Assembly: GCA_944349415.1 (NCBI GenBank)
Contig: CALVMX010000002.1
Coordinates: 946 to 64,945 of the forward strand
Source of the DNA: an uncultured Clostridia bacterium
GTDB taxonomy: Bacteria; Bacillota; Clostridia; Christensenellales; UBA1242
DNA length: 64,000 nt
Direction: 5' to 3'
Shown here: positions 1 to 64,000 of the stretch, one piece after another
Layout: the number at the start of each line of letters is the position of its first letter
How positions within the stretch are numbered: the first letter of the stretch is position 1
Position numbers and translations under genes: made by a program
Notes under the pieces: generated by a model
What the model was told of the DNA's origin: nothing
What the model saw: only the letters and a program-made list of their open reading frames with translations
Database searches by the model: none

Positions 1-1320
1 TATGACATAACAGCACAAGTTGTTGGCTTTGACGGAACTTTTGAAGTTGGAACCGTGGAAGTTAAAGTGGCAACTCCAAGCGACATTACAACATATAGTG
101 CAACCAACTTACCTTCAAGTTATTTGAACACCACCACAACAAACATTGCCGAAGATTTGCTTGCTCAAAACATTGCTTTACAAGTTACATACGGTGATGG
201 TCAAGATATTACTTTAACAAATTATGAAGTAGATATTGACGCTGAGGACGCGCAAGAAGATACACAATTTATCATCTTGACAAACGGTCTCACAACTCAA
301 ACTTCTGGAAATTTAGAAATTAAATCATATAGAATCGATGCTCAAGTTGTCGGCGTGACAGGAATTTTGGAAAATATCGGAAGCATTGAGGTTACTCTTG
401 CTCCAAGAACCAGCATCACAAATGTTTCTGCTGAAAATTTAGATTTGAGTTATCTTAACACAGACAACAAAAACTTGACAGACATTGCACTTAAAGTTAC
501 TTTTGATAATCATGAAGTTGTGACTTTAACTAATTATGAATTAGACGTAAATGTCGACGAAGTTCAAGAAGAAACTGAATTTGTTATCTCAACAAGCGGA
601 TTTTCTACTCAAACTGATGGAAATTTAGAAATTAGAGAATATTCTCTATCCGCACAAGTTGTCGGCTTTGAGGGAAGTTATAATATTGGAACAATTGAGG
701 TTACTCTTGCTCCAAGAACAAGCATTTCTTCTTTCAAAGTTAATGGATTAACCTTGGCTTATGAGAATTTAGATACAGTTAATTTGAATGGAATCACTCT
801 TGAAGTTACTTATAATAATCATGAAAGTGAAATTTTAACTTCTTATGTTATTGACGGAACTGCACAAACTGAAACAGAATTTATTCTCAACACTGACGGA
901 CTTTCTTCTGAAGAAGCTGGAAACTTGACCGTTAAAGATTATACAATAACAGCACAAGTGGTAGGCTATGAAGGTTCTTTAAATTTAGGAACAATTACTG
1001 TTACTCGTGCAGAAGCAACTTCTGTCGAAGAAGTAAAAATAAACAACTTGACCACTTCATACTTTGAAACTGACACAGTAAATTTGCAAGGCATCACAGT
1101 TGATGTTACATATGATAATCACTTGACCGAAACATTGACCGTATATGAAATCGATGTGGAAATAGAAAGCGTAAAGCCTGGAACTAAATTTGTCATTTAC
1201 ACAGACGGTTTATCAAGCGAAACTGCTGGAGATTTAACTTTGGGCACCTATGAAATCACTGTAAAAGTGGTTGGTTACGATGAAACTTTCAGCGTAGGAA
1301 CGGTTGAAGTTGAAAGCGAC
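1..1320 (+). repeat. In-frame tandem repeats of 300-327 nt (100-109 aa). At least 4.4 copies, continuing upstream of the window.
   Basis: Repeat-initial Tyr codons at nt 1, 328, 640, 940 and 1249. Each unit reads Y.I.AQVVG..G....G.(I/V)EV....(T/S)S(I/V)....NL...Y...D..NL.GI.L.VTY.NH....LT.YE.D, a pattern like bacterial Ig-like domains. Confidence 0.75.
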
Positions 1321-3261
1321 TGGAATCGTTACGATCTTACATTATTTGCTGACCCTCAATTTGTGACAGACTACAAGACTAGCATATCTGCACAAGGAAC
1401 TGAAGATTCTTTCTATTCAACATCTGAAAAATATACAGTTGGCGACGACAATGCCTTCGTATTCAAACCAGAAATTGAGTTATTCTTAAAAGATGCTATT
1501 GATGAAAGTGGTATTTATGTGCCAGAAACTTACAACACAACTGTAAAAGTTTATCTTCTAGCAGATGGTTCACAAACTTTACTTAATGATGACACTTATT
1601 ATACATACTCTGATTTTGAATTTGATTTCACAGAAGCCGCAATAGGTCACGAATTCAAAATTGAAGTTTTGCCTTCAGATTTTGACACAATGGATACTGG
1701 CGGTGTTGTAACTCCTGTAACTTTCGAATTTAAAGTGGAAGACGGCTGGAATGTGTATACAGCTTTGGATCTCGGAGTTATAAATATTGTTGAAGATACA
1801 TCCGCTTTAGATGGTTATGCTCGCGAAAAGTCTCAAAGAATTTTCTATAATCAAGGGACAGGCCTGTATGATAGAAAATATTATTCTGATATCTGGACAG
1901 AATTTTTAACAGAGAAAGGGTATACCAATTTAACGAAAGTAAACGCTATTTTCTTACATGGAAACATTGATGTTTCTCCTGAAGATTTGCCAGAGGAATA
2001 TTTTGTAAGTCAAGCAGAGGCTAATAAAGCTCTTGTGGGAGATTATCCAGTTGGCAGTTTGAGAGATTTCTCCATTCTTTATAATTATTATTTGACAAAT
2101 GATTTCACATTTAATGGAAACTATTTCACATTAAACTTTGGTGGAAGAGAAGCTACTGAAACAAGCCCAGCGGTTGATCCAATTCCTGTTGGCTTGTCCT
2201 TTTGTTCAGGAGCTGATGATGGTGGAAATCTAACCCTATATTCTGCAAATCAGTCTACTTATCGAGCAGGGCACTCAACTGTTTTTGGGTTTATGGGATT
2301 ATTAGATAATACTACAACCTATCGTGCTACATTTAAGAATGTCAATTTAATGGGAAACACTGGCGGTGTTATTTCTGGTGGTAGTGCATACGATCCAGAT
2401 GATCCAGATAGCATGACAGAAGAAACAAGAAAAGTTATGGAAGCTTCAGGTACACTAATCTTCCTTAAATCAATTCATGCAACCACTGATGTTGATAATG
2501 CTATTGCTAAAAACTTCTTAATTGCTTGGTATGGTGAAAGTAAAATTTCCGATACTCAAACAGGTGTAGGTAATTTCTACCTTAATCAAGTTAAAACTTA
2601 TGACTGCTTTAACAGTGCTATATTTGCTTATGCTTCCGACTGCAACAAAATTTCTAACTCTGAGTTTAAGAGATTTGGTGGGCCTGCTATCTTCTTGATA
2701 AGTGAAACAAATAATGATCAAGAGCAAACAGTTGACAGAGCAGCTGGAGTTGATGTAGATACTAACACAGTAATAGAAAACTATGTTGTGGGTGACGAGG
2801 CTTGGTTTATTATGCAACAAGCAACATTAATCGCTGCAGCATTTCCAGAAATGAATCGAGTTATGGAGGATAAATTTAAGAATTCAATTTTCTTTGACGT
2901 TTCAACTGAAGGTGGAAGTCAAAAAACAGCTATGAATCTTATATCTTTGTCAATGGACTCTGGATACTTATCATCTACTAAATACAAAATTTATTCAGAT
3001 TTTTCTATAGGAGAGAGTAGTTCAACAAATATTCCATTTAGCACATATAATCCTGCATTTGATAATTTTATAAATCAGAGAACAGCAATATATATGTCTA
3101 ACACTGGAAATACTGCAGTTTTAACTTCTACTGAGTATGATAGTATGACAATGGTAAACCCAATGGGAGGAAATCACTTCGAAGGTGACTATTTGTATTT
3201 GATGTTACCATTAGGTACAACCTATGCTGGTGTGGTATTGGAGTTAAAAGATTTAACATAA
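1..3261 (+). CDS. Large surface/secreted protein, 5'-truncated by the window edge. It has tandem Ig-like repeats followed by a non-repetitive C-terminal domain of about 650 aa.
   Basis: Frame 1 is open from base 1 (YDITAQVVGFDG...) and runs into tracked ORF 55..3261. The repeat signature Y-x-I-x-AQVVG...GTIEVTLAPRTSI recurs. Confidence 0.8.
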   Translation, partial: YDITAQVVGFDGTFEVGTVEVKVATPSDITTYSATNLPSSYLNTTTTNIAEDLLAQNIALQVTYGDGQDITLTNYEVDIDAEDAQEDTQFIILTNGLTTQTSGNLEIKSYRIDAQVVGVTGILENIGSIEVTLAPRTSITNVSAENLDLSYLNTDNKNLTDIALKVTFDNHEVVTLTNYELDVNVDEVQEETEFVISTSGFSTQTDGNLEIREYSLSAQVVGFEGSYNIGTIEVTLAPRTSISSFKVNGLTLAYENLDTVNLNGITLEVTYNNHESEILTSYVIDGTAQTETEFILNTDGLSSEEAGNLTVKDYTITAQVVGYEGSLNLGTITVTRAEATSVEEVKINNLTTSYFETDTVNLQGITVDVTYDNHLTETLTVYEIDVEIESVKPGTKFVIYTDGLSSETAGDLTLGTYEITVKVVGYDETFSVGTVEVESDWNRYDLTLFADPQFVTDYKTSISAQGTEDSFYSTSEKYTVGDDNAFVFKPEIELFLKDAIDESGIYVPETYNTTVKVYLLADGSQTLLNDDTYYTYSDFEFDFTEAAIGHEFKIEVLPSDFDTMDTGGVVTPVTFEFKVEDGWNVYTALDLGVINIVEDTSALDGYAREKSQRIFYNQGTGLYDRKYYSDIWTEFLTEKGYTNLTKVNAIFLHGNIDVSPEDLPEEYFVSQAEANKALVGDYPVGSLRDFSILYNYYLTNDFTFNGNYFTLNFGGREATETSPAVDPIPVGLSFCSGADDGGNLTLYSANQSTYRAGHSTVFGFMGLLDNTTTYRATFKNVNLMGNTGGVISGGSAYDPDDPDSMTEETRKVMEASGTLIFLKSIHATTDVDNAIAKNFLIAWYGESKISDTQTGVGNFYLNQVKTYDCFNSAIFAYASDCNKISNSEFKRFGGPAIFLISETNNDQEQTVDRAAGVDVDTNTVIENYVVGDEAWFIMQQATLIAAAFPEMNRVMEDKFKNSIFFDVSTEGGSQKTAMNLISLSMDSGYLSSTKYKIYSDFSIGESSSTNIPFSTYNPAFDNFINQRTAIYMSNTGNTAVLTSTEYDSMTMVNPMGGNHFEGDYLYLMLPLGTTYAGVVLELKDLT

Positions 3262-3276
3262 TCTTATAAAAGCTTA

Positions 3277-3302
3277 AAAGACTGATTTTTGTCAGTCTTT
3301 TT
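3277..3302 (+). terminator. Rho-independent terminator after the surface-protein gene
   Basis: AAAGACTGA (3277-3285), loop TTTTTG, TCAGTCTTT (3292-3300), followed by T residues. Confidence 0.7.
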
Positions 3303-3698
3303 CTATATATTAAATTTTGTAATAAAAAAGAGCACAAGAGTATGTGCTCTAGAGTGTTTTAAAGTGTACAAAAGGACATGTAATCGTTATGTATTTTTGC
3401 TTTTGGAGTGTTAAAGCAGAAAATACGAATAATGAAATTGGAACGAAAACACTCTTAAACATTCCATTCATTATATCAGTTTAAAAGAGTCATAACTTTT
3501 AAACTGACAATTTAATTATAGCATAAATTTTACAAAAAACCAAATAATTTTACAATATTTTTCAAAATATTTTTAAACTTTTCAATTTGAAAAAACTTTG
3601 CCATTTGCAAGCAAAGCTTTTTACACATTTTCAAACCGATTTTGTATCAAAGATTCACTATTCAAATTTGCCTATACGGCAAATAAGTTGTTATTAAA

Positions 3699-3883
3699 TA
3701 AAAAATACATCTAAAATAAAAAAATGCATCTAGAATAAAAAATACATCTAGAATAAAAAAATGCATCTAGAATAAAAAATACATCTAGAATAAAAAATAC
3801 ATCTAGAATAAAAAATACATCTAGAATAAAAAAATGCATCTAGAATAAAAAATACATCTAGAATAAAAAAATGCATCTAATAA
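3699..3883. repeat. Tandem array of about 10 copies of an 18/19-bp unit in two variants (AAAAAATACATCTAGAAT and AAAAAAATGCATCTAGAAT)
   Basis: Read directly. The variants occur in mixed order and the first and last units are degenerate. No spacers, so not CRISPR. The unit contains ACATCTAGA, identical to 3931-3939 in the adjacent tRNA remnant. Confidence 0.9.
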
Positions 3884-3904
3884 TATGTTTAATTAAAATT
3901 ATTT

Positions 3905-3948
3905 TGGTGTTCCCGCCCGGAATCGAACCCACATCTAGAGCTTAGGAG
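3905..3948 (-). pseudogene. tRNA 3'-half remnant (anticodon loop CTCCTAA, variable region, T arm, acceptor 3' strand, CCA). Proposed left junction of the island.
   Basis: The minus strand reads CTCCTAAGCTCTAGATGTGGGTTCGATTCCGGGCGGGAACACCA. It has a GTTCGATTC T-loop and ends in CCA. The acceptor 3' strand CGGGAAC pairs with GTTTCCG at 17062-17068. The T stem and anticodon stem are imperfect. Confidence 0.6.
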
Positions 3949-4132
3949 CAATAGAAAATCATTAAAATAACCTTTCTATCACTCATTTTATCAATTATCA
4001 TCAAAATTATAATCAATTTGACAGAAAATCTCAATCAAATTGACTATCTTTTCCAACTTTTAATCAAACCAACTCAAAATCACGGTGACGATTTGGTGCA
4101 CTTTTGCATAATTTCTCCATTTGGGTGCAGTT

Positions 4133-6370
4133 CTACTTTATAAGCCAATTATAAATGTTGTTTAAATATTTGAAATCTTCTTCAGAAACACTTCTATTAT
4201 GATCGATATTGTTTCTTATTCTATTAAGATTAACTAACCATTCTGTTTTATCTTTTTTTGAACGTCCTTTTGAATTTTGAACCGTGTATAATTTTTCAAA
4301 TATGTTTTGCCAATTATTTATAATAACATCTCTGTAATCAATAAGATGCATGCAATCCCATTCATCTATATCTATATCAGGGTCCTCACACTCTTTTTCA
4401 GTTTTTAAAATTCTTAATTTTTTTAATAATTCTTGGGGTATACCAACCTTTTTCCATTTAGTTGCTCCAAAATTAATAATTAATTCATTTTTTATATCAA
4501 TACTTAAGCGAGATTCGATATCACTTATTAAAGAAAATGCTTGAGTATTAAATTGTTTTGTATTATTTTTTTGCCACTCGTCATATCCATCAAAAATAAT
4601 ATTTGGGAATTTACTTAAAATAAAACCTTGTAATGTTCTCCAATACTTAATTCGGCCTCCGCCACCATAAGAAGTTTTTAAATCTTTCTTCTGCTCATCA
4701 TTCAAATCATTTACACCTTGAATTATTGCATCCAGATAAGGTTTAAAATCTTCAAAATGCTCATTAATTTTGTCTTGACTATATAGGTTAGTTGTTAATA
4801 AGACATTAGATATGTCAGAAATTATTCTTATAATTCCGTAAATTGAAATATTGTATACCCATTTGTTTTCATCTTCTGATTTATTCCAATTTTCAATGTC
4901 ACTTTGTTTAATATATTTAAAAGAACTAACTAATAAAGTAAATATATTGTCAAAGTTTTTATCATTATTATTTAAGTCACAAATACCAGAGCGCTCAATT
5001 TCTGTTCCTTTATATTTATTAAACAGACCAGATTTATCCAAAGCATCCCTAATTGTATCTAATGTAATACAACATTTATCTGTTTTATTATTTTCACCAA
5101 TAATAACTCTATCAAATAGAGGAGAGTCTGTATTTTCTCCCAACTCTTGGGCAATTCTTGAGAAAAGTGCTGTGTTTCTTTCGGTTGGATTTTCAGAATC
5201 CCATAACAAATCTGCATTTAATGTTGTTCTAAGGTTTTTTGATACCGATTTTTGATTTTCATTAATTTCCATAAACAATTTGATTTGATCGTTTTTTGCT
5301 AAATCTAAAAATGCAACAACAGGAATGGTGTTTGTTTCTTTATATTGAGTGTTTGCATAACCATAAAGACGATGTTGTCCATCAATAATATAAACAGACT
5401 TATATCTTTGAGGGAGTTTTAACAAACCTATTTTTGAGATCGAAGCTTCGTCTTGTAAACTAGATAACGAGAATGTTAACCCTTTTTTATTTGTATCAAT
5501 ACTTATAATAACAGAGTTTGGAAAGAATCCTCCATTATTAATAAAAGTTTCTATTTGTTTTAATCTTGATTTTTTAATAAGTCTTTGATATGTAGGCATA
5601 TCATTTCTGTTTGCATCCGTCCTATGAAGTATGTATCCTATTTTTAATAGCTTTTCTGGTTCTATAGAAAAAGAATAATATGTCAGTCCTCCCATTTTGC
5701 CTTGTATGGCAGGTATTACTTCATCCAAGTTTGCAATCTTTTGTCCTGAAAACAGATTACCTAATAATTGATACTTTGATGCATTTCCGAGATGCTTGTT
5801 TAAATTAATATAATATTCTAATCTATCATCATCGATATAGAAATATTTCTGTCCCTCAATAAGCGCAACGTCACTTTTTGAAATGGCATAGTTTTTTGTG
5901 CAAAGGATAACCTTAAATTTTTTGTCGCCAGTAAATATTTTTTTAAGTTCTTTTAATAATTCACCATAATTTGTTTTAATATTTCCTAAAACGTTTTCAA
6001 AAGAACTTAATTCTTTTTTGGCATCAGAATATAAGTAATAGCAAATTAAAACACATTCATTATTTTCAGCAATAAAACCAAAATCTGATATATCTTTTGT
6101 TTCATCGTTAAAAGAGTGTGGTAAATTTGGAATAACATTGAAACCCATTTCACAAAACAATTGAATAAACGAATAATAACCGAGTTCTATTTCTGGTTTT
6201 AGTTTTTTCACGATTGCTTTTGATTTTTGTTTCGAAGATACAATAAATCCTTGTGATTCGAAATTAGAAATTTCTTCTTTTAGAATTGTTTTGCGAACAA
6301 ACTTTTGTTTTACAATTGTCAATAATTTCTTCTGATCTGTATTTAAGTCTAGGGCTTGTTTAATTATCAC
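4133..6370 (-). CDS. DGQHR-domain (DndB-like, ParB/Srx fold) protein with a C-terminal HEPN (Rx4H) domain and an unassigned N-terminal domain of about 200 aa
   Basis: GTG start 8 nt after AAGGAG. Motifs FPNSVIISI, IIDGQHRLYG and QIKLFMEINENQKSV are present. The C-terminal RNNIDH is encoded at nt 4199-4216. There is an 11-nt overlap with the upstream methylase ORF. Confidence 0.75.
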   Translation of the reverse strand: MIIKQALDLNTDQKKLLTIVKQKFVRKTILKEEISNFESQGFIVSSKQKSKAIVKKLKPEIELGYYSFIQLFCEMGFNVIPNLPHSFNDETKDISDFGFIAENNECVLICYYLYSDAKKELSSFENVLGNIKTNYGELLKELKKIFTGDKKFKVILCTKNYAISKSDVALIEGQKYFYIDDDRLEYYINLNKHLGNASKYQLLGNLFSGQKIANLDEVIPAIQGKMGGLTYYSFSIEPEKLLKIGYILHRTDANRNDMPTYQRLIKKSRLKQIETFINNGGFFPNSVIISIDTNKKGLTFSLSSLQDEASISKIGLLKLPQRYKSVYIIDGQHRLYGYANTQYKETNTIPVVAFLDLAKNDQIKLFMEINENQKSVSKNLRTTLNADLLWDSENPTERNTALFSRIAQELGENTDSPLFDRVIIGENNKTDKCCITLDTIRDALDKSGLFNKYKGTEIERSGICDLNNNDKNFDNIFTLLVSSFKYIKQSDIENWNKSEDENKWVYNISIYGIIRIISDISNVLLTTNLYSQDKINEHFEDFKPYLDAIIQGVNDLNDEQKKDLKTSYGGGGRIKYWRTLQGFILSKFPNIIFDGYDEWQKNNTKQFNTQAFSLISDIESRLSIDIKNELIINFGATKWKKVGIPQELLKKLRILKTEKECEDPDIDIDEWDCMHLIDYRDVIINNWQNIFEKLYTVQNSKGRSKKDKTEWLVNLNRIRNNIDHNRSVSEEDFKYLNNIYNWLIK

Positions 6371-7184
6371 TAGAATTTCTCCTTTTAATATTTGTAAATA
6401 AATATTCTTCTATTTGTCCTCGCTTTGCATTTCTTCCACCTATAGTGCTAGAGCGATTAAGAACATATTTGTAATCACCTTTCTCAAAAATTTCATCAAT
6501 TTTTTTGTGGGCAGCATTTGTTAATATATAATAAGCTTTTTTTTCTTTTATCTTATCTATAAAATCACTCAATCTTATTTGATCTTCTAATGAAAATAAG
6601 TTTTTATTATATTCTATAAACCCATTATTATTGTGAGAAACAGTATAAGGTGGGTCTAAAAATATTAGGTCTCCTTCTTGGATTTGATCTATAAAGCATG
6701 TAAAGTCACCTGAAGATAGAACTGAGTTTTGTAACGTTTCAGAACATATATTAAGTGATTGCTCATCGATTGTGTAGTTCTTTTTATACCCAAAAGGAAC
6801 GTTATATTCGCCTTTACTATTAACCCTATAAATGCCATTATAGGAGGTGTGATTTAGATAAATGAATTGAGCAGCTTGCTTACTTAAACTTCTAAATCGT
6901 TTTTTTCTGATATCATAATAAAAATCTTTTTCATTTGGAAATTGTCTTAAATATTTAATAACAGAGCCCTTATTTTCTTTAACTTGTTTATAGGTTAAGA
7001 TTAACTCATTATTCATATCATTAAGATAACATTTATTAAAAGAAGCTTCAATATTAAAAAATATTGCAGCACTACCAAGAAAAGGCTCATAATAATTATT
7101 AAATTCGTAGCCTCTTATCAAATCATTTACTTCGTTAATTAACCAGCGTTTACCACCAGCCCATCTTAAAAAGGGTGTAATCAT
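6360..7184 (-). CDS. Dam-like (D12 class) N6-adenine DNA methyltransferase
   Basis: Motifs RWAGGKRWL, EPFLGSAAIF (AdoMet-binding region) and FLDPPY (catalytic DPPY) are present. The TAA stop lies inside the start region of the downstream DGQHR ORF. Confidence 0.8.
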   Translation of the reverse strand: MITPFLRWAGGKRWLINEVNDLIRGYEFNNYYEPFLGSAAIFFNIEASFNKCYLNDMNNELILTYKQVKENKGSVIKYLRQFPNEKDFYYDIRKKRFRSLSKQAAQFIYLNHTSYNGIYRVNSKGEYNVPFGYKKNYTIDEQSLNICSETLQNSVLSSGDFTCFIDQIQEGDLIFLDPPYTVSHNNNGFIEYNKNLFSLEDQIRLSDFIDKIKEKKAYYILTNAAHKKIDEIFEKGDYKYVLNRSSTIGGRNAKRGQIEEYLFTNIKRRNSSDN

Positions 7185-7272
7185 AAAATTCTCCTAAAAA
7201 AATTATAGCACAAAAATACAATTTTTGCACTATAATCGCAAATTATTATAAAATTTTTATAAATTCAACACT

Positions 7273-7509
7273 TTATTTGAGTAATTCCTTACAAACTTTG
7301 TAGGTAATCTCAATTACATGATCAATTTCAAGGTTGTGAAGTTGACCTTTTTCTATGTCTAAATTAAAGTATTCCTTCCATTTTTCTTTTGAAAAGCCTT
7401 TAACAAAAGTGTCTTCTAGTTCACAAATTTTGTTTAATTGTAATTGCATTTCAGCAGACATCTTCTCACTTTCTAGAATATCTCTGACTAGCTGTAAAAC
7501 GTGGTTCAA
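7273..7509 (-). CDS. Small hypothetical protein (78 aa), paralogue of the 7836..8069 product
   Basis: TTG start 6 nt after GGAGGTG. The C-terminus LHNLEIDHVIEITYKVCKELLK aligns with LHKLDIEEHIVHTYKICKDMFK of the other small ORF. Confidence 0.5.
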   Translation of the reverse strand: MNHVLQLVRDILESEKMSAEMQLQLNKICELEDTFVKGFSKEKWKEYFNLDIEKGQLHNLEIDHVIEITYKVCKELLK

Positions 7510-7831
7510 CTTTCACACCTCCATTAGATTTTATAGAACAATACTTGGGATAATTTTCTCCATCGCTATATACCAATACCATTACATCACATTGAATACA
7601 GCAATACATAAGAACATGAAAAATACCATTTTCATCGATAAACATATCTTCTTGATACTTGGCAATATTGGGTTCATCTTCTAACAATCTTTCACGAAAA
7701 GGTATAAACTCTCGTCTTGAAAGATAAACAACCCGCTCAACCACATATTCAGCTTCAAAGCCCTCATACTTATCAATTCTATTTCTAAGCAACCTAGCAT
7801 TAGAAACATTACATATAAATCGTGTCTTCAT
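7466..7831 (-). CDS. Hypothetical protein (121 aa), Cys-containing, with the look of a mobile-element protein
   Basis: ORF located between the two paralogous small ORFs. Its 3' end overlaps the next ORF by 44 nt. No family could be assigned by eye. Confidence 0.5.
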   Translation of the reverse strand: MKTRFICNVSNARLLRNRIDKYEGFEAEYVVERVVYLSRREFIPFRERLLEDEPNIAKYQEDMFIDENGIFHVLMYCCIQCDVMVLVYSDGENYPKYCSIKSNGGVKVEPRFTASQRYSRK

Positions 7832-7835
7832 ATCA

Positions 7836-8069
7836 TTACCTCAACTTAAACATATCTTTGCAGATTTTGTAGGTGTGTACAATATGTTCTTCAATATCAA
7901 GTTTGTGAAGTTTGTTGATATGGTTAATCAAATTTTCAAATATAGCCTTTTGGCTTGGTATAAAAGTTGAAATCAAATCTTCTTTTATGTGTTGAATATC
8001 AACTGAGTTCTCAAAGTATTCATGTGAATTCATAAAACTTAAATCCACAAGTTCAACATTTTTTTTCAT
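7836..8069 (-). CDS. Small hypothetical protein (77 aa), paralogue of the 7273..7509 product
   Basis: An ATG at 8069 preceded by AAGGAGGTG is preferred over the tracked GTG at 8075. Confidence 0.5.
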   Translation of the reverse strand: MKKNVELVDLSFMNSHEYFENSVDIQHIKEDLISTFIPSQKAIFENLINHINKLHKLDIEEHIVHTYKICKDMFKLR

Positions 8070-8145
8070 AAACACCTCCTTATAGGTGTTTGTCTTTTAC
8101 CGTACTTTCAATTATTTTGCAAGTCTTTAGAAAAAAATTATAAAA

Positions 8146-8165
8146 TTTATAGGAATTCCTATAAA
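8146..8165. promoter_or_regulatory. Perfect 20-bp palindrome TTTATAGGAATTCCTATAAA in the divergent promoter region. Candidate operator for the HTH domain of the m5C MTase.
   Basis: Read directly. It lies about 28 bp upstream of an extended -10 element (TGT TATAAT, 8190-8198) that precedes the MTase gene. Confidence 0.5.
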
Positions 8166-8222
8166 AATGATACAACTTATCATAAAGTGTGTTATAATGT
8201 ATCTGAGGAGAAAAAAAACAAT

Positions 8223-9350
8223 ATGGACTTAGCAGCTCTATTACAAAAAACAATTATTGATTACAATCTAAACCAAACTATGTTTGCAAAAAGCATCAAT
8301 TCTACCCAAGCACAAGTTAGCGACTGGTTGGCAAATAAAAGTAAACCAAGCTATGAGAATTTAAGAAATATTGCAAAAGTTTATAATATTGATGCAAATC
8401 TTTTATTGGATGTTGATCGTCAAGATTATAAATTTATAGATTTATTTGCTGGTATTGGCGGTATTAGACGACCTTTTGACAACTTAGGATGTAAATGTGT
8501 ATTCTCATCGGAAATTGATAAGCATGCAATAAGCACTTATTATGCAAACTTTAATGAAACCCCAAGTGGCGATATTACTCAAATAAGTGAAAAAGATATT
8601 CCAAACTTTGATATTTTATTGGCAGGATTCCCATGCCAAGCGTTTTCTATAGCTGGAAAAAGACAAGGGTTTCAAGATACTAGAGGCACAATGTTCTTTG
8701 AAATACAGAGGATTTTAGAGTATCATAAGCCTAGATGTTTTATGCTAGAAAATGTTAAAGGCTTAATGAATCATGATAAAGGAAAGACATTTAAAACTAT
8801 TCTAGATATATTAGAAAATGAGTTAAATTATAAAGTTTATTATAAAGTGTTAAATGCAAAGAATTTTGGCATGCCTCAAAATAGAGAAAGAATTATAATT
8901 GTAGGATTTCTTGATCATTCTATTGAATTCAAATTCCCTGAGCCTACTGGTATTAAAACACGCCTAGGCGATATATTAGAAAGCAATGTTGATGATAAAT
9001 ATACTATTTCTGATAAAATCTGGGCTAGTCATCAAAGAAGAAAAGAGGAAAATAAAAAGAAAGGAAATGGATTTGGTTATTCATTATTTGATGAAAATTC
9101 GGAATATACAAGTACAATATCTGCCAGATATTATAAAGATGGTTCAGAAATTTTAGTTAAACAAGAAAATAAAAATCCAAGAAAATTAACACCACGAGAG
9201 GCTGCTAGATTACAAGGATTTCCAGATGACTTTAAGTTGGTATGTAGCGATATGCAATGCTACAAGCAATTTGGTAATTCTGTTCCTACAAAAATGATAG
9301 AAGCTGTTGCAATAAATATAGTAAAATCACTAAAAGGAGAAAATTATTAA
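8223..9350 (+). CDS. DNA (cytosine-5) methyltransferase with an N-terminal XRE-type HTH domain
   Basis: Motifs DLFAGIGG (I), GFPCQAFS (IV), ENVKGL (VI), QNRERIIIVG (VIII) and GNSVP (X). The N-terminus reads LNQTMFAKSINSTQAQVSDWLANKSKPSYENLRNIAKVYNI, an HTH. The start was moved to the ATG at 8223, which follows GAGGAG. Confidence 0.9.
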   Translation: MDLAALLQKTIIDYNLNQTMFAKSINSTQAQVSDWLANKSKPSYENLRNIAKVYNIDANLLLDVDRQDYKFIDLFAGIGGIRRPFDNLGCKCVFSSEIDKHAISTYYANFNETPSGDITQISEKDIPNFDILLAGFPCQAFSIAGKRQGFQDTRGTMFFEIQRILEYHKPRCFMLENVKGLMNHDKGKTFKTILDILENELNYKVYYKVLNAKNFGMPQNRERIIIVGFLDHSIEFKFPEPTGIKTRLGDILESNVDDKYTISDKIWASHQRRKEENKKKGNGFGYSLFDENSEYTSTISARYYKDGSEILVKQENKNPRKLTPREAARLQGFPDDFKLVCSDMQCYKQFGNSVPTKMIEAVAINIVKSLKGENY

Positions 9351-10390
9351 TGAAACAAGTGAAAAAGATAAACATTCAATCTACAGAATATAACAATAAT
9401 TTAGATTTTTATACGATGTTGAAGTTGCTTATACAATGCCAACTAAATGATAGACAACTAATCAATATACAAAATGTACTTATATCAAACTCCGAAAAAA
9501 TAGCAAACGACACATCATTAGTAAAGACTCTGATTTTGGATAATACTTCTATTGTACGATCAAATACAGGAAAATACGAATCATTAAATTATTTTCTTAA
9601 TACAATTGAATCTATTAATTCTAAAATGTGGTGTGCATTTTTAGATTTAGCAATTGACCTTTTAATGGTCAAAGACCTAATATTGCAAGAATCAAAAGTT
9701 TATGCCGCAAATGAATACAAAAAAGAATTGAGAGAAATTAGCGACCAATTAAGCGTTGAATATGATATGTCTGGATTACATTTGCCTTATGGTCAAAGGG
9801 TTATTAGCTCACTTCTCCTTTTTGCATTTTCTGATATTACTAGAAAATCTGATTTTATTTTGTCTAATAGCGATCAGATTGTTAAAAACTTTTCAACTAA
9901 AATTAAAAAGCTAACAAAAATTTACAAATTAAATGTAAATAATATGTTTCATATCTTAATGGACGAATCAATGAATCAAAGTATTAAATCTGATGCTGGT
10001 TCAAGTTATGAAAGCAGGGTTTCTCAAATGTTATCGCCAATTGTGGAGAAGTTAAATGGTCATTCTCATGACTCAAAAATACCTTCTGTAGAATACGATA
10101 ACACATTTATTCTTAACAATAAACCATGTGGAGTAAGTGCTAAAAGAACCTTAAGAGAAAGATATAAACAAAACTTGGAAGATGTAGAAAAATTAGATGT
10201 TGATTATATGTTTGTTATAACTTTAGGTATTGATCTTAACGAAGATAAGTTGAATAATATTTTACAGAAAAATGGCATTTATGTCGTTGTTAGCCAAGAA
10301 GAATATAATGCTAGGTCGTTCTTTAATCAAAATTCCAAAGTTATTTCTTCTGCTGATCTTGAACAATCATTGAAAAGGATTGTTTTATAA
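9350..10390 (+). CDS. Putative type II restriction endonuclease, cognate to the m5C MTase
   Basis: The start overlaps the MTase stop (TAATG), so the two are translationally coupled. The C-terminal half has weak PD-(D/E)XK-like spacing (SYESRV...VEYD...VSAKR). The family was not recognised by eye. Confidence 0.5.
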   Translation: MKQVKKINIQSTEYNNNLDFYTMLKLLIQCQLNDRQLINIQNVLISNSEKIANDTSLVKTLILDNTSIVRSNTGKYESLNYFLNTIESINSKMWCAFLDLAIDLLMVKDLILQESKVYAANEYKKELREISDQLSVEYDMSGLHLPYGQRVISSLLLFAFSDITRKSDFILSNSDQIVKNFSTKIKKLTKIYKLNVNNMFHILMDESMNQSIKSDAGSSYESRVSQMLSPIVEKLNGHSHDSKIPSVEYDNTFILNNKPCGVSAKRTLRERYKQNLEDVEKLDVDYMFVITLGIDLNEDKLNNILQKNGIYVVVSQEEYNARSFFNQNSKVISSADLEQSLKRIVL

Positions 10391-10395
10391 TCTTT

Positions 10396-10728
10396 ATGAA
10401 AGCATTAATTATTAAAAAACCGTGGATTGATTATATATTAAATGGAAGTAAAGTTTGGGAAATTCGTGGAAGCAAAACCAACATTAGAGGACAAATAGAA
10501 CTTATACAAAGTGGTAGCGGTTTAGTTGTAGGTTCTTGCGAGATTATAGATTGCAAAGAATTAACATTAGAAGATTACAAAAACAATATTGATAAACACA
10601 CCATTCAAGATATTGATTCTCTTCCCTACAAAAAGACTTATGCTTGGATTCTCACAAATGCTAAAAGATATGAAACATCTAGACGATATAAGCATCCTAA
10701 TGGTGTTATAATTTGGGTAAATTTATAA
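10396..10728 (+). CDS. ASCH (PUA-like fold) domain protein
   Basis: The N-terminus ALIIKKPWIDYILNGSKVWEIRGSKTNIRGQIELIQSG matches the ASCH consensus (IKQPWA..I..G.K..E.R). It starts 5 nt after the REase stop. Confidence 0.6.
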   Translation: MKALIIKKPWIDYILNGSKVWEIRGSKTNIRGQIELIQSGSGLVVGSCEIIDCKELTLEDYKNNIDKHTIQDIDSLPYKKTYAWILTNAKRYETSRRYKHPNGVIIWVNL

Positions 10729-10774
10729 GAACGGACTAACCATCTGTTCTTTTTTATTGCAAATATAATATTAA

Positions 10775-10983
10775 GGTATCACACGTATCACAGGTATCAC
10801 TAAAAATTGAAAAAGTGCCTAAAAATAAGGGTTTTAGCAATAAAAATGTAGTGATACCTTGTGCTACCAAGGTGTCACTAAGGTATCACTCCTAAAAATG
10901 CAAAAAATTTAAAAAGGTAAAAAGGATTTTGGTGTTGTTTATCACTAGTATCACAAAATGATACCTGTGATACGTGTGACACC
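10775..10983. repeat. Iteron/operator array: at least 11 copies of GGTATCAC-like 7-8-mers in both orientations, bounded by a 26-bp inverted repeat
   Basis: The left arm is GGTATCACACGTATCACAGGTATCAC (10775-10800). The right arm (10958-10983) matches its reverse complement at 24 of 26 positions. Internal copies lie at 10851, 10871, 10882, 10938 and 10948. Confidence 0.85.
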
Positions 10984-11170
10984 TTATGATCAAAAACAGA
11001 TTTTTATAGTAGTTATACCTAGATAAAACAACATTCATTTTATTTTTTCAACCTTTTGGTATTAAAATATTAGCAAATTTTATAAAGTGGGCACGATGTG
11101 AAATAAAAGGGAACAAAATGAATACAAAAACCGTGACCAATCCCGTATAATAGAAGTATAAAGAAAGAAA

Positions 11171-11770
11171 TTGCCGATAAGAGAAGTTGTAAAAACTTCT
11201 TTTTTTTGTTAGAAAAAATTTTAATGTAAACAATGTGTTGACAGTGGGCTTGATAAACTATAAGAAAAAAACAAAAAAATTTCCCGTTGGTTCAAATGGT
11301 GAGCCAGCGGGAATTGTAAAATAACTTTATAAATTTTTATGATCCACAAGATATGTGTGTAACAAAGAGTTTAAGATTTTATAAAAAATAAATCCCGTAG
11401 CACACAACGTGTGTGATGCGACTTTGTTGCCATGATAAAGAAAAAAGATATTTCGTTTGACCAAACGTTGATAAAGCGAGATTGATAAAATTTAAAAAAG
11501 ATTTGCCGATAGGAAAAACGTGTTCCGATCGAAAGAGTTAAAACAAAAAATATATTCTATTCGGAACAATGGTTTCCGAGTTGAAAATGTATCATATAGC
11601 AAAAGGAGATAAAGAATGAGAAAAATTTTTTTCGAATGTTCAAATGGTAAGCACTCGACAAATGTAAAATTGTCATGAAAATTTTCAAAAAAGTTTTGCC
11701 GCGTTATCAAATGGTGCTACAGCGAGATTGATAAAATTAGGAAAAAATATTTCACGCTTCACCAAATGGT
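11171..11770. repeat. Non-coding, repeat-dense region upstream of rep. Candidate replication origin.
   Basis: CAAATGGT occurs 4 times in the same orientation (11293, 11641, 11708, 11763). AGCGAGATTGATAAAATT occurs twice (about 11476 and about 11720). TTGCCGATA occurs twice (11171, 11503). Modules are preceded by A-runs. Confidence 0.6.
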
Positions 11771-11911
11771 GGTAATAAGGCTTTGCTAGAATAAGTATAA
11801 AAATCAACCAATATCGGTTTTACCGATGGACTGCAGCCGTCGTTAAAATATAGCCAAAGTTAAGACTTGATCAACCTTAATGTTGGCACAAAATCTAATA
11901 AAGGAGATAAA

Positions 11912-12565
11912 ATGAGAAATTTCATATTTGAATTTGAACAAGAAAAAGCATTAGAGTTCGGCTTAAAATTAAACGAATTATTATTGCTTGATTATATGTT
12001 GAAATTCTTCCATACAGATCGAATTAAAAGACAAAGAAAAGGAGAACGATTTTATTGTAGACTTACTTATAACAAAGTTTTGGGCGACCTACCTATCCTT
12101 AGAATAAAGGAAAGACAATTGAGAAATATGATTATATGTCTGGAAAAGAAAGGAATAGTTGAAAGGTTCTCTGAACTGAAAAATCAAATGTATCTATATG
12201 TGGACTTTAATAAGTTATTTGGCAATGATTTGCTTAACGGCACAAATGGACAAGCAACTTCTTGCCTAGATGTCGGAAGCAAAGTTCCTACAATAGATAA
12301 TTATGATAATAATAAAATAAAAATAAAAATTAATAACGAGCGTATACGAGAGCTTGATTTAGAAATTTTCAATAAAGTATTACATGAGTTATTAAAAGAA
12401 AGAGTAAGTAAAATATCTTACGAGTTATTCTTTCATGTTACCAAAGCAATTCAATTAGAAGATGATGGAATTATATTCAGAGTTAAATGGAAAGGACGTA
12501 TCGAACAGGCTTTTATGGATAAATTCACTTCAATAGTTGAAGAAGCTGTCTCAAAATTTATTTAA
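11912..12565 (+). CDS. Replication-initiator-like protein (N-terminal winged-helix of the DnaD/replisome-organiser type, C-terminal DnaA-N-like segment)
   Basis: ATG at 11912 after AAAGGAG. It contains LTYNKVLGDLPILRIKERQLRNMIICLEKKGIVERF (wHTH-like). The C-terminus SYELFFHVTKAIQLEDDGIIFRVKWKGRIEQAFMDKF resembles the DnaA domain I pattern. Assignment is by pattern only. Confidence 0.5.
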   Translation: MRNFIFEFEQEKALEFGLKLNELLLLDYMLKFFHTDRIKRQRKGERFYCRLTYNKVLGDLPILRIKERQLRNMIICLEKKGIVERFSELKNQMYLYVDFNKLFGNDLLNGTNGQATSCLDVGSKVPTIDNYDNNKIKIKINNERIRELDLEIFNKVLHELLKERVSKISYELFFHVTKAIQLEDDGIIFRVKWKGRIEQAFMDKFTSIVEEAVSKFI

Positions 12566-12921
12566 TACCCCCTAGGGGCGGTCAAATCTCTAAGCAAAAC
12601 TCTTTTATGAGCGGGGCGGCAATCTCACACAAAAATTCGCAAAATCAAAAATCTAATAAAAAATCAAAAAAAATGAAAAGAAAATGGCTCAAAAGAGTCT
12701 AAAAATATGGGATTTATAATGATTTTGATTTTGTGAAAAATAATTAAAATAAATCAAATGTGAATCAAAAATATTCAAAATATTTGATAGTCGGCAATTT
12801 TATGTTTTGGAAAGCTGTTAAAAACGATTGTCGCCAACTTTATTTCAAAATGGATAAATTATCCAAGAAGGATTGTTTCAAGCGATTTGAAAGGGTTTTT
12901 GCAAGGAATTTGAGCATTCAA

Positions 12922-13000
12922 ACAAGATTACAAAGATACAAAGTTACAAAGATACAAGAAAACAAGATTACAAAATTTCAAGGATACAAAGATACAAGGA
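12922..13000. repeat. Two direct repeats of about 40 bp built from GATACAA(A/G)/GATTACAAA sub-repeats, upstream of xis/int
   Basis: ACAAGATTACAAAGATACAAAGTTACAAAGATACAAGAAA is followed by ACAAGATTACAAAATTTCAAGGATACAAAGATACAAGGAT. Confidence 0.8.
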
Positions 13001-13111
13001 TTTTATTTTAATTTATTTTGCTGTTTCACTGGACTTGTAAAGTTCTTTGCGGTACTTTTTGTTTCGCATAGAACCTCTAATCTAGTGAGCATCAGCACAC
13101 GGAGAGGTATC

Positions 13112-13330
13112 ATGAAAAGAATTAGAACAATAAATGAAACATTACTAATGTTAAAACAAGAAGATCCAAACAGTGGGCTTAGCGATTTTCTTATTAGAAA
13201 ACTTGCAAACAGCTACAAAATACGCTCATTTAAAACTGGAAATAAAATACTAATTGACTATGATTCATTAATGGCATATTTACGTAGTGAAGATTACGAC
13301 TTACCAATGGAACAAGTTATTATGAGATAA
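13112..13330 (+). CDS. Small HTH DNA-binding protein, excisionase-like
   Basis: ATG at 13112 after GGAGAGG. The product is 72 aa and sits immediately upstream of the integrase. The call rests on position and size; no motif-level proof. Confidence 0.5.
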   Translation: MKRIRTINETLLMLKQEDPNSGLSDFLIRKLANSYKIRSFKTGNKILIDYDSLMAYLRSEDYDLPMEQVIMR

Positions 13331-13344
13331 AAGGAGAAATAAAT

Positions 13345-14736
13345 ATGGCATGTATACAGAAAAAGAAATTATTAGATGGAACAATATCTTATAGAGTTCA
13401 AGTAAAAGCAAAGAACCTAAGAACTGGAAAGTTCGAAGCTAAAGCAATAACCTGGAAGAAACCACTAGAGCTAACTGAAACACAAGCAAAGAAAGGGCTT
13501 CAAAGAATTGCACTAGAACTAGAAGAAAAATTTAACAAACAACTAAATGGACTACTAGCAGTAGACAATGATATAACCTTTATAGATTATGCTGAAAGAT
13601 GGCTAGAAAAAATTAAGAACACTCGTTCCCTTAACTACTATGTTAAGGGGCGAGATTGCTTGAAAAAATTCTATAAATATTTCGGCAATATAAAACTTAA
13701 CCAAATAACACCAGTAATGGTGCAAGGTTTCCTAGATGATATGATGATGAAGAGATACGAAAAGAAAACTGCAAGGCTTACTGGCGACCTTAACCAATAC
13801 TTAAAATCTCATTGCATCAAGCAAGTAGATGCTCTAAAAAAGATTGGAATATCTAAATCAATACTAGCATCAGCAAATGCAGGATACTGCATACGAATTG
13901 AAAATGCAGAAAAAATATGTAATGCACTAGGATTAAAATATGATGACTACTTTACAACAGAAATACAAAGCCACGCTTATGCAAAAGAAACAATAATGAA
14001 ACTAAAACGAACACTAGCAACAATACTAGCCGATGCAAAGCGACAACGACTGGTTGAACACAACTTCGCATCTCGTGACTATATAGCACCAATACAAGGA
14101 TATAAAAAAGAAGTTAAAATACTAAACGATAAAGAAGCTAAGGTGTTAGCCAACTACTTACACACAGAACCAAACCCTAGATGGAAGATAGCATTACTCA
14201 CAGTACTATTTATGGGATTAAGACGTGGCGAACTTGCAGGACTAGAATGGAAAGATATTGACTACGAAAACAAGACAATGACCATAGCAAGGTCGGTTCA
14301 AGACATTATAGGCTTTGGACTTATAACCAAAGAGCCAAAAACTGAAAACTCCAAAAGAACAATATCAATGCCAGATAAACTAATTGAATACTTAAAGGAA
14401 TATGAAACTTGGTGGCTAAACCAAAAGAAATATCTTGGAGATAGACTTGGAAATACCGATAGATTATTCTGCACAGAAGATGGCACAGATATATCCCCTG
14501 GGTTATTCAGAGTGTGGCTACAAAAGACACTGGCAAAAGTTGACTTGCCAAAAGTAACTCTTCACTCCCTAAGACACACAAACATAACCTTACAATTGGT
14601 AGCAGGAGTAGATATGAAAACAGTATCTGCCCGTGCAGGACACTCAAAAGCCAGTACAACTTCAGACTTCTACAGCCACTTTATAAAGAACTCGGATATA
14701 CACGCGAGCGAGATTATAAATAAAATTTTTGATTAA
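13345..14736 (+). CDS. int: Tyrosine site-specific recombinase (integrase)
   Basis: Catalytic regions GLRRGELAGLEWKDI, HSLRHT and ARAGHSKASTTSDFYSH. The N-terminus is arm-binding-like (ISYRVQVKAKN). An HTH-like insert reads GISKSILASANAGYCIRIENAEKICNALGL. RBS AAGGAG. Confidence 0.9.
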   Translation: MACIQKKKLLDGTISYRVQVKAKNLRTGKFEAKAITWKKPLELTETQAKKGLQRIALELEEKFNKQLNGLLAVDNDITFIDYAERWLEKIKNTRSLNYYVKGRDCLKKFYKYFGNIKLNQITPVMVQGFLDDMMMKRYEKKTARLTGDLNQYLKSHCIKQVDALKKIGISKSILASANAGYCIRIENAEKICNALGLKYDDYFTTEIQSHAYAKETIMKLKRTLATILADAKRQRLVEHNFASRDYIAPIQGYKKEVKILNDKEAKVLANYLHTEPNPRWKIALLTVLFMGLRRGELAGLEWKDIDYENKTMTIARSVQDIIGFGLITKEPKTENSKRTISMPDKLIEYLKEYETWWLNQKKYLGDRLGNTDRLFCTEDGTDISPGLFRVWLQKTLAKVDLPKVTLHSLRHTNITLQLVAGVDMKTVSARAGHSKASTTSDFYSHFIKNSDIHASEIINKIFD

Positions 14737-14791
14737 AATGGCAATAATTGTTATAAAAACAACAAAATTTTGATTTTTTGTTAAAATTTTC

Positions 14792-14820
14792 TTGACATGT
14801 GCTTTTGAAAATGATAATAT
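14792..14820 (+). promoter_or_regulatory. Sigma-70-type promoter for the ATPase gene
   Basis: TTGACA (14792-14797), 17-nt spacer, TAATAT (14815-14820). Confidence 0.6.
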
Positions 14821-14840
14821 TTAGGCGTGGAGGTAAGAAA

Positions 14841-16235
14841 ATGATAGTAAATTATTCTTTTAAGAACTTTAGAAGTTATTATGATATGCAAGAATTTAGC
14901 ATGGCGGCAAAATCTTACAATGACAATGAACAAAATTTACAAGAGATAGACGACTCTATTGCTACTAAAAGCAATAAATTATTAAAATCAGCTATATTGC
15001 TTGGATGTAATGGCGCTGGAAAATCTAACTTTGTCGCTTCTTTAGGATATCTTACATATTTAATAAAGCAATCTTATGTTAATTTCCAAAACAACAAGCA
15101 GACTTCATTTTTTGCATCAGAGAAATTTAAATTTATTGATGAGGCTAAAAACGAACCAACTTGCTTTAGCCTTGAGTTTATAGCAAATGACAATAGCAAT
15201 TATTCTTATGAGCTTGAACTTGATGTGGACAAAGATATTCCTTTTGTAAGAAAAGAAACCTTATCAAAAAGATTAAATAACGGTAAAAATAGATTAGCTT
15301 TTTCACAGTATATCTTTCACCGCAATTTTGATGAAATTGTTGAGGGAGATAATTCTATTATGAATTTGTTTAATTTCATAAAGCCACAAAAAGAATTTTT
15401 ACTGATCTCTTATCTTTTTACTTCAAACCTAAATGATACTATATTAGATCTTATTAATCCTGTAAAGAATTGGTTCAATAATTTATGCATTATTGAAGCA
15501 GATACCGAGATTATGATTGATTTAAATCTAATTACTGAAAAAGATCTAGATTTTGTTACTAAGATAATAAGTGCATATACTAGACCTCTTTCAAGAATTG
15601 TAAAGAGTAGTAATCAATTAGATATCATGCCGGAAGAACTACGAACTCCACAAGTTGCAATTAACACATTGAATAAAAAATATCCTAATGGGTTGCCTGG
15701 CGTAATTACTATTTTGCAAAATGGGGTATTTGCTCAAGATTTAATTGGAATTTTTAACATCTTTAATAGTGACGGAAAACAAACAGGTGATTTTAAATAC
15801 TCAATATTTGATACTAGTTCAAGAATATTATCCAAAGGTGAAAAGAAAATTATATTTTTAATGCTTTATATCAAACAAGCTTTAGATAAGGGTTCAGTTA
15901 TATTGGTTGATGAAATGGAAACATCTTTACACAAAAATGTATGTGAGTTAATTATTGATATGTTTAATGATAATGATGTTAACAAAAATAAAGCTCAAGC
16001 AATTTTTACAACTCAAAACATAAATATGATTGATTATAAATTTAGAAAAGATCAAGTTTTCTTAATAAGAAAGGATCAAATGTGGGGAAAATCCAATATT
16101 TCTTCACTAGCCCAAATTAGTAAAACCGAAAAAGTCATAAGAAAAGATGTAAAGCTTTCCAAAATATTTGAAAAAGAAATAGAAGGGACAACCTCCCCAA
16201 TTAACTTAAATCTTATAAAAACTATTCTGAATTAG
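14841..16235 (+). CDS. ABC-type AAA_15/AAA_21-family ATPase with no recognisable nuclease domain
   Basis: N-terminus IVNYSFKNFRSY. Walker A GCNGAGKS. Signature-like LSKGEKK. Walker B ILVDEMETSLH. ATG at 14841 after GGAGG. Confidence 0.8.
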   Translation: MIVNYSFKNFRSYYDMQEFSMAAKSYNDNEQNLQEIDDSIATKSNKLLKSAILLGCNGAGKSNFVASLGYLTYLIKQSYVNFQNNKQTSFFASEKFKFIDEAKNEPTCFSLEFIANDNSNYSYELELDVDKDIPFVRKETLSKRLNNGKNRLAFSQYIFHRNFDEIVEGDNSIMNLFNFIKPQKEFLLISYLFTSNLNDTILDLINPVKNWFNNLCIIEADTEIMIDLNLITEKDLDFVTKIISAYTRPLSRIVKSSNQLDIMPEELRTPQVAINTLNKKYPNGLPGVITILQNGVFAQDLIGIFNIFNSDGKQTGDFKYSIFDTSSRILSKGEKKIIFLMLYIKQALDKGSVILVDEMETSLHKNVCELIIDMFNDNDVNKNKAQAIFTTQNINMIDYKFRKDQVFLIRKDQMWGKSNISSLAQISKTEKVIRKDVKLSKIFEKEIEGTTSPINLNLIKTILN

Positions 16236-16476
16236 ATATAATCAAATTAGTTGACGGTTTGTTTATATAATAAAAAACTTTTGCTCGTTCTATGCAAAGA
16301 AAGGAGGTGAAAAAAATAATAGAACAAAAAAAGCCTTTAGAAGTACCAGTTCCAAAGGCAACAAGATAAAAGACGGAGTCCAGTATCTACGCTGATATTA
16401 TTTTATCAAATTTTATCAATTAAGTCAACAGCTGTGCTCCTATTTTATCATAAAATCTTAATAGGAGGAAGATAAT

Positions 16477-16782
16477 ATGACAGATTTTTATATTAAAGCT
16501 GTTCACTATTCAACCAACTATAAAGGAAATCAGGTTATATTTTCAGCAAAAGTATGTCCTAATAACGGGGGATATTTTGGAGCTGAAAGAATTTGGTCTA
16601 GAATGGAAATAATAAATGCAATCGAAAACCAAAGAAAAAACTTTAAGACGGTATATAAGAGAAATGGAACTTATTATATTGGCTATGATGTCCTTGTAAT
16701 TGAAGTTGATGGAGAAAAGTATATTAGAACAGATAATAATAGAAGAACTATTGATAATCTTGGTGAAATTGAAGAGTTCTAA
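16477..16782 (+). CDS. DUF3892-like small protein (101 aa)
   Basis: The pattern I.AV.Y.......I....V......W.....I..I......F.T........V.V..V.G..YIRT..N....DNLG.I is recalled as the DUF3892 signature. RBS AGGAGG. Confidence 0.6.
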   Translation: MTDFYIKAVHYSTNYKGNQVIFSAKVCPNNGGYFGAERIWSRMEIINAIENQRKNFKTVYKRNGTYYIGYDVLVIEVDGEKYIRTDNNRRTIDNLGEIEEF

Positions 16783-16785
16783 TGT

Positions 16786-16815
16786 AAAAGGCATCTCGCA
16801 AATGAGGTGCCTTTT
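16786..16815. terminator. Hairpin terminator between the DUF3892 gene and the tRNA
   Basis: AAAAGGCATCTC, loop GCAAAT, GAGGTGCCTTTT. Confidence 0.6.
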
Positions 16816-16825
16816 CCTTATAAAT

Positions 16826-16902
<77 letters not shown>

Positions 16903-17028
16903 ATAACGGTTTTTTATTGGTGCTTGGGTGAACTTTTGGTGAACTTTGGTTTTGTGTGATTTTTGATTACTTGCAAATTGTCAGTGTTTTAGGGACGAAT
17001 TGAGGTTTTATTTTCGTCCAAATCGGTA

Positions 17029-17068
17029 CTTAGGAGGGCACTGCGTTATCCTATTACGCTACGGAAAC
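17029..17068 (-). pseudogene. tRNA-Arg(CCT) 5'-half remnant (acceptor 5' strand, D arm, anticodon 5' stem and loop). Proposed right junction of the island.
   Basis: The minus strand reads GTTTCCG TA GCGT AATAGGATA ACGC A GTGCC CTCCTAA G. The D stem pairs perfectly. Sequence after the loop (TACCGATTTGG...) is not tRNA-like. Confidence 0.7.
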
Positions 17069-17199
17069 AAATCTTTTTTAAGTATAGCATAGTTTTTTTG
17101 GAAATGCAAGAATTTGAATGTTTGTGTTTTTAAATTTAGACATTTTGAATTAATGTTTAAGAAACATTTTCAAAAAATTTAAAATTTTTTAAAAAAGTC

Positions 17200-17227
17200 T
17201 TGACAAATCCCCCCCCCGTGTTATGAT
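17200..17227 (+). promoter_or_regulatory. Sigma-70-type promoter with a C9 homopolymer in the spacer
   Basis: TTGACA (17200-17205), 16-nt spacer containing C9 (17209-17217), then TGT TATGAT (extended -10, 17219-17227). Confidence 0.6.
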
Positions 17228-17250
17228 ATGGCTATATATGGGAGGTTTTT

Positions 17251-17805
17251 ATGGATAAAAATAATAAAATATGGTATAAAGATGAAAAAGAAAGAGAAAA
17301 GGTTCTGAAAGATATTAATTCAGATAGTTATACAAGATATGCAGAAAAAATAAATTTAAGTATAGATATAGTAGAAAAAGAAATAGAGTTAGCTATTTAT
17401 GCTTTAGAGCTTAAATATGATAATATTACGTTTGATAATTTAGAGGCCGTGAATAAATCATTTGCCAAGATGTGGTTTGCTAAAATGGGTATATCAGAAG
17501 ATAAAAAGCAAGACAGTGAAGACAGTAAAACCTCAAATTATTTTCAACAATATTATGCCAAAGAAGTGGCAAATTTTACTAAGGAATTAGAAAAACTAAA
17601 TATAACAGATTCACAAGATTTAATAGATATTTTGCCGCTTATTAGATTTTGTGCTTTTTCAAGTTATCTTTTTGGTAAGGAAAAAATGCAAAGTCTTGGA
17701 AATGAAGTATATAAGGAGGTGGTAGTTCTTGTATTCTCATCAAAAGATGGTGAAAATAAAGATTTAAAAGATTATATCAACGAAGAACTTGACAAAATAA
17801 AATAG
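17251..17805 (+). CDS. Hypothetical protein (184 aa)
   Basis: ORF with RBS GGGAGG. No family recognised. Confidence 0.6.
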   Translation: MDKNNKIWYKDEKEREKVLKDINSDSYTRYAEKINLSIDIVEKEIELAIYALELKYDNITFDNLEAVNKSFAKMWFAKMGISEDKKQDSEDSKTSNYFQQYYAKEVANFTKELEKLNITDSQDLIDILPLIRFCAFSSYLFGKEKMQSLGNEVYKEVVVLVFSSKDGENKDLKDYINEELDKIK

Positions 17806-17815
17806 GAGGATGATT

Positions 17816-17932
17816 ATGAAAGTGGAAGAAGTTATGGCAATTTTAGACAAAGAATTTGAACAAAATAAAGATTTTTATAAAGCAATCTTTAGTGAAAACA
17901 AAGCATCAAAAAAATCACAAAAGAATGGATAA
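17816..17932 (+). CDS. Small hypothetical protein (38 aa)
   Basis: The ATG lies 6 nt after AGGAGG, directly after the stop of the preceding gene. It is not in the ORF track because of its length. Confidence 0.4.
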   Translation: MKVEEVMAILDKEFEQNKDFYKAIFSENKASKKSQKNG

Positions 17933-17979
17933 AAGATTTATATTCAATAAAAAAACATATTGTTTTTCAATATGTTTTT

Positions 17980-18546
17980 TTATTGTTTCTGTCCACAGTG
18001 TGGGCAAAAGTTATCATTATTTTCAATTTTCTTTCCGCAGTTTGAACAGACCTTTTCGGTTTCTATGCTTTTACCACATTTCGAGCAGAATTTTGAGCCT
18101 TTTTCATTTTTCTCCCCGCATTTTTTACAAGTTATTGCTTCATCTTTTCCTTTTGCTTTTCCGCTGGCAATTCCTTCAGAAATTGATTCGGCAAGGTTGC
18201 CAACTGATTTATTGACTGCTGGCGCTATATATTCTGTTGTTTCTTTAAGCACAGGTGCTACAGAACTTGCAGTGTAAGAGCCGATTTCTCGTGCATGTGC
18301 AAAAAATGTTGCGTATATACCAATTCCGAGCATGGCAAAGCCAATAGCAAATAAAAAGCCACCAACTATAAACATCACCATATCATTATTTGACGAAAAA
18401 TCTCCAAAATTAGCAAATCCAAGAATTAATAGTATAATGCCTGTAATTGAGATAACAATACCTACGCTAAGTAAAATTTTCCCCGCCGTTTTGAGTTTTC
18501 CTTTTATTTTTTGATGATTTTCTTCATTTACATATTTTCCTTTCAT
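17980..18546 (-). CDS. Membrane protein with C-terminal double zinc-ribbon motifs
   Basis: The C-terminus contains CKKCGEK...CSKCG and CSNCGKK...CPHCG. Two hydrophobic helices are present. The start was moved to the ATG at 18546, which follows GGGAG. Confidence 0.7.
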   Translation of the reverse strand: MKGKYVNEENHQKIKGKLKTAGKILLSVGIVISITGIILLILGFANFGDFSSNNDMVMFIVGGFLFAIGFAMLGIGIYATFFAHAREIGSYTASSVAPVLKETTEYIAPAVNKSVGNLAESISEGIASGKAKGKDEAITCKKCGEKNEKGSKFCSKCGKSIETEKVCSNCGKKIENNDNFCPHCGQKQ

Positions 18547-18690
18547 TTTTAACTCCCAACTAAATAGTATCATATAGACTATAAATTTGTCAAATATAAG
18601 AACAATGCGGTTTGTAATTTTATAAAATTCTAACATTATTTTAAAAGATATTAAACAAATCTGTGATATAATTTTAACGAGGTAAAAAAT

Positions 18691-18837
18691 ATGGCTAAGA
18701 TTATGTTAGTGGATGATTACAAAGAATCTGATTTTTTCGGTAAGAGAAAAGCTGTCAAGTTCTGGTATAATAATTTGATATTGAAGGACTTTGCTTCGTG
18801 TCAAAGCCATTTTGCGAAGGCACAAATAAGTATATAA
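18691..18837 (+). CDS. Small hypothetical protein (48 aa)
   Basis: The ATG lies 8 nt after GAGGT. No other support. Confidence 0.3.
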   Translation: MAKIMLVDDYKESDFFGKRKAVKFWYNNLILKDFASCQSHFAKAQISI

Positions 18838-18898
18838 TAAACTGGTGCTGAAGTCGGAAAGAGTAGCAAGTTTACTGTGAAACTAAAGTTGGAGAAAG

Positions 18899-19792
18899 AT
18901 GAGTAAGTATAAACGTTTTTTAAATTGGTTTAAAAATCCGAAGATTTGGTTTGTGATGCTATATCTTATTCTTTCTATTGCTTTAATCACAGCGTCAATA
19001 GTTGTTGTATCTTTTGGCATAAATGATTTTTGGGCTTATCTTCTTTATTCGCTTACAATGGCAGACCTTATCTATCTAATTTATCTTATTATCTATTATG
19101 TTCCAAAAATTAGGCAGGCTTGTTTGAAATTTGCCTATAAAAACAAATTAACAAAAGAATATGTTGGCAACTTTGGCTTTAGAAGTTTGGTCTCTGTCAG
19201 TTTTTCGTTTGCTATTAATGGAATATATGCACTGTTTTTGGCGGTTATGGCGATAATTTCTGGCTCATATTGGTATGGCGCACTTGCAATTTATTATTTT
19301 GCTTTAACTTTGATACGTGGTGGCATTCTATTTAAGCATGTGAGAAGAAGAAAAATTGATGATGAACAGACGTATAAACTTAATCAAATTAAATCCTACC
19401 GAAATTGTGGAATTTATTTAAGTCTTTTGACTTTGGCACTTTCTGGGGCAATTGTTCAAATGGTGATTTCGAATCAGGGGTTTAGATATGCTGGGAGTAT
19501 GATTTACTTAATGGCGCTATATGCTTTCTATAAACTTATTAAATCAATTATAGATATGACCAAAGCCAAGAAAAACGACGATTATACGACTAAGTCCATA
19601 AGAAGTGTGAGATTTGCAGATGCGCTCGTTTCCATTCTTGCACTTCAGACTGCAATGTTCCAAGCTTTTGCTCAAGATTTTATAACATATGTTCCAAATT
19701 CAATAACTGGTGGCATTATTTGTTTAATTATTGTTGTGCTTGGAATATATATGTTCATAAGCGGGCAAAAGCAATTTGAAAAAGTGAAATAG
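18899..19792 (+). CDS. Multi-pass membrane protein (297 aa), unknown function
   Basis: RBS GGAGAAAG. Several long hydrophobic segments. Confidence 0.7.
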   Translation: MSKYKRFLNWFKNPKIWFVMLYLILSIALITASIVVVSFGINDFWAYLLYSLTMADLIYLIYLIIYYVPKIRQACLKFAYKNKLTKEYVGNFGFRSLVSVSFSFAINGIYALFLAVMAIISGSYWYGALAIYYFALTLIRGGILFKHVRRRKIDDEQTYKLNQIKSYRNCGIYLSLLTLALSGAIVQMVISNQGFRYAGSMIYLMALYAFYKLIKSIIDMTKAKKNDDYTTKSIRSVRFADALVSILALQTAMFQAFAQDFITYVPNSITGGIICLIIVVLGIYMFISGQKQFEKVK

Positions 19793-19874
19793 ATTTTTCA
19801 AATATTACTAATTTTATAATAATAAATAATTCAAGCATTAAAGTTATTTTTAAATTAAAATTATTTAAATTTCT

Positions 19875-19903
19875 TTGACATAAATATTTATTTTTATTAT
19901 AAT
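19875..19903 (+). promoter_or_regulatory. Sigma-70-type promoter
   Basis: TTGACA (19875-19880), 17 nt, TATAAT (19898-19903). Confidence 0.65.
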
Positions 19904-19933
19904 TTATCTATACTATGGGAAAAGGAGATAGTT

Positions 19934-21988
19934 ATGGATAAGAAATTTGAACCACTTTTTACACCTTGGAAAATAGGTAATGTGGAAATTAAAAACAGAA
20001 TTGTGCTTTGCCCAATGGGCGGAACTTCCATCTTTGGTTGGATGGAACCTCATCATTTTGATAAGGATGCGGCAGATTTCTTTATGGAACTTGCTAAAAA
20101 CAATGTTGGACTTATCATTCCAGGAATCGCTCCACTTAAAAACTTAATTGGTGGGCAATGGCTTTATAAATCAAAGCGTTCTTTCAAGAAATTGAAACCT
20201 TATATGGAAGAATTCCACAAAACTGGAGCAAAAATGTTTATTCAGTTAACTGCTGGATTTGGACGTTCTTTCTCTGTTCCAAATGGTATGGTTCCAATGC
20301 TTAAATCAAAATTTTTAAACACGTTATTAAAACCTATTATTGATATTCAATATCTTTGTGCTTCACCAAGCAAACTTCCAGCTCGTTGGGTAGAAGGTGG
20401 GCTTACAAGAGCATTGACCAAGAAAGAAATTGAAAAAATGATAGACGCTTTTGCAAAAACTGCCAAAATGTGTAAAGATGCTGGAGTTGATGGTGTGGAA
20501 ATCCATGCTGTTCATGAAGGCTATCTTCTTGACCAATTTACTACTGCATATACAAATCAAAGAACTGACGAATATGGTGGTAGTTTCGAAAATCGCTATC
20601 GTTTCCCTGTTGAAGTTGTTAAAGCTATAAAAGCACTTTGCGGACAAGATTATCCAGTTTCTCTTCGTTATTCTGTTGTTTCTAAAACAAAAGATTTCTG
20701 TGTAGGAGCAATTCCGGGCGAAAAATATACCGAAGTTGGAAGAAATATGGAAGAAAGCGAAAAGGCGGCAAAATATTTGCAAGATGCCGGCTATGATATG
20801 CTTGATGCTGACAATGGAACTTATGATGCTTGGTATTGGGCTCATCCACCAATGTATATGCCACTTAACTGCAACCTTGATGACGTTTCTCATATTAAAA
20901 AATTCGTTGACATTCCTGTTGTTTGTGCTGGTAGAATGGAACCTGTGACTGCAGCAAAAGCAATTAAGGAAGGAAAAATCGACGCTATGGGTGTGGCTAG
21001 ACAATTCCTTGTTGACCACACATGGGTAACAAAACTCATAAATGACGAGCTTGACGAAATTCAACCATGTATTTGTTGTCACAATGCTTGCCTTCCAATG
21101 TCACATTATAAAGGCATTGCTAATGGTGCTGCTATGGCTGACACACAACATATGTCACGTTGTGCGATTAATCCTATAACAATGCAAAATCATAAATTTG
21201 ATATTGTTCCAGCCAAAAAACAAAAGAAAGTGGCTGTTATCGGCGGTGGTGTCGGCGGTATTGAAGTGGCAAGAATTGCCACACTTCGTGGGCACAAAGT
21301 GACTATTTATGAAAAAACTGATAAACTTGGTGGTGTATTTATTGCAGCGGCGACTCCGTCTTTCAAAGAAAAGGATAGAATGCTCATTGAATGGTATAGA
21401 AAACAAATTGCAAAATTACCTATTGAGGTTAAGTTTAACACAGAAGTTAAAGATTTGAGTGAAATTGATGCAGACGAAATTGTTATAGCAACAGGTGCAA
21501 CTCCTAAAAAGGCAAGAATTCCAGGCTTTGAAAAGACTATTGAGGCTTGTGATTACCTTCTCAGTGATAAAAATGTTGGAGACAATGTCGTTATTATCGG
21601 TGGTGGTCTTACAGGCTGTGAAATTGCATATGAATTATCATTAAATGGCAAACATCCTGTTATTGTGGAAGCTCTTAATGACCTTATGGCAACACCAAAA
21701 CTTTGTCTAGCAAACGCTTCATATCTTCGCGATTATTTCAAATACAAGAATGTGTCTGTTTATCTTGAAAGCAAGGTTATGGAAATTAAAGACGATGGAG
21801 TTATCATCGAAGATAAAAACGGAAAGAGAACTGCGGTTAAGGCAGATAACGTCATCTCTGCAATTGGATATAATCCAAATCCTCTTGTAAAGAAAGGTCG
21901 TCATGTTCATGTTGTAGGAGATGCTTTACAAGTTGGCAACCTTAGAACTGTTGTTTGGCGCGCTTGGGAAGTTGCAGAAAAAATTTAA
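19934..21988 (+). CDS. NADH:flavin oxidoreductase (Old-Yellow-Enzyme barrel) fused to an FAD/NAD(P)-binding domain. It resembles 2,4-dienoyl-CoA reductase or enoate reductase.
   Basis: The N-terminus FEPLFTPWKIGNVEIKNRIVLCPMG is OYE-like. It has a Cys cluster CICCHNAC and two dinucleotide-binding motifs (VAVIGGGVGG and VVIIGGGLTG). Confidence 0.85.
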   Translation: MDKKFEPLFTPWKIGNVEIKNRIVLCPMGGTSIFGWMEPHHFDKDAADFFMELAKNNVGLIIPGIAPLKNLIGGQWLYKSKRSFKKLKPYMEEFHKTGAKMFIQLTAGFGRSFSVPNGMVPMLKSKFLNTLLKPIIDIQYLCASPSKLPARWVEGGLTRALTKKEIEKMIDAFAKTAKMCKDAGVDGVEIHAVHEGYLLDQFTTAYTNQRTDEYGGSFENRYRFPVEVVKAIKALCGQDYPVSLRYSVVSKTKDFCVGAIPGEKYTEVGRNMEESEKAAKYLQDAGYDMLDADNGTYDAWYWAHPPMYMPLNCNLDDVSHIKKFVDIPVVCAGRMEPVTAAKAIKEGKIDAMGVARQFLVDHTWVTKLINDELDEIQPCICCHNACLPMSHYKGIANGAAMADTQHMSRCAINPITMQNHKFDIVPAKKQKKVAVIGGGVGGIEVARIATLRGHKVTIYEKTDKLGGVFIAAATPSFKEKDRMLIEWYRKQIAKLPIEVKFNTEVKDLSEIDADEIVIATGATPKKARIPGFEKTIEACDYLLSDKNVGDNVVIIGGGLTGCEIAYELSLNGKHPVIVEALNDLMATPKLCLANASYLRDYFKYKNVSVYLESKVMEIKDDGVIIEDKNGKRTAVKADNVISAIGYNPNPLVKKGRHVHVVGDALQVGNLRTVVWRAWEVAEKI

Positions 21989-22345
21989 TCTAAAAGATAA
22001 ATTTAATAAAAAATCACGTTTTTTCGTGATTTTTTTTTGCGTTTTTTAATTATTTTTATATTTTTTATTTTATTTGTTAATTATTTCTTATAAGTTTAAA
22101 TATTATTTTTTAATTATTAAATTAATTTAATAATATTGCAAATAATATATTTATGAAAAAATTAATTTTGATAATATTTGCAATAATTTTTATTCTAACG
22201 CCTAATGGGAAAGTTTGTTTAGCGGAAGAAAACGCTAGAGATATTCCTATTATTATGTTTGCGTAATTTTTGCTTATTTTTTAATTTTTTTTGTTTTTAA
22301 AATATTTTTTTGATAATTTATTATTTAATTTTTATTTAAATTAAA

Positions 22346-22852
22346 CTACATAACTCGGCAAAGTAGACAGGCTAAAATTGTGCCAATTATTGAACAAAAG
22401 AGGGCGACAGGTATAGCGTATAAAAGTTTTTTAACTTTGGTTTGTGAAAAATAAACAGTTGCAACATAGAAAATTGTTTCGCTACAGCCCATGATGACAC
22501 ATGCGCAGCGAGAGATATAACTGTCAGCACCATAAGTGGTTAGAATATCTTCTAAAAGAGCGTAGCTTCCACTTCCGGTAAATGGTCTAAGCAGAACAAG
22601 TTCGGTAAGTTCTGGTGGAACTCCCAAAAATGTGAAGATTGGCGACAGAATATCGGTTAGCCAGGCGGTGATTCCGCTGACGCGAAGAAGAGCAACTGCG
22701 ATTAAAATAGAGGCGATAAAAGGAAAAATATCCACCACAAGTTTAATCGCACCTTTAGCACCTTTAACAAAATTATCGTAGGTGTTTATGCGTTTATACA
22801 TGCAGTAGAGTATAAGCAATAGAAAAAGGATAGGTAAGATATATGCACTCAT
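22346..22852 (-). CDS. spmB: Spore maturation protein B-like (nucleoside-recognition/Gate membrane protein)
   Basis: 168-aa polytopic membrane protein. It overlaps the upstream spmA-like ORF by 4 nt, as expected for the spmAB pair. Confidence 0.7.
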   Translation of the reverse strand: MSAYILPILFLLLILYCMYKRINTYDNFVKGAKGAIKLVVDIFPFIASILIAVALLRVSGITAWLTDILSPIFTFLGVPPELTELVLLRPFTGSGSYALLEDILTTYGADSYISRCACVIMGCSETIFYVATVYFSQTKVKKLLYAIPVALFCSIIGTILACLLCRVM

Positions 22853-23430
22853 TCTCTTTTCCTACCTTTTATCTTTTTTCGTATTTTTTCAATGCTGTGG
22901 CATAGAATTATTCCTAATATCGTCGTTGTGAATGTGACAATAAGTGTTGGGAGAATGATGTCGGAAGGATTAGCGCTTCCCGCAGTTGACCGTAGGCCAA
23001 TAACGGTTGTTGGAAGAAGTTGAATGGACGTGGCATTTATGACAAGAAGCATAATCATAGCAAAATTGGCTTTTCCACTTTGGTCATCCAGAGCTTGCAT
23101 TGCTCGTATCCCCATTGGAGTGGCGGCATTACCAACACCTAACATATTGGCTGAAATGTTTAAGGCAATTATTTTTTGTGTTTCTTCATTGTCTACTTTA
23201 AATATCTTTTTGATAAGAGGACGAAGAAGTTTTGCGAGTTTTTGAGATAAACCGCTGGCGTCCACAAGCTCAATAAAGCCCAGCCATACAACATACACAG
23301 CACAAAGTTCAATACAAAGTTCTAAGGCGCTTGTTGAAGCGCCTATCATTTCATTTAACATTTCTGCAGGGTTTGTGATTAAAAGCACAAGAATAGATGA
23401 CAGCATCATCATTATCCAAAAGATATTCAT
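22849..23430 (-). CDS. spmA: Spore maturation protein A-like
   Basis: The N-terminus MNIFWIMMML matches the SpmA-type start (M.N.IW), so the internal ATG at 23430 is preferred over the tracked 23466. Confidence 0.7.
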   Translation of the reverse strand: MNIFWIMMMLSSILVLLITNPAEMLNEMIGASTSALELCIELCAVYVVWLGFIELVDASGLSQKLAKLLRPLIKKIFKVDNEETQKIIALNISANMLGVGNAATPMGIRAMQALDDQSGKANFAMIMLLVINATSIQLLPTTVIGLRSTAGSANPSDIILPTLIVTFTTTILGIILCHSIEKIRKKIKGRKRE

Positions 23431-23523
23431 ACTTATTTTTATGCGAGATATATGAATAAAAGTCATTTTCTTGACAGAAAAAATTATATTTGATAAACTT
23501 TAAATATATTAAAAGGATAATTT

Positions 23524-24282
23524 ATGTTTATTGATGTTCATGCTCATCTATGTGATGATAAATTTAGCAATGTGAAAGAAATAGTGGAGAATGCAGAGAA
23601 GGAAAATGTGAAAAAAATCATTTCTGCAAGTTATAATTTTGCATCTTGTGAGAAAAATTTAGAAATCGCAAAAAGTTTTGATAATGTCTTTATAACAGTT
23701 GGTATTCATCCAGAAAATGTGGAGGAAATCACGGAAAATTATCTTGAGAAATTAGAAAATTTTGCTCAAAACGAAAAAGTTGTGGCAATAGGAGAAATTG
23801 GTCTTGATTATCATTGGCGTAATGACAATAAAGATTTGCAAAAAAGAATATTTATTGAGCAAATTGAACTTGCAAATAAATTGGATTTGCCTATTGTTGT
23901 TCATTGCCGTGATGCTATAGGTGACACGCTTCAAATTTTAAAAGAACATACTCCGAAATGTGAAAGTTTGATGCATTGCTATAGTGGAAGTATTGAAAGC
24001 GCAAAAGAATTTATGAAACTTGGATTTTCTTTTTCCTTTGGCGGGGTGGTAACTTTTAAAAATGCAAAAAATGTGCAAGAGGTTTTGATAAATATTCCTA
24101 TTGAAAGAATAATGCTGGAGACCGACTGTCCATATATGAGTCCAGAACCATTTCGCGGAAAAATTAATGAGCCTAAAAATATTTCAATAATAGCAGAAAA
24201 AATTGCTGAGTTAAAAAATGTAAAAATTTCAGAAATTGAAGAAAAAACAACAAAAAATAGCGAAAAAATGTTTAAAATTTAA
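23524..24282 (+). CDS. TatD-family metal-dependent hydrolase
   Basis: MFIDVHAHL start, GEIGLDYHW, and a DxPY-type C-terminal region (ETDCPYM). Confidence 0.85.
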   Translation: MFIDVHAHLCDDKFSNVKEIVENAEKENVKKIISASYNFASCEKNLEIAKSFDNVFITVGIHPENVEEITENYLEKLENFAQNEKVVAIGEIGLDYHWRNDNKDLQKRIFIEQIELANKLDLPIVVHCRDAIGDTLQILKEHTPKCESLMHCYSGSIESAKEFMKLGFSFSFGGVVTFKNAKNVQEVLINIPIERIMLETDCPYMSPEPFRGKINEPKNISIIAEKIAELKNVKISEIEEKTTKNSEKMFKI

Positions 24283-24336
24283 TAAAAAGTTGATTTTTGA
24301 TAAAGTTTTTATTTAATTTTTAAAAAGGAAAAAGAA

Positions 24337-25110
24337 ATGTTTAATTTTAAGAAAAAATATGGTCAAAATTTTTTAAGCGACAAAAATCTTTTAAAAGCTA
24401 TTGTTTCGGACAGTGAAGTGTCAAAAGACGATACAGTTTTAGAAATTGGAGCGGGTGCAGGAGCGTTAACGCAAGAACTTTCATCCATAGCCAATAAAGT
24501 CATTGCTTTTGAGATAGACGCTGACTTAGAAGAAACTCTTTTATCATTAAATCTAAAAAATGTTACTTTTATATTTCAAGATTTTATGAAAGTGAGTTTA
24601 AAAGATTTTGAAAAGGACTTAGATAGATACAAGGTTGTAGCAAATTTGCCTTACTATATCACAACCCCAATTATTTTTAAACTTTTGGAAGAGAGCGAAA
24701 AGGTGGAATCTCTCACTATTATGGTTCAAAAAGAGGTTGCTGAGCGAATAGTTTGTGAGGCGGGCAGTAAAGATTACGGAATTTTGTCGGTTATGATTAA
24801 GTTTTACGGCGAAGCCAAAATAAATCGCATTGTAAAACGTCAAATGTTTAATCCAATGCCTAATGTAGACTCCGCGGTTGTTACAATAAAAATTGATAGA
24901 GCAAAATATGCAAGTATAAATAGAGAAAAATTTTCTAAACTTGTCAAAACCGCTTTTTCGATGAGGCGAAAAACACTTCTTAATAATCTTTCGGCGTTGT
25001 TTTCTAAAGAAATTTTAAAATCTAAGTTTGATGAAAAATTTTTGACAAGAAGAGCGGAAAGTTTAACAATAGATGAATTTATAAATTTGTATAAAATATT
25101 AGAAAAATAA
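24337..25110 (+). CDS. rsmA: 16S rRNA (adenine1518/1519-N6)-dimethyltransferase
   Basis: KKYGQNFL, VLEIGAGAGALT and NLPYYITTPI. Confidence 0.9.
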   Translation: MFNFKKKYGQNFLSDKNLLKAIVSDSEVSKDDTVLEIGAGAGALTQELSSIANKVIAFEIDADLEETLLSLNLKNVTFIFQDFMKVSLKDFEKDLDRYKVVANLPYYITTPIIFKLLEESEKVESLTIMVQKEVAERIVCEAGSKDYGILSVMIKFYGEAKINRIVKRQMFNPMPNVDSAVVTIKIDRAKYASINREKFSKLVKTAFSMRRKTLLNNLSALFSKEILKSKFDEKFLTRRAESLTIDEFINLYKILEK

Positions 25111-25262
25111 TAAAAAAATCAAAAAAAATAGCATTTTTTATATTAAAAACACTATTTTTTTATATTTTTACTAGATTTTTATTAAAATTTTGGTTTTTAT
25201 TTTCTATGAAGTGGCAACATTTTTCAAATATCAAAATGCTGAATAAATTAATATAAATATAT

Positions 25263-25415
25263 ATGGAAAAGGAAGATTTAATTGTGCTTGCCACTTTCAT
25301 TGCCATGGAGCTAAGCAAGGACAAAAGTTTTGAAGAAATTAGAGAGTTGAGAGATTTAGTAAATCAAGTCGGTTGTTCGCTAAATACTCTTCTTAGTTGT
25401 AAAATAAAAAAATAG
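25263..25415 (+). CDS. Small hypothetical protein (50 aa)
   Basis: ORF MEKEDLIVLATFIAMELSKDKSFEEIRELRDLVNQVGCSLNTLLSCKIKK. The pattern resembles small conserved clostridial proteins. Recollection only. Confidence 0.35.
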   Translation: MEKEDLIVLATFIAMELSKDKSFEEIRELRDLVNQVGCSLNTLLSCKIKK

Positions 25416-25456
25416 TGTTAGTTAAAATTGTGAATTGAAGATAAATATTTAACATT

Positions 25457-25825
25457 TTAATGACTTAAATTTTCTTTCTTAGGTTCTGCACTACTTTTTT
25501 GTTGATAAGAGGCAAGACTAATAAAACCTGAACCACGGACATCTTCTTTTGAAAAGGTATCTTTTATTTCTTCCACAGACATCACAATTCCATAGACTGG
25601 GCGCTTTCGTTCTTCGTCTAAATTTCTTAGATGTCTATTTAATTTTTCCAGTTTGTTTAATTTATCTGTTGGCTTTCCTGTTTGACCATATTTCAATTGT
25701 TCCATTGCATATGTTGATTGAATAATTACTCTACATACTAAAACAACATCGTCAAGACTTAAATCGTCAAGATCTTCGTATTTTAAGAGTCTTTTTTTAT
25801 GTGATAAGAACTGTTGTTTATTCAT
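25457..25825 (-). CDS. Hypothetical protein (122 aa)
   Basis: ORF with RBS AAGGAAAAAA upstream. Confidence 0.55.
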   Translation of the reverse strand: MNKQQFLSHKKRLLKYEDLDDLSLDDVVLVCRVIIQSTYAMEQLKYGQTGKPTDKLNKLEKLNRHLRNLDEERKRPVYGIVMSVEEIKDTFSKEDVRGSGFISLASYQQKSSAEPKKENLSH

Positions 25826-25886
25826 AGTTTTTTCCTTTTTTACTTTACGACTTTTATTATTAAATTTTTTAACTGACTATTGTCAT

Positions 25887-26330
25887 TTATAATGGCAAAA
25901 CTTCGACATTGAAGGTGGCAGAAATTTCTGGATAGATTTTTGCTGTAACTTTGTAAATTCCGATAAGTTTAATAGGCTCTTTTAAATCAATTTTCTTCTT
26001 ATCTAGACTAATTCCACTTTTTTCAAGTTCTTCGGCAATTTCTTTGCTTGTTACAGAGCCAAACATTTTTCCATTTTCACCGCATTTTATTTTTAAAGTA
26101 ACGCTAATGCCTTCAATTTTTTTGGCAAGTTCTTTTGCGGCTTTAATTTCTTCTTGTTTATGAAAAGCCATAGCACTTTTTTGAATGGCGTTTTCGGAAA
26201 GTGCTGAATTGTCCGCTCTCTTTGCAAGTCCATTTTTAAAAAGAAAGTTGGAAGCATATCCGTCTGCAACTTCTTTTATATCGCCTTTTTTTCCTGTTCC
26301 TTTTACATCTTTTAATAATACAACTTTCAT
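25887..26330 (-). CDS. rplI: 50S ribosomal protein L9
   Basis: [30 protein letters not shown]. Confidence 0.9.
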
Positions 26331-26462
26331 TTTTTCCTCGCTTATTTTAAATTCTTATAGTATTGTAATATATTTTATCATTTTTGTCAAACTTCTTTAG
26401 TTAATTAAAAATTTGCTTTTTAATTTATAAATTTTGGAGAAAATAACTATAAAGGAGTTTTT

Positions 26463-26771
26463 ATGGATATTAGATGTAGAAAAACAAGTTGCCTTTATAA
26501 TGATAGATATACTTGCAAGGCGAAAGAAATTGATGTTTCAAGAGGAGCAATTTGCCGAAAATATGAAAAGGGCGACAAACCTGTTGTTGACAAAACAAAA
26601 GACATGTTTTCTCGAACGCCTAGTTATGCTCCACAACGGGACAGTAAAACTATTAGGATAGACTGCTCAGCTCATTGTTTATTCAATAAAAACGGTGACT
26701 GTCAAGCAAACGGTATAACCTTAAATGACTTAAAAAACAAGCCGTATTGTGTGACATTTTTAAGAAAATAA
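26463..26771 (+). CDS. DUF1540-like Cys-rich protein (two repeats)
   Basis: CRKTSCLYNDRYTCKAKEIDV and CSAHCLFNKNGDCQANGITL. RBS AAAGGAG. Confidence 0.7.
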   Translation: MDIRCRKTSCLYNDRYTCKAKEIDVSRGAICRKYEKGDKPVVDKTKDMFSRTPSYAPQRDSKTIRIDCSAHCLFNKNGDCQANGITLNDLKNKPYCVTFLRK

Positions 26772-26908
26772 TTTAGATTTTCTATGTGAGTTTGGAATCC
26801 TGAGTTTGATGGATTTTTGTAAATTAATTTCAATGCACTATAAAAGAGATTAAGAAATTTTTTATAAAAAATATTGATTTTATCTTTTAAATCATATATA
26901 ATAAAGTT

Positions 26909-28345
26909 ATGAGAAAGAAAACACAAAAGAATTTTTTATCTAAAGATGATGCAAAAAGGTTGGAAAATGAAACTTTAGAGTCTTCAACCGAGGTTATTAA
27001 CGGCGAAGTTGAGGAAAGTGTCGGTGTTGAGCTACAGCCTGCGGAAACTGAAAGCACATCATATGAAGAGATTTTGAAAAATTTTGAAATATATAGTGAT
27101 ATGGAAACTGTTCTTCGTAGTTCATTATTGGGCTATTTTGAGGGCAAGGATTATAAGATAAGAAAAGAGGTTGCAAATGACCTTTTGAAACTTCCTAAAA
27201 TTATTGATGAGCAAACACTTGGCACGATAGTATGTCATTCTTATTACCAAGAATATATGTTTAAATTTCTCATAACCTATGACAACTTTTCCACTTATTC
27301 TTCAGCAAGAATCTATCTTTTGGAAGACATGGATAAAATTGGCGAATTAAAGACATTGAAAACTTTAATTGGTGAATCTGTTCGTCCAGGTGGCAGTGAT
27401 ATTTTGGAATTTTTGATCAAAGAATGGAATCTTAAAAAGGCAGGCGACGACGGAGAAGAGCAAACAGTTGTGGTGTCTGAACTTGATGCGGTTTTGCTTG
27501 GTATTAAAACAGACTATGTTTTTAATCAAGAACTTATTGAAATTTTATCGCAAATTTATGTAATTCGTATTTCGGCACTTTTAAGTGAATGTGGTCAAAT
27601 TGGCGAAAAGATACTAGCCGAATATAACAAGCTTTTGAAAGATTATGCTGTAAAAAGGCCGAGTGTTTTGCAAAAATACACGTTGATTAAACATGTTTTG
27701 GATAGCATTATCAAAGAAAATGGTGGTTTTGAAATTATAAGGCAAGAGCACGAAAAGGAACTTAAGGAGGTTTTGGCCAGCTTTTACGAACCGCTTAAGA
27801 AAATCAATGTTCGCTATTTTGAAGGAGTTGAAATTGCTTATCCAAGTGTGGCAAGAGCAAAAACAACTAAAGAACCAGTAAAATCTTCTTCCAACAAACT
27901 TGGAGAAAAGGGCGAAAAACCTTACTATATAAAAACGGCTGATGCGGCTAAAGTTGAGCCTTACAAATATGGAGCAGTGCCAAAAATGCCAGAAGCTGGC
28001 AAGGTCGGTGCTCCACCTGAGAAGAAAGATATGTCAAAAACGGATAATGTAGAGGATAGAAAAAAAGGCGATAAACCTGCTCAAAAAATAGAAACTGAAA
28101 CTAAACCAAAGGAAAATGAAGATAATGTTGATTTTGATGATCCAGATTTGGCAAAAATTTTATTCGAAGATACTGTAAATCCACTTGAAAAAGCTGCAAA
28201 TCAACTTGGAAATACTGCAAATCAACTTGGAAATACTGGAGAATCACTTGAAGAAGATAATATTAAAGGAAAAGCTCCAGCATTGAAAACGCCAGAACCT
28301 TTATCTCCGATAAATCAAATGGAGAGAGAAAGTTTAGAAAGGTAA
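26909..28345 (+). CDS. Hypothetical protein (478 aa) with a K/E/P-rich low-complexity tail
   Basis: Long ORF. The C-terminus has the tandem ANQLGNT ANQLGNT. Confidence 0.6.
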   Translation: MRKKTQKNFLSKDDAKRLENETLESSTEVINGEVEESVGVELQPAETESTSYEEILKNFEIYSDMETVLRSSLLGYFEGKDYKIRKEVANDLLKLPKIIDEQTLGTIVCHSYYQEYMFKFLITYDNFSTYSSARIYLLEDMDKIGELKTLKTLIGESVRPGGSDILEFLIKEWNLKKAGDDGEEQTVVVSELDAVLLGIKTDYVFNQELIEILSQIYVIRISALLSECGQIGEKILAEYNKLLKDYAVKRPSVLQKYTLIKHVLDSIIKENGGFEIIRQEHEKELKEVLASFYEPLKKINVRYFEGVEIAYPSVARAKTTKEPVKSSSNKLGEKGEKPYYIKTADAAKVEPYKYGAVPKMPEAGKVGAPPEKKDMSKTDNVEDRKKGDKPAQKIETETKPKENEDNVDFDDPDLAKILFEDTVNPLEKAANQLGNTANQLGNTGESLEEDNIKGKAPALKTPEPLSPINQMERESLER

Positions 28346-28427
28346 ATTTTGATATAACTAAAAGAAGTTAAAAATAAAAAACTCTATCGTATTAGATAGA
28401 GTTTTATTTATAAGTTATTTTTAATTT

Positions 28428-28814
28428 TTATTTTTGCATATTAAATTTTCTAACCAATTCATTATTTTTATTAACACATTCAGCCATTCCATTATAAACT
28501 GAAAGAGCAAATTTAGCAAATTGAGAACTTGTAGGATTATTTGAAAGAGCATCATAAGTCTTTTCAAATTCATTATAATTAATCATATAAATTCCTGTTT
28601 GAAGTTCTTTACATTGCATAACTAAATGAACGACTTGGCGGAAATCTTGAATCATGTTTTTAAATCTATAATTCTTTGGGAGAGCCTTAACTATATTTGC
28701 ATAAGCCTCTGACATTTTGACGTCATTAGGATCTGAGTCATCAATGAAAAACCCAATGAACTTTTGATATTGATTTTCAAATGAACCATCTCTTTTATTA
28801 ACAGTGAATACCAT
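28428..28814 (-). CDS. Hypothetical protein (128 aa)
   Basis: RBS AAGGAG. It is preceded by a promoter/leader module shared with the locus at 38530. Confidence 0.6.
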   Translation of the reverse strand: MVFTVNKRDGSFENQYQKFIGFFIDDSDPNDVKMSEAYANIVKALPKNYRFKNMIQDFRQVVHLVMQCKELQTGIYMINYNEFEKTYDALSNNPTSSQFAKFALSVYNGMAECVNKNNELVRKFNMQK

Positions 28815-28846
28815 ACTATTAACTCCTTTTTTCTTTATTCGCTTTT

Positions 28847-28875
28847 ATTATAGCATATAATTTTTGGTTTGTAAA
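28847..28875 (-). promoter_or_regulatory. Promoter (TTTACA, 17 nt, TGC TATAAT) for 28428..28814
   Basis: The minus strand has TTTACA at 28875-28870 and TATAAT at 28852-28847. Confidence 0.55.
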
Positions 28876-29075
28876 TACCTTTTTGAAAATTTTTTCGATT
28901 TTATTTTTATATGGACGTTTTAGTTAAAGATTTTAGAGAAAGTAATAATTCAAGGCATAAAATCAAAAATATATAAAAGTATTGTAAGATTTTGTCGCTT
29001 GTGAATAATTTTTATTTTTCTTATCACTCTATTTCTATCTTTTGACCTTTTTGTCAATAATTGAAGTGGTGAGAT

Positions 29076-30611
29076 ATGAAAATTAGTTTTAAAAATGTTG
29101 GTGGTGGAGCCTTTGTTCTTCTTATAAGTGGTCTTATTTGTAAGTGTTTGGGAGCATTTTTTAGGCTTCCGCTTACAAATATGCTGGGAATTGAGGGAAT
29201 TGGCGTCTTTCAACTTGTGATGAGTCTATATTCGTTTGCTCTTGTGGTGACAGCAGGTGGTGTGACAGCCTCGCTATCCAAACTTATCGGTTCGGCGCGT
29301 GCAAATGGCAGAATGGAAAAAGTTGGGCTCTATCTAAAACAAGCACTTTTGGTTTCGGTGAGTATTGGACTCGCGCTCGGTGTCCTTTTTCTTATATTTG
29401 GAAGATATATCGCAATTTTTCAAAATATTTCTTCTTCCGCTTCCTATTATCTTTTTGCTCTTATGCTTCCACTTGGTGCTGGGCTTGCCACTCTTCGAGG
29501 CTATTTTCAAGGTTATGAAAATATGCTCCCAACTGCCATAAGCCAAGTGATAGAGCAGGTGATTCGTTTCAGTTTTGGACTTTTGTTTGCCTATTATTTT
29601 TCCAAATTCGGTCTTGCACAAGGTGTGTTTGGAGCATTTTTAGGAGTGCTGACAAGTGAAGCAATTTCGCTATTTTTTTTGATTATCTTTTTCACAGTAA
29701 AAAGAAGAAGCAAAAAAGAGGTATATAGCCGTGATTTTTCTCGAATTGTTCGAAAAGAATTTAATAACGCGAATTTTCCTCTTACTTTTTCCGCTTCCAT
29801 ACTTCCTCTCGTCACTGCTTTTGAAAGTTTAATAATTATTCCGCGTCTTATGGCGAGCGGACTAACCTCTTCTTTTGCCACTTCGCTTTATGGTTTGCAG
29901 GCTGGAGTTGTGGGCGCTATTCTTCATTTTCCGCTTATAATCTCTATGTCGATAACAACTGCCATTTTGCCAAATCTTTCTTATCATATTTCGCGAGGAA
30001 GCGGTGGACGTGTTATTATCGAAAAGGGCTTAAAAACGCTTCTTTACCTCATTTTGCCGACAACTTTTGGAATGGTTGCCATTTCTAAAGAGGTTTTAGA
30101 TTTGTTTTACACTGAGATTACGCCGTTTCTTCTCATGATAGCCTTTAATCTTATGCTATATGGCGGTTTTGCCACCATTTTTACCGCACTTATGCAGTAT
30201 ATAATCATGATTTTGCAGGCAAATGGGCAATTTAACTATATTTTATTAATCACAATAATTGGCGGAGCACTTCGAGCAGTTCTCTCTTTCACTCTTTCGG
30301 CTGTTTCCTCAATTAATATTTATGCTGTGCTTCTTGGTAACATTGCAATGACGGCGATAACCTGTCTTTTAGGTCTTTTTAGGCTTAAGCAAATTTCCGC
30401 TTTTTCCTTGCCAGTAAAAGACGTTGTTATTCTTCTTTTAGGCACGTTTTTAATGTTTATTACAGTGTATACTTTTGTTAACTCTTCCTATTTTTCGCCA
30501 ATGGTAAACATAATCTTGGGAATACTTTTAGGAGTTCTTGTTTATGGCGTTTTAACAATTTCTTTCCTTATTAAAATTGTTAATCGAAAAAAAGTGAAAA
30601 ATGTGGTTTAA
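29076..30611 (+). CDS. MOP-superfamily flippase (MurJ/SpoVB-like polysaccharide biosynthesis protein)
   Basis: 511-aa protein with many TM segments. The N-terminus LISGLICKCLGAFFRLPLTNMLGIEGIGVFQLV is typical of SpoVB/MurJ-like proteins. Confidence 0.65.
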   Translation: MKISFKNVGGGAFVLLISGLICKCLGAFFRLPLTNMLGIEGIGVFQLVMSLYSFALVVTAGGVTASLSKLIGSARANGRMEKVGLYLKQALLVSVSIGLALGVLFLIFGRYIAIFQNISSSASYYLFALMLPLGAGLATLRGYFQGYENMLPTAISQVIEQVIRFSFGLLFAYYFSKFGLAQGVFGAFLGVLTSEAISLFFLIIFFTVKRRSKKEVYSRDFSRIVRKEFNNANFPLTFSASILPLVTAFESLIIIPRLMASGLTSSFATSLYGLQAGVVGAILHFPLIISMSITTAILPNLSYHISRGSGGRVIIEKGLKTLLYLILPTTFGMVAISKEVLDLFYTEITPFLLMIAFNLMLYGGFATIFTALMQYIIMILQANGQFNYILLITIIGGALRAVLSFTLSAVSSINIYAVLLGNIAMTAITCLLGLFRLKQISAFSLPVKDVVILLLGTFLMFITVYTFVNSSYFSPMVNIILGILLGVLVYGVLTISFLIKIVNRKKVKNVV

Positions 30612-30650
30612 AAAATTTTTATTTGACAACTATTTCTCTAGGAGGGAATT

Positions 30651-30923
30651 ATGAATAAACAAGAAATGCTTTCAGTTTTGTCTAAAAAGACGGAGATATC
30701 AAAAACCAAATGTGAAAAGGTTATTGACGAGTTCAAAAAACTTATTCTTGACGTATGCGGAAAAGGAGAAGAGTTAAATCTTAGAAATTTTGGCAAGTTT
30801 TCTCTTATTGAGAAAAAAGAAAGACGCTTTTTAAATCCACAAACAAAACGTTACTATATGTCAAAGCCTAAGAAAATCATCGCCTTTAAAGGTTACAAAA
30901 ATTTCAAATACGCAGTGAAATAA
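30651..30923 (+). CDS. hup: HU-family DNA-binding protein
   Basis: The 90-aa product starts MNKQEMLSVLSKKT..SKTKCEKVIDEF and contains FGKFSLIEKKERRFLNPQT. Confidence 0.8.
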   Translation: MNKQEMLSVLSKKTEISKTKCEKVIDEFKKLILDVCGKGEELNLRNFGKFSLIEKKERRFLNPQTKRYYMSKPKKIIAFKGYKNFKYAVK

Positions 30924-31014
30924 CATTTTTGGACAATTTAATTAGTTTGATATAAAAGTATGCAAATTTATAGCATGCTTTTTTTTTTACTAATTAAGGT
31001 TTTTATGCTAAAAT

Positions 31015-31950
31015 ATGGAAATGAAAATTCGAGGGGTTGATTTTGGGAATTTGTTCCTTGCACCTATGGCTGGTGTGAGTGACGTGGGATTTAGAGAACA
31101 GGCGGTTAAATTTGGGGCGGATACAACTGTCACCGAAATGCTTTCTGCACGTGCTATGGCGCATAATCCTAAAAAGACCAAGCTTATGACAACAACTTCG
31201 CTAGAAGAAAAGGTGGTTGCGGCTCAAATTTTTGGGCACGAGGCGGAATTTATGAAAAAGGCAGTGGAAAGTGAAATACTTTCATCTTTTCCAGCGTTTG
31301 ATATAAATATGGGCTGTCCAGCACCAAAAATTATCAAAAATGGCGAAGGAAGTGCGCTTATGGACAACCTTCCGCTTGCAAGTGAAATCATTAGAACTTG
31401 CAGAGAGGCAACGGACAAACCGCTTTCAGTGAAGTTTAGAAAGGGCTATCATAAAATAAACTACCTTGATTTTGCCAAAATGTGTGAAGATAGCGGGGCG
31501 GATTTTATTACTTTCCATGCGAGAACGGTGGAACAAGGCTATAGTGGGCATGCTGACTATGAGGCAATAGCCGAGGTTAAGGCAAAAGTTAAAATTCCTG
31601 TTGTGGGCAATGGCGATGTGGTGGACTTAAATAGTTATCATGAACTCTTGAAAACCGGTGTGGATGCGGTTATGGTCGGACGCGGAAGTTTGGGACAACC
31701 TTGGATTTTTTCTGAATTAAAAGGACTTGACCTATCTAATTTGGATAAACACAAAGTTGTGAGAGAGCATATTGAAACATTGAGGAAATTCTATGACGAG
31801 GAGTGGCTCAAACTCTACATTCGAAAGCATCTTCTTTGGTATGCGAAAAATTTACCGCTTGCTTCATCTATAAGGCTTAAACTTGCCACTTGTCAAGATA
31901 TTGATGAGTGCGTCGAAATCTTGGGAAAATGTTTTTTGGAAAATAACTAA
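31015..31950 (+). CDS. dusB: tRNA-dihydrouridine synthase
   Basis: LAPMAGVSDVGFR, DINMGCPAPKI and HARTVEQGYSG. Confidence 0.85.
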   Translation: MEMKIRGVDFGNLFLAPMAGVSDVGFREQAVKFGADTTVTEMLSARAMAHNPKKTKLMTTTSLEEKVVAAQIFGHEAEFMKKAVESEILSSFPAFDINMGCPAPKIIKNGEGSALMDNLPLASEIIRTCREATDKPLSVKFRKGYHKINYLDFAKMCEDSGADFITFHARTVEQGYSGHADYEAIAEVKAKVKIPVVGNGDVVDLNSYHELLKTGVDAVMVGRGSLGQPWIFSELKGLDLSNLDKHKVVREHIETLRKFYDEEWLKLYIRKHLLWYAKNLPLASSIRLKLATCQDIDECVEILGKCFLENN

Positions 31951-32007
31951 ATTTAATTTGCCTTTTTAAGTTAAAAAGTTGTATTATACTTATATGGGGG
32001 TTATCCT

Positions 32008-33171
32008 ATGAAAAGAACAATCCGCGATCTTAAAAATATTAAAGACAAAAGAGTGCTTTTAAGGTGCGACTTTAATGTTCCACTTGATAAATATGGCGAT
32101 ATTTTAGACGACACGAGAATTTTCGAGTCGTTACCTACTATTAAATATCTTAATGAGCAAAACTGCAAGCTTATTTTATGTTCACATTTGGGTAGGCCAA
32201 AAGGCTATGATAAATATCTTTCGCTTTTCCCTGTCGCAGTTTATCTTATGAAACGTTTTCCAAATAAAGTTAAATTTTGCCCTAAAGCAAGTGGAAAAGA
32301 AGTATCTTCTGCTGTTAAAAATTTGAAAGGTGGAGAAATTCTACTTTTAGAAAATTTGAGATTTGACGCTAGAGAAGAACAAAACGACGAAACTTTTGTT
32401 AAAGAGCTTGCGTCGCTTGCTGATATCTATGTGGACGATGCTTTTGGCGTCGCACATAGAAAACATGCCTCAAACTATGGGGTTGCACTTAAACTTCCAA
32501 ATGCTATAGGGTTTTTGATAGAAAAAGAACTTAATGTTTTCTCTAAAGCCTTTGAAAATCCATCTCGACCATTTGTGGCTATTTTCGGTGGAGCTAAAGT
32601 AAAAGACAAGTTAACTCTTATCAATAATGTCATTGGTAAAGCAGACACAATTTTAATTGGTGGAGGAATGGCATATACCTTTCTTCTTGCAAAAGGTGTC
32701 AATATTGGAAAATCTATTGTCGACCTTGACCTTGTGGATGATGCTAAAGATATTTTAGAAAAAGCACAAAAGAACGGAACAAAAATTTTGTTACCTATTG
32801 ACCATGTGGCTTTGGACGGTGAAAAAGTCCGAAAAGTTTTACTTATGGATCAAGATATGGTTGGGCTTGATATTGGGAAAGACACCATTAAACTTTTCAA
32901 AAAAGAAATCAAAACTGCTGGGCAAATACTCTGGAATGGTCCTGTTGGTAAATACGAAGATAAAAGGTTCCGTAAAGGCACTTTTGAAATTGCTAAAGCT
33001 ATTGCTAAGTCTAAGGCCTATTCTATTGTCGGTGGTGGCGACAGTGTGGGAGCAATTAATACTCTCGGTTTTAACAAAAAAATCAACCACTTATCTACCG
33101 GTGGTGGTGCTAGCATGAAACTTATGGAAGGCAAAGTTTTGCCTGCTATTGAGGTTATTGATACGCTTTAG
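32008..33171 (+). CDS. pgk: Phosphoglycerate kinase
   Basis: RCDFNVPL, SHLGRPKG and the C-terminal STGGGASMKLMEGKVLPAI. Confidence 0.95.
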   Translation: MKRTIRDLKNIKDKRVLLRCDFNVPLDKYGDILDDTRIFESLPTIKYLNEQNCKLILCSHLGRPKGYDKYLSLFPVAVYLMKRFPNKVKFCPKASGKEVSSAVKNLKGGEILLLENLRFDAREEQNDETFVKELASLADIYVDDAFGVAHRKHASNYGVALKLPNAIGFLIEKELNVFSKAFENPSRPFVAIFGGAKVKDKLTLINNVIGKADTILIGGGMAYTFLLAKGVNIGKSIVDLDLVDDAKDILEKAQKNGTKILLPIDHVALDGEKVRKVLLMDQDMVGLDIGKDTIKLFKKEIKTAGQILWNGPVGKYEDKRFRKGTFEIAKAIAKSKAYSIVGGGDSVGAINTLGFNKKINHLSTGGGASMKLMEGKVLPAIEVIDTL

Positions 33172-33252
33172 GGCGAGAAAGGCGTGCAGGTGCACGCGGA
33201 AAACCAACGGTTTTCTAAAATTTTTAACTCGTTAAAAATTTTTCTTTCTCGC
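33172..33252. repeat. Structured intergenic element, copy 1 (closing stem enclosing three hairpins)
   Basis: The closing stem is GCGAGAAAG/CTTTCTCGC. It encloses CGTGCA-GG-TGCACG, GAAAACC-AAC-GGTTTTC and AAAATTTTTAAC-TC-GTTAAAAATTTT. Confidence 0.7.
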
Positions 33253-33364
33253 GTGGAAGGAAAAATAACAAGTGATAAAACATACTTAGCTGAACTAAAG
33301 AAAGATTAAAGATTTACAAAAGACGTATCAACGGATAAATTTTCGAACTTATAAAAGGAGATTT

Positions 33365-34114
33365 ATGAAAAAAATAATAATAGCAAATTTTAAAATGAAC
33401 ACGACACCAAGTGAAATGAAAGGCTATTCAATGACTTTAGCCACAAAAACTGCCAACACAAAAAATCAAATTATTGTTTGTCCGCCTTTCACACATCTAT
33501 CAACAGCGAAGCAGTTTTTAGACGGAAGTAAGGTAACACTTGGTGCTCAAAATGTCAGTGATGCAGAGAAAGGAACCTATACTGGAGAAATTTCTGCAAG
33601 CATGCTTAAAGATTTAGGTGTAGAATATGTTATTGTTGGACACAGCGAGCGTCGTTCTCGTTTTAAAGAAACAGACAGAATGGTAAATAGGAAAATAAAA
33701 ACCGCTCTTTCATGTGGACTTAAAGTTATACTTTGCATAGGCGAAGATTTGACTACTCGAACAGCTAAACAAGCTGGACCATTTGTAAGAAAACAACTGG
33801 ATGATGCACTAAAAGGTATTTATGAAAACGAACTTGAAGGTATTATTGTAGCCTACGAGCCTATTTGGGCAATCGGAACAGGTAAAAGTGCTACGCTCAA
33901 AGATATTGAAAAGATGACAAACCTTTTAAGAAAAGAAATTTCTGCTTTATACAGTGAAAAAGCAGGGCAAAACATTAATATCGTCTATGGCGGTAGTATT
34001 GATTTAAACAATTATAAAAAAATTATTTCACTTCCATGTTTAAATGGTGCTTTAATTGGTGGAACAAGTCTTGATGTAGACAACTTTTCATTAATTGCAA
34101 GAGATAATTACTAA
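33365..34114 (+). CDS. tpiA: Triosephosphate isomerase
   Basis: IIANFKMN, VIVGHSERR, AYEPIWAIGTG and GGSI. Confidence 0.95.
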   Translation: MKKIIIANFKMNTTPSEMKGYSMTLATKTANTKNQIIVCPPFTHLSTAKQFLDGSKVTLGAQNVSDAEKGTYTGEISASMLKDLGVEYVIVGHSERRSRFKETDRMVNRKIKTALSCGLKVILCIGEDLTTRTAKQAGPFVRKQLDDALKGIYENELEGIIVAYEPIWAIGTGKSATLKDIEKMTNLLRKEISALYSEKAGQNINIVYGGSIDLNNYKKIISLPCLNGALIGGTSLDVDNFSLIARDNY

Positions 34115-34126
34115 AACGGAGAAAAA

Positions 34127-35230
34127 ATGGAACATATTTCACTTTACAGAAAATACAGACCAAAAACCTTTGAAGAAGTTATAGGACAAGACCATATCAC
34201 AAAAACCTTGCAAAATCAAGTCATGGCAGGGCATATTGGTCATGCCTATCTTTTTACAGGCACGCGTGGGACAGGAAAAACAAGTATAGCAAAAATATTA
34301 GCTCGTGCTGTGAATTGCTTAAATCCTATTAATGGTTCGCCTTGTGGCAAATGTGAAAATTGTCTTAACCTTCAAAAAGAAAACGACATAAATATTATTG
34401 AAATTGATGCCGCGTCAAACAATAAAGTGGATGATGTCCGAGAAATTCGAGAAAAGGTAAAATTTTTACCTGTTGGAGCAAAATATAAAGTTTATATCAT
34501 TGACGAAGTGCATATGTTAACCGATTCAGCTTTTAACGCTCTTTTAAAAACTTTAGAAGAACCTCCAGCACATATCATTTTTATTCTTGCTACAACTGAA
34601 GTGCACAAGCTTCCACAAACGATACTATCTCGATGTGTTCGGTTTGATTTCCATTTGGTATCCGTAGAAGATTTAATGAAGCATTTAAGAAAAATCTTCG
34701 ATAAAGAAAATATTGAATGTGATGAAGAGAGCTTAAAACTTATTGCAACCGCTGGCGAAGGAAGCGTGAGAGATACACTATCTATTGCAGATTCCATTGC
34801 TTCATACTGCCAAAACAAGATTACAAAAGAGGAAACTTTGAAGATTCTTGGGACGACAGATTACGAACTTATCCTTACTTTTTTTGATAATTTGAGAGAC
34901 AGGGAAGTGGGGAACATCTTGGAACTTATTGACAAAATTGAAAAAGAAGGAAAAAATTTGGCAGTATTTTCCAAGGATGTGTCAAAACATGCCAGAAATT
35001 TGTTGGTGGCAAAAACATGCAATGACGCAAACAAAATTTTGAATTTGCCGGATGATGTGTATGAAAAATTTAAAATCCAAGCAGACAGTTTCAACGAAAA
35101 GGATTTAATAAGATATATGCAAGTTTTCTCTTCTGCAGAGAACGAACTTCGCTACACTCTTTCTGTTAGACTTCTTCTTGAAACAACAGCTCTGACTGCT
35201 ATGCTTGGGTTTGAAGTAAAAAAAAACTGA
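34127..35230 (+). CDS. dnaX: DNA polymerase III subunit gamma/tau, zero-frame product (367 aa, domains I-III only)
   Basis: LYRKYRPKTFEEVIGQ, GTRGTGKTS, a Zn module CGKCENC, IIDEVHMLT and SRCVRFDF. It ends in GTA AAA AAA AAC TGA. Confidence 0.9.
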   Translation: MEHISLYRKYRPKTFEEVIGQDHITKTLQNQVMAGHIGHAYLFTGTRGTGKTSIAKILARAVNCLNPINGSPCGKCENCLNLQKENDINIIEIDAASNNKVDDVREIREKVKFLPVGAKYKVYIIDEVHMLTDSAFNALLKTLEEPPAHIIFILATTEVHKLPQTILSRCVRFDFHLVSVEDLMKHLRKIFDKENIECDEESLKLIATAGEGSVRDTLSIADSIASYCQNKITKEETLKILGTTDYELILTFFDNLRDREVGNILELIDKIEKEGKNLAVFSKDVSKHARNLLVAKTCNDANKILNLPDDVYEKFKIQADSFNEKDLIRYMQVFSSAENELRYTLSVRLLLETTALTAMLGFEVKKN

Positions 35231-35565
35231 AAATTGAAGTTGACGCTTCCAAGTTGTCACCTAAAAATGTTTGGGGGAAAATTGTCCTTTATTTAAAGGA
35301 GAACAAAAAGGTGGCTCTACATGTCGCTTGTGGTGATATTACGGATGTCTTAATAGAAGGCGAAAAGTTAATTGTTCGTTCATCAGATGACTTTTTGATT
35401 AGCATTTTGGAAGATGGAAGGCGAGATATTGAAAATGCCATTCGCTGGCAAGGGCTCAACCTTTCGTTTGAAATTGTTAAATTTGAAAGTGCTCTGCAAA
35501 TGCAAGAAAAAGATTTAGTAAAACTATCGCGTATGTTCGGCGAAAGATTAAAGATAGAAGATTAA
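35215..35565 (+). CDS. dnaX: -1-frame continuation of dnaX (tau-specific C-terminal domain-like, about 113 aa)
   Basis: The -1 frame is open from 35215 through the A9 run (35218-35226). The segment VWGKIVLYLKENKKVALHVACGDITDVLIEGEKLIVRSSDDF matches the usual DnaX C-terminal pattern. The only in-frame start is a TTG with no RBS. Confidence 0.55.
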   Translation, partial: SKKKLKIEVDASKLSPKNVWGKIVLYLKENKKVALHVACGDITDVLIEGEKLIVRSSDDFLISILEDGRRDIENAIRWQGLNLSFEIVKFESALQMQEKDLVKLSRMFGERLKIED

Positions 35566-35577
35566 AAGGAGAATGTT

Positions 35578-35895
35578 ATGGGATATAATTTTGGTGGAGG
35601 CTTTGGCGGTGGAAATATGCAACAACTTATGCGCCAAGCACAAAAAATGCAAGAAGAAATGAGAAGAACTCGTGAGGAAATTGACAACACAGAATACACT
35701 TCAACTGTAGGTGGTGGAATGGTGGAAATCACAATTTTAGGCAACCGCACAGTTAAGGGAATCAAAATTAAAAAGGAAGTGGTGGATCCTGATGACGTGG
35801 AAATGCTTGAAGATCTTATTGTTTCAGCCACAAATGACTGCTTGAAGAAAATTTCTGATGACGAAAAAGCAAAATTGCCTAACATGGGAATATAA
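35578..35895 (+). CDS. ybaB: YbaB/EbfC-family nucleoid-associated protein
   Basis: NMQQLMRQAQKMQEEM...GGGMVEITILGN. Sits in the conserved dnaX-ybaB-recR order. Confidence 0.9.
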   Translation: MGYNFGGGFGGGNMQQLMRQAQKMQEEMRRTREEIDNTEYTSTVGGGMVEITILGNRTVKGIKIKKEVVDPDDVEMLEDLIVSATNDCLKKISDDEKAKLPNMGI

Positions 35896-35898
35896 TTT

Positions 35899-36486
35899 AT
35901 GTTTGACGAGCCTATTGAAAAATTAATTGAATATTTTAGACAACTTCCAGGCGTTGGGAAAAAGACCGCTCAACGTTATGCTTTTTATATAATAGAAAAC
36001 AGCAAAGAAAAAGCGGACAATTTTGCAAATGCCATAAAGGAAGTTAAAGACAAGGTTAAACTTTGCACGGTCTGTGGCAACTATTCTACAACTGATGTCT
36101 GTCCGATATGTCAAAAACGAAATAGAAAGATTATTTGCGTCGTTCAAGAGCCAAAAGATATTATTTCAATGGAAAAAGTTAAATCGTTTGATGGTGTTTA
36201 CCATGTGCTTTTTGGAACAATTAGCCCTCTTGAGAATCGCGGACCTAATGATATAAAAATCAAGGAGTTACTAGCAAGAATAGGACAAGATAAAGTGGAA
36301 GAAGTTATTATGGCTACCAACCCTGACGTTGAGGGAGATGCCACGGCAATGTATATTTCCAAACTTTTGAAGCCACTTGGAGTAAAAGTGACTAGACTTG
36401 CTCAAGGAATTGCAATGGGGAGCGATATTGAATTTGCTGACGAAGTGACGCTAGAAAGAGCCTTGGAGCAAAGGAAAGAAATATAG
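35899..36486 (+). CDS. recR: Recombination protein RecR
   Basis: [14 protein letters not shown], a Zn finger CTVCGN...CPIC, and a Toprim region. Confidence 0.9.
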
Positions 36487-36579
36487 AATTAACTTCATAT
36501 GTTTTGATAATTTAAAAATTATAAAAGTTTTTAAGAGGTTTTGAAGAAGAATTAGAACTTACATATTAAAGGAATCAAA

Positions 36580-38355
36580 ATGGATATTAGGGAAGATATA
36601 AGAAGAGAAATTGAAAAAGTTTTAATAGAAATGGATTTAAGTGCAGATAAATTGTCTGTCTCTTTTTCCAATTTGCCAGAACTTTGTGATTTTCAGACTA
36701 ACTTTGCTTTGGTTGCAGCAAAAAATTTTAATATGAAACCTATTGAACTTGCAAACGCCATTGTGGACAAGTTGAATGTTAAAGGAATGAAATTTTCTGT
36801 GGCTATGCCCGGATTTATTAATATTAAAGTGGACAATGCTGTTTTGTCAGACTACGCTAATGAAGTTTTAGGTGATGAAAGATTTGGTGTTTCAAAAGTT
36901 TTAAATCCAAGAAAGATTCTTATTGACTATGGCGGTGCAAATGTGGCAAAAGAACTTCATGTCGGACACCTTCGTTCGCCTATAATTGGCGAAGCATTGA
37001 AACGCTTACATAGATTTTTGGGTGACTATGTTGTGGCGGACACTCACTTAGGTGACTGGGGACTCCAAATGGGGCTAACAATTCTTCAACTCAAAAATGA
37101 TGGTTTTTTAGACGAATTTTTTGAAAAAAACGCGAAAATAAGTGAAATTTCTTTAAAAAATGTCACTTTGGACACTTTAAATGAAGAATATCCAAAGGCA
37201 AGCAAACGCAAAGATGTGGACGAAGAATTTAAGAAACTTGCCGACACTTACACTCTTTATATTCAACAAAAGAAAGAACCTTACTTTACAATTTATAAAC
37301 AAATAAGAGAACTTTCCGTAGAAGAAATCAAGAAAAATTATGAAATGCTCAACGCATATTTTGATTATTGGTATGGCGAAAGTGATGCGGACGCATATAT
37401 TCAAGAGACGTTAGATATTTTTGAAAAAAAAGAACTTTTGCGAGAAAGTGACGGTGCGCTTGTTGTAGATATTGCAGAAGAGGGCGAGCACATTCCTATT
37501 CCAAAGAAAAGTGAAGATGAGGTGCAAAGATATAAAAATCCTATGCCTCCAGCCATACTCAAAAAGTATAATGGCGGTGTTTTGTATGTCACGACGGAAA
37601 TCGCAACAATTCTAATGCGTAACAAAATGGATAATTTCGACGAAATGATATATCTTACTGATAATCGACAAGGAAACCACTTTGTGCAAGCTTTTAGATG
37701 TGCCAAAAAAGCAGGTATTTCGCCAGAAAATCAAGTCTTAAAACATATTGCTTTTGGAACAATGAACGGAAAAGACGGAAAGCCTTTTAAGACAAGAAGT
37801 GGCGAAACGATAAAGTTTAAAGATGTTATCAACCTCTTAATAGATAAAGCAAGTGAAAAATTAAAAGCTAACGGCATAGAAAATGACAGAGAACTTGCTC
37901 GTAAAATTGGTGTAGGCGCAATGAAGTTCGGTGATTTGTCGAACATAATTTCCAAAGATTATGTTTTCGACATTGACAAATTTCTTTCGTTTGACGGAAA
38001 GACTGGACCTTACATTCAATATACCATTGCAAGAATCAACTCTATTTTGGAAAAGAAAGATGTGGAAGAGGGGGTTATCCACATTTCCACAAAAGAAGAG
38101 CGAGAGATTATTCTTGCGCTATTGAAACTTAATTCTGCTTATTTTGTCTCTTATGATGACTATTCTTTGAATCTCATCTGTTCTTCCACTTTTGACCTTG
38201 CAAAAGCATTTTCCACTCTTTACAACAACACAAAAATATTGAGTGAGAAAGATATTGAGAAAAAGAGGAGTTTACTTTCACTTTGCAGGCTTGTTAAAAA
38301 ATCGCTTTCAAATGCGCTTGATGTTTTAGGTATTGATGTTGTAGAAAAAATGTAA
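36580..38355 (+). CDS. argS: Arginine--tRNA ligase
   Basis: NVAKELHVGHLRS (HIGH-type motif). 591 aa, ending in the C-terminal anticodon-binding domain with a terminal M. Confidence 0.85.
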   Translation: MDIREDIRREIEKVLIEMDLSADKLSVSFSNLPELCDFQTNFALVAAKNFNMKPIELANAIVDKLNVKGMKFSVAMPGFINIKVDNAVLSDYANEVLGDERFGVSKVLNPRKILIDYGGANVAKELHVGHLRSPIIGEALKRLHRFLGDYVVADTHLGDWGLQMGLTILQLKNDGFLDEFFEKNAKISEISLKNVTLDTLNEEYPKASKRKDVDEEFKKLADTYTLYIQQKKEPYFTIYKQIRELSVEEIKKNYEMLNAYFDYWYGESDADAYIQETLDIFEKKELLRESDGALVVDIAEEGEHIPIPKKSEDEVQRYKNPMPPAILKKYNGGVLYVTTEIATILMRNKMDNFDEMIYLTDNRQGNHFVQAFRCAKKAGISPENQVLKHIAFGTMNGKDGKPFKTRSGETIKFKDVINLLIDKASEKLKANGIENDRELARKIGVGAMKFGDLSNIISKDYVFDIDKFLSFDGKTGPYIQYTIARINSILEKKDVEEGVIHISTKEEREIILALLKLNSAYFVSYDDYSLNLICSSTFDLAKAFSTLYNNTKILSEKDIEKKRSLLSLCRLVKKSLSNALDVLGIDVVEKM

Positions 38356-38539
38356 CAGGCTGTGCCTGATTTTGAGGGTTGGGATTTATAAAGATTATTT
38401 ATAAATGTTTTTGTGTTAAATATTTTTATTTGTAAAGTATTTAATTTGCAAAGTATTATAATAATATTAAAATTAAAAATAACCTTATTCGCCTTTAAAT
38501 ACGGCACGAAAAATTTTTTAAAAATTTATCAAAAAGGTA

Positions 38540-38568
38540 TTTACAAATCAAAAAAAATGTGCTATATT
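38540..38568 (+). promoter_or_regulatory. Promoter (TTTACA, 17 nt, TGC TATATT) for the small ORF 38602..38745
   Basis: Read directly. It lies inside a module of about 65 bp that is about 80% identical to the one upstream of 28428..28814. Confidence 0.55.
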
Positions 38569-38601
38569 ATTAGCGAATAGAAAAATCTATGGAGGTAGTT
38601 T

Positions 38602-38745
38602 ATGAATATTGAAATTCGTGCTCGTATGTCAGATGATGTGGTTGCTGCTCCAGACCATGTTTCTAGTAAGCCACAAAAATTGAATGGTATACCTGGATTA
38701 GATAAGTTTGACAAAATTAAAAATTCTGTGGAAAGAAGTTTATAA
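38602..38745 (+). CDS. Small hypothetical protein (47 aa)
   Basis: The ATG lies 7 nt after GGAGG and a promoter sits directly upstream. The product is MNIEIRARMSDDVVAAPDHVSSKPQKLNGIPGLDKFDKIKNSVERSL. Confidence 0.45.
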   Translation: MNIEIRARMSDDVVAAPDHVSSKPQKLNGIPGLDKFDKIKNSVERSL

Positions 38746-38858
38746 TTTTTATATGTAAAAAAATATTGCAAAATTTGCAATATTTTTTTTAATTTCGTTT
38801 TGAGTTTGAGAAAATTTATGATATCATATAAATGAATATATCTTTTTAGAGGACTTAT

Positions 38859-39137
38859 ATGAAAAAATATCGTTTTCTTTATCCAGCAATTTTTATCAAA
38901 GATGAAGATAGTCATTATCAGGCAATTTTCCCTGATCTTGATATTTATTGCAATGGTGACAATCTTTCAGAGGCATATCTTTATGCGAAGGATTTATTGA
39001 GAGTTTATTTTACCTATGCTCTTAAATATGAAACTGAATATGCAAAACCAACACAACTTGAAAAGATTATCGGTAAATGCAAAGATAACGAAACAGTTAT
39101 GTATGTTGACGCATATATTGACGAAAAAGAAATCTAA
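38859..39137 (+). CDS. HicB-like (UPF0150) antitoxin-family protein
   Basis: YPAIFIKDEDSHYQAIFPDLDIYCNGDNLSEAYLYAKDLL fits the HicB N-terminal pattern. No HicA-like neighbour was seen. Confidence 0.55.
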   Translation: MKKYRFLYPAIFIKDEDSHYQAIFPDLDIYCNGDNLSEAYLYAKDLLRVYFTYALKYETEYAKPTQLEKIIGKCKDNETVMYVDAYIDEKEI

Positions 39138-39351
39138 CAGGCCACACCTGTTATTTTTTTTAAATTTTACTTGTCAAATAAAGTCATTAATATTGAAAAC
39201 TCATTTTTTATATTTATAAAGTAATCGAAGCGTTGCCTGTTGTTTTTTAAAATTTTTTAATTAAACAAAATTAGATATACAAATTTCTATATAAACAGTA
39301 TTGACTTATTTTGAGATTTAGGTTATAATTATAAGGTAAGGAGAAAATAAA

Positions 39352-40053
39352 ATGGCTGTTAAAAAACTTAATTTAGGAGAAAAAATTTTAGCACAAAGAG
39401 ATGCAAAAACGAATACTTATAAACTTTTTTACCCTTTTAATTGTTACGGCGACAACAATAGAAGATTAACTTCTGTAGCTCAAATTTCTATTCAAAAAGA
39501 TGGTAAACCTGTTTCAAAATTCCCAATGGTTCCAACAATGAGGAAAAAGCTTGTTCAAAAGAGATTTCTAAAAAACAATGAAACTTTTGAAGAGGTTAAA
39601 GAAAATGTCTCAATTACAATTTATGTGCCTTTAAATGAAAAGGACAAAGTTATTGTTGTTGACAGAAAGTATAGACAAATTTTGGATGCGATTATGCGTG
39701 AATTAGACGAATATTACGATAAAAAGGTTTATGAACAGGAAAACAGCAAAAGAAAGTTTAAATATGCAGATCCAGAATTAGAAAAAATGTTGCACAGTGA
39801 TGAAGATAAAGAGGCGGAAATCAATAAATTTTTAAAAAGCTTCGATGCCTTCGAAGTTGTCATTGAGGATAAACCAATAATTGTTGGAAGAATTGACTAT
39901 GCAGGCTTTAGTGGCGAAAGGCAATTTGAGATATTGAGAGTTAATTTCTTAAATTTTGATAAAGAGAATATTCCGGTGAGCGATATTCATTCGGTTCAAG
40001 AAAAAATTAAAGGTTTAAAAATGCAAAATAACGGACCTTATCCAAATATTTAA
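39352..40053 (+). CDS. Hypothetical protein (233 aa)
   Basis: RBS AAGGAG. The promoter TTGACT, 17 nt, TATAAT lies at about 39303-39331. Confidence 0.6.
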   Translation: MAVKKLNLGEKILAQRDAKTNTYKLFYPFNCYGDNNRRLTSVAQISIQKDGKPVSKFPMVPTMRKKLVQKRFLKNNETFEEVKENVSITIYVPLNEKDKVIVVDRKYRQILDAIMRELDEYYDKKVYEQENSKRKFKYADPELEKMLHSDEDKEAEINKFLKSFDAFEVVIEDKPIIVGRIDYAGFSGERQFEILRVNFLNFDKENIPVSDIHSVQEKIKGLKMQNNGPYPNI

Positions 40054-40080
40054 AAATTTTATAAATCTTTTCCAAAACAC

Positions 40081-40109
40081 TTGACTATTTGGTTTTGTTG
40101 TGGTAAGAT
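40081..40109 (+). promoter_or_regulatory. Promoter for rpmG-secE-nusG
   Basis: TTGACT (40081-40086), 17 nt, TGG TAAGAT (-10 at 40104-40109). Confidence 0.55.
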
Positions 40110-40112
40110 ATG

Positions 40113-40142
40113 ACTAACACTTTTCGGGGTGTTAGTTTTTTT
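40113..40142 (+). terminator. Intrinsic terminator for the upstream gene, overlapping the start region of the rpmG transcript
   Basis: ACTAACAC (40113-40120), loop TTTTCGGG, GTGTTAGT (40129-40136), then a T run to 40142. Confidence 0.6.
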
Positions 40143-40156
40143 GTTAGGAGGCATTT

Positions 40157-40318
40157 ATGGCAGCGCCAAAACGCAAAATCATCACATTAGAATGCACAGA
40201 ATGTAAGAATAGAAACTATTCATCTGAAAAAAATACTTCTAATGATGCTGAAAGAATTGAGATTATGAAGTTTTGTCCTTTTTGCAATAAGAGAACAAAG
40301 CACAAAGAAACAAAATAA
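40157..40318 (+). CDS. rpmG: 50S ribosomal protein L33
   Basis: The product is [62 protein letters not shown]. It is not in the ORF track (53 aa). Confidence 0.9.
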
Positions 40319-40340
40319 TTTGTTTTAATTTGGAGGGACT

Positions 40341-40829
40341 ATGTCTAAGAAGCATAAGAGTGCAAGGAAAGAGCAACGTCAAAGTCTTTATACTCCTTCT
40401 GAAACTAAAGTTGACGAAATCGAAAAAGTGGATGATGTCACAGAAGTTGAGGAAGAAGTTAAAGAAGAGGCTCCAATTAATGTCGTAACTGAAGAAGTTG
40501 TGGCCGAAAACGTTGCCGAAACTACAGAAGGCGTTTTAGTAACAGAAGATAAAGATTCGAAAAAAGACAAAAAGTCGAAGAAAGACGAGAAATCTGATTC
40601 TAAAGACGCTAAAAAAGACAAAAAGAAAGATAAGAAAAAAGAAAACAAGAAAGGGCTTATTAAAAAAACTAAGGAAACTGCTAGTGAACTTAAAAAAGTT
40701 ACTTGGCCATCATTTTCTGAAGTTATTAAAAAGACCGGCATTGTTATTGCTTTCGTTGTCATCTTTGGACTCTTAATTTTTGGCGTAGACACGCTTTTAG
40801 GTTGGCTTGTTAGCCTGCTTGTTGGTTAA
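40341..40829 (+). CDS. secE: Preprotein translocase subunit SecE with a long K/E/D-rich N-terminal extension
   Basis: The C-terminus reads ELKKVTWPSFSEVIKKTGIVIAFVVIFGLLIFGVD. Sits in the rpmG-secE-nusG order. Confidence 0.85.
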   Translation: MSKKHKSARKEQRQSLYTPSETKVDEIEKVDDVTEVEEEVKEEAPINVVTEEVVAENVAETTEGVLVTEDKDSKKDKKSKKDEKSDSKDAKKDKKKDKKKENKKGLIKKTKETASELKKVTWPSFSEVIKKTGIVIAFVVIFGLLIFGVDTLLGWLVSLLVG

Positions 40830-40852
40830 TGCAAAAAGTTTAAGGAGATTTT

Positions 40853-41383
40853 ATGGAACACTCAAAGGAACCTAAATGGTATGTTCTTCACACTTTTTCT
40901 GGTTATGAAAATGTGGCAAAAGAAAATTTGGAAAACGTAGTTGAAAAATTCGGACTTCAAGACCGTATTTTTGACATTGTTATTCCAGAAGAAGATGTTA
41001 TTGAAGAAAAAAATGGTAAGCAAAAACTTGTTACAAGAAAAAGTATGCCTTGCTACATTCTTATTAAAATGATTTATGGCGACGACCTTTGGCACAATAT
41101 CACTAGAACTCGTGGAGTTACCGGTTTCGTTGGTCCAAAAGGTAGGCCTCTTGCTCTCACTGACGAAGAAGTTATGAAAATGAGACTTGAGAAAATTAAA
41201 GTGGAAACAGACATCGCTGTTGGCGACAATGTGGAAATTATTGAAGGTCCACTCGACAAAATGATAGGTAAAGTTGTGGCTGTAAATCTTGACAATAACC
41301 AACTTACTGTTGCAGTGGAAATGTTTGGTCGTGAAAACAAAGTGGAACTCACTTTTGAGCAAGTTCACAAAATTAATGCTTAA
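40853..41383 (+). CDS. nusG: Transcription termination/antitermination factor NusG
   Basis: WYVLHTFSGYENVAK, and a KOW region GDNVEIIEGPLDKMIGKVVAV. Confidence 0.95.
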   Translation: MEHSKEPKWYVLHTFSGYENVAKENLENVVEKFGLQDRIFDIVIPEEDVIEEKNGKQKLVTRKSMPCYILIKMIYGDDLWHNITRTRGVTGFVGPKGRPLALTDEEVMKMRLEKIKVETDIAVGDNVEIIEGPLDKMIGKVVAVNLDNNQLTVAVEMFGRENKVELTFEQVHKINA

Positions 41384-41391
41384 TAAATAGT

Positions 41392-41472
41392 GGCGGAAGT
41401 TTGCACGCATGCGTGCATGAAAACGGAGTTTTCAAAAATTTTTAACGATGTTAAAAATTTTAAACTTCCGCC
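41392..41472. repeat. Structured intergenic element, copy 2
   Basis: The closing stem is GGCGGAAGTTT/AAACTTCCGCC. It encloses GCACGC-AT-GCGTGC, TGAAAAC-GGA-GTTTTCA and AAAATTTTTAAC-GAT-GTTAAAAATTTT. Confidence 0.7.
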
Positions 41473-41717
41473 AATGCGAAAGATATTTTAGGTTGATGCC
41501 TTTAAAATATTGTCCTTAGTAAGACATTAAACTGCTATTGTTTGCTATAATCTTCCGTGGCAAAAAAATATAAATGGAAGAGGATTTGGAAGAAACTGAC
41601 TTATAAGCAATTAGAAAAGAAAATTTTCAAACTTGCGCAAACAAAGTAAGTTTCATTCCAGAAAAATTTGTGGGAGAACGATTTAGCCCGTTCAATTCAC
41701 CACATAAGGAGGGAAAA

Positions 41718-42146
41718 ATGGCTGAAAAGAAAATTAAAGCAGTTGTAAAATTACAACTCGAAGCGGGTAAAGCCACTCCAGGACCACCTGTAGGTTCTTC
41801 ACTTGGACCACACGGAATTAATATCGCTGGCTTTACAAAAGAATTTAATGAAAAAACCGCAAATCAAATGGGGTATATCATTCCTGTTGTGATCACTATC
41901 TATGAAGATAGAAGTTTCACATTCGTTTTGAAAACTCCACCTGCTGCTGTTCTTATTAAGAAAGCAATAAACATTGAAACTGGTTCTGGAAAACCAAACA
42001 AACAAAAAGTCGGAAAAATAACTAAAGAGCAGATTAGAAAAATCGCTGAAACTAAAATGCCTGACCTTAATGCAGCTTCTATTGAAAGTGCTATGAGCAT
42101 GGTTGCTGGAACTGCAAGAAGTATGGGCGTTGAGGTCGTAGATTAA
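41718..42146 (+). CDS. rplK: 50S ribosomal protein L11
   Basis: The ATG at 41718 follows AAGGAGGG. The product begins [36 protein letters not shown]. Confidence 0.95.
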
Positions 42147-42157
42147 GGAGGAAGATA

Positions 42158-42841
42158 ATGAATAAAGGTAAGAGATATTTAAAAAGCCTTGAAAGTTATG
42201 ATAAATCTAAATCATACGACATAGGCGAGGCAATGGATAATGTTTTAAACACAGCAACTGCTAAATTTGATGAATCTATTGAAGTTCATGTTAAACTTGG
42301 CGTTGACGGAAGACAAGCTGACCAACAAGTTCGTGGTGTTGTTGTTCTTCCAAATGGAACAGGTAAATCTGTAAGAGTTTTAGTTATTGCTCGTGGCGAT
42401 AAAGCAAACGAAGCAACAAGCGCTGGCGCTGACTATGTCGGTGCTGAAGAAATGGTAACAAAAATTTCTGGCGGTTGGCTAGATTTTGATGTCTGCATCA
42501 CAACTCCTGATATGATGGGTGTTGTAGGTAGAATTGCAAGAATTCTCGGACCTAAAGGTTTAATGCCAAACCCAAAGAGCGGAACTGTTACTAATGACGT
42601 TGCAAAGGCTGTCAAAGATGTTAAAGCTGGTAAAGTTGAATATAGACTTGATAAAACAAACAATGTTCACGTAATTATTGGAAAGAAAAGTTTCGGTAAA
42701 GAAAAACTTCTTGAAAACTTTACAACAATTATGGAAGCAATTGTTAAGGCTAAACCAGCTGCTGCAAAAGGACAATATATCAAAAATGTTACTCTTGCAT
42801 CATCTATGGGACCTGGTGTAAAAGTTATTTACAACATTTAA
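42158..42841 (+). CDS. rplA: 50S ribosomal protein L1
   Basis: [15 protein letters not shown], and GKSVRVLV...GADYVG. Confidence 0.95.
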
Positions 42842-42890
42842 AAATTGTAAGGACTAAACGTGCTTGAAACTTCTATATCTAAATTTTAAG

Positions 42891-42913
42891 GGCAGAAGTT
42901 TTCTTCTGCCTTT
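42891..42913 (+). terminator. Rho-independent terminator after rplA
   Basis: GGCAGAAG, loop TTTT, CTTCTGCC, then TTT. Confidence 0.7.
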
Positions 42914-43149
42914 AATTTTAAAAAGATTAACCATATATATTTAGATTTTTATTAAACTTTACATATTTTTCGACATTAATAGTCGTTTTATGCACGCATA
43001 GTAAACTTACTTAAACACAAAATAACTTTTGAAATTTCTTTATAACTTTCCTATTTTATTTGACTTAAGTTGGGCATTTATATTAAAATAGTTTTGTTAT
43101 ATAGAAAAACTAAATTGTTTTTCTTAAATTGGCGAATTAGGAGTATATT

Positions 43150-46100
43150 ATGAACGCAAAAAAATCAAAATCAATTTTTAAACTCTTGGCCTTGGTAATT
43201 GCTTTTGCACTTACAGTTCTTTTCATTCCAGTAGGAGAACTTGTGGCTTGGGCAAGAATCGCTGATGAATATGTTGATTATTCATACATCAAAATCGGCG
43301 AAGATGGACAAGAAGTTAAAAATACTATTTATACTGGGGATAAATATTATATTCCAAAGGCTTACATTGGAAATAGCCCTAACCATGTTATTGGTGATGG
43401 ACAAACAAATGTCTTCTTGGTTGACAAAGGTAATGACCAAGTCGCTCAAGAAGGAGATGTTACATTAGTTTCCTCTTCTATCACTGTAACTTATGGTGGA
43501 ACTGTGAACAGCGAAGGAGTTTCCGAAGGTGGATTAACTATTACTTATGACCCTGCGACTGAAGGAAATTCAGGTTCATTTTTTGCAGAAAGATTAGGGA
43601 CATATACTATAACCTATGCTTATACCTATAGTGTTCAAACTGCAGATGGTGCTGTTCCTTACACTAATTTCTATGATATGAAAGTGGTAAGCTCAATTTC
43701 TTCTGCAACTATTGAACTTGATAACAACAGTGAAAATCTTTTCCCATCAATTATTGATGCAAGTTTGTTGCCTACACATGAAGTAAGTGAAGGTGTTACA
43801 CAATACGATGATGTTGACCTTCCAATTCCAACTGTCTATGGCGAAGATGGTAAAGAAGTTGAAAACTTGACAATAACTACCGATGTTAGTGCAGCAACAG
43901 GAGCATCTGAAGGAGATTATCTTGTTGTTACAATGACAGGTGGAGCAAATGCTGACGATTTAACAACAGATTATCTTGAAACTGAGGACTTAGATAAAGA
44001 CGAAGTTATAGATAACGTTAAAATGCTTGGGACTGCTTTTGATGAAGTTGGAACAAATTATTCTTCATACACTGTTAAATATGCTTACTATCACAATGGA
44101 CAATTTGTTGCTTCTACAACAAAAACGGCAACTGTTTACAACGAATATTACACCAACTATAGTGCAAGCAATTTAACAATGGAACTTGACTCTTCACTTA
44201 CAACTTCTGCTCAACCAGGTATTGAACAAACTCTTCCTGGTGTGACTGTTACAACAAATAGCAATGTTTCTCCATCTGCTGAAGAAATCGAAGTATATTA
44301 TAAAATTAAAGTAAAATATCGTGCAACAGGCAGTCCATCGTATAAAGACTTAGATCCAACACTATATAATGCAGGCGAAGAAGATGTTATTGATGGTGAT
44401 GGATATTTAATCGATCCTACAACTTTCACTCCTCTTGAAGCAGGTAGCTACACATTTAATTATGTTGCTTATGATTTTTATGGTAATGCTATTCCAAATG
44501 AAAACGGAACAGCTGACGGTAGATATCAATGGACAAACATCACTGATACAACTGCTCCTACAGCTATCGTTTATGATGCATCAGCAAAAGACAAAAATGG
44601 TGATTTAACTTATGAAGAGGCATCAGATAAACTTGCTAGATACACATATCCAAACGGTGTAGTGGTTTATGCAGTTGGTCTTGAAGATAACTTGACAACA
44701 GTAGAAAATGCTACTCTTAGCAGAGTTGTTTACGCAAACAGCGAAGAACTCTTCACGATCAAAGATTATGACGATAAAAACTTAGTTTTCAACTATCGTG
44801 CTTCCTCTACAGGTGGCAATGATGCTTGGGAACAACTTATGATTAATAACTATCTTTTAAGAAAGGCAGTAGAGAAACACAATGCTGACGAGGAAAGAGT
44901 TTATACTGTTGAAGACAATGCTACAATGCTTCGTTACTTAAGAGAAAATGGTTACTTAATTGTTATCGATAATGGCGGAACAAGCAATGGAGTGACAAAC
45001 ACATATGCTAGAAGCATTTATAACATGTTTAAAGAAATATTTGACGGTATTGAAGGTGCAAATATAACTGATGAAACTTCTTTCTTAGAATATGTTCAAA
45101 ATAAAGATAATAAAGATGCTTTGGAAAAATTAGGTTTTGCCTATATTGCAACCGATAGAACTTTTGGTGCACAGTCTTCAAATGGCGGTTTCAGTTACAC
45201 AGCTTATCAAATTAGATATGTTGCTCAAGATGAGGCTGGAAACTCTAACTATATTTCAAGAGAAATGACGCTCACTACAACTTATGATACCACTCCTCCA
45301 ACACTTTCATTATCAACAAATTTTGAAGATACTTATAATGAAACTGACGTTGTTGATTTTGCCGTTCCAACAGCAAGTGATGACAACGATACTTCTTCAA
45401 GAATGAGAGTTCAAACCTATTATCGTTTCTTAACTTCAACAGGCGATGCTATAACAAACGTTGAAGAAGATGGAAGCACAATTTCCACTTTTGACAACAG
45501 TGAAATTTTTGACGAATTGAGAGATGATTATACAGATGACTACGGAACACCATACTCTACAATTTATGCTTCATATCAAGGCACAGGCTATATCAATTTA
45601 ACAGACTCTGATGCAAGCACATACTCAATTGATTTAGCTTTAGGTGTTAAATTAAATGCTGCTAGCGTTCAAATCTTTGCATTTGTATATGATGATTATG
45701 GTAATGTAGGAATTATCGGTGAACAATTTGACATTTCAAGTGCTGTTGACGAATACGTTCCAACTCTTAAAAATGTAGAAATTGAAGATAGTGAACCTTC
45801 AAATTACTGGCAAGGTAATGATATTTCTCTTCCAACAGTGACAGCTTTCGATGATAATGTTGACTTTATGAATTATAATGTTTCAATTTATAATGTTCAA
45901 GATGACGGTTCAAGAATTTCCTTGACCACTCCAAGCGATTCATATCAAGCTAGAGATACTTATGATTACACTTATTCAGTTTACGGCGGAACATTCAATG
46001 CAGCTTTTGCAGGAGATTATGTTGCTTCAATTGAATTAAGCGATTATAACAACACAAAGATCGTAGTATTTACTCATTATACTGTTAGAGAAAGATTAAT

Positions 46101-47580
46101 CATACAAGATCCTGTTGCTAATGTTTCTTTTGAAGATCAAACAGTGGAACTTGATGATGATCCAGTAATCACTCTTCCAACTCCAACAATTTCATATTCA
46201 ATTGATAATTCTCTTGATTATGAAACTTATAAAGAACGAGACTTTTCTGGTGATAACGCCGAAAATAAACCAGACGTTGTCTTAATAGGTGTTGATGAAA
46301 ATGGATATGCTACTAATTATAGTGTTACTAATGGAGAGAAATCTTCATTTACACCAACTGAAAAAGGTGTTTATACAATTCAATATACAACAAAATTAAG
46401 AGTTTATTCTACATCTGTCTTTGAATACTATGAAGGACCATATACAGACGTATCTAATAATAGAGTAGTTAATTACTTCACTGAACTTGATGAAACATAT
46501 GCCGAAGATGGCTATTTAATCAAGACAGAAGACGAATCTTCATATAGAGTGTTTGTTCCAGATGCTGTTGAACCAGAAGATGATCAAACTTACACTGAAT
46601 TCCTTGTTTACTTGAGTGATGATGGAACTAGTGTCGTAACAGAAAAAGTTAGCGGTTTAGAAGCTACAACTTTAACAGTTGCTCTTGATAGATTCGAATA
46701 TTGGCAAGAAAACTTAAGAATGTATGTTTGGGAAAGCGACAACTTTACAGTTACTGTAAATGATACAACTGGACCAGTTATCAAACCTTATGACTATGTA
46801 GAAGTTATCTCTTCAAATGCTTTAAAACAAGAGAACACTGACGGAACAACAGGTTACAAACTTGAAGTTCAAGGAATCCAAGCAGAAGATGCAAGCGGAA
46901 TTAATTATGAGAGATCATCTGTATCAGTGACAAGAACTTATAAAGTTGACGGTTCTACAAGAACAAGTGTTGACAACTTAACAGATGCTGAAAAAATTGA
47001 AGGTAAAACACTCGAAATTACTACTAATGGAACTGTAACAATTTCATATACAGTTTATGACAACAATGGAAATTCTTCAACTGCAGAATATGTTATCCGT
47101 GCTGGAGATAATACAAATCCTGTTATTAGAATAACAGCAGAAGATGAGTCTGACTTTATCGGAACAACTTATTCACTTTCTGATTTTGATGCAACAGATG
47201 GTTTATTCATTGTTGACTTAACACAACTGACTTGGAGCGATGATAAAACTTTAAAAGAAGACCTCACTGTAACGTATGAATTTGTTAATGATGATACAAG
47301 TGATGAGCCAATTGAAGCTGAAGTGGAAAATGAAAATCAACTTGCATATCTAATTGAAGAAGTTGGTAATTACACATTTACTATAACAGTTACCGATGAA
47401 GCTGGCAATGCAACTTCAAGAGAATTTAGTTTTGAAGTTACTGAAGAAACATATGATGCAACAATAACTTACAGAATTATTGGAACAGTTTTAATTGTGA
47501 TTTCAGTTCTTCTTCTTGCAGGCGTAATCATTTACTTTGTTGTTTCTAAAGTTAAACTTGATAAAGAACTTAAGAAATAA
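43150..47580 (+). CDS. Giant surface protein (1476 aa) with an N-terminal signal peptide and a C-terminal TM anchor
   Basis: The signal-like segment is KSIFKLLALVIAFALTVLFIP. The C-terminus is IIGTVLIVISVLLLAGVIIYFVV followed by basic residues. Composition is rich in T/D/Y/N. No LPXTG motif. Confidence 0.85.
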   Translation: MNAKKSKSIFKLLALVIAFALTVLFIPVGELVAWARIADEYVDYSYIKIGEDGQEVKNTIYTGDKYYIPKAYIGNSPNHVIGDGQTNVFLVDKGNDQVAQEGDVTLVSSSITVTYGGTVNSEGVSEGGLTITYDPATEGNSGSFFAERLGTYTITYAYTYSVQTADGAVPYTNFYDMKVVSSISSATIELDNNSENLFPSIIDASLLPTHEVSEGVTQYDDVDLPIPTVYGEDGKEVENLTITTDVSAATGASEGDYLVVTMTGGANADDLTTDYLETEDLDKDEVIDNVKMLGTAFDEVGTNYSSYTVKYAYYHNGQFVASTTKTATVYNEYYTNYSASNLTMELDSSLTTSAQPGIEQTLPGVTVTTNSNVSPSAEEIEVYYKIKVKYRATGSPSYKDLDPTLYNAGEEDVIDGDGYLIDPTTFTPLEAGSYTFNYVAYDFYGNAIPNENGTADGRYQWTNITDTTAPTAIVYDASAKDKNGDLTYEEASDKLARYTYPNGVVVYAVGLEDNLTTVENATLSRVVYANSEELFTIKDYDDKNLVFNYRASSTGGNDAWEQLMINNYLLRKAVEKHNADEERVYTVEDNATMLRYLRENGYLIVIDNGGTSNGVTNTYARSIYNMFKEIFDGIEGANITDETSFLEYVQNKDNKDALEKLGFAYIATDRTFGAQSSNGGFSYTAYQIRYVAQDEAGNSNYISREMTLTTTYDTTPPTLSLSTNFEDTYNETDVVDFAVPTASDDNDTSSRMRVQTYYRFLTSTGDAITNVEEDGSTISTFDNSEIFDELRDDYTDDYGTPYSTIYASYQGTGYINLTDSDASTYSIDLALGVKLNAASVQIFAFVYDDYGNVGIIGEQFDISSAVDEYVPTLKNVEIEDSEPSNYWQGNDISLPTVTAFDDNVDFMNYNVSIYNVQDDGSRISLTTPSDSYQARDTYDYTYSVYGGTFNAAFAGDYVASIELSDYNNTKIVVFTHYTVRERLIIQDPVANVSFEDQTVELDDDPVITLPTPTISYSIDNSLDYETYKERDFSGDNAENKPDVVLIGVDENGYATNYSVTNGEKSSFTPTEKGVYTIQYTTKLRVYSTSVFEYYEGPYTDVSNNRVVNYFTELDETYAEDGYLIKTEDESSYRVFVPDAVEPEDDQTYTEFLVYLSDDGTSVVTEKVSGLEATTLTVALDRFEYWQENLRMYVWESDNFTVTVNDTTGPVIKPYDYVEVISSNALKQENTDGTTGYKLEVQGIQAEDASGINYERSSVSVTRTYKVDGSTRTSVDNLTDAEKIEGKTLEITTNGTVTISYTVYDNNGNSSTAEYVIRAGDNTNPVIRITAEDESDFIGTTYSLSDFDATDGLFIVDLTQLTWSDDKTLKEDLTVTYEFVNDDTSDEPIEAEVENENQLAYLIEEVGNYTFTITVTDEAGNATSREFSFEVTEETYDATITYRIIGTVLIVISVLLLAGVIIYFVVSKVKLDKELKK

Positions 47581-47836
47581 TTTAAAATATAAAAAATAGC
47601 GATGTTAGTCGCTATTTTTTATTGCTATTTAATTGTTATTATTAATTTTTATTTAATTGTTATTTATTAATTAGGGTTTATAAATGTTCTAAGTTTTTAT
47701 TTAAACAAGATATATTTATTAGTAAATTTGAAAATAGATTAAAATATATTATATTTAAAAATATAAAAAAAAGAATAATGCCTTGTGACATTATTCTTTT
47801 TTTTGTTTAAAATTCACAAACCTTTTATAAAAGATT

Positions 47837-50800
47837 TTATTTAACAGAGATGCGTTTTCTAAGAACTATTATCAAGATGATAACTATTAGAAGAACCACT
47901 ACAGAAACCACAATAGCAATTATTGTTGCTGCATTAAATGGTTCATTTTTGGTCACTTTCGCACTATATAGTAGGTTTCCACTTGGAGAAACAAGCTGAA
48001 TGAAGTATTCATTAGTTCGTTCTATAGTGTATGTTTGAAGCTCAGTCGAGTCTGCATTTATATTAAAACTATATTCAGTGTGTTGTGCGTTATCTTGATA
48101 GTAGATTATTTGCAGAACGCTTTCGCCAAATTCTTCATAAATATTTCCAGCATTGAATTGAACGGTTATAGGATCTGTGGTTGCTTCGCCAGCATTAATT
48201 GAAGTATCAATCAGATTTTCGCGCCCTACTTGAATTGTAACTTGGAAAGTCCAACTTGTATGAGTGCTCTCGCTGTTATATAATCTTTCATTGCTGTTAA
48301 CAGTGATTATATACGTTCCTGCACCCGTTTTTTCGTCAAGATAGGATAATGTCAGTTCTGCTAAATATGTGGTTTGGTTAGCGATTATCGTGTCTAGATT
48401 TAGCGATCTTAAGTAAATATCTGTTACATCCACACCATCTTTCTCTATTGATTCAATATAGTAGTTGGAATATTTGTTTATTATGAAAGAATACCGATAT
48501 TCATTTGGATTTAGTATAGTAAAGTAGTATGTTTGACTTCTAATATTTGTTTCATTATCTTGACTGGACACTGCTGAGAAAGTTACGCCATAATATCCTG
48601 TTTCAGTAAAGTTATAAGCTCCATTTGAATAAGTATAGCCTGTATATTCGCTTCCATTTCTTGTGACGCTAAGGCTGACACCAGCTGCAGTGTAATACGA
48701 GGATGTGTTTGTATCAAGTCTTAGTGTTATGCTTCCGTTGTAAATAGCTTCACTTATTGGCTCGGTTGTCTCTTCTGTGTCAGTTAGCGGATTTGTGTAG
48801 GTTACTGTGAAAGGAATATCTTTTAAGAAGGTCAAGGTAAAGGATTCGGTCTGAGTAGCATTTCCGAGGTTAAATACCTGAACATTTCCTGCGGTATCCA
48901 CAAACGAAATTCGATATCTTCCCGAGCGAGTAATGTAGGTGTAATAATATTCTCTTCCATTTTCTGTTTTACTGTAAATAGTTGGAGTGAGTTCATAACC
49001 GTTTTTAGTTATAACAATGTTAATCACATTTTGTCGTATAGCATAATATTTTGACCATTGAAGTTCAAGTTGTGTTATAGAAGATGTGTCGGAAACAATA
49101 AAGTCTAAACTTGAAGATGATATTAAGTTTGTGTTGTTATCAATGATTCCTGCATGATTATATGTGTAAAACTCACTTGTAAATTGATTTGTAGGTTCAA
49201 TGAAAGTTATTGCTATTTGAGTGTAGAATCGTGGAATATTATTAGCGTTTCCGATGTTATCAAGATTTGAAATTGTGTATATATACGTTCGGACATTGTC
49301 AGCATCAATATAATATTCATCACTTGAAGTTACTTCTATTAATTGTTCTGCATTTGTGACAATTTCAAGTAAACTTTCTCTTTCAGTATAATTGATATTC
49401 ACAATATAATGATTTGCATAAACTGTTGTATTGGTATCCCCAGGTGTTGTGTATGTCTGACCTGACTTTTGTATAATTTCGGTCGCGTCATCACGATGCA
49501 AGGTGACATAATATGCTGTTGTTAGTGTAGTTGAAAGCCTGAAGGTGTAGACATACGAGGATGGTATAACTTCAAATATATAATCATAATTACCTGTTTG
49601 ATCGATATAACCTAGGTTTTCTATTTCGTCCATATCATACCAAACTCTTAAGTAATATTCTTGTTGCTCGACATCTTCTGGACAACTTATTTCTGTTCCG
49701 CTTGCTATTTCTTCCCAAATTACTCCGTCTGTTGAAATCTCAAATTTAATAGGTAGGAAAGATGTGTTTGTTCTATAGTTTAGAGATACTCTAGAATAGT
49801 AATCTACTTGATCCTCTCCATTTAAACCTAATATATCTTCTGTAATGATTCTTCCATTTGAAGCAAAATAGAATTCATTATCTAGGTTTTCCATGCTTTG
49901 AGTTTCTGGCAGAGGTATTTCGTTGTTTAATATGAAATACACTGTTTTAACTGGTGGATCAGTATCGTTTTCTCTTGCTGTATCATAAATTTCAAGCATA
50001 AATCTATATGAATAGTTTGGTGTTTCTTCTCTTGAATAAAATCTCAAAGTCCTTATTGTGCTGTTAGATAAGGTTGACTCTACGTTAACATATGATGTTG
50101 TATTTGCCATATTAACCCATGCACCATCTTCATATTGATATTGAACAACTGAGTATTTTGCTTCATTGAAGGTGTATCTAAAGTCATCGGCTGTTATGTA
50201 ATATAAGTTATTATCTTCAGCATAGAAAGAATATAGAGTATTTGTCGAGGAGATTTCTTGATAGCCGGTTGTTTCATGATATAGATGAATTTCCGTGTAA
50301 GTTGTTCCATAATTATCTGTGTATTCATAGACAATTCTAGTATTATCTGCAAGGTTAAGATTTGAATTTAATTCAAAGGTAAGTCTGGACGACGAATAAC
50401 TTACGGTAACATCTTGTGAGCTTTGCCACAAATCAGCATATCCAAATTGATTCTCAAATTCATCACTATAATATACCACTTCTTCTGTTCCATCTGCTTC
50501 AGAAGCAGGAGTATATATTTTTATTTTGGTCAAGAATGGATAAGCGATAGTTCTGCTTTCTAAATCACTATCTGTTGGTTGTGTAAAGGAGATATATTCT
50601 CGAGTTTGGTCGCTTGTAAGAGAGGCTGATAATGATGTGTTTCTTGTGTTTACATAGATATTAGTTGTGCCTCCAATTACTTGATCATAGAAGGATATAA
50701 TGCTTTTATATCTAGAATTTAAGTCACCGTCTAAAATTGAATTTATGCTTACTTCAGTAAATGTTGTTCCGTCGATTCTATAAATTCTATTACTAAGCCA

Positions 50801-53800
50801 TGGAGAAGTAAAATAGTATGATACAGAAGATATTCCATTTTCATTTGTTTCTGTAACTGTGAAGTTTGTCCAAACATTTCCAAAGTAGTTTATGCCTGTG
50901 ATTTCCAAGCCCGGTTTTGAGTAAATATTTAATAGTGCCGTGTGATTTGTTAATCCAAGTGCTTCAAAGTAATCATTTTGTGTTATTTCTCCACTGGTTA
51001 GTTCATCATTGTTTTCTGTTTGATAAGATACTATAGCTGTGTCATTTGCTGAATAATCGACAACATAAATTGTATAAATTGTTAAATTTCCAGCAAGGTC
51101 ACTTTCCACTATTTCATAATACGAACCGTTTTCAAATTCAGTTAAGGAATTAATATTGGAAAATTCGCCTTCAAGGAAAGAGTCAGGAGTAGTTTCCAAT
51201 GTCGTCGCGGTCGTATATTTGTTGTTGAATAGACGATAGTAGATAGTTGAAGATTCCGTTGTTGCTGTTGACTTAAGTGTATTTAAAAACGTTGTTCCAT
51301 CCACACTGTATGAAAAGTATCTAAAAGTTCCACTTGTTGTGCTAGTATTGTAAGTTGTTTCAGTGTTTGAGGTTACGTTTTCTCGCAAAATGTTTGATTT
51401 TGTTCTTAAATCTTCATAGGAGATAAGGTTTGAATTATAGGTGCTACCAATAACATTGCTTACAAGATTTTCAATATTCATGTAAGGTGCCTGAGTGTCG
51501 ATAATGATTCTTTTGGTTACTGTTTCATAATAAGCATCATTATGATTTTGATATCTCATTGTTATATCAATATAGTTTCCATTTTGGTAGAAGTTTCCAT
51601 AATAAATACTATTATCTAAAGCACTGAAGGTCAAAGTTCCAATATAATTGCTTCCACTTTCTTCAATGCTTCTAAACAATGTGTCAGCGCTTACATTTTC
51701 TATTCTAGTTGTTTGTCCATTTGCAGTGACTGAAACAGTTATATTATTTTGGTCGATTTCTGCTTTGAAAATATCTGTATCATCAGGGTTATCCCAAAGT
51801 ATTTGGATTGTGTCTTGGTTTGTATGATATCTTTCAATTAATTGACCGTTGTAATAAACGCTATCTGTATTCAATGTTGTGCCAGTTTGAGTTCTTGCAG
51901 TGAAGTCAGGATCCACACTTTCGATAGTAAAGGTAAATGTTGCCACTTGTCTAAACGTATCACCAGTAACTTCAGCAACACTGTTGTAGCCTTGATATAC
52001 CATGATAGTGTAGTTGCCTTCTTCTGTCAAATATTCCAAAGGCTCTCCAGTGCTTGCATCATAGAAGGTTAAAAAGTTTCCATTATTAGTATAGTTATTC
52101 TCCGTCCAAGTTGTTGTAGTTCTATATTCTGCCGTATCTTGAGCACCTTGATAATCTTTATATATTTCTGCGTATATTCTATACTCGTCGATGATATGAT
52201 TATCATTTTCAGGATTTTCCACGCTGTAATATATGTTGTCAGGTTCACTATTTACTACTTCATAATAATAATTTCCACCTGCATCAACACGTTGAATGGC
52301 ATACATTGTATATTTATATGTTGGGATATAAACTCTTACAGGTAATTTGTTTGTTGTCCAAACGGAATTTGAAGTGTTACCATTATATAAAGTGGTGTCT
52401 CCGACTTGTGAAGAGCCAACAATACTGTTAGGGAAAGTAACAACGATATCCGACATAGTTCCACTGTCATACATTCCTACAAATATTTCTCCTCCGACCA
52501 AACTTTCAGAATGTGAAGTGTTGTTTTCGTCTCTAATAGTGATAGGACTAGAAATAACTTCATTTCTATCCACATATAAAACAAAAGTTACAGAATAATT
52601 ATCCTTTTCATTAATTGTAAAACCGTCATCTGTTCTATAAGTTCTTGTGATAACATATTTTCCAGCGGAGGTGATAAGATCGGTGTTAGGCATCAATTCA
52701 TAGATAAACTCGGTTTGAGAGGAACCATCAGTGCTGTAATCATATACAGTCGTTCTGGAGGTTATGTTGTCAGCGATTGAATAATAATAGGATGTGTCAG
52801 TAACTTCGCCAGCCTCATTTGTATGAGAGTATGTTTTTTGTTCATAAGCATAATATTCTATTGTGACAGTGTCTACTTGAACTGTTTGAGAAGTTGTTTC
52901 ATCTGTTTTTGTTGGTATAAAAGATAGATAAATTTGTTCTTGTAAATTAATAGGATTTAGATAAGTTGTTAAAGTGCTGTACGTTGTTTGGTTGTCGTCT
53001 TCACCTATTGTGACGGAGCCTCCAACTGTATTATTACTAGATAAAATTTCTTCAGAGCCATTCACATCATAATATAAATGAAATTCGGAGTCGTCAAAGC
53101 TTACAATAATTGTTTGTCTTGCGCTGTAATGAGAGGCATATTGATTAAACGATTCTTTTTCTGAGTCATCATTTAAATCAGTTCCAGTGACATATCTATT
53201 ATTACTTTCATCGCGAATCAAGACTCTATATGTATAGCCTTGGTCTGTGTCTGTAGAAAGTTCCACATAATTTTGACCTTCTACTCTTTCATAGTCATCA
53301 CTGCCAATAGGTGTCTGATAGGTGACATCGTCAATAGCTATTGTTAAATATATTCCTAGGGCATTGTCAGGAGAGGCAATATACTGAAATAGATTTGTAT
53401 TGTAAAGAGATTCATAAAAAACTCTGAATATATCTTCATTAGGGTTTCCGTCTTGTCCATAAAACAAGTCAAAATCCTCATAAAGAGACGAATCGATGTT
53501 ATTAATATCACTTACTTCATCAAAACGAAGTTCATAGTCGCCAGTGTCGATTTGGATAGCCTTGTAATCTCCCCAATAAAGAGTGGAAGTTTCTGAGATA
53601 AAGTATGATGTAGGAATAAGAGAAAAGGTAGAATCTGTTTGAAGAGCGAAAATCGGTGTTGTAGTGTCTTTAATGAAAATCTGATAAGTGTGGTTGCCAG
53701 CTGCATCGTAAAAATCGAACAAGTATAGTCCTACTGGAGATAAAATATTTTGACTTCCTGTTGTGGTTGTTAAATCAAGAGTGTTGGACATATATCTAAT

Positions 53801-56209
53801 CCAAGTGCTATCTTCAGTATTTAAATCAAGAGAATAGTCTATAGGTAAGAAAGCATAATTTCTTAATTGCAAGAATTGATAAAGCAATGTAGAAATTTGT
53901 TCTTCTGTTCCTGTGTAATATTCACTTTCACTAATTGGAAAATATTTATAATATGCGTAGGTTGGAGCATCGCTATCTTTTTCATTCCAAGAAACTATAA
54001 AATCTTGATTTGTTGAAACTCCTTCGAGACTTTGTAGAATGTCATAATTTGTTGTTCCTGAAATAAGTGAAACATTTCGTGCAGTTATACCGTCAATTTT
54101 TTGCTTATCAATGGTAAAGAAATATTGTCTTTTCACTTTTTGCAATGTAGTGGTAGAATTGTCATTTATATTTGTTGTTATAGTCGACATCTCATTTGTA
54201 TAGTAAAGTCTAATCGTGTAATGTGCATTCTCTTCTAATGTCAAAGTGTTTCCACCGTCATAGCCTGGAGCCGACAACATATTAATACCTAGTTCTCCGC
54301 CGTATGAGGATAAATACGTTTCGTTATTATAATCATAAGCATAAATTTGGACGGTCACGTCTTTATTATGTATTTCATCGATATTAGCATTAATTATAGT
54401 CACATTTTGGTTTGTGTAGGTATCAGAATATACCGAGGTTCCATCTTCGTCTTGCAATGTTATTACAGGAGGTTCGCCAGTTATTTCAAAATAGAAAACT
54501 TGGTAGAAGTATAGATTTTGTGAAAGTTGTCCGCTTGTTGTGTAAAAATAGTTAAAGGTGTAGGCAAGGATGAAAATATAAGTTCCTTTTTCGCTAATAG
54601 AACCGCCTGTGTAGTTAGCACGATAAAGAGTTTGGCCGTTTAGACTAAGTGATGTTTGAGTGTAGTTGTTATTTACCTGTGTGGTTGAATATACGTATGA
54701 AGTGATATTTCCAGAAGCAATAGTTGCATTGGAAGTAAAGCGAATAGGTGACTGATTTGTGGATGCTAGTTCATCAACTGTTACATTTCTTGAGATATAA
54801 TTTAAAACGTTATTAATGGTAAAAGTTGTATTTCCAGTTGTATCAGTAGTGGAAGTGTTTTGACCATATGATTCATTTGAAGCCAAGAATCCAGAAGTAA
54901 TATCAGCACTTTCATAATATCTGCCGTCAAATTCATCCACATCATTCTCATAAGATTTAAATTCTGTGTATACAGAATCTTGGTCATAGTCTACATAAGT
55001 CGCTTGGTAGCCATAGCCGTATACCATAATTCTTTTTAGTTGATTTGTAAGTTCGCCTAAAGTATATTTATTGTAAATGGTGGTGCCGTCTTGCGTGTAT
55101 GAGAATGTTGCCACTGCGTTAAAAGTTAAAGAATAATTGCCGACATCTTTAAAATAAAGAGTTACACTATTTTCAGAATTTTTCACGTAAGTGACAACTT
55201 CGTCTCCAGTTATTGTTATCCCGTCATTTGTCACAACCTCTTCCTCTTCTGTCACATTTTCAGCTATGTAAGAAATGGATTCTGTCGTAACTTCGCCATT
55301 TAAAGTTTTTGTTATATCAACATCATATTTTGTTGGATCATAAGTAATATTTGCAATTTGGTTATCTTCGTATGAATAGTTAAAGTAGTAGTAATTTCCA
55401 TACACTTCACTTTGTGTCGAAGTAACTTGGTAAGAACTGTCAAATTCGGAAGCGGTGGTAATTGGTCTAGTGTTAGAGATATAGTCGGTGCGGTTTAATA
55501 CTAAAAATTCATATCTTAAATTAATAGTATCACTTCGAAAGGTCTCTTCTAACGCATCTGTTCGTCCGTCGGTGCAAGTCCAAAGCACAAGAGTTATTTC
55601 GACAGTATAGCGACCTTGAATTAAATTGTTGTCAGCATCAAGCAAGGAAATAGTATTAGTGGCAGAAGTGTCATTTGCTGAAAAATTTAACTGATAAGTT
55701 TCAAGATAGGCACCGCTTTCATTTGCAAAAGCATAGGATGTGGTATTACTAAATTCTTTATCAGCGGATATTGTTTGTTGAACACCATTTATGTAGAGGT
55801 TGGTTGATTCAAAGGTATAAAAATAGAAAGTCGAGGTGTCTTCCACATTTGGATAATAAACATATTGATAAATATCTTCGCTTCCAGTGTTGACTTCTGT
55901 GCCATTGGTTTTAAAAGAAATAGTTAAGGTGTTACTCTCTGAAGATGCGTTGACGTAATAAAGAAAAGTGTTGTCGCTGATTAGACTTGTCGAATCCGCT
56001 TGGGTAGAGCCAGGAGCATACTCTTCAATAGAAACATAATCTGGGAGTTCTGATGGCTCGTTGTTTACCATCGACTGCAGATCATTTACGATGACTGTTT
56101 CTGCTTGGGCAATGTTTTCTTCTTTCATAAAAAGTGTGACAATGCCTGTGCATAAAAAGCAAAGAGAGAAGAAAGCTAAAAATATTGATTTCATTAAAGT
56201 TTTTCTCAT
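47837..56209 (-). CDS. Giant surface protein (2790 aa) with an N-terminal signal peptide and a C-terminal TM anchor
   Basis: The signal-like segment is KSIFLAFFSLCFLCTGIVTLF. The C-terminus is AATIIAIVVSVVVLLIVIILIIVLRKR. Composition is rich in T/N/Y/S. No LPXTG motif. RBS GAGGT. Confidence 0.85.
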   Translation of the reverse strand: MRKTLMKSIFLAFFSLCFLCTGIVTLFMKEENIAQAETVIVNDLQSMVNNEPSELPDYVSIEEYAPGSTQADSTSLISDNTFLYYVNASSESNTLTISFKTNGTEVNTGSEDIYQYVYYPNVEDTSTFYFYTFESTNLYINGVQQTISADKEFSNTTSYAFANESGAYLETYQLNFSANDTSATNTISLLDADNNLIQGRYTVEITLVLWTCTDGRTDALEETFRSDTINLRYEFLVLNRTDYISNTRPITTASEFDSSYQVTSTQSEVYGNYYYFNYSYEDNQIANITYDPTKYDVDITKTLNGEVTTESISYIAENVTEEEEVVTNDGITITGDEVVTYVKNSENSVTLYFKDVGNYSLTFNAVATFSYTQDGTTIYNKYTLGELTNQLKRIMVYGYGYQATYVDYDQDSVYTEFKSYENDVDEFDGRYYESADITSGFLASNESYGQNTSTTDTTGNTTFTINNVLNYISRNVTVDELASTNQSPIRFTSNATIASGNITSYVYSTTQVNNNYTQTSLSLNGQTLYRANYTGGSISEKGTYIFILAYTFNYFYTTSGQLSQNLYFYQVFYFEITGEPPVITLQDEDGTSVYSDTYTNQNVTIINANIDEIHNKDVTVQIYAYDYNNETYLSSYGGELGINMLSAPGYDGGNTLTLEENAHYTIRLYYTNEMSTITTNINDNSTTTLQKVKRQYFFTIDKQKIDGITARNVSLISGTTNYDILQSLEGVSTNQDFIVSWNEKDSDAPTYAYYKYFPISESEYYTGTEEQISTLLYQFLQLRNYAFLPIDYSLDLNTEDSTWIRYMSNTLDLTTTTGSQNILSPVGLYLFDFYDAAGNHTYQIFIKDTTTPIFALQTDSTFSLIPTSYFISETSTLYWGDYKAIQIDTGDYELRFDEVSDINNIDSSLYEDFDLFYGQDGNPNEDIFRVFYESLYNTNLFQYIASPDNALGIYLTIAIDDVTYQTPIGSDDYERVEGQNYVELSTDTDQGYTYRVLIRDESNNRYVTGTDLNDDSEKESFNQYASHYSARQTIIVSFDDSEFHLYYDVNGSEEILSSNNTVGGSVTIGEDDNQTTYSTLTTYLNPINLQEQIYLSFIPTKTDETTSQTVQVDTVTIEYYAYEQKTYSHTNEAGEVTDTSYYYSIADNITSRTTVYDYSTDGSSQTEFIYELMPNTDLITSAGKYVITRTYRTDDGFTINEKDNYSVTFVLYVDRNEVISSPITIRDENNTSHSESLVGGEIFVGMYDSGTMSDIVVTFPNSIVGSSQVGDTTLYNGNTSNSVWTTNKLPVRVYIPTYKYTMYAIQRVDAGGNYYYEVVNSEPDNIYYSVENPENDNHIIDEYRIYAEIYKDYQGAQDTAEYRTTTTWTENNYTNNGNFLTFYDASTGEPLEYLTEEGNYTIMVYQGYNSVAEVTGDTFRQVATFTFTIESVDPDFTARTQTGTTLNTDSVYYNGQLIERYHTNQDTIQILWDNPDDTDIFKAEIDQNNITVSVTANGQTTRIENVSADTLFRSIEESGSNYIGTLTFSALDNSIYYGNFYQNGNYIDITMRYQNHNDAYYETVTKRIIIDTQAPYMNIENLVSNVIGSTYNSNLISYEDLRTKSNILRENVTSNTETTYNTSTTSGTFRYFSYSVDGTTFLNTLKSTATTESSTIYYRLFNNKYTTATTLETTPDSFLEGEFSNINSLTEFENGSYYEIVESDLAGNLTIYTIYVVDYSANDTAIVSYQTENNDELTSGEITQNDYFEALGLTNHTALLNIYSKPGLEITGINYFGNVWTNFTVTETNENGISSVSYYFTSPWLSNRIYRIDGTTFTEVSINSILDGDLNSRYKSIISFYDQVIGGTTNIYVNTRNTSLSASLTSDQTREYISFTQPTDSDLESRTIAYPFLTKIKIYTPASEADGTEEVVYYSDEFENQFGYADLWQSSQDVTVSYSSSRLTFELNSNLNLADNTRIVYEYTDNYGTTYTEIHLYHETTGYQEISSTNTLYSFYAEDNNLYYITADDFRYTFNEAKYSVVQYQYEDGAWVNMANTTSYVNVESTLSNSTIRTLRFYSREETPNYSYRFMLEIYDTARENDTDPPVKTVYFILNNEIPLPETQSMENLDNEFYFASNGRIITEDILGLNGEDQVDYYSRVSLNYRTNTSFLPIKFEISTDGVIWEEIASGTEISCPEDVEQQEYYLRVWYDMDEIENLGYIDQTGNYDYIFEVIPSSYVYTFRLSTTLTTAYYVTLHRDDATEIIQKSGQTYTTPGDTNTTVYANHYIVNINYTERESLLEIVTNAEQLIEVTSSDEYYIDADNVRTYIYTISNLDNIGNANNIPRFYTQIAITFIEPTNQFTSEFYTYNHAGIIDNNTNLISSSSLDFIVSDTSSITQLELQWSKYYAIRQNVINIVITKNGYELTPTIYSKTENGREYYYTYITRSGRYRISFVDTAGNVQVFNLGNATQTESFTLTFLKDIPFTVTYTNPLTDTEETTEPISEAIYNGSITLRLDTNTSSYYTAAGVSLSVTRNGSEYTGYTYSNGAYNFTETGYYGVTFSAVSSQDNETNIRSQTYYFTILNPNEYRYSFIINKYSNYYIESIEKDGVDVTDIYLRSLNLDTIIANQTTYLAELTLSYLDEKTGAGTYIITVNSNERLYNSESTHTSWTFQVTIQVGRENLIDTSINAGEATTDPITVQFNAGNIYEEFGESVLQIIYYQDNAQHTEYSFNINADSTELQTYTIERTNEYFIQLVSPSGNLLYSAKVTKNEPFNAATIIAIVVSVVVLLIVIILIIVLRKRISVK

Positions 56210-56551
56210 ATCAACCTCACTATTTATTTACATTTTACCACAAAGAAAAAATATTTCAAAATAAATAGATATAATTTATTATAAATATATTATATAAAAT
56301 AATACACTTTAAAAATAATTTTTAATTAAAATAAATTATTTACGGAAATGTTTCAGACTTTTTACAAGCGATTTTTCTAACATAAAGATAAACATAAATA
56401 GATTTTAATAAATGTAAAAATATAAGAAATCATAAAAAAATTAATTTTTTTATTAAAAAATTATAAAAATAACGCTTTTTTAATGTATTTTTTATTATTT
56501 TTAATTATTTTTTTATTTTATACACAAAATATAAATGTATGAGGTCTATGT

Positions 56552-57109
56552 ATGTTTAAAAATTTACTCCTATATTTAAGTGCCTTTATGCCTATGTATG
56601 TTTTGGTTTTTGTTAAACTTGTGGTGGAGATAATTAATGACAATTTATCGTTTAATGTTTTAAACACGATAAATTTTGCCACTCTTCTTCTTTTAATTGT
56701 CGGCGGTGTGATAGGACTTTTATGGAACGTAAAATATAACAATGAAAAATCAAACGAAATCATTATTCTTAAAAGTCAAAACATAACGGACAAGCATTTC
56801 TTAGGTTACTTTTCTCTTTTTGTCTTTTTTGCCATTCCACTTGATTTATCTCTTGTCAGTGCTTATTGTGTGTATGTTTTAGTTTTAATTTTTATTGGAA
56901 TCGTCTACATTAATAATTCGCTTTACTACATTAATCCACTTTTAAACATTTTAGGGTATAACTTTTATGATATTGAATATCGAGATGTGGATAGCGGAGA
57001 GATAAAGCAGGGGAAAATCTTTTTTAAAGGAGAGCCAGAACTTGGCAAACCATATTTTGCCAAAGTCAAAAACAAACACTTTTGCTTTATTGACAAAAAT
57101 CATAAGTAA
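56552..57109 (+). CDS. Small membrane protein (185 aa, about 4 TM segments)
   Basis: Hydrophobic segments. RBS GAGGT. Confidence 0.6.
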   Translation: MFKNLLLYLSAFMPMYVLVFVKLVVEIINDNLSFNVLNTINFATLLLLIVGGVIGLLWNVKYNNEKSNEIIILKSQNITDKHFLGYFSLFVFFAIPLDLSLVSAYCVYVLVLIFIGIVYINNSLYYINPLLNILGYNFYDIEYRDVDSGEIKQGKIFFKGEPELGKPYFAKVKNKHFCFIDKNHK

Positions 57110-57411
57110 CAGGCCAGGCATTGCCTGTTTCTTTTTATTTGAAAAATATTTATGCTTTATTGATAAAAATTATAAGTAGTTTAAATGCATAATATTTGTA
57201 TTATTAAGCGAAACCACTTGTATCATATTAAGACAAACTTATGTTTAACTACAAATTGGTAAGATATAATAAATAGTATAGCGAATAGTATACAAGATAA
57301 TTAATTTATAATTTTTATCATGCAGAAAAATGATATGAATAACATATAGGATGTTGCTTTTATTTTATTATTATGTTATAATATTCTTAGATTTTTAATA
57401 GGAGATATAGA

Positions 57412-58398
57412 ATGGACAATTATATTCCGCCCTTTGAAATAACAAACGAAATGTTTGAAATATCAACCGAGATTATGGAAAATCTTGGAAAACTTTCAAA
57501 TGTAAATGAACTAGAAAAACTGCCAAGGCTTAGAAAAGTTTCAAGAATTAAGAGCATTCATTCTTCATTAGCAATTGAAAATAATACTTTGTCTATTGAA
57601 CAAGTGACAGATATTATAGATGGGAAAAGAGTATTAGGGCCAAGAGAAGATATCATTGCTGTTAAAAACGCTTTTGAAGCTTATAAAGAGTTAGATTCAG
57701 TTAATCCTTATGAATTAAAGGATTTGTTAAAAATACACGGGATTATGATGAAGGATTTAGTCGAAGAAGCTGGTAATTTGCGTTCTAGAAATGTTGGCGT
57801 GTTTGATGAAAATGGAAATGTTGTTCATACAGCACCACCAGTCGAAATGGTAAACGAATTGGTTAGCCAGTTATTTGACTGGATTAAAAATACAGATATT
57901 CAAATGCTTATTAAATCTAGTGTGTTTCACTACGAATTTGAGTTCATTCATCCTTTCTGTGACGGAAATGGGAGAATGGGTAGGCTTTGGCAAACGGCAC
58001 TTTTATCTAGCTGGAAACCAATTTTTAAGTATATTCCAATAGAAAGCGTTATTAAGGATAATCAAGAAGAATATTATCATGCAATAGCAAAATCAACAAG
58101 CGAAGGCAAATCAAACGCTTTCATTCTCTTTATGCTTGATGTAATTAATAAGGCAATAAAAGATATTGTAAATGATTCAAGAGAACATTATAATCATATA
58201 AATATTCAAATAAATAAACTTATGCAAGTTATGGAAACTTATCCACAATCATCACAAATGATTATGGATAGATTGGGGTTAAAATCTAGAATTGCATTTA
58301 GAAAAAATTATCTTAATCCAGCTTTGGAGGCGGGTTTAATAGGAATGACCATTCCAGATAAGCCAACAAGCAAAAACCAAATGTATTATAAGATATAA
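57412..58398 (+). CDS. Fic-family protein (AMPylase-type core) with an N-terminal inhibitory-helix motif
   Basis: HPFCDGNGRMGR matches the Fic core motif HxFx(D/E)GNGRxxR. SLAIEN matches the (S/T)xxxE(G/N) inhibitory motif. RBS AGGAG. Confidence 0.85.
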   Translation: MDNYIPPFEITNEMFEISTEIMENLGKLSNVNELEKLPRLRKVSRIKSIHSSLAIENNTLSIEQVTDIIDGKRVLGPREDIIAVKNAFEAYKELDSVNPYELKDLLKIHGIMMKDLVEEAGNLRSRNVGVFDENGNVVHTAPPVEMVNELVSQLFDWIKNTDIQMLIKSSVFHYEFEFIHPFCDGNGRMGRLWQTALLSSWKPIFKYIPIESVIKDNQEEYYHAIAKSTSEGKSNAFILFMLDVINKAIKDIVNDSREHYNHINIQINKLMQVMETYPQSSQMIMDRLGLKSRIAFRKNYLNPALEAGLIGMTIPDKPTSKNQMYYKI

Positions 58399-58409
58399 GG
58401 AGTAAAAAA

Positions 58410-58500
58410 TGGCAAATTATAACTTTACTTCCTGAGCAACTTGCAAGAGTAAAAATTGATAAACAATTAATGGAAACAGGATGAGAGGTTGTAAGTAGAG
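58410..58500 (+). pseudogene. Remnant of a type I/III restriction R-subunit N-terminus (HsdR_N-like) with an in-frame TGA
   Basis: The frame reads LLPEQLARVKIDKQLMETG*EVVSRG. This fits the E.Q.R..ID..L...GW.V N-terminal signature, with TGA where the Trp codon is expected. Only about 30 codons remain. Confidence 0.3.
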
Positions 58501-58521
58501 GTGGAATAATAAAATTTACGA

Positions 58522-58728
58522 CTATAAATCTTTTAAGCCTAACAGCATGTCAGTTGATACTTCAAAAGAGTTTGCCAGTTCAATTAAAATAGAAAAATTA
58601 GGCTCTCTATCTCCACTTTCCCATTTTGCAACAGTTGATTGTGTCACATTAAAAATTTGGGCGAGTTCTTGTTGTGATAATCCTTTTTCCATTCTCAATT
58701 CTTTAAGATTTTTTGAAAAATTACTCAT
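58522..58728 (-). CDS. XRE-family HTH transcriptional regulator (68 aa)
   Basis: NLKELRMEKGLSQQELAQIFNVTQSTVAKWESGDREPNFSILIELANSFEVSTDMLLG. Confidence 0.85.
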   Translation of the reverse strand: MSNFSKNLKELRMEKGLSQQELAQIFNVTQSTVAKWESGDREPNFSILIELANSFEVSTDMLLGLKDL

Positions 58729-58828
58729 TTTTCCGCCTTTTTTATTAAAATTTTTAATTTTTTTGATATTTTTAGCCTTTTTATTAATTTATTGTTTTTA
58801 TTACAAAAATAAAAGGTGTCAGCGACAC

Positions 58829-60226
58829 CTATTTTAATCGTGAAATTATATCTCTTGCAGCAATAAGACCAGTTGCTGCTGCGACAACAATATTGCCGGC
58901 TTTACCTGCACCGTCACCGATGAAGTAAAGTGGTTTTCCTTCGGCTTTAAACTTGTTGTCCGTTTCAATTTCGTTTGAGAAGAATTTGATTTCTGGTCCA
59001 TACAAGAGAGTTTCGTCATTGTTGACACCAGGAATTATTTTATCAAGCTCTTCCAAACCTTCCAAAATGTTAGTAATAATTCTATATGGCATAACAAGAG
59101 CAAGGTCGCCAGCCACGCAGTCCTTGAGCGTTGGTTCTATGAAACCTTTATTAATTCTATGCCACTCACTACGTCTGCCTTGTTTCAAATCTTTAAGAGT
59201 TTGAATAATAGGTTTATTATCGCCAAGCACGTTCGCAATGCGGGCGATGGATTCGCCGTATAGACGGGTATTGGTTGCAGGTTGTGTTAGGGTTACTTTT
59301 GAAATAAAGGCAAAGTTAGAATTATTGGACTTAATATTTTTAAGAGCGTGACCATTGACGCAGATATATCCATAATAATTTTCCTTTGCGACAAATCCGC
59401 CTGGGTTAGTGCAAAAAGTTCTTATTTCATCGCCATAAGTTTTGGTTTTAATGAAAATAGTTGGGTCATAGATTACGTCAGTAATTTTTTGCAAAATTTC
59501 CTTTCGAACTTCCACACGAACACCAATTTCGATACTTTGTGAATTGTATGGAATGTTGTGTCTGTCGAGTAAATCTTGCACCCACTCGGCACCACTTCGT
59601 CCAGGTGCGACAACCACATATTTTGCCTTCATATTTAAAGTTTTTCCGTCTTTCTTAAAAGTCACAATGTTTAAATCGTTTTTATCTTGCTCAATATCTA
59701 AAACATTGCCACTTTCAATAATTTCCACCCCTTCATTTTCGAGGTAGTTTGTAAATCTTTCAATATGGTCAGGTAAAGTGTCAGAGCCAAGGTGTTTTTG
59801 TTTGATAAGAAGAAGTCTGGCACCTTTCAAGGTCACTTCTCTTTTAATTTCTTCACTTTTTTCATTACTTTTTGGATAGACTTCAGCGTCCATACCAAAT
59901 TTATTGAAGATTTCTTCGGTGTCGTCAATAATTTTGTAGGCTTCGCTTTCACTCATATATTTGAAAAGGTCGCTTTTCCCAAGTTTTGGAATAAAGTTGA
60001 GTTTTCCGTCACTGAATGTTCCAGCACCACCAAATCCCGATAAAATTTGACAAGGATTACAGTTTGTGCAAGCATGACCTTGCTTCATCGGACAAACTCT
60101 CTTTTTTGCTTTTTTGCCTTGGTCAATTAAGCAAACCTTTAAATTTTTATTCTTTTCTTTCAGTTCATACGCAGCAAATAATCCAGCAGGACCACCGCCG
60201 ACGATGACAACGTCAAAGTTTTCCAT
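58829..60226 (-). CDS. FAD-dependent oxidoreductase (uncharacterised dehydrogenase family)
   Basis: FDVVIVGGGPAGLFAA dinucleotide-binding motif. The start was moved to the ATG at 60226, which follows GGAGGA. Confidence 0.75.
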   Translation of the reverse strand: MENFDVVIVGGGPAGLFAAYELKEKNKNLKVCLIDQGKKAKKRVCPMKQGHACTNCNPCQILSGFGGAGTFSDGKLNFIPKLGKSDLFKYMSESEAYKIIDDTEEIFNKFGMDAEVYPKSNEKSEEIKREVTLKGARLLLIKQKHLGSDTLPDHIERFTNYLENEGVEIIESGNVLDIEQDKNDLNIVTFKKDGKTLNMKAKYVVVAPGRSGAEWVQDLLDRHNIPYNSQSIEIGVRVEVRKEILQKITDVIYDPTIFIKTKTYGDEIRTFCTNPGGFVAKENYYGYICVNGHALKNIKSNNSNFAFISKVTLTQPATNTRLYGESIARIANVLGDNKPIIQTLKDLKQGRRSEWHRINKGFIEPTLKDCVAGDLALVMPYRIITNILEGLEELDKIIPGVNNDETLLYGPEIKFFSNEIETDNKFKAEGKPLYFIGDGAGKAGNIVVAAATGLIAARDIISRLK

Positions 60227-60457
60227 ATTTCCTCCAAACATATTCATTATATCATATATTTTCTAATTTTGAAACCTTTAACAAAAATTATTTTGCAGTT
60301 TTAAATATTTAACTTAGAAAAAGCCGAGCAACAAGAAAAATTGTTGGTCTATTATAGAATTAAGTTTATTCTTAATATTATATTGGTTAAAAGTCAAACA
60401 CTATTTATATTGACATATAAAGGCTTTTATGGTAAACTAATATTATAAAGGAAGGGT

Positions 60458-62026
60458 ATGGAAAATTTTAACGAACAAGAATATTTAAAATATAAAGAAT
60501 ACATGCTCAATAAACTGGGAGAAAGAGACAGTTTAATTAAGCATGTAAAGCTTGGTTATTTTGGAGAACTAAATAAGGACGATGTAATTAGTCCGTTTTT
60601 CCCGCGATTTGTAAAAGAATGGTGTGGAGATATTGAATTAAGAGAGCTGTCAATTTATTTAAACACGACATCAAGACAGTATGATGAACTTTTATATGAT
60701 AGACAAGAACTTGAATCAATTTTAAAAAATCGTGAGGCCTTAAAGCAAATTTTCCCTCAAATTGCAGAAAAAGTGGAGATTTTTTGTGTTGAAAAGAATA
60801 TTTATTCTTCAAATTCAACAACAAAGGGAATAAGAAAAGATGTCAAAGTTCCAAGTTTTGATAAAGTGGAACATACTTTACCAGAAGTTATCTATGCCAA
60901 TAAAATCATTGAAACCATTTCTGAAAAAATAAATTCCAAAAATCTTTCTCCTTTTGAAAAATTTTATTTATGTTATTTAATTGTCAGTGAAAATGTCGTT
61001 TATTTGAAGGAAAATACTAAACAATACAGTCCACACAGCCTGATATCGACAGTAACTCAAATGCATGGATGTTGCATGGGAAAATCCTTGATGCTTCAAA
61101 AACTTTTACAATTAACAGGAATAAATTCCGCACCTATATGTATTTCAAGTGACAATTTGCAGGCTGAATATGAAAGGAAACATGCCTATTTGAAAGAAAA
61201 TACGAATAAAAATTGGACTAAACCTTTAAAATTGGCATCCTTTGAATTAAGGAAACAGTTTAATAGATTAAAGAAGGCATTTGTATCAAACAAATCAGAA
61301 TTGGATCATATGATGAATTTGGTATATTTAAATGATAAAAAATATGGTATAAATGGCGTTTTTGGTGTTGATGTAACAAACTTTGATGCTTTTATAAAAT
61401 TACAACCTATTCTTGATTATGCGTTCACGTCATCTTCATTTATAGGTGGGACTGAATTTGTTGATAAATTTTTGAAAAAGGTTTATAACCCTGAGGTCGA
61501 GGAGGACAAGAAAGAATATTACGAAAAACTCAAATCAGAACAGGACGTCACAGAAAAGCTTTTTAAGAGTTTTGACCCAATGACTTTTATTATTAATCTT
61601 GAAAAGAAATACGAGATAAAAAATTTTGTCGTGCTTTATGAGTGGGCGAAAAAGAAGTTTGATTATGAAACAATGAGCGAAGATGAGAAGAAAGACTTAA
61701 AAAAGGTTGTTGATAATTTTTCAAGCAACATGGAAGCTTGCAAAAGTTGGTATGATTTAAAAAACTTAACGGAATCAGATTCTGACAATTCAGATATTTC
61801 GAAAAAATTTTACAAATATATGAATGAAGAAGTTGTGGAACAGATAAATTCGATATTTGATCAGGCAAATGCTGTAAATGACTTAAGGTGGGTAAAACAA
61901 GCCGAAGAGCCTAATGAGAATGACATTGATATATGTGAAAATAACGTAATTGATACTTACAACGAAATTGTTAATGATGTGAAAAATATTTTTAAGACAA
62001 ATGACATACCTGTTTTGTGTAATTAA
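60458..62026 (+). CDS. Cytoplasmic transglutaminase-like (Cys-His-Asp papain-fold) domain protein, paralogue 1
   Basis: GCCMGKSLMLQKLLQLTGI (Cys), DHMMNLVYL (His) and GVDVTN (Asp). The promoter TTGACA, 17 nt, TAAACT lies upstream. No signal peptide. Confidence 0.6.
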   Translation: MENFNEQEYLKYKEYMLNKLGERDSLIKHVKLGYFGELNKDDVISPFFPRFVKEWCGDIELRELSIYLNTTSRQYDELLYDRQELESILKNREALKQIFPQIAEKVEIFCVEKNIYSSNSTTKGIRKDVKVPSFDKVEHTLPEVIYANKIIETISEKINSKNLSPFEKFYLCYLIVSENVVYLKENTKQYSPHSLISTVTQMHGCCMGKSLMLQKLLQLTGINSAPICISSDNLQAEYERKHAYLKENTNKNWTKPLKLASFELRKQFNRLKKAFVSNKSELDHMMNLVYLNDKKYGINGVFGVDVTNFDAFIKLQPILDYAFTSSSFIGGTEFVDKFLKKVYNPEVEEDKKEYYEKLKSEQDVTEKLFKSFDPMTFIINLEKKYEIKNFVVLYEWAKKKFDYETMSEDEKKDLKKVVDNFSSNMEACKSWYDLKNLTESDSDNSDISKKFYKYMNEEVVEQINSIFDQANAVNDLRWVKQAEEPNENDIDICENNVIDTYNEIVNDVKNIFKTNDIPVLCN

Positions 62027-62041
62027 AATAAGGAGAGTAAT

Positions 62042-63562
62042 GTGGAATTAGAAGATAAAGGCTATATTGAATATAGCAATAGATTAATAAAAAAATTAGC
62101 TAATGCTGGAGAAGAAAGTTACATCTCTAAAGAGGACTTTCTCAGCCCATATTTTGCTAGATTCATTGAAAACTACAGCAGTTATTGTGAAAAATATGAT
62201 CTTCCAAAAACGAAATTGTTTTTAAATTCTTCTAAATATGATGATTTGATTTACAGTAAAGAAGAATTGAAAATCTTGGTGCAAAACTATGAAAGTTTAA
62301 AAAAATTGACCAATATTGAGCTTTATCTTCGTGAGGAGAAAATAGATTCAGGGACAGCACTTTTTCATGATAGCGGTATGAATTCTGGTTCAAGAAGAGA
62401 ATGGCATTGGGAAAATCGACCGGAAGTCGTGGAGCATACTCTTCCTGAGGTCATTTTAGCCAACAAACGACTTCAAAATATTGCTGATTTAATAAATGAA
62501 GGTAAGGGGAACAATAAACCGTTTACTCCTTTTGAAAAGTATTGTTTATGTTTTATCTTAGTTCAATATGATGTGATGTATAACAATGATGAAGCGAAGT
62601 TTGATAAAAATTATAACCCAAGAAGTCTTATCTCCACTGTTGCAAATATGGAAGGAGTTTGCATGGGTAAATCGTTGATGCTTCAAAAGCTTTTAAGTAT
62701 GGTGGGAGTTGAAGCGAGATGTATTCCCGTTAGTCTAAAGAAAATGTCGGCAGAACAACAAAACGATTCTCCTGAAACTACTGACCATGTCATCAATATT
62801 GTAGCCTTTAAAGATGAGGAATATGGAATGAACGGACTTTTCGCGTTAGATGTTACGAATGAAAAAATTTTTATTCCAATAAATGAAGTTTTTGAAAAAG
62901 CTTTAGTTCAAACATCCTTTTTATATGCTTTTGAAGATATTTCTTCTTTTTACAACTATGCTTATGAAAACTTTTTACCAGAATACCTAGACTCTCAAGT
63001 AAATGCTCAAAAATATAATGATCAAGAGAGCACAATGAGACAACTTTTTGAAAATTATAATTTTGGTGAGTTTGTGTCTCTATTAGCAAACGGAAGAAAT
63101 TTGAATAAGTCTAACGAAACTATACTAATTGACTGGCTAAATAAAAAATTTAATGAGGAAAACAAAACTTTTGGTTTTTACACTATGGAAGCGGACAACG
63201 AATTTTCAGATTTTATCAAAAAAGCTAAAAGTTGTCATTCTTGGAAAGAATTAAAAGAGTTTGCTTATGCAAGAAAAAATGGGTTCGAAGATGCGGACAT
63301 GACTAGACAGCTTAAACCTTTGGAAGAAGGGCTTGACAGTGATAGAGCCTCTTTGGATCTTGCATATGATTACTTATATAAAGAAGTCAAAAAACATATA
63401 AACACAATTTATGCGCTCAATGATTTGAGGTGGTTGAAAGAAATGGAAAGACCAACTGAAGAAGCTATAGAAAGATGTGGAGAAAATATAGATAACACTT
63501 TGAATCAAATAAGGAATAAATTGAATCAACAAGAGTCTCATAATGATTTAGAACTTGCATAG
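62042..63562 (+). CDS. Transglutaminase-like domain protein, paralogue 2
   Basis: GTG start after AAGGAGAG. It has GVCMGKSLMLQKLLSMVGV, DHVINIVAF and ALDVTN. The N- and C-terminal blocks are shared with paralogue 1 (NDLRW(V/L)K...). Confidence 0.6.
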   Translation: MELEDKGYIEYSNRLIKKLANAGEESYISKEDFLSPYFARFIENYSSYCEKYDLPKTKLFLNSSKYDDLIYSKEELKILVQNYESLKKLTNIELYLREEKIDSGTALFHDSGMNSGSRREWHWENRPEVVEHTLPEVILANKRLQNIADLINEGKGNNKPFTPFEKYCLCFILVQYDVMYNNDEAKFDKNYNPRSLISTVANMEGVCMGKSLMLQKLLSMVGVEARCIPVSLKKMSAEQQNDSPETTDHVINIVAFKDEEYGMNGLFALDVTNEKIFIPINEVFEKALVQTSFLYAFEDISSFYNYAYENFLPEYLDSQVNAQKYNDQESTMRQLFENYNFGEFVSLLANGRNLNKSNETILIDWLNKKFNEENKTFGFYTMEADNEFSDFIKKAKSCHSWKELKEFAYARKNGFEDADMTRQLKPLEEGLDSDRASLDLAYDYLYKEVKKHINTIYALNDLRWLKEMERPTEEAIERCGENIDNTLNQIRNKLNQQESHNDLELA

Positions 63563-63965
63563 ATTTAACACGGTCGTATAATAAAGATATAAATTATATA
63601 TATTGTATTTAATTAATATAATAAAATGTGAAGTGGTAGCCTATTTTAGAAATACCACTTTTTTAAGTCGCCATCAAGTTTAACATATTCTATTATAGGT
63701 AACTATACTTAGATTATTTTATACCTTGACCACATATATATCATTGGAAAACTATTAATGTTTTAACGAATGAAGTGTGAATATTTTGATAAAATTTAGG
63801 AAGTTTTAGGAAAATTTTAAAAATTTTTTTGGTTTAAAGTAACAAAAAATGGCAAAAATTTTGGGCTAATTTTATCGAATTTGCGAACACGCGGAACGGC
63901 GGTGAATTTTTTAAAAAAATTTCTAAAAAAAATTTAAAAAAAATAAAAAAATTTTTAAAAAAGTG

Positions 63966-63995
63966 TTGACATTCTTTTTCCTAGTGTGGTAGAAT
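63966..63995 (+). promoter_or_regulatory. Strong-looking sigma-70 promoter at the window edge, with an A/T-rich UP-like region upstream
   Basis: TTGACA (63966-63971), 18 nt, TGG TAGAAT (-10 at 63990-63995). The downstream gene lies outside the window. Confidence 0.5.
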
Positions 63996-64000
63996 ACGAA

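Follow-up and report, generated by a model that had tools for sequence, protein, structure and literature searches.

DpnII/MboI-type Type II restriction-modification (R-M) systems join a methylase of the DpnM/Dam family to a compact, coupled partner of nuclease fold. DndB and DpdB share a DGQHR ParB-like domain and are each partnered with a DNA-modifying enzyme, and DndB has been described computationally as ParB plus HEPN (PMC3632139). DndB-like proteins bind ATP and GTP (bioRxiv 10.1101/2025.10.10.680097), and the DUF262 ParB-like domains of SspE and GmrSD are NTPase sensors that activate the fused nucleases (summarised in PMC12065111). GmrSD, SspE and BrxU, defence-island genes in which a ParB-fold NTPase sensor is fused to a nuclease, carry a DGQQR motif related to DGQHR (PMC4619093). 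PrrC/EcoprrI and other R-M-linked HEPN RNases, grouped here with AbiF/AbiD, combine an Rx4H HEPN domain with genetic linkage to DNA methylation. A fusion of ParB (DGQHR) and HEPN domains has already been catalogued computationally (PMC3710099 Table 1; PMC3632139). We found no experimental description in the literature of any member of the family analysed here, in agreement with an earlier note on this DNA whose author was aware of no characterised system of such composition, and neither a dedicated PADLOC model nor a solved structure was found for a DGQHR-REase-HEPN protein.

Layout of the gene pair and its island

The locus examined here lies in a 64,000-nt stretch of DNA from an uncultured Clostridia bacterium (the window) and comprises two genes with the following features:

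6360..7184, minus strand: D12-class N6-adenine DNA methyltransferase, Dam/DpnM-like, 274 aa, ATG start
4133..6370, minus strand: three-domain protein, 745 aa, GTG start, with a GGAG ribosome-binding site 8 nt upstream of the GTG
5726..6370, minus strand: N-terminal PD-(D/E)xK fold (NERD/Hjc/NucS-like), residues 1-215, catalytic residues all replaced
4706..5725, minus strand: DGQHR domain (DndB/DpdB-like, ParB/Srx-fold), residues 216-555
4133..4585, minus strand: predicted C-terminal Swt1/AbiF-like HEPN domain, all-helical, residues ~596-745
7191..7212, minus strand: promoter-like extended -10 element TGcTATAAT (7202-7210) and AGGAG ribosome-binding site (7191-7195), read from the sequence

The two ORFs overlap by 11 nt (methylase stop TAA 6360-6362; GTG start 6368-6370), and re-reading them returned the same coordinates, overlap and motif positions as had first been reported. 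Directly upstream of the methylase ATG, the extended -10 and AGGAG may constitute a promoter-like element; a consensus promoter scan did not list the TGcTATAAT element and found promoter-like sites no commoner than in shuffled sequence, and promoter and terminator scans were uninformative in the AT-rich DNA of this locus. The description of the setting as a mobile island beside a second R-M system also held, since the pair is situated in an integrase-bearing island that carries a C5-methylase/REase pair and an AbiLi-like ATPase. Its neighbours in the window are the C5 R-M pair and small ORFs that lack a family assignment. Three of these upstream, s79 (7836-8075), s121 (7466-7831) and s78 (7273-7509), were rejected as system components because they have no family assignment and are absent upstream of three other members of the window's clade; s121 and s78 accompany the pair in the relative loci L002 and L003, and s121 also in L005. 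An 18/19-nt tandem array at 3660-3880 was likewise rejected as an AbiF-style ncRNA antitoxin, as it falls outside the segment common to relatives; it has no Rfam match and is probably an island-boundary feature.

The methylase matches Pfam MethyltransfD12 (PF02086, 7.6e-46), PADLOC MTase_II (9e-89) and TIGR00571 (dam; 5.3e-65, score 219.7 against a cutoff of 114.85), and among solved structures it is nearest to DpnM (2dpm, 5.7e-49), with E. coli Dam second (2e-29). It carries the DPPY motif and has the intact SAM-binding and catalytic motifs required of a Type II R-M methyltransferase. Judged from these relationships its specificity is most likely GATC. In five related loci the gene for the 745-aa protein lies inside a DpnII cassette, flanked by the GATC endonuclease DpnII (PF04556, 4.5e-95) and a DpnA-like methylase. 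GATC is depleted in the window (O/E 0.45), and this was dropped as a sign of methylase specificity because GTAC, GGCC and CCGG are depleted more. Unlike in DpnII/MboI-type systems, the methylase's partner in the window is a 745-aa REase-fold/DGQHR/HEPN fusion and not a DpnII-family REase, and, unlike in Type II R-M generally, no cognate endonuclease with an intact catalytic site was found in the window.

Domains and active sites of the 745-aa protein family

Members of the family are about 750-780 aa at full length, with more than 3000 matches and 418 representatives at 50% clustering (E<1e-30). Sequence searches of the PDB with the protein, a family profile and a C-terminal profile returned no match, and a Foldseek search with the whole protein (AF2 model, mean pLDDT 86.9) gave weak matches, all of them to the N-terminal domain, with the DGQHR and HEPN parts left unmatched. 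The Foldseek analysis suggested in the earlier note resolved the N-terminal domain as a PD-(D/E)xK fold, and for the C-terminal part returned no better than a weak match to AbiF.

The central domain was correctly assigned as a ParB fold of the DGQHR/DndB type. TIGR03187 (DGQHR) covers residues 221-519 (1.3e-46, score 159.6 against a cutoff of 58.85), Pfam DndB matches at 3.7e-15 (score 56.3 against 29.1), a PADLOC DpdB match (2.7e-22) is confined to this core, and FPNSVIISI, IIDGQHRLYG and QIKLFMEINENQKSV are all found in the ORF. The DGQHR motif itself (residues 330-334, nt 5369-5383) is unchanged in 76 of 77 aligned sequences, comprising the window and 76 genome-locus members. In contrast to DndB and DpdB, the window protein is double their size and has in addition a REase-fold domain, a motif-bearing HEPN domain and an m6A methylase as partner, and it scores only 89.8 on TIGR04172 (DGQHR_dnd_1; cutoff 450) and 72.5 bits on NF041060 (DpdB; cutoff 300). 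Because these scores are far below the cutoffs and no dnd, ssp or dpd genes recur beside the gene in 80 loci, in keeping with the absence of dnd/ssp genes first noted, the sequence comparisons indicate that the protein is not the DndB regulator of a dnd cluster. The ParB-like domain of Osa is reportedly a DNase. By analogy, the ParB-like domain could act as a DNase in the window's clade, which might thus still cleave DNA.

The N-terminal ~200 aa, originally left unassigned, adopt the alpha-beta-beta-beta-alpha-beta core of the PD-(D/E)xK superfamily. The top Foldseek matches were EndoMS/NucS (5gke, probability 0.98), Cdn1 (0.99), AF1548 (0.95), FokI and Hjc, with E-values of only 0.03-2 owing to the multidomain query, and Pfam NERD (2.3e-6), Hjc or Card1_endonuc match this domain in some relatives. 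None of the PADLOC REase_II models matched any family member. In the family alignment the consensus FED...IDVFAADDETILIIECK stands against GYY...FGFIAENNECVLICYYL in the window, where Y65/Y66 stand in place of E-D, and G98, Y111 and L113 in place of D, E and K, respectively (codons G98 to L113, nt 6032-6079). The canonical ED…D…ExK residues are kept in 43/75 members, and the catalytic D...(D/E)xK residues are absent from the window protein and lost throughout its clade. The statement that no PD-(D/E)XK restriction partner is present therefore applies to an intact site in the window and not to the fold. Read from the alignment, the REase active site was lost independently in this clade and in several others, and in the family at large the REase-fold domain could act as a restriction nuclease. 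Classical site-specific cleavage by the window protein is unlikely because its REase site is dead; we infer that in this clade the domain serves solely as a DNA-binding or reader module. Its dN/dS of 0.13-0.19 within the clade indicates purifying selection despite the lost active site; all three domains are under such selection, with the lowest values (0.03-0.12) in the DGQHR domain.

At the C terminus, RNNIDH (residues 719-724, nt 4199-4216) conforms to the Rx4-6H motif of HEPN domains. R719, N720 and H724 are unchanged in 104 close relatives, and a motif of this type is intact in 59 of the 77 aligned sequences. An all-helical structure was predicted for residues 556-745 (AF2, pLDDT 92.6). 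The proposed HEPN assignment was borne out in the position of its motif and less clearly in its homology: Pfam HEPN_Swt1 matches the window protein below its 27.5-bit gathering score (E = 0.006, 17.2 bits) and 13/32 relatives at E<=0.01 (best 3e-6), while the best C-terminal Foldseek match is weak (HEPN protein PbAbiF, 8vz6; E~1, probability 0.66), and the Swt1 C-terminal domain (4pqz) is in 10th place. RNase activity of the HEPN domain is predicted. Structurally, the C-terminal domain comes closest to AbiF; the window pair differs from PrrC/EcoprrI and AbiF/AbiD in that no ncRNA or Type I R-M partner was found for it. Comparison with locus L001 shows that recombination has swapped the HEPN segment, and defence genes typically diversify in this way.

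Across 75 members, both nuclease sites are intact in 34, the REase site only in 9, the HEPN site only in 24 and neither in 8, the REase and HEPN motifs having been lost independently in different lineages. As far as the motifs indicate, HEPN is the only intact nuclease left in the window's clade. The idea of an R-M module with its restriction component replaced fits the single intact motif in the window, but the REase fold has been retained. All 67 members that stand alone or are linked to DpnII keep at least one nuclease site, and the eight double-dead members form one clade; with about 3 double-dead stand-alone members expected, their absence is only a modest surprise, and the lineages are non-independent. 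This pattern bears on an improbable reading in which the protein is a non-defence cofactor or regulator of the methylase, comparable to DndB or DpdB, with a DGQHR core that would help Dam onto DNA or hold it back, or regulate its transcription, and nuclease motifs that would be dispensable remnants. DGQHR is the sole invariant motif, both nuclease motifs decay repeatedly and are lost together in one clade, and known DGQHR proteins partner DNA-modifying enzymes (PMC4507180; PMC10853773). However, most lineages keep the nuclease motifs and no stand-alone pair lacks both, the dead N-terminal domain and the HEPN domain remain under purifying selection, a three-domain protein of 745 aa is far larger than DndB, and a defence-island location with horizontal mobility is atypical of a housekeeping regulator.

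Conservation of the pair and its neighbourhoods

A D12-class methylase adjoins the DGQHR gene in 75 of 76 informative genome loci, which span at least five phyla (Bacillota, Bacteroidota, Actinomycetota, Pseudomonadota and Chloroflexota). The methylase is usually upstream of its partner on the same strand with an overlapping stop and start, and the flanks are otherwise variable; the overlap was observed in 46 of 64 measured loci, and a gap of <=30 nt in 15 more. Since the same two genes are adjacent in nearly all loci of different phyla, their pairing exceeds chance. The claim of a paired, translationally coupled module was hence upheld, including by conserved co-occurrence, the gene-neighbourhood check on which the earlier note had staked it. 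The linkage also weighs on a highly improbable alternative, a Type IV-like enzyme that, like GmrSD/SspE, depends on modification and is directed against foreign modified DNA, with Dam functionally unrelated. GmrSD, SspE and BrxU do show a comparable architecture of ParB-like NTPase and nuclease (PMC4619093; PMC12065111). Those enzymes, however, are modification-dependent and have no cognate methylase, and their nuclease is of the DUF1524 HNH type, whereas the family described here has PD-(D/E)xK and HEPN domains, a DGQHR motif and a linked methylase; no DUF262 or DUF1524 Pfam match was obtained for the 745-aa protein, and near-universal linkage to an overlapping, same-strand D12 methylase is unexpected for Type IV enzymes.

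Recurrent neighbours in the 80 loci were limited to D12 methylases, DpnII/DpnA-like genes, DrmA, DrmB and a NERD helicase. The DpnII R-M genes beside the gene in five loci, together with the repeated loss of nuclease sites, form a counterpoint to a defence module, as an accessory or regulatory role would account for them too.

The eight double-dead loci are exactly those in which the Dam-DGQHR pair directly follows DrmA (2e-136), DrmB (4e-45) and the NERD helicase (1e-44), a position which suggests that the pair is able to provide a DISARM-like system with its methylase/sensor arm. The methylases of the described DISARM classes are DrmMI or DrmMII, and to our knowledge none of these classes includes a DGQHR protein; no literature linking DISARM with a DGQHR protein was found. 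The window, unlike these loci, has neither DrmA nor DrmB and so lacks the DISARM core genes.

Such neighbourhoods lend some weight to a further reading that we consider unlikely, in which the protein is a guard or second-line module for methylation or R-M, as PrrC is with EcoprrI. By this analogy the methylase or fully methylated DNA would keep it inactive, and phage interference with methylation or restriction, for example through SAM depletion or an anti-restriction protein, would set off its HEPN RNase and/or REase. R-M-linked HEPN domains have been proposed to work in this way (PMC3710099), and the insertion of the gene inside complete DpnII cassettes with their own REase, its attachment to DISARM-like operons and its translational coupling to the methylase are all consistent with it. 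Yet about 60 of the 75 loci have no other restriction component to guard, and the intact REase site of most members suggests direct attack on DNA.

Members of the window's clade on other contigs are strict two-gene units beside Mrr, integrase, STAND and TA genes. A compact, coupled and island-borne pair could also be a selfish addiction cassette that stabilises the island by post-segregational killing upon dilution of methylation and has little anti-phage role, a genetic logic shared with Type II R-M systems. We find this very doubtful as the sole explanation: it is compatible with defence, and co-location with Mrr, DISARM, AbiL and STAND argues for a defence role.

Proposed mode of action and significance

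We assign a probability of about 0.5 to the reading that the two genes form a defence module that is complete in itself, moves horizontally and follows restriction-modification logic. Under this model, the DpnM/Dam-like methylase would mark host DNA, most likely at GATC, and its translationally coupled partner would act as both sensor and effector, built on an invariant ParB-like DGQHR domain, putatively NTP-binding, between the N-terminal REase-fold domain and the C-terminal HEPN domain. Relatives with both sites intact (34/75) would cleave DNA that lacks methylation, and RNA might be a second substrate. For the window's clade, the model makes the REase-dead domain the DNA-binding or reader module and the HEPN domain the output: NTP-dependent engagement of DGQHR domains on unmethylated foreign DNA may bring two HEPN domains together, and the resulting RNA cleavage would arrest growth or abort the infection, in place of restriction in the classical sense. 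The window pair is thus most likely a methylation-gated defence module whose output is HEPN and not DNA cleavage, with a mechanism that we infer. More tentatively, Dam and DGQHR might form a portable self/non-self sensor with interchangeable output, in which a dead REase fold reads unmethylated GATC DNA and the NTP switch activates the HEPN RNase, and of which the double-dead pair would be the methylation arm of an undescribed DISARM variant.

Should the pair prove to be a defence system, the known repertoire would gain a widespread family of more than 3000 sequences in at least five phyla that PADLOC v2 missed. The pair would also represent a new wiring of methylation self-recognition through a ParB-like NTP switch, behind which the alternative effectors would be a DNase, an RNase or a DISARM helicase complex, and would extend the role of DGQHR/DndB-type domains beyond phosphorothioation and deazaguanine systems. 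The natural variants with both, one or no nuclease offer a ready-made dissection of which output matters, and modules of this type would affect the transformability and phage susceptibility of gut Clostridia and Bacteroidota.

Plasmid homologues were set aside as partial or distant matches, and the pNL1 homologue has no adjoining methylase. A phage origin was rejected, and the DGQHR-gene family is rare in viral contigs, where it is represented by 2 IMG/VR loci and 3 weak partial phage-record matches to the DGQHR core only.

The coupled genes and their conservation

The module consists of two overlapping minus-strand genes, whose positions and 11-nt overlap agree with those reported in the earlier note:

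6360-7184, minus strand: Dam-family methylase, 274 aa, ATG start
4133-6370, minus strand: large DGQHR protein gene, 745 aa, GTG start

The start region of the large ORF contains the methylase TAA (6360-6362), the GTG of this ORF (6368-6370) has a GGAG 8 nt upstream, and the methylase ATG is preceded by AGGAG and an extended -10-like TGcTATAAT, a candidate promoter read from the sequence. The methylase belongs to the D12/Dam family (Pfam 7.6e-46; TIGR00571 5.3e-65, above cutoff; PADLOC MTase_II 9e-89), its nearest solved relative being DpnM, which methylates GATC in the DpnII system (5.7e-49), followed by E. coli Dam (2e-29). Residues 221-519 of the large protein match TIGR03187 (DGQHR; 1.3e-46), and every motif quoted previously is present, including RNNIDH at nt 4199-4216. 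Relative to second-order Markov expectation, several 4-bp palindromes are strongly depleted in the whole window (GTAC 0.19, GGCC 0.29, CCGG 0.40, GATC 0.45).

The large protein represents a family of constant architecture (about 750-780 aa) with >3000 hits and 418 representatives at 50% clustering (E<1e-30). Of ~550 genome loci, 80 were surveyed, from Bacillota, Bacteroidota, Actinomycetota, Pseudomonadota, Chloroflexota and other phyla. A relative of the window methylase adjoins the large gene in 70 of these and another D12-class methylase (349-480 aa) in five further loci; with four loci excluded that have no upstream sequence, this places a D12 methylase next to the large gene in 75 of 76 informative loci, the conserved co-occurrence by which the earlier note had proposed to judge the pair. 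One locus, with an N-terminally truncated large gene, has a helicase in place of the methylase. In nearly all cases the methylase lies immediately upstream and in the same orientation, with stop and start codons overlapping in 46 of 64 measured pairs and a gap of ≤30 nt in 15 more. Given such linkage, it would be extremely surprising if the large protein were a Type IV enzyme and the neighbouring Dam unrelated to it.

Apart from the methylase, the flanks of the pair vary across the 80 loci. Three more members of the window clade (the window protein and close relatives with replaced PD-(D/E)xK residues), found on other contigs, each form a strict unit of two genes, with Mrr-like, integrase, STAND-NTPase or toxin-antitoxin genes alongside. 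Viral contigs contain almost no members of the family (2 loci in IMG/VR), and the full-length pair was not found on plasmids; a homologue of the large protein is carried by pNL1 (Novosphingobium). The conserved linkage, variable flanks and distribution mark the pair as a self-contained module with horizontal mobility.

Domains of the large protein

The N-terminal ~200 aa, left without an assignment in the earlier note, can now be assigned a PD-(D/E)xK fold from the consensus of relatives, Pfam and Foldseek. The relatives' alignment gives an N-terminal consensus, FED…IDVFAADDETILIIECK, that reads as a textbook PD-(D/E)xK nuclease signature, and some relatives match Pfam NERD (2.3e-6), Hjc or Card1-endonuclease models in this domain. 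The best PDB matches of an AF2 model of the large protein (mean pLDDT 86.9) were EndoMS/NucS, Cdn1, FokI, AF1548 and Hjc, all REase-fold proteins, with individual E-values that were weak because the query held several domains. The catalytic positions are all replaced in the window protein and its close relatives, the family consensus E-D of helix alpha-1 corresponding to Y65-Y66 in the window, D to G98, E to Y111 and K to L113. Despite these replacements the domain is under purifying selection within the window clade (dN/dS 0.13-0.19), which argues that it is functional there but not catalytic. The claim that no PD-(D/E)XK partner is present thus holds for the catalytic residues of the window protein but not for the fold.

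The C-terminal domain is likely HEPN: the RNNIDH motif on which this was first proposed is present, but the window protein scores below threshold against Pfam HEPN_Swt1 (E = 0.006, 17.2 bits, cutoff 27.5 bits), leaving the assignment likely rather than proven. The same model is matched by 13 of 32 relatives (best 3e-6), and R719, N720 and H724 are invariant among 104 close relatives. Residues 556-745, modelled separately and confidently with AF2 (pLDDT 92.6), are all-helical; the top-ranking PDB structure is that of the HEPN protein PbAbiF, albeit as a weak match (E~1, probability 0.66), and the Swt1 C-terminal domain is also among the matches. Identity between the window protein and its closest relative, encoded at locus L001, is 97-100% as far as about residue 600 and 50-80% over the HEPN domain (residues ~600-745, nt 4133-4570), while dS rises from 0.03-0.11 before this domain to 0.59 over it. 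This drop in identity and jump in dS show that the HEPN domain is mosaic and was exchanged by recombination. The HEPN version nearest to that of the window is carried by another relative, P0015.

Active-site retention, cassette contexts and predicted function

State of the REase and HEPN Rx4H sites in 75 family members
REase intact, HEPN intact: 34 members
REase intact, HEPN lost: 9 members
REase lost, HEPN intact: 24 members, window clade included
REase lost, HEPN lost: 8 members

The REase site is intact, for example, in the Listeria and Pedobacter proteins. An intact DGQHR motif occurs in all but one of 77 aligned sequences (those of the window and of 76 genome-locus members). Losses occurred separately, in at least five clusters for the REase site and at least three for HEPN. 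The eight double-dead members coincide exactly with DISARM-linked loci. They belong to a single clade (69-98% identity), and HEPN is already dead in its nearest relatives, so that the eight represent one evolutionary event. Our reading is that the DGQHR core and its methylase link are indispensable, that stand-alone pairs always keep at least one nuclease output and that both outputs can go where other effectors are available; this pattern carries modest statistical weight, with ~3 double losses expected by chance among stand-alone loci. A purely selfish addiction cassette is very unlikely.

The eight DISARM-linked loci (L023, L027, L032, L035, L038, L039, L045, L047; positions ~180-10250) have DrmA, DrmB and a NERD helicase directly upstream of Dam-DGQHR (PADLOC 2e-136 for DrmA; 4e-45 for DrmB and 1e-44 for the helicase), the DGQHR protein having lost both PD-(D/E)xK and HEPN motifs. 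This DISARM-like operon may be an undescribed DISARM variant. Five Bacteroidota loci (L051, L069, L071, L072, L075) encode, in order, Dam, DpnII endonuclease (PF04556, 4.5e-95), a DGQHR-HEPN protein with both nuclease motifs intact and an N6_N4 (DpnA-like) methylase. These cassettes tie the family to GATC methylation and show that a classical REase and the large protein can occur side by side. Such company is compatible with a role akin to that of PrrC, guarding methylation or restriction; we regard this role as unlikely, if credible. Separately, the long DGQHR protein of L081 (pNL1, 4896-11394) adjoins a radical-SAM protein, a GHKL-type ATPase and a short (335-366 aa) DGQHR paralogue, and a radical-SAM gene lies upstream of the D12 methylase in L019 and L033; such loci may represent a different DNA-modification system.

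Pair conservation, coupling and the active-site retention pattern are established, as are gene structure, domain identities (HEPN as likely) and loss of the N-terminal catalytic residues. We give about even odds (probability roughly 0.5) to Dam and the DGQHR protein forming a methylation-gated defence module. The earlier interpretation as a defence pair is supported in part, and its reading of the N-terminal domain needs a substantial correction. From family knowledge, the methylase would modify GATC, and the DGQHR domain would bind and hydrolyse NTP and serve as a switch. DndB-like proteins bind ATP and GTP (bioRxiv 10.1101/2025.10.10.680097), in SspE and GmrSD the DUF262 domains switch on the nucleases fused to them (review PMC12065111), and HEPN domains are dimers with a composite Rx4-6H site (PMC3710099). 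In the window copy the dead REase fold would read DNA, unmethylated DNA would trigger NTP-dependent engagement, and the HEPN domain would then cut RNA, leading to growth arrest or abortive infection.

The module would work in an R-M-like way and has a DpnM-type methylase, but falls outside classical Type II R-M because the nuclease site of the window protein is dead and no family member matches PADLOC REase_II models. The DGQHR domain is common to DndB and DpdB, DndB having been described computationally as ParB plus HEPN (PMC3632139); however, the large protein is neither DndB nor DpdB, as it scores far under the equivalog cutoffs and has no dnd/dpd neighbours. That it serves the methylase as a cofactor or regulator in the manner of DndB or DpdB is quite unlikely. 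GmrSD, SspE and BrxU have an architecture logic in common with the large protein but differ in motif and nucleases, and the methylase is obligatory in the module. Table 1 of PMC3710099, likewise a computational study, includes a ParB-HEPN (Swt1-like) fusion, "Saro_3948", which may be the pNL1 homologue. Our literature search, with REBASE outside its scope, found no paper on the Dam-coupled three-domain family or its REase domain and no description of its DpnII or DISARM contexts or of any experiment, in line with the earlier note, which knew of no experimentally characterised system of such composition. We predict an R-M-like module with a ParB-NTPase-plus-nuclease effector. This widespread family is uncharacterised and open to direct testing, and the active-site variants that it offers in nature are unusually informative.

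The island around the module

3660-3945: tandem array of ~12 copies of an 18/19-nt unit, ACATCTAGAATAAAAAATA / GCATCTAGAATAAAAAAAT, followed by the tRNA half
3906-3945, minus sense: 3' half of a tRNA-Arg(CCT)-like sequence, anticodon loop to CCA
8187-10728: second R-M-like set (HTH-fused C5 methylase, EcoRII-C-like REase, ASCH protein)
13345-14736: integrase
14799-16782: AbiLi-like AAA ATPase (PADLOC 3e-53; Pfam AAA_21) and DUF3892 protein, between integrase and tRNA-Arg
16826-16902: intact tRNA-Arg(CCT)

The island appears to have integrated at the intact tRNA-Arg(CCT). The tRNA half, ~190 nt past the stop codon of the large gene, differs from the intact copy and has CATCTAGA in common with the repeat unit; it probably represents the distal att site of an island of ~13 kb. 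DNA-level homology to L001-L003, loci carrying relatives of the large protein, covers about 3900-7832, and L003 has a tRNA-Arg(CCT) ~2 kb upstream of its module copy.

In the second R-M-like set, the stop of the C5 cytosine methylase (PF00145, 7.7e-107) and the start of the putative REase (346 aa, weak EcoRII-C/REase_II match) overlap by one base (9350), and the gene for the ASCH-domain protein (110 aa) begins 5 nt past the REase stop. The AbiLi-like ATPase may be a second abortive-infection cargo gene. A 44-nt stretch (70% identity) is common to the minus-strand promoter regions at 7223-7266, upstream of the Dam gene, and 8115-8158, upstream of an operon of three small ORFs (s79-s121-s78), and may be an operator in common. 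The island also holds an Xis-like HTH protein, and an 8-nt periodic repeat (TACAAAGA-like) at 12920-13006 lies in or overlaps an 83-aa ORF just upstream of its gene.
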